Shown: one piece after another, positions 1 to 64,000 of the stretch | Numbering within the stretch: the stretch's first letter is position 1 | How the letters are laid out: the number at the start of each line of letters is the position of its first letter | Assembly: GCA_002269645.1 (NCBI GenBank) | Contig: NIVC01002072.1 | Coordinates: forward strand, 12,733-76,732 | Direction of reading: 5' to 3' | Length of the DNA stretch: 64,000 bases | From: Macrostomum lignano | Lineage: Eukaryota | Translations under genes and position numbers: made by a program | Notes under the pieces: model-generated | What the model saw: only the letters and a program-made list of their open reading frames with translations | The model's database searches: none | Told to the model about the DNA's origin: nothing

Positions 1-1726
<1,726 letters not shown>

Positions 1727-2178
1727 GATCAAACAAGGACACAGCCCTGCGGCAGAATTTCAATGTAAAGGTTGGGTCCTATTAGAAAATCGTGCAGTTA
1801 GCCCTGGCCGGAACAAATGGCGGCGGTGTTTACGCAAAGCAGATAAACAAAGTCAATATTGGCCTGCTTGCTGCTCCCACGGTTCAACTTGTTTGTCGCG
1901 CAGCGAGGGACACACGGGCTGAGGCGGCAGCTTTGCCCGGCCTTTCCGCCGCTTTTTTGGCTGCCAGATCGAGAGTTGAAATCCAGAGTTTTCGTTGGAA
2001 TAAATACACTGGGTGCCCTCCCGCACCCGGCTGAACTGCACCGGGACCGGCACAAATCCCGGCTGAGCCGCATGGGAAAATGAAATTCGACACTGGGGGT
2101 TTCATGGGAGCAAGTGGTGGGCTCGGCGCTTTGGTGTCTGCTGTGTGTGGCTTTGAATGTGAAATTTGTAGCCTTATT

Positions 2179-2765
<587 letters not shown>

Positions 2766-3264
2766 TATCTGACAAACTAAGAATTGGTCATTGAACTTGA
2801 GGCATCGCCCTTTATCGATCCAGCAAAAGAGCTCAGCTTTATTGGAAGTTTTTAGGAATTCGGACCCCGGACCCCGTATCTTTTCAGAAGAAGTCTTTAA
2901 TACTTAATTAGCCCCTCCTTCACTCCTTCAGTATTCAGCCAACACGCGAAGACTTGAAGAGGAGTGGCTGGCAGGTGCAAGAGAATGTTAGAAATTCAGG
3001 GCAAGTGAGACGCTTGCACGCCACAGACGGCGCAGGTCCTAATTAAGCCAGTTCTAACCTATTGAGCGTTCGGTGGCGCGCGGGCTCCAGCTGCAAGGAG
3101 GCCTCCCGTGCGCAAACTGCGTGTCTGGCTAAAGCTGAAGTACCTGCTTAGCCATGCCACCTGTGCATGGTGTAACTAACCAGTCTACCTGCATGGGCAT
3201 CATCATCTAAGCGGAACTAGGTAGGGCGCCTGCCTGCCAAGACCAACTTTACTCAGATTAATGT

Positions 3265-3710
3265 GATTTCTGCTGTGTGTTGCAGGATTTCTGCTGCGAG
3301 TTGCAGGAGTTCTGCTGTGTGTTGCAGGATTTCTGCTGTGTGTTGCAGGATTTTTGCTGTGTGTTGCAGGAATTCTGCTATGAGTTGCAGGATTTCTGCT
3401 GTGTGTTGCAGGATTTCTGCTGTGTGTTGCAGGATTTCTGCTGTGTATTGCAGGATTTCTGCTGTGTGTTGCAGGAATTCTGCTATGAGTTGCAGGATTT
3501 CTGCTGTGTGTTGCAGGATTTCTGCTGTGTGTTGCAGGATTTCTGCTGTGTATTGCAGGATTTCTGCTGTGTGTTGCAGGATTTCTGCTGTGTGTTGCAG
3601 GATTTCTGCTGTGTATTGCAGGATTTCTGCTGTGTGTTGCAGGATTTCTGCTGTGTGTTGCAGGAATTCTGCTATGAGTTGCAGGATTTCTGCTGTGTGT
3701 TGCAGGATTT
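3265..3710 (+). repeat. 21-bp minisatellite (GATTTCTGCTGTGTGTTGCAG), about 21 copies
   Basis: Direct repeats; 7-aa periodicity in the overlapping ORFs. Confidence 0.97.
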
Positions 3711-5381
3711 CCGGTGTTTTTCAGGAACTCTGCATCTCGCTAACTAAACCAAGACACGTATTGCATATGCTTCATTGCATGAAGCAAATTAGGAAATACC
3801 AGAAAAGAGATTCAATCGTTCCTTACCTTGCGATTTCTCTATTTGCAACAAAACTATTCAGAGCAGTTGTAGTCCTGCAAGGTTGTATAGCGCTTCTTGT
3901 GTAGGTTAATATGCGAAGTTATGAGGCTGCGTGGCCCCCTCTCATGCTGTTCTGCTTTTTTAGCTATATCGGTCAACACCCCACCTCTCCCTCCCTCCCT
4001 CCCACTCTCTCCCTCTCTCTCCCCTCTGTCCTGTTCTCTCCCAGCGGTTTCCAGTGCACAGTGACTAAACCCGCCTCCGGGCCAATGGCGAAGCTGCGGC
4101 CTCCCCCGGTGCGTACGGGCATGGCAACCCCTCCCCCCCCCGATGCGAAACCAAGGCAGGAGAGTGTTGTATAGTCTTTACAGGCACAGGCCTATACCCT
4201 CGTGGATATAATGTGTTTGGGTCAGGCTGTACACTGAGCGAAGGGGGGGGGGGTCGCGGGAGCTCACTGTTCTATAAGAAAATTCGAGGTGTGTGTGAGA
4301 GTGCAAATGGAGGTGCTGCAATAAATACTTCATATGAAATATTGTACCTTGTTTAAATATCTGCTCTTTTAGTTTTAAAAATATGCTACTTTTTACTTGG
4401 AATGGAGAGTACCGTAAGCCGGAATTTTCTCAGTGTTATATTTTTTCGATACATATCGGTTAAAATATTTTTTTCGAATTCTGATAACTTGCCAATAGTT
4501 CGATGAAACGATCTATAAATTTGAACAATTTTTAAAGTCAAACTTTGATAAATCAAATTCTGCGTCAGGAGGAACTGACCGGATTACTGACCAGATAATT
4601 ACTGACCAGAAAACCCTATCAGCCAATAAATATTTAGCAGTAGTATCAGAGAACATTTGCTGTATTTTTAAAAACTTCTTTGAAAAAAATTATCCGACTT
4701 TTTTTTTCACTACTCAGAACAGAACTGATGCTCAAGCGAAGCGAGAGTCCACCGTCACTCGTCAACCTTAACGAAATATAATTATCTGAATGCGGGACGA
4801 ATATGAATAAATCAATTCCAACAGTAAAGTTAATAATGTACCAATTTTTATAAACGCAATGCAAGCAAAGTGACATCGCGCTCTCACATCGAGTTTAGTG
4901 CAGCAGCGTTATTATGGAGTCGTGGGATTTTGACAACGGGATTAGCGAGTAAGCCCGGGATATGCTATGCTAAATTTATATATAAAAATACATTTTTGCT
5001 TAGAAGTTGGAAGAAATGACCCCATGCATAAATGAGTTCAGACATTCTGATTCGCATCCAGCGCAAATCGAGTGTTCTGCGTTCGGCCAAATTATATTGC
5101 AACTGCTAGAATTGGCGGCTTGAGTAGGGCAACGGTCTTAACTGCCTCGTTCGCTTGTTCGTCTGTGTATTAGTGTCTTGCTGTTTTGGTGTCTCGGTGT
5201 CTTCATATCTTGGTGTATTAGTGTCTAAAGGCCAACGCGAGATAATTTGCCAAAGTAAGAGCACCCCTGACTCATGCTCAAGAGTCGCCTCCACAGAAAT
5301 TGCGCCCCATAAGTATAGTGCTCCAATAAAAATGAATGACAGAAGCTCAACTTCTGTCACCTCTTGGACGTGACATCCACC

Positions 5382-8300
5382 AGCCTAGGAGACAGGGGTG
5401 GGCGCCCACCAAGAGACAGGTGTGATCACCAAGAGACAGGTGTGATCACCAAGAGACAGGGGCGCCCACCAAGAGACAGGTGTGATCACCAAGAGACAGA
5501 TGTGATCACCAAGAGACAGGTGTGCTCACCAAGAGACAGGTGTGATCACCAAGAGACAGGTGTGATCACCAAGAGACAGGGGCGCCCACCAAGAGACAGA
5601 TGTGATCACAAAGAGACAGTTGTGATCACCAAGAGACAGGGGCGCCCACCAAGAGACAGGTGTGATCACCAAGAGACAGGTGTGATCACCAAGAGACAGG
5701 GGCGCCCACCAAGAGACAGGTGTGATCACCAAGAGACAGATGTGATCACCAAGAGACAGGGGCGCCCACCAAGAGACAGGTGTGATCACCAAGAGACAGA
5801 TGTGATCACCAAGAGACAGATGTGATCACCAAGAGACAGGTGTGATCACCAAGAGACAGATGTGATCACCAAGAGACAGATGTGATCACCAAGAGACAGG
5901 TGTGATCACCAAGAGACAGATGTGATCACCAAGAGACAGGTGTGATCACCAAGAGACAGATGTGATCACCAAGAGACAGGTGTGATCACCAAGAGACAGA
6001 TGTGATCACCAAGAGACAGATGTGATCACCAAGAGACAGGTGTGATCACCAAGAGACAGATGTGATCACCAAGAGACAGATGTGATCACCAAGAGACAGG
6101 TGTGATCACCAAGAGACAGGGGGCGCCCACCAAGAGACAGATGTGATCACCAAGAGACAGATGTGATCATTACCAAGAGACAGATGTGATCACCAAGAGA
6201 CAGGGGGCGCCCACCAAGAGACAGATGTGATCACCAAGAGACAGATGTGATCACCAAGAGACAGGTGTGATCACCAAGAGACAGGGGGCGCCCACCAAGA
6301 GACAGATGTGATCACCAAGAGACAGATGTGATCACCAAGAGACAGATGTGATCACCAAGAGACAGATGTGATCACCAAGAGACAGGTGTGATCACCAAGA
6401 GACAGGGGGCGACCACAAAGAGACAGGGGGCGCCCACCAAGAGACAGATGTGATCACCAAGAGACAGATGTGATCACCAAGAGACAGGTGTGATCACCAA
6501 GAGACAGGGGGCGCCCACCAAGAGACAGATGTGATCACCAAGAGACAGATGTGATCACCAAGAGACAGATGTGATCACCAAGAGACAGGTGTGATCACCA
6601 AGAGACAGGGGGCGACCACAAAGAGACAGGGGGCCACCACCAAGAGACAGGGGGCGACCACCAAGAGACAGGGGCGCCCACCAAGAGACATATGAGATCA
6701 CCAAGAGACAGGGGGCGATCACCAAGAGACAGGTGTGATCACCAAGAGACAGGGGGCGACCACCAAGAGACAGGGGGCGACCACAAAGAGACAGGGGGCC
6801 ACCAAGAGACAGGGGCGCCCACCAAGAGACAGGTGTGATCACCAAGAGACAGATGTGATCACCAAGAGACAGGTGTGATCACCAAGAGACAGGTGTGATC
6901 ACCAAGAGACAGATGTGATCACCAAGAGACAGGTGTGATCACCAAGAGACAGATGTGATCACCAAGAGACAGGTGTGATCACCAAGAGACAGATGTGATC
7001 ACCAAGAGACAGGTGTGATCACCAAGAGACAGGTGTGATCACCAAGAGACAGATGTGATCACCAAGAGACAGGGGCGCCCACCAAGAGACAGATGTGATC
7101 CCCAAGAGACAGGGGGCGCCCACCAAGAGACAGATGTGATCACCAAGAGACAGATGTGATCACCAAGAGACAGGTGTGATCACCAAGAGACAGGGGGCGC
7201 CCACCAAGAGACAGATGTGATCACCAAGAGACAGATGTGATCACCAAGAGACAGATGTGATCACCAAGAGACAGATGTGATCACCAAGAGACAGGTGTGA
7301 TCACCAAGAGACAGGGGGCGACCACAAAGAGACAGGGGGCGCCCACCAAGAGACAGATGTGATCACCAAGAGACAGATGTGATCACCAAGAGACAGGTGT
7401 GATCACCAAGAGACAGGGGGCGCCCACCAAGAGACAGATGTGATCACCAAGAGACAGATGTGATCACCAAGAGACAGATGTGATCACCAAGAGACAGGTG
7501 TGATCACCAAGAGACAGGGGGCGACCACAAAGAGACAGGGGGCCACCACCAAGAGACAGGGGGCGACCACCAAGAGACAGGGGCGCCCACCAAGAGACAT
7601 ATGAGATCACCAAGAGACAGGGGGCGATCACCAAGAGACAGGTGTGATCACCAAGAGACAGGGGGCGACCACCAAGAGACAGGGGGCGACCACAAAGAGA
7701 CAGGGGCCACCAAGAGACAGGGGCGCCCACCAAGAGACAGGTGTGATCACCAAGAGACAGATGTGATCACCAAGAGACAGGTGTGATCACCAAGAGACAG
7801 GTGTGATCACCAAGAGACAGATGTGATCACCAAGAGACAGGTGTGATCACCAAGAGACAGGTGTGATCACCAAGAGACAGATGTGATCACCAAGAGACAG
7901 GGGCGCCCACCAAGAGACAGATGTGATCCCCAAGAGACAGGGGGCGCCCACCAAGAGACAGATGTGATCACCAAGAGACAGATGTGATCACCAAGAGACA
8001 GGTGTGATCACCAAGAGACAGGGGGCGCCCACCAAGAGACAGATGTGATCACCAAGAGACAGATGTGATCACCAAGAGACAGATGTGATCACCAAGAGAC
8101 AGATGTGATCACCAAGAGACAGGTGTGATCACCAAGAGACAGGGGGCGACCACAAAGAGACAGGGGCGCCCACCAAGAGACAGATGTGATCAACAAGAGA
8201 CAGATGTGATCACCAAGAGACAGGTGTGATCACCAAGAGACAGGGGGCGCCCACCAAGAGACAGATGTGATCACCAAGAGACAGATGTGATCACCAAGAG

Positions 8301-11300
8301 ACAGATGTGATCACCAAGAGACAGGTGTGATCACCAAGAGACAGGGGGCGACCACAAAGAGACAGGGGGCCACCACCAAGAGACAGGGGGCGACCACCAA
8401 GAGACAGGGGCGCCCACCAAGAGACATATGAGATCACCAAGAGACAGGGGGCGATCACCAAGAGACAGGTGTGATCACCAAGAGACAGGGGGCGACCACC
8501 AAGAGACAGGGGGCGACCACAAAGAGACAGGGGGCCACCAAGAGACAGGGGCGCCCACCAAGAGACAGGTGTGATCACCAAGAGACAGATGTGATCACCA
8601 AGAGACAGGTGTGATCACCAAGAGACAGGTGTGATCACCAAGAGACAGATGTGATCACCAAGAGACAGGTGTGATCACCAAGAGACAGATGTGATCACCA
8701 AGAGACAGGTGTGATCACCAAGAGACAGATGTGATCACCAAGAGACAGGTGTGATCACCAAGAGACAGGTGTGATCACCAAGAGACAGATGTGATCACCA
8801 AGAGACAGGGGCGCCCACCAAGAGACAGATGTGATCCCCAAGAGACAGGTGTGATCACCAAGAGACAGGGGCGCCCACCAAGAGACAGGTGTGATCACCA
8901 AGAGACAGATGTGATCACCAAGAGACAGGTGTGCTCACCAAGAGACAGGTGTGATCACCAAGAGACAGGTGTGATCACCAAGAGACAGGGGCGCCCACCA
9001 AGAGACAGATGTGATCACAAAGAGACAGTTGTGATCACCAAGAGACAGGGGCGCCCACCAAGAGACAGGTGTGATCACCAAGAGACAGGTGTGATCACCA
9101 AGAGACAGGGGCGCCCACCAAGAGACAGGTGTGATCACCAAGAGACAGATGTGATCACCAAGAGACAGATGTGATCACCAAGAGACAGGTGTGATCACCA
9201 AGAGACAGATGTGATCACCAAGAGACAGATGTGATCACCAAGAGACAGGTGTGATCACCAAGAGACAGATGTGATCACCAAGAGACAGGTGTGATCACCA
9301 AGAGACAGATGTGATCACCAAGAGACAGGTGTGATCACCAAGAGACAGATGTGATCACCAAGAGACAGATGTGATCACCAAGAGACAGGTGTGATCACCA
9401 AGAGGCAGATGTGATCACCAAGAGACAGATGTGATCACCAAGAGACAGGTGTGATCACCAAGAGACAGGGGCGCCCACCAAGAGACAGATGTGATCACCA
9501 AGAGACAGATGTGATCACCAAGAGACAGATGTGATCACCAAGAGACAGATGTGATCACCAAGAGACAGGTGTGATCACCAAGAGACAGGGGGCGCCCACC
9601 AAGAGACAGATGTGATCACCAAGAGACAGATGTGATCACCAAGAGACAGATGTGATCACCAAGAGACAGATGTGATCACCAAGAGACAGGTGTGATCACC
9701 AAGAGACAGGGGGCGACCACAAAGAGACAGGGGGCGCCCACCAAGAGACAGATGTGATCACCAAGAGACAGATGTGATCACCAAGAGACAGGTGTGATCA
9801 TCAAGAGACAGGGGGCGCCCACCAAGAGACAGATGTGATCACCAAGAGACAGATGTGATCACCAAGAGACAGATGTGATCACCAAGAGACAGGTGTGATC
9901 ACCAAGAGACAGGGGGCGACCACAAAGAGACAGGGGGCCACCACCAAGAGACAGGGGGCGACCACCAAGAGACAGGGGCGCCCACCAAGAGACAGATGTG
10001 ATCACCAAGAGACAGGGGGCGATCACCAAGAGACAGGTGTGATCACCAAGAGACAGGGGGCGACCACCAAGAGACAGGGGCGACCACAAAGAGACAGGGG
10101 CCACCAAGAGACAGGGGCGCCCACCAAGAGACAGGTGTGATCACCAAGAGACAGATGTGATCACCAAGAGACAGGTGTGATCACCAAGAGACAGGTGTGA
10201 TCACCAAGAGACAGATGTGATCACCAAGAGACAGGGGCGCCCACCAAGAGACAGATGTGATCACCAAGAGACAGGTGTGATCACCAAGAGACAGGGGCGC
10301 CCACCAAGAGACAGGTGTGATCACCAAGAGACAGGTGTGATCACCAAGAGACAGGGGCGCCCACCAAGAGACAGGTGTGATCACCAAGAGACAGATGTGA
10401 TCACCAAGAGACAGGTGTGATCACCAAGAGACAGGTGTGATCACCAAGAGACAGATGTGATCACCAAGAGACAGGGGCGCCCACCAAGAGACAGATGTGA
10501 TCACCAAGAGACAGGTGTGATCACCAAGAGACAGGGGCGCCCACCAAGAGACAGGTGTGATCACCAAGAGACAGATGTGATCACCAAGAGACAGGTGTGA
10601 TCACCAAGAGACAGATGTGATCACCAAGAGACAGGTGTGATCACCAAGAGACAGATGTGATCACCAAGAGACAGGTGTGATCACCAAGAGACAGATGTGA
10701 TCACCAAGAGACAGATGTGATCACCAAGAGACAGGTGTGATCACCAAGAGACAGATGTGATCACCAAGAGACAGATGTGATCACCAAGAGACAGGTGTGA
10801 TCACCAAGAGACAGGGGCGCCCACCAAGAGACAGATGTGATCACCAAGAGACAGATGTGATCACCAAGAGACAGATGTGATCACCAAGAGACAGATGTGA
10901 TCACCAAGAGACAGGTGTGATCACCAAGAGACAGGGGCGCCCACCAAGAGACAGATGTGATCACCAAGAGACAGATGTGATCACCAAGAGACAGATGTGA
11001 TCACCAAGAGACAGATGTGATCACCAAGAGACAGGTGTGATCACCAAGAGACAGGGGGCGACCACAAAGAGACAGGGGGCGCCCACCAAGAGACAGATGT
11101 GATCACCAAGAGACAGATGTGATCACCAAGAGACAGGTGTGATCACCAAGAGACAGGGGGCGCCCACCAAGAGACAGATGTGATCACCAAGAGACAGATG
11201 TGATCACCAAGAGACAGATGTGATCACCAAGAGACAGGTGTGATCACCAAGAGACAGGGGGCGACCACAAAGAGACAGGGGGCCACCACCAAAAGACAGG

Positions 11301-13245
11301 GGGCGACCACCAAGAGACAGGGGCGCCCACCAAGAGACAGATGTGATCACCAAGAGACAGGGGGCGATCACCAAGAGACAGGTGTGATCACCAAGAGACA
11401 GGGGGCGACCACCAAGAGACAGGGGGCGACCACAAAGAGACAGGGGGCCACCAAGAGACAGGGGCGCCCACCAAGAGACAGGTGTGATCACCAAGAGACA
11501 GATGTGATCACCAAGAGACAGGTGTGATCACCAAGAGACAGGTGTGATCACCAAGAGACAGATGTGATCACCAAGAGACAGGGGCGCCCACCAAGAGACA
11601 TATGTGATCACCAAGAGACAGGTGTGATCACCAAGAGACAGGGGCGCCCACCAAGAGACAGGTGTGATCACCAAGAGACAGATGTGATCACCAAGAGACA
11701 GGTGTGATCACCAAGAGACAGGTGTGATCACCAAGAGACAGATGTGATCACCAAGAGACAGGGGCGCCCACCAAGAGACAGATGTGATCACCAAGAGACA
11801 GGTGTGATCACCAAGAGACAGGGGCGCCCACCAAGAGACAGGTGTGATCACCAAGAGACAGGTGTGATCACCAAGAGACAGGGGCGCCCACCAAGAGACA
11901 GGTGTGATCACCAAGAGACAGGTGTGATCACCAAGAGACAGGGGCGCCCACCAAGAGACAGGTGTGATCACCAAGAGACAGGGGCGCCCACCAAGAGACA
12001 GGGGCGCCCACCAAGAGACAGGTGTGATCACCAAGAGACAGATGTGATCACCAAGAGACAGATGTGATCACCAAGAGACAGGTGTGATCACCAAGAGACA
12101 GATGTGATCACCAAGAGACAGGTGTGATCACCAAGAGACAGATGTGATCACCAAGAGACAGGTGTGATCACCAAGAGACAGATGTGATCACCAAGAGACA
12201 GATGTGATCACCAAGAGACAGGTGTGATCACCAAGAGACAGGGGGCGCCCACCAAGAGACAGATGTGATCACCAAGAGACAGATGTGATCACCAAGAGAC
12301 AGATGTGATCACCAAGAGACAGATGTGATCACCAAGAGACAGGTGTGATCACCAAGAGACAGGGGGCGCCCACCAAGAGACAGATGTGATCACCAAGAGA
12401 CAGATGTGATCACCAAGAGACAGATGTGATCACCAAGAGACAGATGTGATCACCAAGAGACAGATGTGATCACCAAGAGACAGATGTGATCACCAAGAGA
12501 CAGGGGGCGCCCACCAAGAGACAGATGTGATCACCAAGAGACAGATGTGATCACCAAGAGACAGGTGTGATCACCAAGAGACAGATGTGATCACCAAGAG
12601 ACAGGTGTGATCACCAAGAGACAGATGTGATCACCAAGAGACAGATGTGATCACCAAGAGACAGGTGTGATCACCAAGAGACAGGGGGCGACCACAAAGA
12701 GACAGGGGGCCACCACCAAGAGACAGGGGCGATCACCAAGAGACAGGGGCGATCACCAAGAGACAGGGGCGATCACCAAGAGACATGGGCGACCACCAAG
12801 AGACAGGGGCGACCACCTAGAGACATGGGCGATCACCAAGAGACAGGGGCGATCACCAAGAGACAGGGGCACTCACCAAGAGACAGGGGGCGACCACCAA
12901 GAGACAGGGGCGATCACCAAGAGACAGGGGCGATCACCAAGAGACAGGGGGCGACCACCAAGAGACAGGGGCGACCACCAAGAGACAGGGGGCGACCACC
13001 AAGAGACAGATGTGATCACCAAGAGACGGACGATCACCAAGAGACAGGGGCGATTACCAAGAGACAGGGGCGATCACCAAGAGACATGGGCGACCACCAA
13101 GAGACAGGGGCGATCACCAAGAGACAGGGGCGATCACCAAGAGACAGGGGCGATCACCAAGAGACATGGGCGACCACCAAGAGACAGGGGCGACCACCTA
13201 GAGACAGGGGCGATCACCAAGAGACAGGGGCGCCCAACAAGAGAT
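5382..13245 (+). repeat. About 7.9-kb 20-bp satellite: constant CACCAAGAGACAG core plus variable ATGTGAT/GTGTGAT/GGG(G)CGCC/GGGCGAC end; higher-order structure
   Basis: Roughly 390 units. Rare variants recur at spacings of 827, 909, 1736 and 3411 bp. Confidence 0.98.
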
Positions 13246-13605
13246 CGGGGCGCCCGCCCCCCACCCAGACACCAAGTATTGGCGCCCCTTAGCGTTGCGG
13301 CCCTCTTCGAATTAGGAATTCCTGCGTAAGCCACTGTATAAAACTTGATGATGAAAGCAGAATCCCGAAGTCCTTTAAAACAAAAAGTTTTTAATGGCAC
13401 AAGTTTTTTTCAAGCAATATGCCATCTGACTCCTCGTTTTGTGAGCAGGTGAAGTTTGGCTTGTCCAATACTCGTTCATCATCAGAGCAACGTGAAGAAG
13501 AGGCTAATTAAATTTGAGTCTACTCACGAAACGACCAATATTTAATTTTAATGGTAATTTTATTAAGAACATTGAGAAACATATCTTTTTCCTTTGGTTG
13601 AATCC

Positions 13606-13843
13606 CAATCTGTGGAATTCCCTCCCTTGTAGAATCCCAATCTGTGGAATTCCCTCCCTTGTAGAATCCCAGTCTGTGGAATTCCCTCCCTTGTAGAATC
13701 CCAGTCTGTGGAATTCCTTCCCTTGTAGAATCCCAGTCTGTGGAATTCCCTCCCTTGTAGAATCCCAGTCTGTGGAATTCCCTCCCTTGTAGAATTCAAG
13801 TTTAGAGGAATTCCCTCCCTTGTAGAATTCCAGTTTAGAGGAA
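13606..13843 (+). repeat. 32-bp minisatellite (GAATCCCAGTCTGTGGAATTCCCTCCCTTGTA)
   Basis: About 7 direct copies. Confidence 0.93.
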
Positions 13844-14158
13844 TCCCAGTCAGCGGAAATCCCAGTCAGTGGAAATCCCAGTCAGCGGAAATCCCAATCA
13901 GCGGGAATCCCAGTCAGCGGAAATCCCAGTCAGCGGAAATCTTAGTCAGTGGAAATCCCAGTGAGCGGGAATCCCAATCAGCGGAAATCCTATTCAGTGG
14001 AAATCCCAGTCAGCGGAAATCCCAGTCAGCGGAAATCCCAGTCAGCGGAAATCCCAGTCAGCGGAAATCCCAATCAGCGGAAATCCCAGTCAGCGGAAAT
14101 CCCAGTCAGCGGGAATCCCAATCAGCGGAAATCCTATTCAGTGGAAATCGCAGTCAGC
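13843..14158 (+). repeat. 16-bp minisatellite (AATCCCAGTCAGCGGA)
   Basis: About 19 direct copies abutting the 32-bp array. Confidence 0.93.
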
Positions 14159-14343
14159 TGAAATTTTAATCCCAGATTATCAGACCCGATTTGCCTTATA
14201 ACTATAAGCTCGCAGTCGCAATCACTTCAACTGAGCGAAAATTTGCCTATCTAATACTCTTAGTAGTATTAAACGCTGGGTTTCTGCCTCGAAAATTTGA
14301 ACACATTAGATGCTCAGACTGCCGGTGGCCAAAGGAATCCGCA

Positions 14344-14505
14344 GACTCCCCTCAGCAGGCGCAACAAGCGCGCGGATACGTACGCAGTCATACGCACAGG
14401 CACTCACTCACACAGGAGTGTACAGCGCGGCCCGAACTTTAATTATCGTTAGGCATGTACACTTCACTGTGCCTTGGGGGCTGGCCCTCAAGGGCGTTAA
14501 TTGCT
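14344..14505 (+). mobile_element. Dispersed repeat copy, probable non-LTR retrotransposon 3' end remnant
   Basis: Homologous to 37099-37218, which follows a LINE ORF2-like C-terminal fragment. Confidence 0.5.
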
Positions 14506-14766
14506 ATAGCCCACCTTTCTGATTGGCTGGGCTTGTTGCTACCCAGACCCGAAAAGCCGATCGAGATCCCATCAAACCTCGGGGAACCCAAGTCAAGTCC
14601 AAAAACAACATGAAAATATACACTGGATCGGGGATGAAGAGGAAAGTGCAATGGGATAGTTCGTAGCAAGATTAGGATTAAAACAATTATATGAAGTTAC
14701 TTTAATGGGAAAAGAAGAATCTCAGCTGTAAAAAATGGTTGCTCAAGAAACGAATCTGGGGCCAAT

Positions 14767-16131
14767 ATGAGAATTGCCCGCAATGCTTTTTCCTACAGCG
14801 CATTTAGCCACATATGGCAGATTTTGTATGCACTGCCTCCCAATTCTTGGTAAGTTTTAATAAAGGGTTTACCCGATCAAAACGCTTCGATAGTAACAGC
14901 TTATCAAATGCATATTTTCTCGAAGATTTTCAATATTACGAGCTAATTCATGCATATGCCATATCGCTTTGTCCCCTACATGTAAATCTCTGTAAACTAC
15001 ATGTAAATCTCTGTAAAATACATGTAAATCTCTGTAAACTACATGTAAATCTCTGTAAACTACATGTAAATCTCTGTAAACGACATGTAAATCTCTGTAA
15101 ACTACATGTAAATCTCTGTAAACTACATGTAAATCTCTGTAAACTACATGTAAATCTCTGTAAACTACATGTAAATCTCTGTAAACTACATGTAAATCTC
15201 TGTAAACGACATGTAAATCTCTGTAAACTACATGTAAATCTCTGTAAACTACATGTAAATCTCTGTAAAATACATGTAAATCTCTGTAAACTACATGTAA
15301 ATCTCTGTAAACTACATGTAAATCTCTGTAAACTACATGTAAATCTCTGTAAACGACATGTAAATCTCTGTAAACTACATGTAAATCTCTGTAAACTACA
15401 TGTAAATCTCTGTAAAATACATGTAAATCTCTGTAAACTACATGTAAATCTCTGTAAACTACATGTAAATCTCTGTAAACTACATGTAAATCTCTGTAAA
15501 CGACATGTAAATTTCTGTAAACTAGATGTAAATTTCTGCAAACTAACATGTAAATCTCTGTAAACTACATGTAAATTTCTGTAAACTACATGTAAATCTC
15601 TGTAAACTACATGTAAATCTCTGTAAACTACATGTAAATCTCTGTAAACTACATGTAAATCTCTGTAAACTACATGTAAATTTCTGTAAACTACATGTAA
15701 ATCTCTGTAAACTACATGTAAATCTCTGTAAACTACATGTAAATCTCTGTAAACTACATGTAAATCTCTGTAAACGACATGTAAATTTCTGTAAACTAGA
15801 TGTAAATTTCTGCAAACTAACATGTAAATCTCTGTAAACTACATGTAAATTTCTGTAAACTACATGTAAATCTCTGCAGGCTACATGTAAATCTCTTTAA
15901 ACTACATGTAAATCTCTGTAAACTATACATGTAAATCTCTTTAAACTACATGTAAATCTCTGTAAACTACATGTAAATTTCTGTAAACTACATGTAAATC
16001 TCTTTAAACTACATGTAAATCTCTGTAAACTACATGTAAATTTCTGTAAACTACATGTAAATCTCTGTAAACTACATGTAAAAGCAGTGCGGGCAAATCT
16101 CAGCGGGCAAATCTCGATGGGCAATTCTCAT
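14767..16131. mobile_element. Non-autonomous TIR element (MITE-like) enclosing the 21-bp array
   Basis: ATGAGAATTGCCC (14767-14779) and GGGCAATTCTCAT (16119-16131) form a perfect 13-bp inverted repeat; subterminal GGGCAAATCTC repeats at right. No TSD identified. Confidence 0.6.
14977..16081 (+). repeat. 21-bp minisatellite (CATGTAAATCTCTGTAAACTA), about 52 copies
   Basis: Direct repeats with a palindromic TACATGTA core. Confidence 0.98.
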
Positions 16132-16419
16132 GCTCCCTGCTCAAGAAAGGAATTTCACATCGCCTAAAAATTTCCAAACATCCTTTTTCATAACGCCTAA
16201 ACTTTATCAGTGTTGATTGTGGCATTGTTAATTAAAATATTAACGTCAAAACAGAAGTATTAAGATAAAAATATTTAGTAATTGGAAGTTTTTGAGATCT
16301 TATAAAGTCTAGTTATTATGATGGTAGTTTACTATGAAGTCCAAGTCTTCAAGTTACGGTCTAATGAAGTTTTGTTCATGTGAAATTTAGGTCTTGTAAA
16401 GTCTAGGTTAAATTTAGTT

Positions 16420-16950
16420 TGTGTGATGAATCTGGGTCTAATGCAGTTCAGGTGTGATGAATCTGGGTCTAATGCAGTTCAGGTGTGATGAATCTGGGTC
16501 TAATGCAGTTCAGGTGTGATGAATCTGGGTCTAATGCAGTTCAGGTGTGATGAAGCTGGGTCTTATGTATAGTTTAGGTGTGATGAAGCTGGGTCTAATG
16601 TAGTTCAGGTGCGATGAAGCTGGGTCTAATGTTTAGTCTAGGTGTAATGAAGCTGGGTCTAATGTATAGTTTAGGTGTGATGAAGCTGGGTCTTATGTAT
16701 AGTTTAGGTGTGATGAAGCTGGGTCTAATGTAGTTCAGGTGCGATGAAGCTGGGTCTAATGTAGTTTAGGTGTGATGAAGCTGGGTCTAATGTATAGTTT
16801 AGGTGTGATGAAGCTGGGTCTAATGTAGTTCAGGTGCGATGAAGCTGGGTCTAATGTTTAGTCTAGGTGTAATGAAGCTGGTTCTAATGTTTAGTTTAGG
16901 TGTGATGAAGCTGGGTCTAATGTTTAGTTTAGGTGTGATGAAGCTGGGTC
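16420..16950 (+). repeat. 31-33-bp minisatellite (GGTGTGATGAAGCTGGGTCTAATGTAGTTCA)
   Basis: About 16 copies, degenerating at both ends. Confidence 0.93.
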
Positions 16951-17578
16951 TCGTGAAATTTATGCCTCGTAAATTTTAGATCTTGTGATGAAAAAAAGCG
17001 GAATTGATAGTTCAGGCGATTCAAAAGACGTTTCAATGACAATTTAAATTTCAACAGGTCTAAAGGTGAGCCTGGGACCTACTTATGAGATCAGGGTCAA
17101 CGCGTCTTGTAATAATTAAACAACGTCAAACAAATATATAGGTTAAATATATATTTAAAAATGTATATTAATGTGTCAATTTCTTATGTACATATATATA
17201 AGTTAAGTAAAAAAGTTTGCACAGATTCAAAGGCCACTATAAAAGAGTAGCATATACGAGCCTATTGTGGAATAAAAGATTGGAAGTGTTAAATAAAAAA
17301 ATACTTATTTTTTTGTCAGAACAAATTCATAAAAGTTCTAATGTAATATCGTAGGAGGAAAAAATTGGAACGTCAAAGAATAAAAAACCTGAAGTAGGCA
17401 CGTACAGTAATGATGAAGTTTAATGAAGTACAAAACCGCGTTCGCAGGAAAAAAATTAATAATGCTTTGATGCATTAGCACTAAACTATGCAGAAGAAAA
17501 CGGAGCACGAATTGAGAAGCAAGTACGTCATTGGCGTTTCGCTTGAGTTTCATTTTCAGCGGCCACATCGAAGCAACC

Positions 17579-20500
17579 TCAGGTGAGATGCTGTGTTAGG
17601 GCAATAAAAGCGATGTATTCATATTACGCTATAGATAACAAGTGAGTTAAAAAGCAAGTTCAGTTAACAATTGTCGATCACGTGATCTAGATTAGCTAAT
17701 TAGTAAATCACATGATCTATACTAGCTAATTAGTGAATTACATGATCCAGACTAGCTAATTAGTGAATCACATGATCCAGACTAGCTAATTAGTGAATCA
17801 CATGATCTATACTAGCTAATTAGTGAATTACATGATCCAGACTAGCTAATTAGTGAATCACATGATCTATACTAGCTAATTAGTGAATCACATGACTCAG
17901 ACTAGCTAATTAGTGAATCACATGATCCAGACTAGCTAATTAGTGAATCACATGATCTATACTAGCTAATTAGTGAATTACATGATCCAGACTAGCTAAT
18001 TAGTGAATCACATGACCCAGACTAGCTAATTAGTGAATCGCATGATCCAGACTAGCTAATTAGTGAATCACATGATCCAGACTAGCTAATTAGTGAATCA
18101 CATGATCCAGACTAGCTAATTAGTGAATCACATGATCCAGACTAGCTAATTAGTGAATCACATGATCCAGACTAGCTAATTAGTGAATCACATGATCTAG
18201 ACTAGCTAATTAGTGAATCACGTGACCTAGTAGACTAACTAAATAGTCGATCACGTGACCTAGAGACTGCCCGAAGCATGGCCTAAGCCTGACATAAAAG
18301 GTCACTTCCCTTGACATAAAATATAAATATAATAAAACTAGCAGCACTTACAGCTCGACGCCGGATTGCCTCCTCGGAAATTTCCACAGAGATAAAGTAC
18401 ACAAGCTGGCGATCTTGCACACCAATCACATTGTACTGCATGCTGTTTAAGCCGTCCTCTTTCCAGCGCTTCTTACTCTGTTCCAGGTACTTGATTCTGG
18501 GGCAAGTGAAAGCAGTGTGACAACTGGTTATTTAAATTGAAAACTTGATGTTGCCTTAGAGATATTTCAAGATCTAATCTTAATCAGAACCTTCTGGATT
18601 GGGATTTTATCATATACTGTAGGATCTAGTCGAAGAAATGAGATTTGATAAAATGTGATCTTTGGGATTTAAGGTCTAAGGATCTGGGAATAGGGATCTG
18701 GAACCAAAGATCCAGGATCATGGACCTGCGACCTAGAATATGAGATCAATGATCTGGAATCTAGGATCTGGGATCTAGGATTTCGGATCTAGGATCTGGG
18801 ATCTAAGATCTGGGATCTAGGATCTGGGATCTAGGATCTAGGATCTGGGATCTAGTATCTGGAATCTAGGATCTAGGATCTGGGATCTAGTATCTGGGAT
18901 CTAGTATCTGGGATCTAGGATCTAGGATCTGGGATCTAGGATCTGGGATCTAGGATCTGGGATCTAGGATCTGGGATCTAGGATCTGGGATCTAAGATTT
19001 GGGATCTTGAATCTAGTATCTGGGATCTTGAATCTGGGATCTTGAATCTGGGATCTAGGATCTAGGATCTAGGATCTAGTATCTGGGATCTAGGATCTAG
19101 GATTTCGGATCTAGGATCTGGGATCTAAGATCTGGGATCTAAGATCTGGGATCTAAGATCTTGGATCTAGGATCTGGGATCTAGGATCTGGGATCTAGTA
19201 TCTGGAATCTAGGATCTAGGATCTGGGATCTAGTATCTGGGATCTAGGATCTAGGATCTGGGATCTAGGATCTGGGATCTTGAATCTAGTATCTGGGATC
19301 TTGAATCTAAGATCTGGGATCTAGGATCTAGGATCTAGGATCTAGGATCTGGGATCTAGGATCTAGGATCTAGTATCTGGGATCTAGGATCTAGGATCTG
19401 GGATCTTGAATCTAGTATCTGGGATCTTGAATCTAAGATCTGGGATCTAGGATCTAGGATCTAGGATCTGGGATCTAGGATCTAGGATCTGGGATCTAGG
19501 ATCTGGGATCTAGGATCTGGGATCTAGGATCTAGGATCTGGGATCTAGGATCTGGGATCTAGGATCTGGGATCTAGGATCTGGGATCTAGGATCTGGGAT
19601 CTGGGATCTAGGATCTGGGATCTAGGATCTGGGATCTAGGATCTGGGATCTAGGATCTGGGATCTAGAATCTGGGATCTAGGATCTAGGATCTGGGATCT
19701 AGGATCTGGGATCTAGGATCTGGGATCTAGGATCTGGGATCTAGGATCTGGGATCTAGGATCTGGGATCTAGGATCTGGGATCTAGGATCTGGGATCTAG
19801 GATCTGGGATCTAGGATCTGGGATATAGGATCTAGGATCTAGGATCTGGGATCTAGGATCTGGGATCTAGGATCTGGGATCTAGGATCTGGGATCTAGGA
19901 TCTGGGATCTGGGATCTAGGATCTGGGATCTAGGATCTGGGATCTAGGATCTGGGATCTAGGATCTGGGATCTAGGATCTGGGATCTAGGATCTAGGATC
20001 TAGGATCTGGGATCTAGGATCTGGGATCTAGGATCTGGGATCTAGGATCTAAAATCTGGGATCTAGGATCTGGGACACAGGACTACAGCTAATTACAGGC
20101 GGCGCACTTACCGCTTCGGGTCGGCTTCATTGTGAGCATCCCTGTTGTGCTTGATCATCTTGTACCTGGCGATGCCGGGCGGGTAGCGGGCCACCTTATA
20201 GCCGGCCCAGGCCACGCGGAAGCCAAAATCGTCGTCCTCGGCGCCCCAGCCGAAGTAAATATTTGGGAAGCCGTTCATTTTCCGGTACTGTTCGGCCGTG
20301 AGGGCGCAGGCGCCGCCAAAATAGGCGCCGTAGGGCAGTTTGTAGCCGAAGCTGCTGATCTCGGCGCCAAGATGGCGCGGGTTGGCGCCGCAGCTGCAAT
20401 ACGAATAGGAAATTAAAATTGTAGCTAGTTGCTATTCAAAATCTCATCAAGTAGACCTCAGCAAGTGCCATCAAAATGCAGGCTTGCTGCAATTATCGCA

Positions 20501-22642
20501 TTAGCTACTGGACTTAGACTTAATTAATGCGAATTTTCAACTACGCAATACGAGACGACTGCAAGTTGTTTTGTTTAAATGAAGGCCATTAAAATGCCTG
20601 AGAATGGCATAGACGCAGTTGAAAAGAAAATGAAGTGAGTATGTGTGACATGCGCAACCTCTGAACTTACACCGGGCGTGCGACTTTGTTTGTGATTTGT
20701 GAATGGATAGGTCGAAAAATTAAGTAGCAATTTGTGTAGTGTATGGATTTCAATGTCTGGGTATGGATGTAAGTGTCAGGGTATGGATTTCAATGTCTGG
20801 GTATGGATGTAAGTGTCAGGGTATGGATTTCAATGTCTGGGTATGGATGTAAGTGTCAGGGTATTGATGTAAGTGTCAGGGTATGAATATAAGTGTCAGG
20901 GTATGAATATAAGTGTCAGGGTATGAATATAAGTGTCAGGGTATGGATATTAGTGTCAAGGTATTGATGTAAGTCTCAGGGTATGAATATAAGTGTCAGG
21001 GTATGGATATAAGTGTCAGGGTATGGATATAAGTGTCAGGGTATGGATATAAATATCAGGGCATGGATATAAGTGGCAGGGTATGGATATAAGTGTCAGG
21101 GTATGGATGTAAGTGTCAGGGTATGGATATAAATATCAGGGTAAGGATATAAGTGTCAGGGCATGGATATAAGTGTCAGGGTATGGATATAAATATCAGG
21201 GCATGGATATAAGTGGCAGGGTATGGATATAAGTGTCAGGGTATGGATGTAAGTGTCAGGGTATGGATATAAATATCAGGGTAAGGATATAAGTGTCATA
21301 ATATCGCTATACGTGTCAGGGTATGGATATAAGTGTCAGGATATGGATATAAGTGTCAGAGTATGAATATAAGTGTCAGGGTATGGATGTAAGTGTCAGG
21401 GTATGGATATAGGTGTCAGGGTATGGATATAAATATCAGGTAAGGATATAAGTGTCATAATATCGCTATACGTGTCAGGGTATGGATATAAGTGTCAGGA
21501 TATGGATATAAGTGTCAGAGTATGAATATAAGTGTCAGGGTATGGATGTAAGTGTCAGGGTATGGATATTAGTGTCAGGGTATGGATATTAGTGTCAGGG
21601 CATTGATGTAAGTATCAGGGTTCAGATATAAGTGTCAAGGTATTGATGCAAGTGTTAGGGTATAGATATAAGTGTCAGGGCATTGATGTAAGTATCAGGG
21701 TTCAGATATAAGTGTCAAGGTATTGATGCAAGTGTTAGGGTATAGATATAAGTGTCAGGGTATTGATGTAAGTATCAGGGTTCAGATATAAGTGTCAAGG
21801 TATTGATGCAAGTGTTAGGGTATAGATATAAGTGTCAGGGCATTGATGTAAGTGTCAGGGTTCAGACAGAATGGAATGCAATGAAAATCAGATGAAGCAG
21901 CAGCATGCACTAACCGATACATATTGTGATCATTCTCAGGCAGCAAGTCCACATCGTGAAATATGTAACAGTAGGCCGGGAATATCTTGGCCGACTCAAC
22001 GAATCCAATATTGAACAGCAGGCCGCGGTTGAATCGCGTGGTGCCCGCCTGTTCGACGACAAATATTCGATAGTCGAGCTGTTGCCTGCGCAGCAGCGGA
22101 TGCAGACTCGACATCAGCAGTCTCAGGTGCGGATCCCGATTCCTATACGGCACAATAATGGCAACTCGTTGCCTAGCAACGCAGTGTTCCGGCTGGCAAC
22201 CGCCGTGCCTGATGTAGGACAGGGTAGACTGCAGTTCGGCCCAGGTAGGAGCCAAACTCGGGTCAGATTTCACGGGGATTTTATTCCCCAACAGGCCGGG
22301 CGGGTCCTCGGGACACGCAGGCAAATTGGATTTGGCCAGCCGGCTGGCTAGAGAGGCCGGGTCCGCCAGCTCGGAGGCTGTCGTATTCGTTGGCCTAGTT
22401 GGCCTTGCCGCCGCTGTTGTCGCCATGGCAACTGGCACTGCATCGGCTTTGTACTTGGTCCATGTGACTGGGCCCAGCATAGATTGAGATGAACTAAACC
22501 AATTATGCAGCAGCCACAGGCCCATGAGGGCCATCAGTGCCAGGCAGACAGACCGAATGACTCTCTTTGATGCAAGGCAATTCAGCCAGTTCACGCTGAC
22601 AGCGCCTGAGGCGCTGGAGCCACTGCTGGAACTTGGCGTCGC
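17579..22642 (-). CDS. B4GALT: Beta-1,4-galactosyltransferase family (GT7) type II Golgi glycosyltransferase
   Basis: Exons (minus strand): 22642-21915, 20393-20112, 18496-18352 and probably 17590-17579 (HLT*); phases are consistent and junctions are GT-AG. Motifs: N-terminal TM segment, VAIIVPYRNR, FNRGLLFNIG, IFHDVDLLP (DxD), RCGANPRH, LPYGAYFGG, YFGWGAEDDD, KMIKH, DGLNS. The ORF-track start at 22699 is GTG, so an upstream ATG exon is needed; candidate ATGCATTAT|gtaagt at 23537-23529 is speculative. Confidence 0.93.
17678..18260 (+). repeat. 30-bp minisatellite (TAGTGAATCACATGATCCAGACTAGCTAAT) in the last B4GALT intron
   Basis: About 18 direct copies. Confidence 0.96.
18770..20075 (+). repeat. 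7/14-bp satellite (GGATCTA GGATCTG)n in a B4GALT intron
   Basis: Directly visible. Confidence 0.97.
20743..21865 (+). repeat. 20-bp minisatellite (GTATGGATATAAGTGTCAGG) in a B4GALT intron
   Basis: About 55 variant copies. Confidence 0.97.
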
Positions 22643-22844
22643 CTGCACAGTTGGGTAAGTGGGGCGAATACCAACTGTTAATGAAATGCTATTTTGCACT
22701 AGACGAATCTAGTTCTCTTTAAACTGTCTTATCCAAAAAATAAGTTTGAAAATGAACTAATGCATAGGATTCTTGCAGAGTAAGCAATTAAGTCCTATCT
22801 CTGAAATTATTATCAAGCTATCAAGTACTAACCAACTTTTAATT

Positions 22845-23153
22845 ATTAATAATAATTGATTACACCTGCCCCAATTAGACCATATGTGCAACCGATAGCT
22901 CAGCAGCAGCTATAGCGCGGCGCATCTGAAGGCTTCATAGCATACAGCTGTTCAGTCCAAGGACTGGGGGGTCGCCACACACACCCTCAATTACCCCAGC
23001 TAATGCTGGCATCCATTTTACAGCTGGCTGAACTGAAGCAATGCAGAATTAAGTGTCTTGCTAAAAGGACACAAATTGTTCCAGTGGGATTGGGAATCGA
23101 ACCCAGACCTTCAAGTCTTGAATCTGACATTTTAAGCACTAGGCTATAGCCCC
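22845..23153 (-). mobile_element. tRNA-derived CORE-SINE, CpG-decayed copy
   Basis: Reverse complement aligns end to end with 62087-62390: tRNA head, CORE-like block and (ATT)n tail. Confidence 0.88.
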
Positions 23154-24559
23154 TTATTATACCAGCTACAATCCCCCATGTAAGTACTTTAATGGCACTT
23201 AAATGACTGAGTAATTAGACAATAAAATGTTATTAGAAAGGCTAAAACATGGGAATAAAGTTTAAACCATAGTTATTTACTCCTTCAAAGCATTGGACTA
23301 TTAAGATGCTTAACTATTATGTTTAACTGCCTGCTAGATGTCTAATGTTTTTAGGTCAGCCCAGGGTGGATAATGTCAAAAAAAACTGAAAGCAATATCC
23401 AATTCCTACTTCTGCTAAGCCTCCAAAATGAACTCAGCCTAGGCCTGAGCAAGTTGCCAGTATCTGCTGTCATTGAGCTAGGCTTAATAGACCTGCTAGC
23501 ACTCCATATGCTAAGTTTTTCAACTTACATAATGCATTTAACCTAGTATCTAGGCTTGAAATTGTGTGGCTTTTATGAGTATCTCACTATAGCTAATATA
23601 CTTGCTACCCTAGTGGGTATATAAGGTAGGGCATCCACTTTAACTTTAAGGCCTGTCATATTGAGCAATGTCATTATAGAAGAATTTGGCACTAGATAAA
23701 ATGTCTTTCAGGATGATATGTTGGCTCTTCTGCTCTTTTTTGTGATAGACTTAGAGTCAACTATGTGCTTTGTTAGTCCTTCTACAAAGATAGCAGCTAT
23801 TGGCTAGTCCTATACAAAAGCTTTGATATTTTGCTAGCTATTTTGCTACTTACTCTTGCTTATACTAACAACATTGCACTGCTCTGCCACAGCTGTAGTT
23901 GCTACCTAATCTCATATAGCAAAATAATATATCTAATTTTATAATCATATTTATACAAGTCTAACAATGCTATTTATATAAGCAAAAATGCAAGCTACAT
24001 TTGGCTTTCAATAACATATCTATATATATCTAATCTAGCAAATGTTCATTGTTCAAACTGATCTATTACATGTAGATATGTTTAATGAATTCTGCCTATG
24101 CTGAAGATTTAGATTTTTCTAGGCCTAGGCCTAACTATAATGAAACAGACAATGAAATGGAAAGAAGCCCAATATATAATAAAATGTTCCACATAGGCCC
24201 TAGCTTAGGCTAAAAGTAAAACCAGAAAAAATAGCTAGGCCTAATTAATAAATTAGGAATAGTAGGCCTAATTAGGCCCCTATGACATTTAATGAAAGCC
24301 AAAATTGGTAAAATAATAAATTATTAATTATATTAAAATAATTGTTCATATTCAATCAAACAATACTAACTAAAGCCCAAAGAGATTCTATCACAAAGTA
24401 AAAAATATCGGTGATGAGAAATACTGACTTTAATTTAAACTATCATTAGAATAATTAATTATATTATATTATTATTAATATTATTTTATTAGGTGTAAAA
24501 ATAAATAGATCTTTCTTTTTTAATAGCTTTTCTTATTAAGCATAGTCATATTAATAGCC

Positions 24560-24950
24560 ATGACTATGGCAAAACGCTATGGCCTGCCCTCAGCGGCACA
24601 ACACAGCTTAAATTACATGGCGCCGCCTTTGCTCACTACTTGTCCAAATTGTCTTGTCTTTTGCTGCACTAATTAGCAAGAGAATTTGTGCCCTGTGCAA
24701 AAGTTAAAAAAACTCTATTTTAGTTGACAAATAAAAATACTTTTAAATCATAGTTAACAATTGACTTCACGTAATTAGTGCAATCTGAAATAGCGATTTA
24801 CGTTAACATACTTAACCCATTATTAAGATTAGGTAGTATTGTTTTTCTACGTCTTAAAATTGTTAAATTTAAAATGGTTGATTCCAAGATAAGTATACTA
24901 TTTTTCTCTTACCCACCTTATCTATAGATTCACCCGTCTGGCTTAGAAAT
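24560..24950. promoter_or_regulatory. Putative bidirectional promoter core between head-to-head B4GALT and PACS
   Basis: A CpG-retaining patch inside a CpG desert. YY1-like CATGGCGCCGCC at 24616-24627; about 400 bp upstream of the PACS ATG. Confidence 0.4.
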
Positions 24951-25358
24951 TTTTAATTAGGAACGACTGCTACATTTACTAATCTTCCTTGTACCCACTT
25001 TAGCATTTTATGGTAACCCTCAAAGCCTTTTCAGGCAAAGTTCACTAGTTGATATTAGAGGACTAATTTATTTTAACATTCTTTAGTTTTGTAGACTGTT
25101 AGACAATTAAGCCCTTAAAAGTTCAAAGTGACATGATTTTTCAAGAGTAGACATCGATCCTAGCTAGTTTCATAGTAAAATCTTTGACTAAACTAAAGAA
25201 AAAGCACCCTTATGTAGCTATCCATAAGCAATAGGCCATAGCAGTTATACCAAATATAAATATTATCAATTAGGGCCTATTCACATTGTATTTAAGGCAC
25301 ACCATATTTGATACTAGGGCCTAGAGACAAAATCTAAGGCAAATCTATAAGCCTAGTT

Positions 25359-28300
25359 ATGGCATCAAATGTAAAACCTTCATTGTCCTCGGACCGCATG
25401 TCTGCTTTTTGGGAAAGTGAGAAGTCATCACCATGCATTATACCCAGGTATGTTTTTATTCCAAAAATATTTAGCTTATTATTTTTAGGTACCATACTAA
25501 ATTATACTATAATTCTATACTAAGTTACTTTTTATTGTTCTTTATTACATTTGTTAGATTAGGCCTAGATTAATCTATAAAATACTAATAGGAGAATTCC
25601 TAAGTCAATGGGAATGTAATTGACCAAAAAGAATATTAAATGATCCTAGGGATAGTTTTGACTGCATTTAGAAATTATATTCTTTTGTAAGGAATTTAAA
25701 TAGGAGATAAAACTATTAAATAGAATTAGGATCAGGCCTCCCAATGGGGCAGTTGTGTTATGCTAGTATTTAAAATTAATTGCCAAGGTTTTGTAGCCAT
25801 TCCAAAAATTAAAACTTTTGTTTCAAAAGGCAAGCACTCAGATTAATCTTTTTTGTCAAGATGTTAAACAAGAATGACAACCATTTTTGCATATTTTTGT
25901 TAAATATAAAGCCTTCTTTTTTAAAATAATTAGTCTAGTCTTTATCATATGGTTTTTTATAGCACAATTTTTTGTATTGGCACAAAAATTATCAAGGCCT
26001 TCATTATTGCCATTGCCATTTTAATTATTAAATTGCCAAAATGATTATCATTTGTTATTAAAGTGACTATTACCAAAGTGAACATGTTTTTGACAAAAAT
26101 TTACATTTTACAAATATTTTCTTTACAAGATTTTACACTCAACCAAGTTAAATGCCCAATGTATCATTTTAGCTTCTTTTCTAAATTCTTCTTTAGAATA
26201 AATTTTATATAACTAAAATTGCCAAAACCTTTGTAACAGGAATGAGATCTACAGAGTTAGTCCAGCTAGCCTATAAACCCTCACTGAAGTCTATAAATAA
26301 TATATAATGGACTTCTTCAGGTTTAGGTTAATAAATTAGTTGCAGTTTTGATAAGACTATTATTCTGTCTTTTTATGTGTATTTTATAGTGCTGATTTCA
26401 AGTTTAAGCTTTATTTTTATGTAGCTTTATATAGCTTAAAGCCAACGCTAATATATATGGAAGAAATGTTTTAGTATAGAAAGTTTTGATGGGAATTGAT
26501 TTTACTTTATACTAACCTAAACTTGAATAGAAGCATAGGGACCTATTGAAGATTATATTGATTAATTCTAGCCCATACTATATATAAATAAAGCTTGAAC
26601 TGAAACCTGCCCATCTAAAACTTATATAAAAATTATAATCTTATCAAAACTGCCACTAATTTATCAACCTATTAAAGAAATTATTCATTCTTCAACTTTA
26701 GAATACTTATACTTTACCTTTTTGTTTTTATAGAAATGTTATAAAATTAGAAGTATTTTACCAACCTAAACCTGAAGAAGTCCTAAATATGAATTTATAA
26801 TAGAAAATTAATGTGATTTGCAACCTACCAAAATTGTTAATCTTTTAGATAATACTCCAATAAAAACTAACAATCTTTTTGCTTAACCTTAATTAAAAAC
26901 ATTGGACAAGGGTGGTCCCAATGGTTCCTGCGGTTTAGGCTACTGGTTTTGTCTACTTTAATATTTTTAGTGGATTATCTTGGTAGGTTGCTGCCACCAG
27001 GCTCTTGATGTTCCCTAATCCTAAGATATAGTATTTAAAGAACTGAGTCAAGACAACAAATAAAGTATTTTAAGTTTGACACACAGTTTATAAAAAATGA
27101 TAATTGATCAAATGTTAATTGCACAAAAGTGTTTTCTTACATTACTTTCCCCTTTCTAAGTGCTTGGTCAAGACTCCCAGTTTTAAGGCAAGACTCCTCT
27201 TAGAGCAATTCTAAGTCCTATTCCCTTATCTCCTTTTACCTTGAATTCCTTTTAATAGAATTTTTTAAGTTAGAAACTGCACTCGGAAGACAAAGTGGAT
27301 ACTTTTTCCAAGAGCCCAACTGCTCTTTACTACGAGTAATGTAATCCAAAATTTGCAGTGTATTTACATAGTAGTGTAAAAGCATATTTGTCCCATGTCT
27401 ATTTATACCTCTAAATTTTGCCCTACTACAGCATGAAACAAGTCATATAAGTATAAGTTTAACAATTTTTGTCAGAACCAACATTTTACTCCTAAGCTAT
27501 ATAGTAAAATAATGAGGTTATGCCTATTGTAATTAATTATATAAATGTATTTGTTTGTTAATTGATATTTAAAAATAAAAATCTAAATAAAAACCTATAT
27601 ATTGTAGCCTAGAAATAGTTTTGCAAATAATAATCTTCAAAGGCAGAGATCCAAGGGCCATGGCCCCTCTCCCCCTTAGCCATGGCCAACAAAATTTAGG
27701 CCATATTTTTGGCCTATAACTATGCAAGGTCTATTTCAATATTGGATTATAGTGCTTGGTATAGCTTGTCCCCCTCTACTTCAATTTCTGAATTCACCTG
27801 GGTAGTCTTAAACTCTGTCTACAACAAGAACAATTTTTGTTTTATTGATATTCTACGAGGGTTGTCCCAAAAATAGTGGGAAAACTGGCAATTGTAACTT
27901 TACCCCCTACCCCTTGTTCTAATTATAGGCATAACTTTTGAATGAATTGACATTTTTACCTTAAGTTGCATCAAATTCAAATATCACAGTCAGCCTCTGT
28001 ACCAGTTTTCCTGCTATTTCTGGGACAGCCCCTATAGTTAAAAATACTATAAAATTGAAAATAGACAAACAGAAATGTTAAAAAGGGATTTTTCCTAAAA
28101 GTATAGAATTTTTAGTAGTTTTGTAAATATCCTTACTAGCATCAATATTGTTTAATTTCTAATTAGTAACTCTGGATGAAGACTACATGAAATCTATCGG
28201 AGTAATGAAGAACCTGTTAGGATACTTGGAATAGGGTGTATAAAAATGGACAATCTAGAGTTGACAGTTAAATGGCTAAACATCATTTGTTGTGCTGATG

Positions 28301-31300
28301 TTGGCATGGGGATGATATTTAGGTCATTCAAAAAGTACATTATGTTATATCATTAGTATTGCTAACTTGAGCCATCTGCATAACATTTCACTACCCAGGG
28401 TGCTGCTAATCCGCATTGATCGCATGTGCGTCTATGCCAACAATGGCGATGAAGCCGGCCCAGTTTACTTGGCCATCCGCATGCATGCTGGCAGCAGGCG
28501 CACCCTCAGATCTCAGCAGATCACTGTGCCAGAGCGGGGTCAGGTGTTCGAGCATCCAATCACTGTGGAGATTCAATATCCGCACGCTATTAAGCGAGAT
28601 AATCCTTTGCTGATTATGCTGCAACGGCGTAAGAAGTATAGAAATTTAGGCTTCAAGACAATGGGCCTAGCGCAGGTGAGAGTTTTATTGTTTAAGTGCC
28701 TGTTTTCAGCGCTAAGAACTTTCGGTCAAATATCCCCAGACGAGTCTGTTAGTCAAATAGACTCAAATATCCCCAGATGAGTCTGTTAGTCAAATGGACT
28801 CAAATATCCCCAGACGAGTCTGTTAGTCAAATGGACTCAAATATCCCCAGACGAGTCTGCTAGTCAAATGGACTCAAATATCCCCAGACGATTCTGCTAC
28901 TCAAATGGACTCAAATATCCCCAGACGAGTCTGTTAGTCAAATGGACTCAAATATCCCCAGACGAGTCTGTTAGTCAAATGGACTCAAATATCCCCAGAC
29001 GAGTCTGTTAGTCAAATGCACTCAAATATCACCAGATGAGTCTGTTAGTCAAATGGACTCAAATATCCCCAGACGAGTCTGTTAGTCAAATGGACTCAAA
29101 TATCCCCAGACGAGTCTGTTAGTCAAATGGACTCAAATATCCCCAGACGAGTCTGCTAGTCAAATGGACTCAAATATCCCCAGACGAGTCTGTTAGTCAA
29201 ATGGACTCAAATATCCCCAGACGAGTCTGTTAGTCAAATGGACTCAAATATCCCCAGACGAGTCTGTTAGTCAAATGGACTCAAATATCCCCAGACGAGT
29301 CTGTTAGTCAAATGGACTCAAATATCCCCAGATGAGTCTGCTAGTCAAATGGACTCAAATATCCTCAGATGAGTCTGTTAGTCAGATGGACTCCAATATC
29401 CCCAGATGAGTCTGCTAGTCAAATGGACTCAAATATCCTCAGATGAGTCTGTTAGTCAGATGGACTCCAATATCCCCAGATGAGTCTGTTAGTCAAATGG
29501 AATTAAATATCCTCAGATGAGTCTGTTAGTTCGTCAAATAGAATTAAATATCCCCAGTTGAGTCTGTTAGTCAAATACTATTTACTGGTAAGTTGGGATT
29601 GTTGATTAAGTATCCCTTAATAGGGACGCATTGCAGTTCGACAATCTCAATGACTCAACTCAAAATTAATGTAACTCATTCAAGCCTCCAAATCTTGAGC
29701 TACTTACAATGTTGCAGGTGAATCTGTCGGACGTGCTCCAGTGCCGCCTGCTGCAGCACCAGCTCGACCTGCTTCCGGAGTCCAGCAGCAAAGTTGACCA
29801 GTCCTCTATGTCCGGCAAGTCCTCCTCTGCCGCCGCCGCGGCCGCTGCAAACCGCCGCCCTGTCGGGTTTCTCCACGTGGTGCGGCTGGAGACGCTGCCA
29901 CCGCCGCGCGATCTGGCCGCCTGTAGGAAGGACTTCGCCGCTGCCGTCGCCGGCGCCGTTGCGTCTGGCCGCTGGACAGATGAGGCCATCAGCGATGAGG
30001 ACGAGACGGACCATGGCGTGGATGAAGACGAGGAGGATGAGAAGATTAAGAAGGACGCTGTTAATAAGGTGATGAAAGATACCAGTTGAATTTGTGTCTG
30101 TCAGTTACACCTGGTGTGTGTCAGTTACACCTGGTGTGTGTCAGTTACACCTGGTGCCTGTCAGTTACACCTGGTGTGTCAGTTACACCTGGTGTGTGTC
30201 AGTTACACCTGGTGTGTGTCAGTTACACCTGGTGTGTGTCAGTTACACCTGGTGTCTGTCAGTTACACCTGGTGTGTGTCAGTTACACCTGGTGTGTGTC
30301 AGTTACACCTGGTGTCTGTCAGTTACACCTGGTGTGTGTCAGTTACACCTGGTGTGTGTCAGTTACACCTGGTGTCTGTCAGTTACACCTGGTGTCTGTC
30401 AGTTACACCTGGTGTCTGTCAGTTACACCTGGTGTCTGTCAGTTACACCTGGTGTCTGTCAGTTACACCTGGTGTCTGTCAGTTACACCTGGTGTCTGTC
30501 AGTTACACCTGGTGTGTGTCAGTTACACCTGGTGTGTGTCAGTTACACCTGGTGTGTGTCAGTTACACCTGGTGTGTGTCAGTTACACCTGGTGTGTGTC
30601 AGTTACACCTGGTGTGTGTCAGTTACACCTGGTGTGTGTCAGTTACACCTGGTGTGTGTCAGTTACACCTGGTGCCTGTCAGTTACACCTGGTGTGTGTC
30701 AGTTACACCTTGTGTCTGTCAGTTACACCTGATGCCTGTCAGTTACACCTGGTGTGTGTCAGTTACACCTGGTGTCTGTCAGTTACACCTGATGCCTGTC
30801 AGTTACACCTGATGCCTGTCAGTTACACCTGGTGTCTGTCAGTTACACCTCGTGAATGTCAGTTACTCCTGGTGCCTGTAAGTTACACCTTGTGTCTGTC
30901 AGTTACACCTTGTGTCTGTCAGCTACACCTTGTGTCTGTCAGTTACACCTTGTGTCTGTCAACTACACCTTGTATCTGTCAGTTACACCTTGTGTCTGTC
31001 AGCTACACCTTGTGTCTGTCAGCTACACCTTGTGTCTGTCAGCTACACCTGTGAGCCTATCTAATCGCACCCTAAAAGTGAACTCGTATTGAACTATTTC
31101 GCTTCTCATTTCAGCCAAAAGAATGGCGCCAGAAGTTCAAGCTTTTTATGGACGAAAATTTCTCTACCATATTGAAGCTTAAAAAGCTGAAGGGTGGCCA
31201 ACAGTTTGAGGTGAGCGGAAAATGATACTGCAGTTTTTGCATTATTTATGATTTATGATTAGTTAGTTCCCTCATCTACTTAGTAAGTATCTAGGGCAAA

Positions 31301-34300
31301 CGGCGAGAGTAACTTCGAATGTTAAAAAAGCGCCTCGTCATCTAATATGTTGCTTCAAAAGAAAATGAAAGTATTATCTGGTCTAATAGTACATTGCGTT
31401 GGGTTTGCAGTTGCTACGCAGGCCAGTCCCTGTGTATTTTCGTGCTTGCCTAGATGGCTAAATTGAATTGCCCCTTCCCGCTATCCTGTCGTCACTGGCT
31501 AGCAAGCAGAATTTGATAGAACGGAACCAACCGCTAGGGTTAAGGGGGGATTAAATCTGCGCGCTCTCTTTGAGTCCAGTCTGAGTACCCCTTGTGCTGG
31601 CTGGCGGACGGAGCAGGGAGAGGCGGGGATATAGGCCTGTGCTAATGGGAACGCGCTCGAGCTGTACTTTCTGATAGACAAGGAAGGATGCGTGTGCGTG
31701 CAACTGACGAGAGACGGGCGGCTGGCTGTGGCTGTCCGGACTTCTCGGACACGCCCGGAGGCGAGAGAATCCAAGGGCCTGGCTTCCGTCTTTCTCATCT
31801 CATCGACACTAACAGACGCAATTATCGACACTTTAATTAATACATCCATCGACACTCGAATCGATGCCTTTATCGACATATTTATACCCTCAGACACTTT
31901 ATAAGTAGCACCTTTTATCGACATGTCAAGTGGCACATTTTTCGACACTACCAGCGACATCTTAATCAAACATTTATCGACACTACAAGCGACATCTTAA
32001 TCGAATATTTATCGACACTACAAGCGACATCTTAATCGAATATTTATCGACACTACAAGCGTCATCTTAATTGAACATTTATCGACACTACAAGCGACAT
32101 ATTAATCGATTATTTATCGACACTACAAGCGTCATCTTAATTGAACATTTATCGACACTACAAGCGACATCTTAATCAAACATTTATCGACACTACAAGC
32201 GACATCTTAATCGAACATTTATCGACACTACAAGCGTCATCTTAATTGAACATTTATCGACACTACAAGCGACATATTAATCGATTATTTATCGACACTA
32301 CAAGCGTCATCTTAATTGAACATTTATCGACACTACAAGCGACATCTTAATCGAATATTTATCGACACTATAAGCGACATATTAATCGATTATTTATCGA
32401 CACTACAAGCGACATCTTAATCAAACATTTATCGACACTACAAGCGACATCTTAATTGAACATTTATCGACACTACAAGCGACATCTTAATCGAACAATT
32501 AGCGACACTACAAGCGACATCTTAATCGAATATTTATCGACACTATAAGCGACATATTAATCAATTATTTATCGACATTACAAGCGACATCTTAATCAAA
32601 CATTTTTCGACACTACCAGCGACATCTTAATCAAACATTTATCGACACTACAAGCGACATTTTAATCAAACATTTTTCGACACTACCAGCGACATCTTAA
32701 TCAAACATTTATTGACACTACAAGCGACATCTTAATCGAACATTTATCGACACTACAAGCGACATCTTAATCGAACATTTATCGACACTACAAGCGACAT
32801 CTTAATCAAACATTTATCGACACTACAAGCGACGCTACAAGCGACATCTTAATCAAACATTTATCGACACTACAAGCGACGCTACAAGTGTAATCTTAAT
32901 CGAACATTTATCGACACTACAAGCGACATCTTAATTGAACATTTATCGACACTACAAGCGACATCTTAATCAAACATTTATCGACACTACAAGCGACGCT
33001 ACAAGTGTAATCTTAATCGAACATTTATCGACACTACAAGCGACATCTTAATCAAACATTTATCGACACTACAAGCGACGCTACAAGTGTAATCTTAATC
33101 GAACATTTATCGACACTACAAGCGACATCTTAATTGAACATTTATCGACACTACAAGCGACGCTTCAAGCGACATCTTAATCGAACATTTATCGACACTA
33201 CAAGCGACGCTACAAGTGTAATCTTAATCGAACATTTATCGACACTACAAGCGACATCTTAATCGAACATTTATCGACACTACAAGCGACATCTTAATCG
33301 AACATTTATCGACACTACAAGCGACGCTACAAGCGACATCTTAATCGAACATTTATCGACAGTACAAGCGACGCTACAAGTGTAATCTTAATCGAACATT
33401 TATCGACACTACAAGCGACATCTTAATTGAACATTTATCGACACTTCAAGCGACATCTTAATCGAACATTTATCGACACTACAAGCGACATCTTAATCGA
33501 ACATTTATCGACACTACAAGCGACATCTTAATCGAACATTTATCGACACTACAAGCGACATCTTAATTGAACATGTATCGACACTACAAGCGACATCTTA
33601 ATCGAACATTTATCGACACTACAAGCGACATCTTAATCGAACATTTATCGACACTACAAGCGACATCTTAATCGAACATTTATCGACACTACAAGCGACG
33701 TCTTTATAAAACTTGTATTGACAATTGAAGCGACAACGAGGCATACGGAGTTGTTTTAACACTCGCTGAAGGATTTTAAGACAGGGAGCTCGGGATGATA
33801 ATTAATTAAAGGCAGTGAAAAGATCGCTGCTATTTCTCAGTTGCAGAAATGGCTTTCAGGCGGGTTTTAAAGGCCTTCTGCCCTTTAATTAATTATCCTT
33901 ATTCCTCTTTTTCCCTTATCCTATCTTCCTGATCTGCCCCTCTGTTGCAAGCTTCCGCGAACCCGCCTATACAATGCATTCGGTTGCATCCTTTTCGCCT
34001 TTGACTCTCTTCCCTTCGACTCCTCCGCTTTAGTGTTCCGCTCCCGTCTCTCCAGCCTCTGTGATTTTTTTCTTTTGCCCTGCCGTTCCCAACTCAACCC
34101 ATGCCCGTTTTCTCTCATCGATTTAGTGCCTTTTTCTTATCCCAGATTCAGGTTTTTCTGTTATACCATAACACTAGAAGCCTTATATTGCTACTACCAT
34201 TAGATCTAAGTACGATATGTAGCGTGTTTAATAATTTTTATTATCTTCGATAAAACTAGAAACAAAAATGGAGATAAATTTTCGTATAGTGGATGGATAT

Positions 34301-37300
34301 ACTAGTTCATCAATTGTTTCTGAACTTTCTGAACTTTATGAATTCTGAGCTTACACATCGAGTGACACATCTATGAGCACATTGAGTGAAATATCTATGA
34401 GCACATTGAGTGACACATCTATGAGCACATTGAGTGGCACATCTATGAGCACATTGAGTGAAATATCTATGAGCACATTGAGTGAAATATCTATGAGCAC
34501 ATTGAGTGAAATATCTATGAGCACATTAAGTGACACATCTATAAGCACATTAAGTGACACATCTATGAGCACATTGAGTGACACATCTATGAGCACATTG
34601 AGTGACACATCTATGAGCACATTGAGTGACACATCTATGAGCACATTGAGTGACACATCTATGAGCACATTGAGTGACACATCTATGAGCACATTGAGTG
34701 ACACATCTATGAGCACATTAAGTGACACATCTATGAGCACATTAAGTGATACATCTATGAGCACATTGAGTGACACATCTATGAGCACATTAAGTGACAC
34801 ATCTATGAGCACATTAAGTGACATATATGAGCACATTAAGTGACACATCTATGAGCACATTGAGTGACACATCTATGAGCACATTGAGTGACACATCTAT
34901 GAGCACATTGAGTGACACATCTATGAGCACATTAAGTGAAACATCTATGAGCACATTGAGTGATACATCTATGAGCACATTGAGTGACACATCTATGAGC
35001 ACATTAAGTGACACATCTATGAGCACATTAAGTGACATATATGAGCACATTAAGTGACACATCTATGAGCACATTGAGTGACACATCTATGAGCACATTG
35101 AGTGACACATCTATGAGCACATTAAGTGACACATCTATGAGCACACTGAGTGACACATCTATGAGCACATTAAGTGACACATCTATGAGCACATTGAGTG
35201 ACACATCTATGAGCACACTGAGTGACACATCTATGAGCACATTAAGTGACACATCTATGAGCACATTGAGTGAAATATCTATGAGCACATTAAGTGACAC
35301 ATCTATGAGCACATTGAGTGACCAATCTATGAGCACATTGAGTGAAATATCTATGAGCACATTAAGTGACACATCTATGAGCACATTGAGTGACCCATCC
35401 TCAACGGTTAGTAAGCTGCTAAATGGGCAAGCTGAGCTGAGCGGGAGTTGTCACAGTCTCGGCACAAACCAAAACTTTCACCCCCAATCTGTGCAGCTTG
35501 ACTACCAGCCCGAGCTGCAAAACGAGTCGCTGTGGAACGACCTCGACGACGCGGAGCCTGACTCCGACTCCAGTCTTGACGACGACGACGAGCTCAGCGT
35601 ACAATCGACGCCCAAGCCGAGCCTGCGGCGCTACTTTGGCTCGCAGGCTTCCGACTGCGGCAAGCCGCTGGCTTCAACTGCTGCTGCACCTGGGCTAAAG
35701 CAGCACCAGCAGCAGCATCGCCGGTTGCTTGCTGACGAACCCGACACGATGGATGACCCACCAGCGACGGGTCAGTCGTTGTTGCAGCCTCCAGCGCCGC
35801 TACCGCCGTCGCAGCCGACTCTTTCGCCGACGCCGCTGATGTCGACAACGTCATCACAACAGGCGCCGTCGGTGACGGCCCGCGGCTCTGCTCTGCTACC
35901 GTTCGACAATCCGCTGACAGATGTAAGTTTTGCGTTTGCGAGCTAGGGTCATTGCACAGGCGTAGCCAGTGCGGCATGGCGCCCCTTGATGCTGGCGCCC
36001 CTTGGTGCTGGCGCCCCTTGGTGCTGGCGCCCCTTGGTGCTGGCGCCCCTTGGTGCTGGCGCCCCTTGGTGCTGGCGCCCCTTGGTGCTGGCGCCCCTTG
36101 GTGCTGGCGCCCCTTGGTGCTGGCGCCCCTTGGTGCTGGCGCCCCTTGGTGCTGGCGCCCCTTGGTGCTGGCGCCCCTTGGTGCTGGCGCCCCTTGGTGC
36201 TGGCGCCCCTTGGTGCTGGCGCCCCTTGGTGCTGGCGCCCCTTGGTGCTGGCGCCCCTTGGTGCTGGCGCCCCTTGGTGCTGGCGCCCTTTGGTGCTGGC
36301 GCCCCTTGGTGCTGGCGCCCCTTGGTGCTGGCGCCCTTTGGTGCTGGCGCCCCTTGGTGCTGGCGCCCCTTGGTGCTGGCGCCCTTTGGTGCTGGGGCCC
36401 CTTGGTGCTGGCGCCCTTTGGTGCTGGCGCCCTTTGGTGCTGGCGCCCCTTGGTGCTGGCGCCCTTTGGTGCTGGGGCCCCTTGGTGCTGGCGCCCCTTG
36501 GTGCTGGCGCCCTTTGGTGCTGGGGCCCCTTCATAAAAAATTCGGTCACCCCCCCCAAAAAAAATACTGGCTACGCTATGCCTATGTATTTTAGCTCAAA
36601 GTTATAAGTCTGTGTCTATTTCTGTTAAGTCATCGAACCATATTAGCAATCGATCGTTTCTGCTTGTACAATATATTTTTTAGTTCAGCTAATGCCATTT
36701 TATCTCGTTTTCAAATTCTAACGAATTAGCAGTGCTGTCCTCAACAGATATGTTCAGTATCGTAGACTACAACTAGAGACACTAGAGACGAAGAGTACAA
36801 AGCATAGTCACTTTTACTACTGCTACAAATGGTGCTTACTCGGTTAAAAAAGTGTCCCTAGAAATTTCCAATCCAGAATCAAAGCGCATCCTGACACAGT
36901 TTAGATTAGGACCGAGGACTGCGAGACCAAAGATCCCTAACGAGAATAGGACTAACCGAAAGTGCCGCCTGGGGGGGGGGGTAGAAAGTGAAGTTCACTT
37001 CCTGTTTATTATTTATCAGAGACAGGGGGCTGTGTGCACCCTGGTGCACTTTTAGCGACATTGTCACAACTGGCAAGAGGCATTGCTGCCCATTCTGCCG
37101 ACTCCGCTGAGCAGGCACACACTCACACAGGAGTGTACAGCGGCCCTGACTGTATTTATCGTCAGGCATGTACACTTCACTGTGCCTTGGGGTTTGGCCC
37201 CCAAGGCCGTTGATTGCACGAGCAGAGCCAAGCCGAGATTCCAATTTAGCCCCAAACTAATGTGACTGCACTTGGAATCGAGCCTGGGCCGCTGGCACAT

Positions 37301-40300
37301 CAGAGCGCCGCGATGGACCACTAGGCTACGGCCCTCACTTCCTGTTTAAGTGCAGTTGGACTTTTATAGTGCTCCCCGTGATAAATCTTGGATAAACAGG
37401 TTTGCCCCAGAAAATGTTGCATTGGTCTCCGTTTTTTAAAAAGTACATGCCGTACTTCGTCCACAGGCGCCGCCGCCGCCGCCGCCGCCGCAACATTTGG
37501 CACAACAGCAGCCGAGGCGGCTGTCTTGCATCACCCCAACTGCCGCCTTCGCTGCCGTTAGTTTGCCCAATTGCCCGTCCCGTGTAAATTTTAGAATCAC
37601 AACAATTTTTATCGCTAATTGGATTTTTCAAAGAGAAAGAAGATTAGTTCTTTAAATTTTATGTCGCCGTTGAATTGTTTTTAGACTTTTTGATGATTGC
37701 GTTAATTGCATAGTCTGATTTTAGATTTCACTGAAAAAATTAGCAAACACTTATGGGATCGTTTCAGGAGCTCAAAACTTCACACCGTCCAAAGGCACAA
37801 CCTTTCATAGCCTCGAATCTTCACCTGTCCGAATCTTCACCTGCTCGAATCTTCACAGGCTCTAATCTTCACCTGCTCGAATCTTCACCTGCTCGAATCT
37901 TCACAGGCTCGAATCTTCACCTGCTCGAATCTTCACCTGCTCGAATCTTCACAGGCTCGAATCTTTACCTGCTCGAATATTCACCTGCTCGAATCTTCAC
38001 AGGCTCGAATCTTCACCTGCTCGAATCTTCACCTGCTCGAATCTTCACATGCTCGAATCTTCACCTGCTCGAATCTTCACAGGCTCTAATCTTCACCTGC
38101 TCGAATCTTCACCTGCTCGAATCTTCACAGGCTCAAATCTTCACCTGCTCGAATCTTCACCTGCTCGAATCTTCACCTGCTCGAATCTTCACCTGCTCGA
38201 ATCTTCACAGGCTCGAATCTTTACCTGCTCGAATCTTCACAGGCTCGAATCTTTACCTGCTCGAATCTTCACCTGCTCGAATCTTCACAGGCTCGAATCT
38301 TCACAGGCTCGAATCTTCACCTGCTCGAATCTTCACCTGCTCGAATCTTCACAGGTTCGAATCTTCACAGGCTCGTATCTTCACGTGCTCGAATCTTCAC
38401 CTGCTCGAATCTTCACAGGCTCGAATCTTTACCTGCTCGAATCTTCACCTGCTCGAATCTTCACAGGCTCGAATCTTCACAGGCTCGAATCTTCACCTGC
38501 TCGAATCTTCACCTGCTCGAATCTTCACAGGTTCGAATCTTCACAGGCTCGTATCTTCACGTGCTCGAATCTTCACCTGCTCGAATCTTCACCTGCTCGA
38601 ATCTTCACCTGCTCAAATCTTCACCTGCTCAAATTAAAAGCTTACCACCCCGAAAAAGTCTCGCTTTATGTAGTCAGTTCCGCTAGTTGCCAATTTGAAC
38701 AAAATTAAATTCTTATGAAGTTTCGATCTTATGAAATTCACTGTCTTCGACAATGTGAAATTTCTAGCTTGTTAAAGCACCCAAATTGCCAGAGGTATGA
38801 ATTTTCACTGGCAATTTAATGCTATTGTGGATCGGAAAACAGAAGCAATTCAAGACAAAAAATCTCTCCGATGCATCTAATTTTAGGACTTGAAAATACA
38901 ACAAAAAATTAAAAATTCAAACAATTAACTTCGGGTAATAAAATTGTTTACAGATCTAATTTAGTAAGATCATAAATTCTAACCGTTCCTACTGATGGTC
39001 TGAGAAAGTTTTTTATGATTGCAAATAATTAATCAATTAATCAAGGTGTTTTTACTTTAATAAGATAGGTAATCTGCAAGATTTGATTGCTGTATTAATA
39101 ATTGACTTTCTGCGTACTTTTTCCTAAATTTTAATAACTTATTTTACTGGAATGCATTGTGTCTCAGTGTGCAAGCTTTAGCCAATAAGTACACGGGGCT
39201 CTTTTCTAAACTTCTTTTTTGTCTTTTTAGCCGCGCAAGGAGTGCATCGAGGCCGTCCACCGTCTCCACGGCGAACCGCTGCCCGAGAGGCTCTGCATTG
39301 TCTGCACCGCTGAGGCTGGCGGCCGGGTGAGTGCCTCACTCACCTCACCTGAAATCAACCGTCACCTGTTCACACACTTTACCTGACACCAATCCTCACC
39401 TATTCACCCACCTCATCTGACACCAATCCTCACCTGTTCACCCACCTCATCTGACACCAATCCTCACCTGTTCACCCACCTCACCTGACACCAATCCTCA
39501 CCTGTTCACCCACCTCACCTGACACCAATCCTCACCTGTTCACCCACCTCACCTGACACCAATCCTCACCTGTTCACCCACCTCACCTGACACCAACCCT
39601 CACCTATTCACCTACGTCACCTGACACCCCGACTCAATGAATCCCAAGTTCATTTGCCTCCCTCGACACCCACAAGGCGCTATTGGAAGCGCTGCAGTCG
39701 GAGATGAGGCTGCCCTGCGTGCCTACGGCCTCCCCGGCCGACTGCAGGCACGCCATCGGTCACATGGCTGCTGCGCTGGCGCAGACGCCGAATCCAGCCG
39801 GCCGAGCCGGGGCGCCGCCGCCACCGGCGCTGCACAGAATCTGCCTTCTCGGCTCCGATCAGCACGCCAACGCTGTGCTCCGCGCCTACGTGGATCATTT
39901 CGGCTCCCGACCGCCTGGCTGGCAGTCCCGAGTTCGATTCCACTACGCCCCGTTGCCAGGCGGGCCGACCGCCTGTGCCCAGCTGTGCCGGCACCTTGCC
40001 GGCTGCGACCCCACCTACGCCAAGCTGTTCCACGCAGACGATTGGCGGGACAGCTCGCCTAGCGAGGCGGCGCGTCGGATCTGGCGCTACCTGACTGGCG
40101 CCTCGGGCTTGCTGGGCCTACCAATTGGCGAGGTCATGCTGGCCACCGGCCTGCGCCACGCCGAGTCCTCTGAAGCCTCTGAAACGGCGGCCCAACAGCA
40201 GCAGCAGCAGCAGCAACAGGTGCCTGGTTCCGCTTCATCCGCCTCAGCAGCGACGTCCGGGTCTGCGGTAACTGCGACGGCGACTGCGGCGTCGGGCTCG

Positions 40301-41950
40301 GCGGTAGCATCTTCGACGGACGGGTCTGCGGGAGTCGGCGGTGTCGCTGTCGGTGCCGCGGCATCCGGCTCGATGGACGACACCGACGTAGTGGGGTTCG
40401 CCTCCTGCCCGTTGGGCGCGCAGACTTTCGTGCCGTTCGTTGTTGGGGTTCGCATCGGCCTGGCGGAACATCCGGACAGCGACGGAGAGCAGCAGCACCA
40501 CCAGCTGCACCATCATCACCATCCGCATCATCACCAGACCTCTCCAGCCGCTGGCCACCTTCACGGCTCCGGCACTCCGCCGCAGAGCCCCAATTTGAAC
40601 GACGGCGGCGGCGGCGGCGGTAGCGGCGGCGGCGAGTTTGTGGACCTCCAGTTGGACTACTGGACTGCGGGCAACGAGCGCAAGACCGCTCTTAAGCCGG
40701 CCTTCCGGGCGTTGTACATCAGTCGGCTGGCGCAGCCAGCTGCTGCGGATGACAAAACCTCTGCCTCTGGAGGCCCCAGCGGTGGCGCCGGAGCGGGTGG
40801 CTCGGTCAGCGCTAGAGGCCTCGTCATGACTGTGGTCAATCGGGAGAAAAAACAGAAAAGTGAGCCCTGACTTATCGCCGCTTCATAGGGTAATCAGCTG
40901 GAGTAACTAAGGCTGCATCGGCGCGGCTGATTCGCGCCTCGTCCCCTGATTCGATTTCGTGCGCGGCCGCATTCGTTTGGGACTTGTGCAGGAAAAATTG
41001 GCCGGGGGATTGCTGACGATTGGAATGTCACCCTTTGCGTGTGTATGAGTGCGTGTCTGCATACAGTATTGGCGCGCTTGTATGTGCTTAAGACAGGAGT
41101 CAGCGGAATTTTCCAGAGATACTTAAAAGCTGCTGACTGTACGAGTAGTATTTTGTGCAAAAGTAAACAGCTGGAGCAACTATGACTTTAACTGTGTACT
41201 AAAATGCCTCGTCATGTAATTAATTTGCAGTAATGCGCCTCGGCAAGAAAGGCAAGGAGACCGAGGGTAAACGCGAAGTTGTAGAAAATCTATCTAGGCT
41301 AATTTGCACTAGCAAGAGCCAGAGTCATCCCATGAAAGGTAAGACAGAAGTCTCATATGTTAATGAAACCTTTTTCCTATTGCTGTGTCGTTAGGACTGT
41401 CTTAGTAATTTTTGTTCAGTTCATGTGCACTCGTCTTCTCTTTACTCTTTTTTCTCTGCCTCGTCCTCTCTGTCCAGTTCAGTCTTGTTATTCTTATCTC
41501 TCTCCCTAGCTGCCTTCTGATTGGCTGGCTCTTTAATCTCGTCTCTTTCCCCAGTCGCGCATTCCTACCCCTGCAGGGTGGGCCAATAGACACAGCGGGG
41601 AGACAAGGCTCGCCTTTTCTGCTACACGTCTACCCCTCCTTTTCTTATCTGCACTCAACCCCAACCCCCCCCCCCTAATTTAATGTCTTATCTATACAAC
41701 TCGTTTGGGCCCTGAGCCCGCGCAACTTACTAGTACTGTTTTATTACCAATTCCAACTAATACAAATATATAATTCAACGGTTGTCTATTCTTCTCTAAC
41801 ACGCTGAAACCAATTCCAGTTGTGGTGGACGGCGTCGACTGGTCTGGTGTGAAATTTTTCCAACTGTCATCGCAGTGGCAAACCAACGTTAAACAGATGC
41901 CAATTGCCGTGTTTCAGGCTGGCAAAACTGCTTCGGCTATGGGCCTTTAA
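25359..41950 (+). CDS. PACS: Phosphofurin acidic cluster sorting protein (PACS1/2 ortholog)
   Basis: Exons 25359-25447, 28399-28675, 29718-30068, 31115-31210, 35497-35922, 37467-37556, 39231-39326, 39677-40859, 41231-41338, 41820-41950; all GT-AG and phase-consistent. Matches to the PACS family: FWESEKSSPCIIPR, QYPHAIKR..LLIMLQRRKKY, acidic middle region with STPKP, LVMTVVNREK, LSRLICTSK, DGVDWSGVKFFQLSSQW. The small exons 31115-31210 and 37467-37556 are less certain. Confidence 0.93.
26309..26723. mobile_element. MITE with perfect 21-bp TIRs
   Basis: GGACTTCTTCAGGTTTAGGTT ... AACCTAAACCTGAAGAAGTCC. Confidence 0.7.
27854..28036. mobile_element. Tc1/mariner-type MITE
   Basis: TACGAGGGTTGTCCCAAAAATAG versus CTATTTCTGGGACAGCCCCTATA: imperfect 23-bp TIR with TA flanks. 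Confidence 0.65.
28728..29577 (+). repeat. 37-bp minisatellite (CAAATATCCCCAGACGAGTCTGTTAGTCAAATGGACT) in PACS intron 2
   Basis: About 22 copies. Confidence 0.97.
30097..31051 (+). repeat. 20-bp minisatellite (GTCAGTTACACCTGGTGTGT) in PACS intron 3
   Basis: About 47 copies with a palindromic ACACCTGGTGT core. Confidence 0.98.
31935..33702 (+). repeat. 35-bp minisatellite (GACACTACAAGCGACATCTTAATCGAACATTTATC) in PACS intron 4
   Basis: About 48 copies, some with an internal GCGACGCTACAA duplication. Confidence 0.97.
33810..33884. mobile_element. Possible miniature TTAA-flanked TIR element (Kolobok-like AGG...CCT ends)
   Basis: GATAATTAATTAA|AGGCAG ... CTGCCCT|TTAATTAATTATC. Confidence 0.35.
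34355..35394 (+). repeat. 24-bp minisatellite (GAGCACATTGAGTGACACATCTAT) in PACS intron 4
   Basis: About 42 copies. Confidence 0.97.
35957..36580. mobile_element. MITE (GCGTAGCCAG...CTGGCTACGC TIRs) filled with a 16-bp array (GCTGGCGCCCCTTGGT, about 34 copies) in PACS intron 5
   Basis: TIRs at 35960-35969 and 36567-36576; array at 35978-36530. Confidence 0.75.
36860..37218 (+). mobile_element. Decayed 3' end of a non-LTR retrotransposon (ORF2 C-terminal zinc-knuckle-like region plus 3' stem-loops)
   Basis: Translates to KRILTQFRLG...PNENRTNRKCRLGGGVESEVHFLF, resembling the R..LTxFRxG...R.C..C...VEDExHFLFxC tail of CR1/L2-related LINE ORF2. Confidence 0.6.
37812..38631 (+). repeat. 16-bp minisatellite (CTCGAATCTTCACCTG / ...CACAGG) in PACS intron 6
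   Basis: About 50 copies. Confidence 0.97.
39337..39627 (+). repeat. 34-bp minisatellite (CTCACCTGACACCAATCCTCACCTGTTCACCCAC) in PACS intron 7
   Basis: About 8 copies. Confidence 0.93.
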
Positions 41951-42914
41951 ATTGGACTGAATTAGTTACTTAGTGCTCAGTGTTTGTATCGGTTTTATTT
42001 AGCCGTTTATTGTTTAATGTTGTTGCTGCCTAATTGACATTTAATTACCGATGTTTTGGCACATTAGGTCAGGTGTCGTATCTAGCTATGCTAGGCGGCA
42101 TTCAATACTGTTGCTATAGAACATGACATACCGTTGACATACCGTCCATACCGTTGGGACATTGCTATGCACATTGAATGTCGCTGCTGCCTGCTATAGT
42201 GGTGCTATGGCAGATAGCGTTGCTATGGTGGACACTAAACAGGCGTTGCTGTGGCGACACTAGATACTGTTGCTATGGGCATTGGATACCGCTTATATAG
42301 GCCTTTCTATATTTGTTTTCGTTCCATTTCTTTTAATAAGTTGCACACATTTTTGACTGTGGCTGCTGCGAAACCATGGTTACTGTTGCTATGCACAATT
42401 GGTCATTGTACTTTTGAGTTTTGATTCTTACAACATTCGCTGCAATTGAATTTTGATAGCTTAAAAAGTACACTTAGACCACTATGAGTATCTTCTGTCA
42501 GTTTATACCCAGCTCTCGGTTATACCCATTTTTTGTTAATTCTTGGCAGTTATAATTTTGTTAATCCAAAGTCGGTGAGTAAATGCTTGAGCTGTTGTCG
42601 TGGCTTTCGTCTGTCTTTCGCTTTCTTTTTTGTGTTTTTTTATTGGACACTTCTGGTGTAGCTTTTGATTTTATCCGTAGCAATCGTATTGTCGTATTAT
42701 TTAATTATTCTATTCCCGTGTTGTGAGCGTAGGCTGACTGTTTTTAGTTGAGTTTTAAATCGCTTTTGCTTTTTCTAATTTAGCATGCCACAGCGGCTTA
42801 TAAATTCCCTGCTTCATTTTATACTTGTCGCTTGCCATATAAGGTAAATTAAATTTTTCTGCGATTTAATTTGCGCTTGGATTTTTTGTTATTACTTAAA
42901 ACATAGTTTAGGTG

Positions 42915-43170
42915 AGAGAGCTCAGTTTAGGTCATAGATAGTTCGGTTTAGCTCATAGATAGCTCGGTTTAGGTCAGATAGCTCGGTTTAGCTCATAGAT
43001 AGTTTGGTTTAGCTCATAGATAGTTCAGTTTAGGTCATGGATAGCTCGGTTTAGGTCATAGATAGCTCGGTTTAGGTCATAGATAGCTCAGTTTAGGTCA
43101 TAGATAGCTCGGTTTAGGTCATAGACATCTCAGATTCTCAGGTAAGGTCATAGATAGCTCAGTTTAGGTT
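42915..43170 (+). repeat. 21-bp minisatellite (GATAGCTCGGTTTAGGTCATA)
   Basis: About 11 copies. Confidence 0.92.
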
Positions 43171-43850
43171 AAATCTTCGTAAAAAATTAATTACCAAAAA
43201 ACTGCATTATGTCGAACGTTTTTCTGTCAGCTTGCGCTGACTCCGCAACTTCTACTTACAGTTAAGTGTAATAAAATAACGCACAACTTCAAATTTACCT
43301 GGAAGTTGCACCGTCTGTTATGCAGCAGATACACACATTCGTTGCTAGAAAATCTTCTTTACTCAACTGCCGGTTGCTTGTGCAATCCTGATTTTTCTGA
43401 ATGCATTCTATTGTTTAATTTCCAGTGTCTAAAAATAATTTTAATTTATCTTTGAACTTCTTTGAAACTGAAGATATTTTGTTTGTCAGAATCGTCACAA
43501 AAAGCGTTTTCCAAGAACGGTACAGCTTCAGTTATAAATCAACCAAAATTTACATCCAAGGTAATTTAAAAAGTATTTCTTGCTTTTTGAAACAATGGCA
43601 ACGTACAGTACTAATTATACTAAAGCTATTCAATTCATAATCTGTTTAAATTGTCTGATTGTTTTTAGCAGCAAATTCAGTTAACATTTGTGTTGTACCC
43701 GCTTTGTGTATTGTCGTTCAAAAATTATCAAAAATTTTTATTAAAATTGTAAAATATAAAAATTATTACAATTGACTGCAAGTTTGTTAATTTGCTATTG
43801 TGGAATTTGTTCTTTCTTTCGGTCAGTAGCTGGTTTATAGGCTTGAAATG

Positions 43851-44276
43851 ACACTCCTAGATCCTCTCTGGGTGCTAATGGCACTCTCCCAGATCCTCTC
43901 TGGGTGCTAATGGCACTCCCAGATCCTCTCTTGGTGCTAATGGCACTCTCCCAGATCCTCCTTGGGTGCTAATGGCACTCTCCCAGATCCTCTCTGGGTG
44001 CTAATGGCACTCTCCCAGATCCTCTCTGGGTGCTAATGGCACTCTCCCAGATCCTCTCTAGGATGCTAATGGCACTCTCCCAGATTCTCTCTAGGATGCT
44101 AATGGCACTCTCCCAGATCCTCTCTGGGTGCTAATGGCACTCTCCCAGATTCTCTCTAGGATGCTAATGGCACTCTCCCAGATCCTCTCTGGGTGCTAAT
44201 GGCACTCTCCCAGATCCTCTCTGGGTGCTAATGGCACTCTCCCAGATCCTCTCTGGGTGTTAACGGCACTCTCTCA
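43851..44276 (+). repeat. 32-bp minisatellite (CAGATCCTCTCTGGGTGCTAATGGCACTCTCC) just upstream of MRPL27
   Basis: About 13 copies; each unit can fold (GTGC-TAATG-GCAC). Confidence 0.95.
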
Positions 44277-44368
44277 GCTCATTTAACCCAGATTCTAGTC
44301 TAGATGCTTAGGCCAATGGTGGGAGCTGGCAATCCAGATCGCTCACAACCGATCTACTAAATGCTTGC

Positions 44369-45615
44369 ATGTCTGCTATCGCGAGCCACTGCGGCTGTGC
44401 GCTGCGTCGTCTCCTGTTTCTAGCGCCGCTTGCTTCGGCGACAGCGGCGGCTTATCCCGCTGCCTCCGTCTGCCAGCGGCGCGGCTACCCGGGCGGCGTC
44501 AAGAAGGTGCCGGATTTGGAGGATCATCCGAAACGGCGCAAGGGCCGTCACGTTCACCCGATTCCCAACAGCCAATACCGCGGCTTCACTGTTAACGAGG
44601 GCTCCAGGGTAAAACCTTTTTTGGGGCCGATTTGTTTTACCTTGAAGTCTTCTTTGGAATCTTTTGCTCCTCGCTATGGTCCCCTCAGCTGAAACTTATC
44701 ACGGTCCCTCAGCTGCACCTCATTATGATTCCTCAGCTGCACCTCATCATGGTCCCTCAGCTGCACCTCATCATGGTCCCTCAGCTGCACCTTATTCTGA
44801 TCCCTCAGCTGCACGTCAACATGATCCCTCAGCTGCACCTCATCATGATCCCTCAGCTGCACCTCATCATGATCCCTTAGCTGCACCTCATCATGGTCCC
44901 TCAGCTGCACCTTATTCTGATCCCTCAGCTGCACCTCATTATGATTCCTCAGCTGCACCTCATCATGGTCCCTCCCTCAGCTGCACCTTATTCTGATCCC
45001 TCAGCTGCACCTCATTATGATTCCTCAGCTGCACCTCATCATGGTCCCTCAGCTGCACCTCATCATGGTCCCTCAGCTGCACCTTATTCTGATCCCTCAG
45101 CTGCACCTCATCATGGTCCCTCAGCTGCACCTCATCATGATACCTCAGCTACACCTCAGCATGATCCCTCAGCTGCACCTCAGCATGATCCCTCAGCTGC
45201 ACCAAATCATGATCCTTCAGCTGCACCTCATCATAGTCCCTCAGCTGCACCTCATCATGATCCCTCAGGTGCACCCACCTCATCATGGTCCCTCGGCCGA
45301 ACCGCATAGTACCTAGCTTCCCCTCAACTCACCGCTCCACCACGCCAGGTGCGAACAAACGACGTCGTGTTGCGCCAAATCGGGCTTCAATTTTATCCTG
45401 GCGAGAATGTACGCTTGAACAGGGACAACTGGGACCTCGTGGCCGAGTCCAACGGCCGTCTGTTGCTGACCACCGAGCTGCTGGATCCGCTGCCGGACAG
45501 TCCGCTCTACGAGCTTGTGAAATCTGGCCAGGCATTTGAAAAAGTTTTTGTGCACGTGGTACGCATGCCGGAAGACGAGCTCAAGGCCGAGTACCAACTG
45601 GTGTCGCTTGTCTGA
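44369..45615 (+). CDS. MRPL27: Mitochondrial ribosomal protein bL27m, divergent, 168 aa
   Basis: Exons 44369-44608 and 45349-45615 (phase 0, GT-AG). Arg-rich presequence. RGFTVNEGSRVRTNDVVLRQIGLQFYPGENV aligns with the L27 G.K..EG..V..GNII..QR..R.HPG..V core; C-terminal KVFVHVV matches metazoan MRPL27 KTFVHVV. Confidence 0.8.
44681..45292 (+). repeat. 24-bp minisatellite (CCTCAGCTGCACCTCATCATGATC) in the MRPL27 intron
   Basis: About 25 copies. Confidence 0.96.
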
Positions 45616-47110
45616 CTGTATTTCGTTGCTACCACAATATCTTGTTGACTTTGTGCATTAAATATAGCCGCAGAAGGCGACTTGTTTTGCTAAAATGTAT
45701 TTACATGTACTCGATACGAAGGCTTCACTGCTTTAGTCAGTTTTTCTTTGCATAACTTATTTCGGCACCTATTATCAATGGTTTAGAAATTCAATGGCTA
45801 TCTTTGTCCTGGACTATAGTTCTCAGTGTAAGAAAGCTACTTAATATATGTAAATTAATTCACTACTGCAGTTGTCTAGTCGTTACTATTTAATTATGAA
45901 CGATTCATTTGAATGTGCAATCTCGAGCTACATGCTTGTTGATTTGTTGATTATTTACTTAACAAGCTATGTGGATAGTCATCAAAATACAGTTTTATGC
46001 ATGTGGATGCAAAAAAATATGAAAACTTAATTAGTACTTAAATTTGTGCTTGGAAAAGTTTCATGATGGATGTCATTGGTTTTTAAATAGGCGCTACATG
46101 CAGTGGTGATAAAATGCAATAATAAGCAAACGTTATTTGATAGTGTGTATTAGTCCTTTAGATTTATCAATATATGATGAATTTAAATATCTTCGCCACT
46201 AAAAATATATCTAAAGTATGTTTACCTAAAAAATCTGGAAAAGCCGAACTTGTACGCATTTTAACAAACAACACTATACAAGTAATGCAAACGACACAGT
46301 TAATCTACTAAATGTAAACAGAAGTCAATGGTATTTTTATTTTACTAGGTTTTTTAGATAATATACTTCTGCAGACGGTGCTTAGCAAATTTTTTGGTTG
46401 CAGTTTTTTATTACTTTTTAATATTAATTTTTACCATCAGTGCAGCACAGCAGTGCAGATCTGCATCTTGTCTAGATATAAACTCCTAACTTTTTATTTC
46501 GAATTGATTGCCTACATTTTGCGTAATTTAAGCAGCTAATAAAGAAATGGCCTCATTGGCTTCCAGGGTTTTTCTTCCTAAGCAGTGTAAGCTTCTAATC
46601 ATTTCTAATTTTTATGCACTTGGCCTACCTACACTAACAGCAAATCACCAATTAATGCTTGCCCAGGCATGCAATATCTTATATTTTTTGTTTAGTTTTA
46701 TTAATTACTTTTACCTTAAGCATATTTGCAAAGTATTTTGCTTAATAAATATGCAACCAATGTATCCATGAGTCATAGCCTATTAATTATTAATGCCAAA
46801 GCCACCTACAAAGATTCCAGTTGTCTATTTTCCACTGTAACATCTTTCAAATATTTATTCTAGAATCCAAAGACAAAGTAGCATCCTTGCAATATAAGGA
46901 AACTTGTATTGTTTCCTGCAATGAAACTAAGAAACATAGTAAGTTTCAAAGATTCTTTAAAAGGCCTTTAATAAAGATCCCTTGCCAATATGCAATCCTG
47001 ATATTTAATTTCAGGCAAATTTAATTTTAAATATAAGTTTAAGGCAATTTTTTAGGCATTGCAAAGGTTTAAGCTAAGGCCTATTCTAGAAATGCCTGGG
47101 CCATATATGG

Positions 47111-48347
47111 ATGGTGACTAGTCATTTCGTCAAAAACCTTTTAGTTTTAGTCAAAAGCCTTTTCGTCAAATAGTCATTTGGTCAGTTCGTCAAAGTGTGT
47201 GCATAGTTTCAAATGTAAATTGAAGTTACTCTAGATCCATAGTCAGGATCATGTTATGGTATACGCCAGAATAAAAAGTCCCCTAAAAAATCTACGCCAC
47301 TTCATACTGAAATGTACACCAAGGAGGTCCTAGGAACTTACGCCAGGTTTTCTAGGCTTTGCAACAATAAATGACCTTTTTGCATGTTACACATTTTTAA
47401 CAATAAAAATTTAACAAATGTGTGGTTTTCATTTAAAGTAAATTGGCTTATAGTAATGCCAACAAAAATCAATTTTTTGTTTAACTATTTTTTAGAAAAT
47501 TAACACAATTAGTTTGCATGGAATTTTAAATTTTTATAAATCACAAATAGTTATGAACTTTCATCTTACAAGTTTTATGCTTTTTATGATTTTATAATAA
47601 GATTCTGAGGTTACGGCGTTATGCCAACAATTATTAATATTAACTTTGGCATGAAGGTTGGAGTTGGCATATGCTGCTTGGCATATTTATGCCACAACAT
47701 CACCAAAAAATATGCAAATATATTTTGCCTCATTTTTTTATGCCAATTAATTATATGCCAAAAAAAAGAAAAATTTTCAATTGTATGCTGGAAATTTTTG
47801 GCATAATGTATATCATCCTGACTATGGCTCTAGATTAGTCACATGTATACTCAATAGGTTAGCATTAAAAAAGAAGTATACTGCTTGTTTAAAATAACAT
47901 TTCTAAGAAAAGGCACAAATTGTAGTAGTTAGCTAGTCAGATTATTCATAATTTGCATAGTAAAATATCAAAACCATGCAATTGTACCATTATTGATATT
48001 AATATTAATGAAATAATATAATAAGAGCATAATTTCACTAAGTAAAATACTGTGTTCATCACAAAGCTAAGAATCAAGATGTAAAGGAAATAATTAAAAG
48101 TTAAGGTTAGGGTTATCCTTTTTCATGTTTCATTCTTAGAAACACTTTGCTTAAACAAAAGGTAGTGATGTCCTTTTGATATAGATTTATCTTGACATTA
48201 AATTATTTATTTTAAAAACTAATTAAATTATTTAAAAATTAATTACAGTGGGCTCTATTTTATCTACCGTTTGACAAAATGACCAATTTACTATTTGACA
48301 AAAAGGCTTTTGACAAAATGGTATTTGACAAAATGACCTGGAACCAT
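47111..48347. mobile_element. Foldback/MITE-like element with TT(C/T)GTCAAA subterminal repeats; hosts a nested hAT MITE
   Basis: ATGGTGACTAGTCATTTCGTCAAA versus the reverse complement of TTTGACAAAATGACCTGGAACCAT; several GTCAAA/TTTGAC copies at each end. Confidence 0.65.
47237..47827. mobile_element. hAT-type MITE with 8-bp TSD CTCTAGAT
   Basis: TIR CCATAGTCAGGAT/ATCCTGACTATGG; identical CTCTAGAT at 47229-47236 and 47828-47835. Confidence 0.88.
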
Positions 48348-49038
48348 TTGGACTATGTATAGTCTGGATCATGCTTGGTGCATGCCCAAACAAAAATCAA
48401 TAAGTACAAATGCATGCCAAAAAATTGAGTGCATACCTATTATTAAAACTCAGTTGGTATTGCAATAATAAATAACCTTTTTTACATTGTGACAATAAAT
48501 GACCTTTTTTCATTGTGTAAAAAGCCCTTTTTGACAGATAATTTAGTTAATTTTTCTGCTTTTTTTGGCAATACTATTTATATTAGAAAATTGATACATG
48601 CAAAGATTTGTTTAAATGCCTTATTACAAGCTTAAAAACTTGTAAAGTGGGAAATTTTTGCTTAAAAATGAACTTTTTTCACATTTTTTCTACTTCACAA
48701 TTACTCTTCTGCGTGATTCTATGCAGTGCACACCAGGTATATTTTCTTAGGACTGATGCACGCCAACTATACATGTCCACTTTTGGCTTGCAAGGCCAAT
48801 GCATACCCAAATTTTTGGGCATATATTATAATTTATATGATCTAGTGTGGTAAAAATCTAGCGATATTACTACTATTAGACTTATTCTTTTTAATAAGCA
48901 TGGATATATAGATAATGAAGTTAAAAATGATGGCATTTGTTATTTGCATGATACTATATAAATAGTACTATTGTTATTTATACAGTAGCTAATATAAAGA
49001 CTAGTTTTAAATATTATATAATAGTAATTTTAACAATG

Positions 49039-49603
49039 CCATAGTCAGGAAGGTGACCTTTTTGCTTGAAAATTCCAGTGTGCATAAGCTCTTCATAGTT
49101 CATTTGGTGTGCATTTAGTGTGCTCAAATCTTAAAAAAAATTGCATTTGGAATATTGCATATACAACAAAATTGCATTTGGCATACAAAAAAGTAGTATA
49201 CAAAAAGCTATTTAAAAATGCAAGTATTGTCAGTTTCTGTTACAAAAGGTATCAACATTTCAAAGAAAGGTTGCAGTTCAAAGATGATAAGAGTGCAAAA
49301 AAATTTATAAAATGTGATTATGCTATTTATTTTAAAACAATTTAAGTACCAGGACTTCATATAACTACAAGTTATTATAATTGAAAAATAGACACGAAAC
49401 TTATTTTGTTATAATCTAAATATAAATGTCAAATGGAAAAATGGAAAAAGGTCCTTTATTGTTGTAGTGCAAAAGTAAAGTTGCATAATTTTTTAATTTT
49501 GGCATACATGACAATCACATCCAATTTTTGGCGTAATTTGGCATCATAGAGACCTTTTCCCAAATTTAATTCTAGCATGCACATGCCACCTTCCTGACTA
49601 TGA
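49039..49603. mobile_element. hAT-type MITE with 8-bp TSD TAACAATG (same TIR family)
   Basis: Perfect 16-bp CATAGTCAGGAAGGTG/CACCTTCCTGACTATG; TAACAATG at 49031-49038 and 49604-49611. Confidence 0.88.
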
Positions 49604-52026
49604 TAACAATGTATTTGATTATAAATTTATCCTTTTAAAGATAAATGAGTTATATTCTTATCTATTTCTTTTAAAACACCTTTTGGTCAACTTATGGTCA
49701 ACTTTATAACTTGACCAATTTTTGAAAGTAATGTGTCTTTTAGGCAAATGAGATTTATCAACTAGAATAAAAATTGAAAAAATATAAGAAAATAATTTTT
49801 AAAAATCTTATTAGTCCTTATTCTTTGTTTAAGACTAGCAAAACTATATACAGTCTAGGTTTTTTGTAGTGTTCCGCCATAAAGAGGGTCCATATACCAT
49901 AGCCATATGCAAAACTATGGCTTATTCCAATTCTCTGTATTCCATAGCCATAGGGACCCCTATTCCTATATTCCCCTATACCCCTATACCCCTATATTCC
50001 TATAGTTCCCATAGCTGTAGCCATAGTTTTAACAAAAAGTCTAGAAAACAAAATATTTTGAATCAAGAAGATAACCTAGTGCTTAAACAATTGCAAATTA
50101 AGTTAGAAAATAAAAGAAACACTCAATTGCCTTTGTAAGATTATATTTTGTCTTTTTTCAAAGCAATAATACTTTATCGTTACTGAGAGTACTAATGCTA
50201 AACGTTTTCACATTAATAAAAATTAATGTTTGCTAGTGTTTTATTGTACTTTTTTTAGGTATATTTTAAAAGTTTCTAAGTTGATAATACAGTTTACTAA
50301 AAGTATCTTTGTTTTACTCTACCTGTTTCTAATATTTTTCAATTTTTTAACATTAATAACTATGGCTATAGGAATCTACAGAATGTGACAACAACTACCA
50401 TATTTCTGTAGACATAGCCGTAAGAGCAGCTAGCTACTGTAGGCATATTTGTAGCTTCCATAGGCACCTATTTTACCATATTTGCCATAGCTATGGCTAC
50501 AGCAAAATGCTAATTATTTGGCCTAAGTTCAAGGCTGGGATATTTTTATATATCATTATTTATATATCACCTAGCCTGATTCCTAATTCTTGATCCAACA
50601 TGATTAGGAATCATGTTGGCAATACATATGTAAGTCATTAATGGCTAAAAGTAGTCATATGACTACTGTAGCAGAGCACTTAATACAATTCAAATAGAAA
50701 GAAAGAAATAGCGGTGACTTAAATTAACTATTAAATTTATTATTAATTATTCTAGGTTATTTATTTAGTTGTAGAACTTGACAAAAAATAATATAACTTA
50801 TATTTAAAGTTACTAGGCCTAGGGGCACAGTCTTGGCAGTAGCAGAGTGACTAAGTCTAATATACTAAATATAATCTAATGTTAATTTGGTTTGGTTGGC
50901 TCTATAGCCTATAGAGCAAAATTATTTCAAATAGTCTTGTCTGGTATCACTGGACTAAGGTAACGAGACACGCCAAGCGTGAGGAGGGAGAGGAAGAGCC
51001 TACACCAAAAACACAAAACACCCGCACTCAAAACTGCAGCAAAACTGCTCCACTAAAACCTTCAATACTAACTTCAAAAATGTGGTAACAAAAATAATAA
51101 AACAGTAGATGAAATAATAGACATAATTTTCCTATAACAAGTGCTTTCCCCCTACCCCCCATAATTATTACAAAAAATCAATTTAAGTACACTAAAAAAT
51201 CAGATAAAAACTAAAAAATATTATAACGACATTGTCACAACTACTATTCTGTCCAATATCAAGTTATATATGTGTTTCCAATAAAAATAGCTAGGTAAAT
51301 TCCTAGGTTGCATCCTAGCATATGTTCATATAGGCCTAGTAAATAAAAAGTTGACAAACAATAATAGATAGTAAACTATTATTAGGATATCATTTTTATT
51401 ATATTGGAGAAAAGGCTATCTATTAGCTATCATGTCCTTTATTAACTGCCTATAGCAATAGCAATAGCAATGTTGCTATTTCTTCATAAATTTATTTTAA
51501 AATTTACTATAAAGTCCTTTTATGAGTTGATTCATAAAACAAAATTTAATTTGTCAAAGGAAGTTGTTTTACTAATAGTTTTTGTCCTAACTTAAAAGAT
51601 GATTAAAATATTATATAATAATATAAATATTATTAGATGAATATAAAAAATGTATAATATTAAAATGTATATTAAATGTATATTAAAATATTAATAGATG
51701 ATAAAAGTATTATATAATATATAATACCATAGGCATGTTTTTATTATGAGTTGATAATATTATGTATAGACCATTGCCAACAAGTTTATGCTGACATCTT
51801 AATGATAAATATTGGGTGATATGCTATAGGTGAACTATGCAGTAGCTAAGCTAATGTGTTAATATATACTGGGTAGCCATTTTAAAATAAGCAAAGACAA
51901 ATGATTCTTAAGTCAGTGTGGTTCAAATGTATTTAAAGTTAATTAAATGGGTTCAAAAGTTTGATTTAAAATAAGTAAAGTAAGCTATAAGTAGACTAGT
52001 AACAAATCAAAAATCAATTTAACAAT

Positions 52027-52171
52027 CAGGGGCCTAGTCAAGGGGCACAATGGGGACATGTCCCCCTGGAGGGGTTGGTTTACTGCCTTTGTATTTTGCT
52101 TCCATTGCTTCCATTGGAGATGGATTTATGTCTCTGCCCCCCCCTGATGTAAATCCTGGCTATGCGCCTAG
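52027..52171. mobile_element. Decayed MITE of the CAGGGGCGTAGCCAG type
   Basis: CAGGGGCCTAGTCAAGGGG ... CCTGGCTATGCGCCTAG; related to the TIRs at 35957-36580. Confidence 0.5.
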
Positions 52172-52528
52172 TAGCAATGTATAAACTTAGCCTTTGTGTT
52201 GTACTGCTGCTCAGAATACAACCTTTTGTTGAAGAGGTTTTTGTCTAGCCTATGGCTTCAGTGAAGTTCTTAAGAATATGAATAGACTTTTTGACTTAAT
52301 CTAGTATATTATATAAGGCACAATTACCATCTCACATGGCCAATTTGGCTAACATGATTGTATAACATTAAATTGAATACTGTACTCAAAAATTGGGGCT
52401 GTGCAATTCAAACCCATGAGGGCCATCCCTACACCCAAGGCATTGAAAGTTTGTCTGCCTGACTATTAGAAAGTCTGGGCCAATGTACACCTGTTAATTA
52501 TGTGTATGCTTTGTTCAATCCCCGGCAG

Positions 52529-54211
<1,683 letters not shown>

Positions 54212-54599
54212 TCGATAGATGATGATGAATTCGAAACTCTTAATTAGTGGGCTTTTTGCTTTGGAATATTGATTGAATTTATCAATTAGAAACTCTGCCT
54301 ATAAATCTGTTACAACTAAGACTATACTATTAGCTATTATTGTCATTGTAGTGAATATATAAAAAACTCGCTGCGTACGACAAGTGCAGTGTCAGTTGAA
54401 AGAGAAGAGACTCGGAACCAACTTTCTAGAATAATATATATCATCTCAACAAACTATAAACTCAAGGTTCGTGTTTTTATCCTTGTGCTAATCTGTTTGT
54501 GGTGGAGAAATATAAGCGAGAACAGTACCTGAATATGCTAACTTTAATTCAACACCTCGGTATGTTCTACTGTTAGAAATAAAATTATAATTATTAAAT

Positions 54600-55310
54600 A
54601 TTTGTTTATATTAATTTGTGCTGGTCTGCCTTTTTCATTTCTATATTTGTGTTTTTATACAGCGCCAAGTTTGATTTTTCCTCAGACTTTTGGCCATAGA
54701 CATCCTGAGCGGACTGGCTGCTGTGGTTTTCGACCAGAGAAAAATAGAAGTCAAGGACTTCTTAGTCAACTCGGAAAGGAAAACCTCGCAAATTATGTTG
54801 AAAATGGTATCTTCTTTACCGTAGCCGTCATGGCCGCATCCATGATCCATGAGCGCATCCATGCATGCACCAGCTTCCGACATCACTGTCTGTCCTTCGC
54901 TGCTCTTCATAGCCTCTCCACTGTCCATCCGGTCTATTATTTCTCCTTAAATACAGAACTTTGCCATGGCTCCCTAATTCCTCGTCTGATGTCCGTAATA
55001 TTTGAGCTTTCTTTCCTTGATCTCCACAGATTCTGAAGAAGTTGGGGTGACGCTTGGTCGCCATGATCTTAGCTGTCACTTGCAGCATTGACGATAGCGC
55101 CCCTCAGATAGGTCCCATAAGTGCTTCTTACGACAGGTCCCGAGCAGTCGTAGGGTTAAGATCAACCTTACGAAAGACCATAAACATACTAACGTTTCGA
55201 GAAACTGCATCTTTCGTAAAATTGCGATCACTCGTACGCATAGTCAAACTGTGTGGCCATCACAACTTACGTCTATGGTCCATTGTATCATGCGTAATCT
55301 TAGCGATATA
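54600..55310 (-). mobile_element. Decayed RTE-clade LINE 3' fragment
   Basis: Minus strand reads LRSWRPSVT...SVEIKERKLKYYGHQTRN*GAMAKFCI*GEII, matching the RTE ORF2 tail pattern (IPWT.RVT...IK.RKL.YFGH..R...L.K.IL.G.I), with stops and an AT-rich tail. Confidence 0.6.
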
Positions 55311-56820
55311 AGGTCGGGAGAGTGCTGGCCTGAAGAATAGAAAGTACAGTCAGGGCCGCACTGGTGCGCTTGTCTGTTTTCAGGAGTCAGCGATATGGGT
55401 AGAATTGCATGCCCCAGCTAGCGCTGGAATTGTGTGACGATGTCACCGCCGAAGGCGTTGCTCCGCCAAGGTGCCCGCAACCCTCCTGCAATTGATACAA
55501 TTAATAACGGTCTGTATGTGCAGGACCGTTAATGTTACAGGTTCTGACTGACACCTCCCCCCTTCTGTAGTTGTTGTTAAACGATTGGGTCCGTAAAAAT
55601 TGTAAAAAAACCCGAAGAAAAAGGCAAAACGCTGCAGTTTATCGAATATGGATAGATTTTTTCGGTGTCACACAGTTTATTCTTTTAGTGTCATTTAGTA
55701 GAAACTATGTAGTTTAGTAGTATCATACTAGTAAAAATATAGCTTGATTCTGTATAGAAAATATAGCGATATAAGAATCGATTGAGAGAAAAAATGTTGG
55801 AGAAAAAGCAAAAAAAATAAAGTTTTCGATTTTGACAGCAGTTTCGCTTATAAAGAGATGCTTTGATTTTTTTGTTTAAATGTATTATAATTTTGTCGGG
55901 AAACATAATTGTCACATTAAAAAAACATTGGGAATTTTTATAGCTCAACGTTTATCTACTTATAGTAGTAAGATTCTAGAAAGATAACTTAATCGCACTG
56001 GCAAGGTCAGGATTTTGTGTTATTTGTTTACTGATAAAACAAACTACTCAGCATTTTATTGGGTGATATTATTCAATAATATCCCGTAAATTTTTATGTA
56101 TGATTTATGAGATAAAACGTGCCCTTTTCGGGAGCTATTTTCATAAATTGTATAATTTTATACAAATATCCCCCTCAAAAGGTGTGTTTTATCTTCCACT
56201 AGTACATAATTTACTTCGAAGTACAATCAAACTTATCACAATCAATTAGTTTCTTTTACTTTCGACCGAATTTTTTCGATGTCGAAACTCGATTTCTCGC
56301 TAAACTTGTTGAGTGCTGCAACTCGGGAAAAGCGCAAAACAAAAAAGAAACAAAATATTAGAAATTTCAAGATAAAAAACTGAAAACTTCCTACCTCCTA
56401 ATTTAGGTTCACATGAAATCTGCATATAATATTGAAATCAAAATCTCCAGAGCTATACTGCTGTACGACTGCTGAGATTCTACATGACCCGATGAAAACG
56501 GCACCCCAGGCCAAGAAGCGTCCCCAGAGTCGCTTGCATCCCGCCCGGTCGAGTTGTTGCAGGTAACACAGGTAAAATACGAGAGAAAAGTGTACTGACG
56601 ACTGTAACACGAGATGTCACGGTAAAAGTCGCCTAAAGAGTCACTATAAGGCGTTTGATTGTCTAAGACTATTAAACTCTAATTGGCCTGCTTGAGTTAG
56701 TAGAGAGTTAAGCGCTAACGCAACGACTCTTCCGTGTCTCGAATCTAGAATACAAAACGATCACGTGACGCGCGTTTTGTACTCCACACTCGCCTCTTCC
56801 GTTGCATTTGAGTCTTTAAA

Positions 56821-57045
56821 ATTTACAAGGCAAACTCTGGCCCGTGGGCCGGCCCGCAAAGCTTCTCTATCAGGCCTCACGGATCAGGTCCTTCGAAACT
56901 TTACAATATAGCCATCCCGCCCGCTCAATTGGAATTTACCTTCTTAACTCATTTTTGTTTTTTCTCTCCCCTCCTCTGGCCCGCGGTCATGCATGCGCTT
57001 AGGTTCTCTTTTGGCCCTTGAGCTAATAGAGTTTGCCAACCCCTG
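56821..57045. mobile_element. hAT-Charlie-like (MER58-type) MITE with a degenerate left end
   Basis: GGCAAACTCTGGCCCGTGGGCCGGCCCGC at left; TTTGGCCC...AGTTTGCCAACCCCTG at right. Confidence 0.65.
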
Positions 57046-57119
57046 TGCTAAAGTCATAAGAGAGTTGTTTGCAATGAGTTCTTTGCGAATAAAGTCATGT
57101 TAACGTTTTCAGCCGGTGC

Positions 57120-60100
57120 TCACGGTGTACAGAAGGAGCTAGCCACAATAGATATTTCTACCTTCCCATCAGATTCGGTGTTGCCTCCATCCGATCCTGA
57201 AACTTGCTTAGCTGAAGCAGCTGCATAGCTGGAGCCGCCGCCACCTGGATTGTCTTGCGCCCCGCCGGAGCCGCCGCAGTAGCCACCGCCGCCGCCGCCG
57301 CCTCCGGCCTTATTGCCTCCCATTGTTCGGCCTCCACCGCCTCCACCACCGTAGCCACCAAAGCCGCCGTCGCCCGATGCGCCATCACCTCCTGCAAAGT
57401 TACTTCCAACTGAGCCACAATTATTGCCACTGGGTGAAGTTCCAGATGATTGCCATCCGGCACCGCCGGCGCCACAGTTGCCTCCGGATGGGTTGCTTCC
57501 CGCGTTTCCGGAGCAGCCGCCGGTCGAACTGGTTCCAGGGCTGCCTGTAGCCGAACTGACGTCTGCTCCACCGCCTCCTCCTCCGGCCGCCAGCAGCAGG
57601 ACGGGACTGCCGCCACTCGTGTAGACGAAAGTGCCGCCTCCGCCGCCGCCGCCATCGCCATTGTTTCCGGATTTTCCGACAACAATAGTCAACGTCTGAG
57701 AGCTGTTCAGGACAAAGTGGGCAATTTTTATAGCCCCGTTTCCACCAGCTGCGCTTCCGGAACCTCCTTTGGCGCCACGCGCTTCGAACCGATAGCAGGC
57801 ATTGTCCACAGGGGGCGTGTAGTTCACCGGTGTTCCATATTGTTTTGAACCCGAGGTTGGCACTGAAAATTGAAATTGACGATTCGAAATTTTATGCAAT
57901 AAATATAAATTCATTGGACAACAAAATTATATGGACGCTGCACTAAAAAATACATGTACTGTAGTCTCCTGTGCAGCATTTTCAGAGAAAATGCAGCTTG
58001 ATAAACTTGATAAACTTGATAAACAGACCCTTGATTCATTTGAAATTCGAAATTTCAATTTCAATATGTATAGGAAATTTCTAGCTAAAAATCCTAAAAA
58101 CTGAAGATTGAAAGTACGATGTTTGAGTCTTTGAAATATGCAAATGGCTTCATGAGCTCTGCGGGCGCGCCTGTCTCCCCTGCTGGCGGATGTCACATCC
58201 AAGAGGAGCCACAAGTTAAGCTGCCTGTCCTTTGTCCAGCTCTGGAAATCTCTTTTTTAATTTAGCTTTAACTAAGAGCAATTTTGTTGCGGGTGATTGA
58301 ATGATTCTCTATGGACGCGCTCAGAACCAGTGGTTTAAAAACATTTCATTATGGAAAAGCTTAAGCCGTATGACTGCGAGACCAACCTTAAGCTTTTTCT
58401 GTCAGTATTTCCAGCTGAAGGCTCGGTTTAAATATAAACTTTACTTCTTAACAGTAGAAAGACCACGCCATTTTTCCCCATGGGGAAAAACCACGGGGTG
58501 TATTACAAATACACACGACCCATTTCACGATAGCTCGCAAACCGATTTTCGTAGAAGTCCACCACATGGATCAAAATTTTCCGCCCTTTCCGACGAACTA
58601 ACTTTCAAAGTCATCCGACGTCAGCATCGTCGAGATATTCAACGATTCTTGTCGAAGACACTGGTGGCAAGGCCAACCAACACTACACTGTATAAACCTT
58701 TATGGTGAATCCATATTGGCTCAATAATTTGGGTCCATCTGTCGTAGAGGCCTTTTTTCTCAGCATCCCAGGCACCGGGTCCCCTTCATCACCGTCTGGA
58801 GCATCGGTGGCGACCGTCGGGACCTTCAACAAAAGCACCGATCGGCATCTCAGAGACGGCTGCGTTCCCAAAACTGAAGTGGAAGAATCCTCTTCTGCAT
58901 GAAGCATTCAGTCAGTAGACATAATCTGTGAATGAAATGGACGATGGCGACCCTCTAGGCTGACCTGTAGACATACAGGCGACCTTCAGGAGCTTCAACG
59001 GAGTGCCACCACGCGGCCCTGACGAGCGGGCACCCCCAACATCGTGGTTTTTCTATCAAGGCACCAAACCAGGCATGTCTGCATATTATACAATGCTTTT
59101 GCACCATGTTAAATTTGAGAGTTTTGGGAACGCAGCGGTCTCTGAGATGCCGATCGGTGCTTTTGTTGAAGGTCCCGACGGTCGCCGCCGATGCTCCAGA
59201 CGGCGATAAGAGGACTCTGTGTGGTGGGATGCTGAGAGCAAAAGTTCCTGCGACTGATAACCAAAGTTTGTTGAGCCGACGTGGTTTCACGATGAGATTT
59301 TGTGAGCAGAAACATTTTGCCAATGTTGTGTAGAGTGTTTTACTTCCCACAAAAGATCACAAAATTGTTAATGTAGAGGTTTATTCATAGAATGCTACTT
59401 TAAGTAGACTAATGCAAAAATGCGCAGCGAAACTTAAACCGTGAGTCAAGTTACTATTTTATCGAAAACCATGAAGCATGTTACTATTTTTTACGAACAA
59501 TGAATCACCTTACTATTTATAGCACAAAAAGAATCATGTTGCTATTTATAACGCAAAGAAGAGTCATGTTACTATTTATTACCAAAAAAGATGAATCATG
59601 CTGCTATTTATATACGTCGCAAAGGTTGCCTATAAATACAAGTGGTCCGAAGCGAAGCGGACCCGGAGCCAACAACCGAACCTCCAGAAGGAGAAGCTCC
59701 GAAGAGGAAGCCTTAGGAGGACTTCCTGCAGACCAAGTCAACCGAGACTCGGCTGAGTTCTTGCGGAAAGCCTTACTCATTTGCGCCCGTTGTTTGAGTC
59801 GACTCATTATTGTGGTTGTGCTTGAGTCTGTTGAGACTCTTGAGTCTATTTGAGACTCCATTGGTTGTAGTCTCCAGAAGGACTACCCTGATAGATCTCA
59901 GACTATCAGTGAATACCGGAGCTATACCTAGGGTGCATTAAGACACGCTAGAGGGAGGAGGCTTATTTGAAACCGCATTAAGGCGCAGGGATCCCCATTG
60001 ATAACACGAAGCTTCTGATTGCTCCAAACGACAGATACCGGCCGGAAACGACTTCAGTGGAAGTAAAGGAACGCGGACCTAGTTTACGAAACATAGACGT

Positions 60101-61236
60101 CTAACGAGCCAAGAAGTTCGAGAACTGCAAAACAAGAAAGAGCTCTCCAAGACAGGACTCAAGGTAAGAGATATCTTCATTTGATTACTGGGTTGCCTAG
60201 CAGTAGCTAGAAGTGATTGTTCTTTGATTAGTCTTGGTAGTAAGGAACACATCAGTTGGTGATTTTTGCCACCAGACACCCGAGGAGAATCGTTGAATAT
60301 CTCCCAACGATGCCGATTTTTAGTGATTCCCAAAGTTGCTTCATCGAACAGAAGGGAAAATTTTAGCCCGTGTTCTGGATTTTCATGGCAATTGGTTGTT
60401 GAATATTTTTGGAGATCCAGACAAAGGAAAAATGTGTGTATTTGAAATACACCCCCATGGACTTTCTACTGTTAATAATTCCGTATGCTAAGATTCTTTT
60501 TATGCCTACCTGTTACTACCATTGGAGCAGGAGTTGTAGTGGTTGTCGTAGTGGTCGTAGTCGGAGTCGTGGTGGTTGTCGTAGGCGGAGTTGTCGTCGT
60601 CGTAGTCGGAGTCGTAGTGGTCGTAGTCGGAGTTGTAGTGGTCGTAGTCGGAGTTGTAGTGGTCGTAGTCGGAATTGTAGTGGTCGTAGTCGGAGTCGTA
60701 GTGGTTGTCGTAGGCGGAGTTGTTGTCGTCGTACTCGGAGTCGTAGTGGTCGTAGTCGGAGTCGTAGTGGTCGTAGTCGGAGTTGTAGTGGTCGTAGTCG
60801 GAGTTGTAGTGGTCGTAGTCGGAGTCGTTGTGGTCGTAGTCGCAGTCGGAGTCGAGGTAGTCGAAGTCGGGGTCGTCAGAATTGAAGTCGTAGTCGGAGT
60901 CACTGACGCAGTCTCACAGTCTGCTGCGCCTCGCAGCACCTGCGTGTTGCAGGCCGGTCCGCCGCTGAGTTGCCAGAAAAGCAGCAGGTCGCAGCTGTTT
61001 CCAAGAATGCACGACCTGTTGCTAGGCGAGTACTCATACACTGAGCACAGAGTCGTGTTGCTCACGCATTTGACAGCACACTCTAGAGGATCGGGAACGC
61101 CAAGCAGTTTGCGCGGACCGTCAGCTGCAGTGCTAGCATTGTGACACAAGTCCGGCCTCTTGTCGAAGACAAAAGATGTACCGTCGGCGAATGAAATCAG
61201 CACTGCCAAGGTTATGGCAGCTTCGTGAAGTGTCAT
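57120..61236 (-). CDS. Secreted protein (about 489 aa): signal peptide, PAN/apple-like domain, Thr/Pro mucin stalk, ALK/LTK-like glycine-rich domain
   Basis: Exon 1 61236-60510 (ATG; hydrophobic LHEAAITLAVLISFADG; ECAVKCVSNTTLCSVYEYSPSNRSCIL; (PTTTTTT)n) ends ACA G|gtaggc (phase 1). Exon 2 57862-57120 begins ttttcag|TG (phase 1) and encodes YRFEARGAKGG, QTLTIVVGKSG, GGGGGGGTFVY, LLLAAGGGGG, GGFGGYGGGGG, GGGGGGGYCGG, GGGGSSY, DGKVEI. Each exon is well supported; the join is inferred from matching phase. Confidence 0.78.
58704..59292. repeat. Inverted repeat with an 84-bp near-perfect inner arm and diverged outer arms
   Basis: 58792-58875 versus the reverse complement of 59120-59203 match at 82/84; spacer 244 bp. 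Outer arms are about two-thirds identical. Confidence 0.93.
59443..59640 (+). promoter_or_regulatory. Six degenerate 30-bp units with TGA(G/A)TCA and CTATTTAT motifs, followed by TATAAATA (LTR-like promoter module)
   Basis: Units directly visible; AP-1-like and MEF2-like motifs (perfect CTATTTATAG at about 59513-59522); TATA box at about 59631. Confidence 0.5.
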
Positions 61237-61402
61237 TCCAAGACGCTGACAGCAGGGCTTGGTTGTCGAGGTAGATTGGCAGATGCTTCTAAGCCAGGAA
61301 AGTCGCTAAGCCAGTGAGCAGTTGCAGCTCTAAATATAGTGTCTCAGCTGCATTTTCCTGTTGGCTGGCTGGGCTATCCAGTGAATAGAATTTGTTGTCC
61401 TC

Positions 61403-61416
61403 GTCTCCATGGAAAC
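61403..61416. promoter_or_regulatory. RFX X-box-like palindrome GTCTCCATGGAAAC
   Basis: Fits the GTYNCCATRGNAAC consensus; about 170 bp upstream of the 61236 ATG, with TATA-like TATATTTA (minus strand) at 61331-61338. Confidence 0.5.
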
Positions 61417-62086
61417 CATCCCACGACAGTAGCTAATTAGCTTCGGGATGGAGAGAGAAACTTTGCCCGTCATGCGGCAGCTGAGAGTAAATTGGTGGCA
61501 TTGAGCATTCTCAATGGGATGGGAAGTTGCGGGATGCTGCGGCCAAACGGGACTCCCTCTGCATCAGTAATCAACTCATTCTGCCTCAAGCCGATTTTGG
61601 GCGAACAAAGGGATTTTTTAAACTTTTTTTACTCTGGTAGCTATAGTCAACGCTTTTAATGAGCTTAGTATCTACATTGCTGCTGAGTAGCTTTGGCAGT
61701 TGTGGCAAGCTCAAAATAGCTTTGTGCTGGCTTGTCTTGAGCCTCGACAAGAGGTGTCTGGATCCGTTTTTAATCTCTATTCAATCTTGATTTCAAATTT
61801 TTCGATAAAAGTCGAAAATAAAAGTCGAATATAAAAGTCTGGTCACTTTTTTGGCTTGTTTCCAGAAATAAAATGTCGGTTTCGCCTCAAGATTGTTTTA
61901 TGAATTAAGTTTTCATGGAGGAGGAGGTGCGGGGCTCGTGTGGCGTTGACAGAAAGTGCGTGTGTAAGCTAAGGGTGCATTCTATGAGTGGAAAGATGCC
62001 AAAGAAGAAGAGTATGAAGTTTTGTTTTTTGCTGCTTATGTTTTGAAGTTGCAGGTACAGGTTTACAGGTAATGCATACATGCAGA

Positions 62087-62390
62087 GGGGTTGTAGCCCA
62101 GTGGTTAGAGCGTCGGACTCATGTCTTGAAGGTCAGGGGTTCGATTCCCGATCCCCCTGGAACAATTTATGTCCTTGAGCAAGACACTTAACTCTGCGTT
62201 GCTTCAGTTCACCCAGCTGTAAAATGGGTGCCAGCATTAGCTGGGGTAATTAAAGGTGTGCGTGGCGACTCCCCAGTCATTGAACTGAACAGCCGTACGC
62301 AGCCTTCAGATGCGCCTTGCAATAGCTGCGGCTGAGCTGTCGTTGCACATCTGCCCATTAGGACAGGAGTAATCAATTATTATATTATTA
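62087..62390 (+). mobile_element. tRNA-derived CORE-SINE (MIR-like central domain)
   Basis: A box TAGCCCAGTGG, B box GGTTCGATTCC. TGTCCTTGAGCAAGACACTTAAC...CTTCAGTTCACCCAGCTGTAAAATGGG resembles the MIR CORE. (ATT)n tail; second copy at 22845-23153. Confidence 0.88.
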
Positions 62391-62951
62391 CATGGAAAAT
62401 TTTGTCCTATCTTTATAGTGTTTTTCAAGGATTTATCCTTATTATCCTTATAGTGCCACAACCCCTACATTCAGCCCTACCATCGGCTTCATCTTTTACA
62501 GTAAAACTTTCTAGCATTTTATTCGATCGAAAACAGTTAATTATAACTATTTGTAATGTGAATAAATTTGTGCTACAAATGCCAAACGTTTCCAAGCTGA
62601 GAAAATTTGAATGAATCTAATTTTTTGTTATAAAATAGCCACACTCCAGGCTTGGCCCCGCACTATAGGGACAAACGAGAGGCTCCTGATGGTAGCTCTT
62701 CTCCTATTTAGTTAGAAGAGAACCAGACTCCGTCTGGAGCAGCCTTTCATGCTGTCGTCCACTCCAACTCTCTCGCTGTTTCATTTGCCGTTTAAATTAT
62801 TTACGACATCGCATAGCCAGGACTGCATGGTTGGCTCACGCTTGCTTCCAGTTAAAACCGGCTTTAACGAACTCTTTTTTAACTGCCTGAGAAAACCTGG
62901 CAAAGTGTGGATGGCTGCTCGGAGCCTGCGCTGTATCAAGCTGATTCGAGA

Positions 62952-63908
62952 AGAGAGGTGAGAGAAGAGAGGTGAAGAGAGGGGAGAAGAGGAGAGGTAA
63001 GGGGAGAAGAGAGGTGAAGAGAGGAGAAGAGAGGGGAGAAGAGGAGAGGTAAGGGGAGAAAAGAGGTGAGGAGAGGAGAGGAGAGGAGAGGTGAAGAGAG
63101 GAGAGGAGAGGGGAGGAGAGTGGAGAAGAGGAGAGGAGAGGAGAAGAGAGGTGAAGAGAGGAGAGGAGAGGGAGGAGAGGAGAGGTAAGGGGAGAAAAGA
63201 GGTGAGGAGAGGAGAGGAGAGGAGAAATGAAGAGAGGAGAGGAGAGAGAGGTGAAGAGAGGAGAGAAGAGGAGAGGAGAGGGGAGAAGAGGAGAAGAGAG
63301 ATAGGGAGAGGAGAGGTAAGGAGAGGAGAGGAGAGGGGAGAAGAGGAGAGGAGAGGAGAGGAGAAGAGAGATGTGGAGAGAGAGAGGGAGAGAGAGAAGA
63401 GAGGTGAGGAGAGGAGAAGAGAGGTGAAGAGAGGAGAGATGAAGAGAGGAGAGGAGAAGAGAGGTGAGGAGAGGAGAGGTGAGGAGAGGAGAGGTGAGGA
63501 GAGGAGAGGAAGGGGAGGAGAAGAGGAGAAGAGAGATAGGGAGAGGAGAGGATAAGGAGAGGTGAGGGGAGAAGAGAGGTGAGGAGAGGAGAAGAGAGTG
63601 AGGAGAGGAGAGGGGAGGAGAAGAGAGGTGAGGAGAGGAGAGGAGAGTGAGGAGAAGAGAGGTGAGGAGAGGAGAGAGAGGGGAGGAGAAGAGAGGTGAG
63701 GGGGAGAGGGTGGAGAGAGGAGAGGAGAGGAGAGGAGAGAGAGATGTGGAGAGGAGAGGTGAGGGAGAAGAGAGGTGAGGAGAGGAGAAGAGAGGTGAGG
63801 AGAGGAGAGGGGAGGAGAAGAGAGGTGAGGAGAGGAGAAGAGAGGTGAGGAGAGGAGAGGTGAGGAGAGGAGAGGAGAGGGAGGAGAAGAGAGGTAAGAG
63901 AGGAGAGG
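62952..63908 (+). repeat. About 950-bp polypurine low-complexity tract (GAGAG/GAGGA/GGTGA)
   Basis: Directly visible; no C seen and T is rare. Confidence 0.97.
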
Positions 63909-64000
63909 TAGTGGCCTTGTACTCTACTACTGTTATAGTAAACAGTTAAGCAAATAGGCGAACAGTGAAATTTACGGTGTCAAGACCGCTGTGTCTACAA

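What the first reader, a model, noticed from the sequence alone, without database searches (positions are those of the whole stretch)
22845..28350. CpG desert over the 5' ends of B4GALT and PACS, with a SINE pair recording methyl-CpG decay
Seen: I find no CpG between 23100 and 24408 (about 1.3 kb, where tens would be expected) and very few from 25000 to 28350, including PACS exon 1. Equally AT-rich DNA elsewhere (4400-5100, 55600-56400) and downstream exons keep many CpGs. Of 12 CpGs in the SINE at 62087-62390, the copy at 22845-23153 has 7 changed to TG/CA, 1 to CT and 4 retained. Established: CpG-to-TpG/CpA is the signature of germline 5mC deamination. Inference: methylation focused on kilobase domains flanking the TSS of housekeeping genes, the inverse of vertebrate CpG islands and narrower than typical invertebrate gene-body methylation.
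Basis: partly seen in the sequence, partly recalled or inferred. Interest (0 to 1): 0.8.

Follow-up and report, generated by a model that had tools for sequence, protein, structure and literature searches.

The report
CpG-free 5' blocks in flatworm genes
In the flatworm Macrostomum lignano, kilobase blocks of non-coding DNA just upstream of the first coding exon of some conserved genes have lost nearly all CpG sites while neighbouring DNA keeps them, which looks like the footprint of sharply localised germline DNA methylation in an animal whose methylation pattern has not been mapped.

Summary
Window 23100-24408 has 0 CpG (35.6 expected, 70 GpC), and 25000-28350 has 9 (75 expected). The SINE counts are exactly as reported. 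The window is Macrostomum lignano (assembly GCA_002269645.1, contig NIVC01002072.1), a flatworm reported to keep DNMT1 and DNMT3 and to have low 5mC.

Across 136 kb of tandem-free sequence from this species, AT-rich windows have a bimodal CpG o/e. Every depleted window lies in a sharp-edged block ending at the first GC-rich coding exon of B4GALT (three paralogues), PACS or ATP5PB. Coding exons and later introns keep their CpGs.

Two SINE copies of equal non-CpG divergence lost 8/13 CpGs (desert edge) and 3/12 (elsewhere), so loss follows place rather than age.

The best explanation is germline methylation confined to 5' outron or first-intron blocks. The phrase "inverse of CpG islands" is not supported, because transcription starts are unknown and the likely promoter patch keeps its CpGs. 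Whether decay continues today could not be resolved. No methylation data were available.

The parts
21914..22642 (-). First coding exon of B4GALT (BOX15_Mlig013496g2). The reading frame starts in frame directly at the acceptor ...ctgtgcag|GCGACG with no ATG, so the site is probably a spliced-leader trans-splice acceptor and the leader supplies the AUG.
   Evidence: tblastn of P0002. The annotated protein is marked 'partial' and starts ATPSSS. The leader sequence ends in ATG (PMC8629364). CpG o/e 0.82.
22849..23154 (-). tRNA-derived SINE copy A at the edge of desert 1. It has lost 8 of 13 ancestral CpGs, 7 of them by transition.
23154..24408 (.). Desert 1: unique AT-rich DNA with 0 CpG and 67 GpC, lying upstream of the B4GALT acceptor (putative outron or 5' flank).
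   Evidence: The desert state is also present in copy L004, and partly in L001, of the same assembly.
24409..24999 (.). CpG-keeping patch (11 CpG, o/e 0.84, 30% GC) between the two deserts. It is a candidate shared promoter region for B4GALT and PACS.
   Evidence: 7 of 11 CpGs are shared with L001. Alignment.
24531..24626 (.). 96-bp block nearly identical between the window and L001, with 4 conserved CpGs. It has no Rfam match and its function is unknown (candidate core promoter).
25361..25448 (+). PACS exon 1 (ATG to the GT donor), lying inside the AT-rich block. It has 2 CpGs and one synonymous CpG>CpA difference from L001.
   Evidence: The annotated 5' end of PACS in L005 corresponds to window ~25359. 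The resemblance to the human PACS1 N-terminus is from memory.
25000..28350 (.). Desert 2: PACS 5' flank plus intron 1 (25449-28378). It has 9 CpG against 75 expected and ends sharply at the exon 2 acceptor.
28379..28677 (+). PACS exon 2 (N-terminal C2 domain), the first GC-rich exon, where CpGs resume.
   Evidence: Pfam PF25332, E=6e-19. CpG o/e 0.77.
46523..52450 (.).
52528..53006 (+). First GC-rich exon of a mitochondrial ATP synthase subunit b-like gene, which continues at 53816-54211.
   Evidence: Pfam PF05405, E=1e-16 for the second exon. Acceptor region shown.
62085..62395 (+). SINE copy B with an intact tRNA-like head, in CpG-normal DNA. It keeps 9 of 12 ancestral CpGs.

Best explanation
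The deserts are the mutational footprint of dense CpG methylation in the heritable cell lineage (germ cells or the neoblasts that produce them). The methylation is confined to discrete 1-6 kb non-coding blocks that run from a point in AT-rich upstream DNA to the first GC-rich coding exon of certain conserved genes. These blocks are therefore the outron or first intron plus its immediate flank. Deamination of 5-methylcytosine has converted nearly all CpGs in the blocks to TpG/CpA. Exons, later introns, other intergenic DNA and a short candidate promoter patch stay unmethylated and keep their CpGs. Shown here: the depletion, its sharp edges, its recurrence at five 5' gene regions, and the place-dependent CpG loss in a SINE. 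Inferred: that methylation is the cause, that it acts in the germline, that the blocks are transcribed 5' non-coding sequence, and that the patch at 24409-24999 is a promoter.
For: (1) Depth of depletion: 0 of 35.6 and 9 of 75 expected CpGs, with GpC at or above expectation. (2) It is not a base-composition effect. AT-rich tandem-free 400-bp windows from 136 kb of M. lignano sequence are bimodal, with modes at 0-0.3 and 0.6-1.0 and nothing between 0.4 and 0.5. In L003 the density falls from 49 CpG in 2.1 kb to 15 in 3.7 kb at position 6085 while GC stays at 0.33. (3) Location: all 49 depleted tandem-free windows lie in blocks that end at the first GC-rich exon of B4GALT (window, L002 and L003, whose upstream DNA is not homologous), PACS and ATP5PB. 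The blocks are unique sequence, not repeats. (4) The desert state is kept in the other copies of each locus in the same assembly. (5) SINE probe: with a 4-copy consensus, A and B are equally diverged at non-CpG sites (5.9%). A, at the desert edge, lost 8 of 13 ancestral CpGs, 7 by transition (P=2e-5 against the generic rate). B lost 3 of 12. Copy D, 20% diverged and in CpG-normal DNA, lost only 4 of 13. (6) Exons next to the deserts have a mildly lower CpG o/e (0.44-0.83) than downstream exons (1.0-1.15). (7) The species is reported to keep DNMT1 and DNMT3 and to have low global 5mC (PMC11292947, PMC9246332, PMC10658182). The deserts hold only 2.3% of the window's CpGs in 17% of its length, so full methylation there would still give a low global level.
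Against: No methylation data were seen, and the primary paper (Wasik 2015) could not be read. The TpG/CpA excess in the deserts is weak (1.14 against 1.08, p=0.08). Comparisons between locus copies do not show more CG<->TG/CA differences than generic transition rates predict (21 observed, 24.6 expected), so ongoing decay is not demonstrated. Exons of these conserved genes are not CpG-depleted, which is unlike every well-described invertebrate gene-body methylation pattern. Transcription starts are unknown. The sample is five 5' regions, three of them reached through one gene family. The SINE consensus rests on four copies.
Confidence: 0.6

Rival explanations
1. Relic footprint: the blocks were heavily methylated in an ancestor but are no longer methylated. 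The deserts persist only because CpGs re-accumulate slowly.
For: CG<->TG/CA differences between locus copies are fully accounted for by generic T>C gains (21 observed, 24.6 expected). Young CpG-rich insertions sit intact inside deserts: L001 4071-5069 and 8436-9663, and L003 8665-8905. Global 5mC is reported as low.
Against: An o/e of 0.0-0.15 leaves very little room for recovery. SINE A decayed after it inserted. DNMT1 and DNMT3 are reported as retained. The test cannot separate this model from equilibrium, which predicts about 28 differences against 24.6 (my calculation).
Confidence: 0.2
2. Methylation-independent cause: CpG avoidance or a CpG-directed mutation bias specific to outron or regulatory DNA, for example selection against binding of CpG-reading factors, or transcription-associated deamination.
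For: The blocks coincide with putative outrons or first introns. They have their own composition quirks: CC/GG enrichment and the TAGGCCTA palindrome. The TpG/CpA excess is weak.
Against: As far as I know, no mechanism other than 5mC deamination removes CpG this completely while leaving GpC at 1.3-2.0 of expectation. The loss in SINE A is mostly by transition (7 of 8). Selection would have to act on every CpG across 6 kb of poorly conserved sequence (6.6% mismatch between copies against 3.4% in other non-coding DNA).
Confidence: 0.1
3. Age artefact: a uniform weak CpG decay acts everywhere. The deserts are simply the oldest undisturbed DNA, and the rest (minisatellites, transposons) is too young to have decayed.
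For: 40% of the window is tandem arrays. The deserts are unique sequence and more diverged between copies than other non-coding DNA.
Against: Ancient coding exons keep a CpG o/e of about 1. In CpG-normal non-coding DNA, CpGs are as stable between copies as other dinucleotides (140 of 160 shared). SINE copies A and B have equal non-CpG divergence but different CpG loss, and the oldest copy D keeps its CpGs. The sharp edge in L003 at constant GC also argues against it.
Confidence: 0.05
4. Heterochromatin or transposon-directed methylation of intergenic DNA that only happens to lie next to these genes.
For: The blocks are AT-rich, gene-poor and contain old inverted-repeat remnants (26292-26424 / 26578-26799).
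Against: No shared repeats were found among deserts or with other loci. One block is an intron inside PACS. All five end exactly at a first coding exon. Identifiable mobile elements elsewhere (SINE B, C and D, and the L001 insertions) are not depleted.
Confidence: 0.05

Closest known systems
Mosaic ('fractional') invertebrate methylation read from bimodal CpG o/e (Ciona, sea urchin, molluscs, annelids; named from my own knowledge of the field and from the summary in PMC11292947)
   Same: There are two classes of DNA, one near o/e 1 and one strongly depleted. Depletion is associated with conserved genes. The species retains DNMT1 and DNMT3.
   Different: In the classical pattern the depleted class is the gene body including exons. 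Here exons (o/e 0.8-1.15) and later introns are spared, and only the 5' non-coding block is depleted, down to o/e 0-0.15, which is deeper than the vertebrate genome average.
5'-biased gene-body methylation of holometabolous insects (honeybee, Nasonia, silkworm; from my own knowledge)
   Same: A kilobase-scale methylated zone near the start of the transcription unit of conserved genes, with low global methylation.
   Different: In insects the 5' exons are the main targets. Here the first exons are at most mildly affected, and the non-coding outron or first intron carries the footprint.
Vertebrate CpG-island promoters in a depleted background
   Same: A short CpG-keeping patch (24409-24999), most of whose CpGs are conserved between copies, is flanked on both sides by depleted DNA.
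   Different: The depleted background is only a few kb wide rather than genome-wide. The patch is 30% GC and would not meet CpG-island criteria. Its promoter role is not shown.
tRNA-derived SINEs used as clocks of methyl-CpG decay (for example Alu in primates; from my own knowledge)
   Same: A CpG-rich, tRNA-headed retroposon whose copies lose CpGs mostly by transition.
   Different: Here the decay differs between copies of equal age according to where they landed. That makes the SINE a probe of local methylation rather than of age.

Membership tests
Invertebrate mosaic methylation footprint | Bimodal CpG o/e among genomic segments of similar base composition | tested here: met
   98 AT-rich tandem-free 400-bp windows. 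49 have o/e below 0.4, none lie between 0.4 and 0.5, and the rest centre on 0.6-1.0.
Invertebrate mosaic methylation footprint | The species has maintenance and de novo CpG methyltransferases (DNMT1, DNMT3) | not tested
   Taken from the literature only (PMC9246332, PMC11292947).
Invertebrate mosaic methylation footprint | The depleted class is the body, including exons, of conserved and broadly expressed genes | tested here: not met
   B4GALT, PACS and ATP5PB exons have o/e 0.77-1.15; later PACS introns have o/e 0.82-0.84.
Invertebrate mosaic methylation footprint | 5mC actually present on the depleted class in germline DNA | not testable with these tools
   No methylation data are available here, and Wasik 2015 is not held.
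Insect-type 5'-biased gene-body methylation | The methylated or depleted zone starts just downstream of the transcription start site | tested here: inconclusive
   The blocks end at the first coding exon and begin at a sharp edge in upstream DNA. No transcription start data are available. The B4GALT 5' end is a splice acceptor.
Insect-type 5'-biased gene-body methylation | Exons are preferentially targeted | tested here: not met
   First exons have o/e 0.44-0.83, against 0-0.15 in the adjoining non-coding block.
Vertebrate-type CpG island | Genome-wide CpG-depleted background | tested here: not met
   The non-desert AT-rich mode lies at 0.6-1.0 and GC-rich windows centre on 0.6-1.0.
Vertebrate-type CpG island | A GC-rich (above 50%), CpG-rich (o/e above 0.6) patch of at least 200 bp at a promoter | tested here: not met
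   24409-24999 has o/e 0.84 but only 30% GC. Its promoter identity is not shown.
tRNA-derived SINE | tRNA-like 5' head with an internal pol III B box | tested here: met
   ARAGORN calls a tRNA-Met-like gene at 62085-62159. Rfam tRNA scores 30.2 bits for copy B and 23.3 bits for copy A. GGTTCGATTCC is read directly in both copies.
tRNA-derived SINE | Multiple dispersed copies at unrelated loci | tested here: met
   Two copies in the window, two in L002, and an orthologous copy in L001.
tRNA-derived SINE | Target-site duplications and an A- or AT-rich tail | tested here: inconclusive
   An AT-rich tail is visible. No clean duplication could be identified by eye.

The most novel reading that the evidence does not exclude
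Macrostomum lignano concentrates near-complete germline CpG methylation on the discarded 5' non-coding part of transcription units (the outron or first intron of spliced-leader trans-spliced, conserved genes) and spares exons. This would be a methylation architecture not described in any animal, and it would link DNA methylation to outron definition or to suppression of spurious initiation upstream of trans-splice sites.
Probability: 0.2. Interest if true: 0.75.

Novelty: new variant of a known kind. Interest (0 to 1): 0.55.

Why it matters
[quoted passage not shown] M. lignano is the flatworm model that still has DNMT1 and DNMT3. If the footprint reflects real methylation, it predicts exactly where the species' small amount of 5mC sits: about 2% of CpGs, in sharp-edged 5' non-coding blocks of conserved genes. 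It also predicts that this pattern differs from the exon-centred gene-body methylation taken to be ancestral for bilaterians. That can be tested directly with existing or easily produced bisulfite or nanopore data. It would bear on what methylation does in an animal that combines trans-splicing, operons and a very repeat-rich polyploid genome.

Tried and rejected
(1) CpG sharing between copies of the locus (window against L001: 1 of 9 in the desert against 140 of 160 elsewhere; L003 against L008: 9 of 22 against 78 of 83) first looked like proof of ongoing hypermutability. I withdrew that reading. In a CpG-poor, TG/CA-rich block, ordinary T>C changes create enough new CpGs to explain it (21 observed against 24.6 expected). 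Allowing for saturation, the equilibrium model predicts about 28, so the test has no power.

(2) Three-copy polarisation: 4 of 10 ancestral desert CpGs changed, but all on the L002 branch, so the direction is ambiguous.

(3) The CpG-rich 'oasis' in L003 (8665-8905) is a young insertion with a 12-bp target duplication and is absent from L008. It is not a promoter.

(4) A search for shared repeats or transposons among the deserts found nothing beyond two old inverted repeats.

(5) Rfam on the desert found only the SINE head.

(6) A RIP-like process was considered. TpA is not raised and the (CpA+TpG)/(ApC+GpT) ratio is about 1.36, which is not RIP-like (computed).

(7) A PACS protein query was swamped by low-complexity words, and the ATP5PB query found nothing. 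No second copy of desert 3 could therefore be fetched.

(8) Wasik et al. 2015 could not be read.
Full report
WHAT THE SEQUENCE IS. The B4GALT exon matched a Macrostomum lignano protein at 97% identity. A locus fetched through a member of that protein's cluster (L005, GCA_002269645.1 contig NIVC01002072.1) is 100% identical to window 21901-29600. The window is therefore M. lignano, assembly Mlig_3_7.

The genes are as follows:
- B4GALT on the minus strand, exons 22642-21914, 20392-20111 and 18498-18352.
- PACS on the plus strand, from exon 1 (25361-25448) to a last exon near 41783-41920.
- An MRPL27-like gene ending at 45615.
- A mitochondrial ATP synthase subunit b-like gene from about 52528.
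- Two lineage-specific genes on the minus strand: a glycine-rich ORF at 57120-57914 and a PAN/mucin-like ORF at 60472-61236.

Forty per cent of the window is tandem arrays. These have to be masked before any dinucleotide statistic is read.

THE OBSERVATION. It holds. Window 23100-24408 has 0 CpG where 35.6 are expected, and 70 GpC. Window 25000-28350 has 9 against 75 expected.

First, a 591-bp patch at 24409-24999 keeps 11 CpGs (o/e 0.84) and splits the desert in two. Second, a third desert of about 5.9 kb (46523-52450) lies directly upstream of the first GC-rich ATP5PB-like exon.

IS IT MORE THAN BASE COMPOSITION? Yes. I pooled the window with three other M. lignano loci (L001-L003; 136 kb), masked tandem repeats and took 400-bp windows. 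The AT-rich windows (below 42% GC) fall into two classes. Forty-nine have CpG o/e below 0.4, none lie between 0.4 and 0.5, and the rest centre on 0.6-1.0. GC-rich windows are unimodal around 0.6-1.0. GpC is at or above expectation in both classes.

The clearest single case is L003. It has 49 CpGs in 4000-6085 and then 15 in the next 3.7 kb, at an unchanged 33% GC.

WHERE THE DEPLETED DNA LIES. All 49 depleted windows belong to a few blocks. Each block ends at the acceptor of the first GC-rich coding exon of a conserved gene:
- B4GALT in the window.
- Two old B4GALT paralogues (52-53% protein identity) in L002 and L003, whose upstream DNA is unrelated.
- PACS, where the block is mainly intron 1.
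- ATP5PB.

Genes without such a block are the MRPL27-like gene (possibly downstream of PACS in an operon), PEPCK, a 2-hydroxyacid dehydrogenase, and the two lineage-specific secreted-type genes. The blocks are unique sequence with no repeats shared among them. Coding exons keep their CpGs: o/e is 0.44-0.83 in exons touching a desert and 1.0-1.15 further down. Later PACS introns are normal, at 0.82-0.84.

The B4GALT reading frames of the window and of L002 start in frame at the acceptor with no ATG. L003 has its ATG three bases after the acceptor. The M. lignano spliced leader ends in ATG, and about 30% of genes are trans-spliced, mostly conserved ones (PMC8629364). The blocks are therefore best described as outron or first intron plus flank. 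Their upstream edge could be the transcription start, but nothing here shows that.

THE PATCH AT 24409-24999. Seven of its 11 CpGs are shared with the L001 copy. It contains a 96-bp stretch (24531-24626) that is almost identical between copies and carries four conserved CpGs. It has no Rfam match. A cluster of TAGGCCTA palindromes lies 300-500 bp to its left. It is a reasonable candidate for a shared, unmethylated promoter of the divergent B4GALT and PACS genes. If so, the layout is a small-scale version of the CpG-island logic, not its inverse.

THE SINE AS A PROBE. Two more copies in L002 (C and D) let me infer 13 ancestral CpGs.
- Copies A and B are equally diverged from the consensus at non-CpG sites (5.9% each).
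- A, at the desert edge, lost 8 of 13, seven by transition (P=2e-5 against the generic rate).
- B lost 3 of 12, which is not significant.
- D is 20% diverged, sits in CpG-normal DNA and lost only 4 of 13.
- C lost 5 of 9, which is borderline.

Most of A's losses are shared with its orthologue in L001, so they predate the split of the locus copies. In this small sample, CpG loss follows place and not age. The caveat is that the consensus comes from four copies and includes A and B.

IS THE DECAY STILL GOING ON? I could not tell. CpGs in deserts are rarely shared between copies of a locus (1 of 9; 9 of 22). In CpG-normal non-coding DNA they are as stable as any dinucleotide (140 of 160 and 78 of 83). 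This looked decisive until I allowed for new CpGs arising from the abundant TpG/CpA sites. Generic transition rates alone predict 24.6 CG<->TG/CA differences in the pooled deserts, and 21 are seen. An equilibrium model with saturation predicts about 28, so the two cannot be separated. Three-copy polarisation gave 4 changes in 10 ancestral CpGs, all on one branch of uncertain direction. Young CpG-rich insertions sit intact inside deserts in L001 and L003, but they may simply be recent.

WHAT IT MOST LIKELY IS. As far as I know, only 5-methylcytosine deamination strips CpG this thoroughly while leaving GpC untouched. Reviews state that M. lignano retains DNMT1 and DNMT3 and has low 5mC. The deserts hold 2.3% of the window's CpGs in 17% of its length, so dense methylation there is compatible with a low global level.

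I therefore favour germline methylation confined to these 5' non-coding blocks (confidence 0.6). The main rival is a relic of past methylation (0.2). A methylation-independent cause (0.1), an age artefact (0.05) and repeat-directed methylation (0.05) fit the data less well, for the reasons listed under each.

COMPARISON WITH KNOWN SYSTEMS. The bimodal CpG o/e is the classical signature of mosaic invertebrate methylation. However, the defining feature that gene bodies including exons are the depleted class was tested and is not met. Insect 5'-biased methylation is the nearest in scale and position, but it targets exons. CpG islands share the 'protected patch in depleted DNA' logic, but not the genome-wide background or the GC-richness. 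I file the finding as a new variant of a known kind. It is a sequence-only inference from five 5' regions. One bisulfite or nanopore data set would settle it.

Noticed in passing
window 46523-52450: A third and largest CpG desert (46000-52450: 34 CpG against 141 expected), between an MRPL27-like gene and the first GC-rich ATP5PB-like exon. It has small CpG clusters at 47128-47341 and 50964-51023.
   Followed up: partly
window 24531-24626: A 96-bp block almost identical between the window and the L001 copy, although its surroundings differ by 7-17%. It carries 4 conserved CpGs and has no Rfam match. It contains a 38-codon ORF that is not conserved beyond the block.
   Followed up: partly
window 24120-24270, 25560, 50814, 51331: All seven copies of the palindrome TAGGCCTA in the window lie in deserts, four of them in a 150-bp cluster. 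TAGGCC and AGGCCT are 4.5-5.5 times over a Markov-1 expectation in deserts. TAGGCCTA is absent from 12 kb of CpG-normal AT-rich DNA. It is not universal, since L006-L008 have none.
   Followed up: partly
window 31935-33704: An AT-rich (35-39% GC) 35-bp minisatellite in a PACS intron has about 3 CpGs per unit, giving a CpG o/e of 2.5-2.7. This is the opposite extreme to the deserts, inside the same gene.
   Followed up: no
window 22642 (minus strand); L002 10001; L003 10001: B4GALT paralogues are annotated 'partial' with reading frames that begin in frame exactly at a splice acceptor without an ATG. This fits the spliced leader (which ends in ATG) donating the start codon.
   Followed up: partly
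L001 8436-9663: In another copy of the locus, a 1.2-kb element with terminal inverted sequences and an internal 14-bp satellite (GCTAGCCGAAATCT) has inserted into the SINE copy with a TTGAGG target duplication. It is CpG-rich (o/e 1.0) inside an otherwise depleted block.
   Followed up: partly
window 22643-28378 against L001: Desert DNA differs about twice as much between the two copies as other unique non-coding DNA (6.6% against 3.4% mismatches, exons 1.1%), and has many more indels.
   Followed up: no
window 42000-45615: An MRPL27-like gene follows PACS on the same strand about 2.4 kb downstream. Much of that gap is tandem repeat, and the gene has no desert of its own. It is possibly the second gene of an operon.
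   Followed up: no
window 26292-26424 and 26578-26799; 47121-47194 and 48270-48337: Old inverted-repeat pairs (77-80% identity) inside the deserts, possibly remnants of small DNA transposons.
   Followed up: no
window 52500-54211: The ATP synthase subunit b-like protein found no relative at all in the word-indexed protein search, although Pfam recognises its second exon (E=1e-16). The gene seems not to be annotated in the public M. lignano protein set.
   Followed up: no
window 5407-13228: A 7.8-kb array of a 20-bp unit (about 390 copies) and many other minisatellites. Together, tandem arrays make up 40% of the window and by themselves produce several trivial CpG-poor stretches (5.4-13.2 kb, 18.7-20.1 kb, 30.1-31.0 kb, 34.4-35.4 kb).
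   Followed up: yes

What the first reader, a model, noticed from the sequence alone, without database searches (positions are those of the whole stretch)
57120..61236. Kinase-less secreted protein fusing a PAN domain and mucin stalk to an ALK/LTK glycine-rich domain
Seen: two ORFs listed separately in the track join through phase-matched GT-AG sites into one protein of about 489 aa with no TM segment; there is no room for kinase exons before the ATP5PB 3' end. Established: this Gly-rich fold (polyglycine-II bundle) is the ligand-binding ectodomain of ALK/LTK receptors (ALKAL ligands; fly Alk binds Jeb), and PAN/apple domains mediate protein or glycan binding. Inference: a soluble decoy or co-receptor for ALK-type ligands, or a mucus/adhesive component. 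I do not recognise this architecture from characterised proteins.
Basis: partly seen in the sequence, partly recalled or inferred. Interest (0 to 1): 0.8.

Follow-up and report, generated by a model that had tools for sequence, protein, structure and literature searches.

The report
Secreted flatworm PAN–mucin–glycine-rich-domain protein
This is a real two-exon flatworm (Macrostomum) gene for a secreted glycoprotein that joins a PAN/apple module, a threonine-rich mucin stalk and a kinase-less copy of the domain that ALK receptors use to bind ligand; it is one of a small Macrostomum gene family and more likely a matrix or mucus binder than an ALK-ligand decoy.

Summary
On the minus strand, exon 1 (61236-60510) and exon 2 (57862-57120) join through CAG|GTAGGC...TTTTCAG|TG in phase 1. 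The product is 489 aa: signal peptide, PAN-like module, a 129-aa stretch that is 75% Thr, and a 247-aa Gly-rich domain, followed by a stop. There is no TM segment or kinase anywhere in the window.

Three Macrostomum lignano relatives support the model. Two transcript-annotated paralogs have a phase-1 intron at the same place. A third gene model crosses the identical junction.

The C-terminal domain belongs to the ALK/LTK GRD family. The family profile matches ALK at E=1.7e-46. The AlphaFold model (pLDDT 87) has ALK, LTK or SCD-2 as its top 21 Foldseek PDB hits.

The ALK-decoy interpretation is not supported. The domain is the short form common in prokaryotic surface proteins. It lacks the ALK-specific N-terminal segment, the ~30-aa insert and the EGF-like module. 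Human ALK ranks 250th of 254 in distance from it.

The same PAN+GRD architecture is already in UniProt for M. lignano, auto-named "Apple domain-containing protein", "Loricrin" and even "receptor protein-tyrosine kinase". None of these is characterised.

Best reading: a two-ended extracellular binder in matrix, mucus or gland secretion. Function is inferred. Interest is moderate.

The parts
60510..61236 (-). Exon 1: start codon (61236-61234), signal peptide, PAN-like module, Thr/Pro mucin stalk. Ends in phase 1 at CAG|GT.
   Evidence: The N-terminus aligns from Met1 with M. lignano paralogs.
61180..61236 (-). Signal peptide, aa 1-19 (MTLHEAAITLAVLISFADG|TS).
   Evidence: It is the only hydrophobic segment in the protein. 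Paralogs have equivalent leaders. No dedicated signal-peptide predictor was available.
60916..61164 (-). PAN/apple-like module, aa ~25-107, with 8 Cys and 3 N-glycosylation sequons.
   Evidence: Pfam PAN_1 scores 23.7 bits on the isolated N-terminus (cut-off 21.4) and 20.2 on the full protein. The paralog profile's top PDB hit is the plasminogen PAN domain, E=0.0079. C53, C57, C64, C76 and C96 are invariant across paralogs.
60510..60900 (-). Mucin-type PTS stalk, aa 113-241: 75% Thr, 16% Pro, about 15 copies of a 21-nt (7-aa, TTTTTPT) repeat.
   Evidence: TRF finds period 21 with 15.2 copies and period 129 with 2.2 copies; both periods are multiples of 3. Composition.
57863..60509 (-). Intron of 2647 nt, GT...AG, phase 1. 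It contains an 88-nt inverted-repeat pair (58788-58875 / 59120-59207) and 29/58-nt tandem repeats.
   Evidence: Intron position and phase are conserved in paralogs.
57120..57862 (-). Exon 2: complete TNF-like/glycine-rich (GRD/TG, PF12810-type) domain, aa 243-489, and the TGA stop (57122-57120).
53816..54211 (+). Convergent neighbour: last coding exon of mitochondrial ATP synthase subunit b (ATP5PB). It bounds the locus on the 3' side.
   Evidence: PF05405 E=9.9e-17. Hits found with the upstream exon also carry PF05405.

Best explanation
Shown: a two-exon Macrostomum gene encodes a 489-aa secreted protein with no membrane anchor and no kinase. In order it has a signal peptide, one PAN/apple-type disulfide module, a ~130-residue Thr/Pro mucin stalk, and one C-terminal TNF-like/glycine-rich domain of the PF12810 (ALK/LTK GRD) family. 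It belongs to a multigene PAN-GRD family with at least five loci or models in M. lignano. Three of these carry the mucin insert: the window gene, P0001 and P0130.

Inferred mechanism: the protein is an extracellular two-ended binder. The stalk, presumably heavily O-glycosylated, would be stiff, hydrated and protease-resistant. It would hold a PAN module (glycan or protein binding) away from a rigid GRD module that binds a second partner. The protein could then cross-link or tether components of a surface matrix, mucus or gland secretion. This is how the PAN-mucin-ZP protein LET-653 uses its two end domains in nematode apical matrix.

It is not a derivative of the ALK receptor and probably has nothing to do with ALK signalling.
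For: Gene model. Secreted, with no TM, GPI-like tail or kinase. The C-terminal stop is conserved in paralogs.

GRD identity: the profile of the window domain plus 87 homologs hits ALK at E=1.7e-46, LTK at 3e-41 and SCD-2 at 2e-22 over the whole domain. 39 of the 88 aligned sequences reach PF12810. The AF2 model has pLDDT 87 and pTM 0.88. Its top 21 Foldseek PDB hits are all LTK, ALK or SCD-2, with E about 1e-10 for ALK/LTK and TM about 0.7.

PAN. Mucin.

Family: P0002, P0124, P0136, P0001 and P0130 are all from M. lignano. The PAN-type N-terminus was found only in these among the 262 relatives fetched.

Not ALK-like.

Functional analogy: the PAN and ZP ends of LET-653 bind different matrix compartments and are joined by a mucin-like linker (PMC4970718). 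Prokaryotic relatives pair the GRD with surface-display or adhesion modules: PEP-CTERM, fn3, Ig-like, F5/8 type C, Listeria-Bacteroides repeats.
Against: There are no expression, localisation or binding data. No partner is known for any non-ALK GRD, so the 'second binding end' is assumed. The PAN call is marginal: the AF2 model of the N-terminus is poor (pLDDT 54) and its Foldseek matches are not significant. The window protein itself gets no direct PF12810 hit from hmmscan. No canonical poly(A) signal lies within 620 nt of the stop. Transcription of this particular copy is not shown.
Confidence: 0.5

Rival explanations
1. Soluble decoy or co-receptor for ALK-type ligands. The free GRD would sequester a Jeb/HEN-1-like or ALKAL-like ligand and so modulate ALK signalling.
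For: The domain is a true homolog of the ALK/LTK ligand-binding TG domain. It is secreted and lacks a kinase, as a decoy would be.
Against: Pairwise similarity to ALK is weak (24 bits) compared with 60-107 bits to prokaryote and metagenome GRDs. Searching human ALK GRD against the fetched set gives prokaryotic proteins at 45-104 bits; of the Macrostomum proteins only the P0130 fragment appears, at rank 162 of 178. ALK is 250th of 254 in distance from the window domain, and was never sister to the Macrostomum group in 100 bootstraps of a crude NJ tree. The domain lacks the ALK N-terminal FTxCGxxGxxGPT segment, the ~30-aa insert and the EGF-like module. ALKALs are vertebrate-only, and the known invertebrate ligands are LDLa proteins (PMC10605310). 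Several divergent paralogs (46-52% identity) fit poorly with a single conserved ligand.
Confidence: 0.06
2. A secreted recognition or effector protein of a fast-evolving class: either an immune lectin-like pattern-recognition molecule or a reproductive (seminal-fluid or eggshell) protein. PAN and/or GRD would bind non-self or partner-derived ligands rather than building matrix.
For: It is a genus-restricted, multi-copy, rapidly diverging secreted family (46-52% identity between paralogs). Mucin repeat length differs between copies (window ~129 aa, P0001 ~40 aa). The TNF-like beta-sandwich and PAN folds are common in recognition proteins (general knowledge).
Against: No expression or localisation data exist in either direction. 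Nothing in the sequence separates this reading from a structural matrix role. No literature on these genes was found.
Confidence: 0.25
3. The two ORFs are not one gene: they are separate genes, a pseudogene remnant, or chance ORFs in repeat-rich DNA.
For: There is no direct transcript evidence for this copy. The intron is long (2.6 kb) and carries repeats. No canonical poly(A) signal was found.
Against: Intron position and phase are conserved in two annotated paralogs, and a third model crosses the identical junction. Both exons are intact and open. Exon 2 alone would start without a signal peptide. The repeat periods of 21 and 129 nt preserve the reading frame.
Confidence: 0.04

Closest known systems
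Macrostomum lignano 'Apple domain-containing proteins': PAA57358.1 (Mlig028980g1), PAA61162.1/PAA91998.1 (Mlig019850g1/g2), A0A1I8IMG2, A0A1I8GWL7 ('Loricrin'), A0A1I8J935 ('receptor protein-tyrosine kinase')
   Same: They share the signal peptide - PAN-like module - GRD order and have the GRD on one terminal exon behind a phase-1 intron. All have a Cys at the start of the GRD and a Cys 1-3 residues before the stop. A0A1I8GWL7 is 93% identical to the window over 98 aa of the GRD and 28 aa at the end of the PAN module, and crosses the same junction.
   Different: Mlig028980, Mlig019850 and A0A1I8IMG2 have no mucin stalk and are only 46-52% identical in the GRD. A0A1I8GWL7 and A0A1I8J935 are frameshifted or fragmentary models. 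The exact 489-aa product is not in the 15-billion-protein collection. None is characterised, and the names are automatic.
Prokaryotic and metagenomic 'glycine-rich proteins' of Pfam PF12810, e.g. WP_162038014.1 (Chengkuizengella sediminis), a B. thuringiensis plasmid protein (P0092), and PEP-CTERM/T9SS/fn3-linked forms
   Same: These are the closest relatives outside Macrostomum (E 1e-12 to 1e-25). Many are of the same short type, which begins directly at the 'xYxIxAxGAxGG' strand. All core motifs are shared, and the proteins are extracellular or surface-located.
   Different: They have no PAN module or mucin stalk and no spliceosomal introns. Some of the longer ones carry several GRD copies (up to 7 matched stretches) with bacterial sorting or adhesion modules. 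Their function is also unknown.
TG (TNF-like + glycine-rich) ligand-binding supradomain of ALK, LTK and C. elegans SCD-2 (PDB 7NX1, 7LRZ, 7NWZ, 7LIR)
   Same: Same fold and family: profile E=1.7e-46, Foldseek E about 1e-10, TM about 0.7, 23-29% identity to ALK/LTK (18-19% to SCD-2).
   Different: The window protein has no TM helix, kinase, EGF-like, MAM or LDLa module. It lacks the N-terminal strand segment and the ~30-aa insert. Direct pairwise score is only 24 bits. No specific phylogenetic affinity was seen.
PAN-mucin apical-matrix glycoproteins such as C. elegans LET-653 (PAN-PAN-mucin-ZP)
   Same: Secreted, with N-terminal PAN, an O-glycosylated Ser/Thr-rich linker and a distinct C-terminal binding module. 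In LET-653 the two ends bind different matrix partners (PMC4970718).
   Different: The C-terminal module is a ZP domain, not a GRD. No homology outside the PAN module is claimed; this is an analogy of design only.

Membership tests
PF12810 ALK_LTK_GRD / TG domain family | Direct Pfam HMM hit at or above the gathering score (24.5 bits) on this protein | tested here: not met
   hmmscan gives no PF12810 hit for the full protein or for exon 2, probably because of composition filters. Paralog P0124 reaches 23.0 bits, just below the cut-off. 39 of the 88 sequences in alignment A1 do reach PF12810 at E<=0.01.
PF12810 ALK_LTK_GRD / TG domain family | Full-length profile homology to solved GRDs | tested here: met
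   The A1 profile against PDB sequences gives ALK 1.7e-46, LTK 3.2e-41 and SCD-2 2.2e-22, colinear over the whole domain. The single sequence against ALK gives E=2.7e-4.
PF12810 ALK_LTK_GRD / TG domain family | Fold: TNF-like beta-sandwich enclosing a glycine-rich (polyglycine-II) core | tested here: met
   The AF2 model has pLDDT 87.1 and pTM 0.88. Eight strands at the two ends flank a strand- and helix-free Gly-rich middle. The top 21 Foldseek PDB hits are all LTK, ALK or SCD-2, with TMq 0.60-0.71. pGII helices were not measured directly.
PF12810 ALK_LTK_GRD / TG domain family | Conserved motif series (AxGAxGG, GGxGA, LxIxVG, GGGGGxFV, AAGGGGG, GAGW, GGFGGGGG, GGGGGYxGG, GGGGxS[YF], DGxVxI) | tested here: met
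ALK/LTK receptor tyrosine kinases | Transmembrane helix and cytoplasmic tyrosine-kinase domain | tested here: not met
   The stop comes 10 aa after the last GRD strand. There is no TM segment, no kinase motif set in any frame of the window, and no Pfam hit in downstream minus-strand segments.
ALK/LTK receptor tyrosine kinases | Membrane-proximal EGF-like module after the GRD; ALK-type N-terminal strand segment and ~30-aa insert in the TNF-like part | tested here: not met
   Alignment A3
ALK/LTK receptor tyrosine kinases | Binds an ALKAL or Jeb/HEN-1-type ligand | not testable with these tools
   This needs binding assays. ALKALs are absent outside vertebrates according to PMC10605310.
PAN/apple domain (PF00024) | Pfam PAN_1 at or above the gathering score (21.4 bits) | tested here: met
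   Marginal: 23.7 bits (E=4.5e-5) for the isolated N-terminus and 20.2 bits for the full protein. UniProt labels the paralogs 'Apple domain-containing'.
PAN/apple domain (PF00024) | Core cysteine pattern C-x3-C-x(6-7)-C-x(11-20)-C around a helix and beta-hairpin | tested here: met
   C53, C57, C64 and C76 are invariant in four paralogs. They align with the plasminogen PAN cysteines.
PAN/apple domain (PF00024) | PAN fold | tested here: inconclusive
   The AF2 model has pLDDT 54, though its core has a strand-helix-hairpin order. Foldseek gives nothing with E<1; only scattered weak PAN-type hits appear (SML-2, 6stx, HGF NK1).
Mucin-type PTS domain | Long tandem-repeat region dominated by Thr/Ser/Pro | tested here: met
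   129 aa with T 75%, P 16%, S 3%. There are 15 copies of a 21-nt repeat. O-glycosylation itself cannot be tested here.
Macrostomum PAN-GRD family | Colinear signal peptide - PAN - GRD order, phase-1 intron just before the GRD exon, Cys pair at GRD start and C-terminus, stop right after | tested here: met

The most novel reading that the evidence does not exclude
Macrostomum carries a free-standing, kinase-less lineage of the ALK-type TG/GRD domain that is independent of ALK. It could be a survivor of the soluble animal GRD proteins from which the ALK ectodomain was once assembled. Alternatively it could be a module captured from bacteria and then fitted by exon shuffling (phase-1 intron) behind a PAN module and a mucin stalk. 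Under either origin, it may act as a soluble binding protein for a ligand that has not yet been identified.
Probability: 0.15. Interest if true: 0.6.

Novelty: new variant of a known kind. Interest (0 to 1): 0.38.

Why it matters
The ALK/LTK glycine-rich domain is discussed almost only as a receptor ligand-binding module. Here an animal uses the same fold in secreted, kinase-less proteins that resemble prokaryotic surface proteins more than they resemble ALK. This bears on where the ALK ectodomain came from. It also offers a tractable model organism, with RNAi and transgenesis available in M. lignano, for asking what a non-receptor GRD binds.

There is a practical point too. Automatic annotation of this family is misleading: one member is named 'Loricrin', another 'receptor protein-tyrosine kinase', and two older models are fused to neighbouring genes. 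Pfam thresholds also miss the GRD in these proteins.

Tried and rejected
1. Word-indexed homolog search with the PAN region found nothing. The PAN analysis therefore rests on four paralogs.
2. AF2 of the N-terminus from that 4-sequence alignment was poor (pLDDT 54), and Foldseek gave no significant match.
3. hmmscan does not call PF12810 on the window protein. Family membership had to be shown by profile and by structure.
4. I tried to pin down the species with an ATP5PB exon. Only ~55%-identical PF05405 proteins came back. The organism is therefore given as Macrostomum (lignano or a close relative) on the strength of the 93% match to A0A1I8GWL7.
5. Literature searches for Macrostomum plus glycine-rich/PAN/mucin, for PF12810, for ALK_LTK_GRD and for the Mlig/UniProt identifiers found no study of these genes or of kinase-less GRD proteins. 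The De Munck et al. structure paper is not held, so site-1 contact residues could not be compared.
6. A crude NJ tree of 254 GRD domains groups the Macrostomum sequences, but with only 12/100 bootstrap support. It is used only to show there is no ALK affinity, not to claim an origin.
7. The larger M. lignano models P0261 (787 aa) and P0262 (1892 aa, running into pyruvate-kinase-like sequence) were rejected as read-through or fusion artefacts.
8. Hydrophobic stretches in translations of the AT-rich DNA downstream of the stop were rejected as chance: the ORFs are short, have no Pfam hit and have no conserved counterpart.
Full report
**1. What is in the sequence**

The minus strand carries two ORFs exactly as reported: 60472..61236 (254 aa) and 57120..57914 (264 aa). 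Exon 1 runs from the ATG at 61236 to 60510 and ends ...AACAG|GTAGGC. Exon 2 starts at 57862 after ...CAATTTTCAG| and runs to the TGA at 57122-57120. The lengths are 727 and 743 nt, which sum to 1470 nt, or 489 codons plus stop. The intron is in phase 1.

The product has four parts:
- a signal peptide (MTLHEAAITLAVLISFADG|TS), which is the only hydrophobic segment;
- a Cys-rich module, aa ~25-107;
- a 129-aa stretch that is 75% Thr and 16% Pro;
- a 247-aa domain that is 32% Gly.

The Thr/Pro stretch is encoded by about 15 copies of a 21-nt repeat nested in a 129-nt repeat. Both periods are multiples of three.

**2. Is the splice real?**

A phase match alone would occur by chance one time in three. 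Comparative evidence settles it.

The best database relatives are all from the flatworm Macrostomum lignano. I mapped two NCBI models onto their genomic loci:
- PAA61162.1 (Mlig019850, P0124) has two exons, with a phase-1 GT-AG intron 20 residues before the 'GCYRI' that opens the Gly-rich domain.
- PAA57358.1 (Mlig028980, P0002) has three exons; its last intron is also phase 1, 17 residues before 'ACYRL'.
- The window intron is phase 1, 22 residues before 'ACYRF'.

A third M. lignano model, A0A1I8GWL7 (P0001), is 93% identical to the window over 98 aa of the Gly-rich domain and 28 aa at the end of the PAN module. It reads the mucin repeat and the first 30 codons of exon 2 in the +2 frame. Even so, it crosses precisely the same junction: 'NS|ANLGFK' equals the +2 translation of AACAG|TGCCAACC.

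The N-terminus aligns with the paralogs from Met1. All family members stop 1-3 residues after a conserved last Cys. The GTGAGC overlapping the stop codon therefore need not be a donor.

**3. Kinase-less and secreted**

ATP5PB lies on the + strand, and its last coding exon ends at 54211 (PF05405). The 2.9 kb between it and this gene's stop could physically hold small exons, so 'no room' is too strong. However, that stretch has no minus-strand open segment longer than 101 aa and no Pfam hit. A six-frame motif scan of the whole 64 kb found no HRD/DFG/GxGxxG/[ST]D[VIL]W[SA][FYL]G kinase motif set; the single 'DFGLTK' at 42573 is a chance match. There is no C-terminal hydrophobic tail that would suggest a GPI anchor.

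**4. The C-terminal domain**

hmmscan does not report PF12810 for this protein, and paralog P0124 falls just short at 23.0 bits against a cut-off of 24.5. Membership of the family is nevertheless firm:
- 39 of the 88 sequences in alignment A1 (the window domain plus 87 homologs) hit PF12810.
- A profile of the window domain plus those 87 homologs matches the solved ALK, LTK and SCD-2 domains end to end, at E=1.7e-46, 3e-41 and 2e-22.
- An AlphaFold2 model built on that alignment is confident, with pLDDT 87 and pTM 0.88.
- The model's 21 best Foldseek matches in the PDB are all LTK, ALK or SCD-2 TG/GRD structures, with E down to 1e-10 and TM about 0.7. After them the scores collapse.

**5. It is not ALK-like within that family**

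The single sequence scores 24 bits against ALK. It scores 60-107 bits against proteins from bacteria, archaea and metagenomes. Those proteins carry PEP-CTERM, T9SS, fn3, Ig-like, F5/8-C or Listeria-Bacteroides repeat modules.

In the reverse direction, I searched human ALK GRD against the 262 fetched proteins plus the window product. It finds prokaryotic proteins at 45-104 bits. None of the full-length Macrostomum PAN-GRD proteins appears in the list; only the fragment P0130 does, at rank 162 of 178.

In a match-state alignment of 254 domains, ALK ranks 250th in distance from the window domain. In a crude NJ analysis it was never sister to the Macrostomum group (0/100). The Macrostomum group itself has only 12/100 bootstrap support.

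Alignment A3 shows the reasons. The flatworm domains are the short form: they lack the N-terminal 'FTxCGxxGxxGPT...' segment, the ALK-specific ~30-residue insert and the EGF-like module.

ALKALs are vertebrate-only, and the invertebrate ALK ligands Jeb and HEN-1 are LDLa proteins (PMC10605310). The decoy idea therefore has no positive support.

**6. The N-terminal module**

PAN_1 scores 23.7 bits on the isolated N-terminus (cut-off 21.4) and 20.2 bits on the full protein. The four core cysteines are invariant in four paralogs. A profile of those paralogs puts the plasminogen PAN domain first in the PDB (E=0.0079), with MIC4 and factor XI apple domains among the weaker hits. Structure prediction from only four sequences was poor, and its fold search was not significant. 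The PAN call is probable but not proven.

**7. The family and prior knowledge**

M. lignano has at least five PAN-GRD loci or models. UniProt names them automatically as 'Apple domain-containing protein', 'Loricrin' and, for one kinase-less fragment, 'receptor protein-tyrosine kinase'. Two older models are fusions with neighbouring genes.

The PAN-type N-terminus was found only in Macrostomum proteins among all the relatives fetched. The mucin insert is seen only in the window gene, P0001 and P0130.

The exact 489-aa product is not in the 15-billion-protein collection. No paper in the held library mentions these genes or studies any kinase-less GRD protein.

**8. Mechanism**

Shown: a secreted protein with a PAN-like module and a GRD at opposite ends of a mucin-type stalk.

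Inferred: it is a two-ended extracellular binder or cross-linker in surface matrix, mucus or a gland secretion. The design parallels LET-653, whose PAN and ZP ends bind different matrix compartments across a mucin-like linker (PMC4970718).

A Macrostomum-specific Cys pair (Cys265 and Cys487) probably staples the first strand to the C-terminal tail. This is inference; the coordinates were not inspected.

The rival readings are an immune or reproductive recognition protein, an ALK-ligand decoy, and 'not one gene'. They are weighed in their own sections.

**9. Verdict**

The headline interpretation (ALK decoy) is unsupported. The architecture is uncharacterised but already catalogued in one genus. 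Interest is moderate: it is a useful lead on the non-receptor biology and origin of the ALK-type glycine-rich domain, not a new kind of system.

Noticed in passing
window 62085-62159 (+): ARAGORN calls a tRNA-Met (CAT) gene about 850 bp upstream of, and antisense to, the PAN-GRD gene's start. Whether it is a functional tRNA or the head of a tRNA-derived SINE was not examined.
   Followed up: no
window 62948-63908: A ~960-bp (GAGAG)n / CT-rich microsatellite of about 192 copies lies 1.7 kb upstream of the gene.
   Followed up: no
window 58788-58875 and 59120-59207 (inside the intron): An 88-nt inverted-repeat pair, 97% complementary and 244 nt apart, looks like a MITE or hairpin element. It sits next to 29/58-nt tandem repeats at 59451-59612.
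   Followed up: no
window 56500-57119 (-): No AATAAA, ATTAAA or common variant lies within 620 nt downstream of the stop codon. The 3' end of the transcript is undefined.
   Followed up: partly
window 28367-28780 and 39683-40870 (+): These are exons of a PACS (phosphofurin acidic cluster sorting protein) gene: C2_PACS_N E=5e-19 and Pacs-1 E=3e-33. The latter exon includes poly-Gln and His-rich runs.
   Followed up: partly
window 21815-22699 (-): An ORF with a beta-1,4-galactosyltransferase-type domain (Glyco_transf_7N, E=1.7e-43).
   Followed up: partly
window 1798-2775, 3263-3904, 5364-5825, 12667-13329, 14814-15823, 30086-31054, 34351-36607, 37753-38708, 44600-45300, 53263-53737: The window is packed with long tandem minisatellite arrays that produce spurious open frames on both strands. 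This fits a very repeat-rich genome. One array lies in an ATP5PB intron.
   Followed up: no
UniProt A0A1I8J935 (P0130), A0A1I8GWL7 (P0001), P0261, P0262: The M. lignano database entries for this family are misnamed or mis-modelled. A kinase-less fragment is called 'receptor protein-tyrosine kinase'. A frameshifted model is called 'Loricrin'. Two models are fused to neighbouring genes, one of them pyruvate-kinase-like.
   Followed up: partly
Foldseek hits 22-23 for model me50e117f84c5: After the ALK/LTK/SCD-2 structures, the only other weak matches (E about 5e-3, TM <0.3) are to a chain of the mycobacteriophage Bxb1 tail tip (9d93_Q). This may only reflect glycine-rich composition.
   Followed up: no
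L004 (ENA ERZ25070786 contig, gene 2708-3631): P0129 is a 307-aa long-type GRD protein on a gene-poor 13.7-kb metagenome contig, and appears to contain an unspliced intron. It may be another eukaryotic kinase-less GRD gene of unknown origin.
   Followed up: partly
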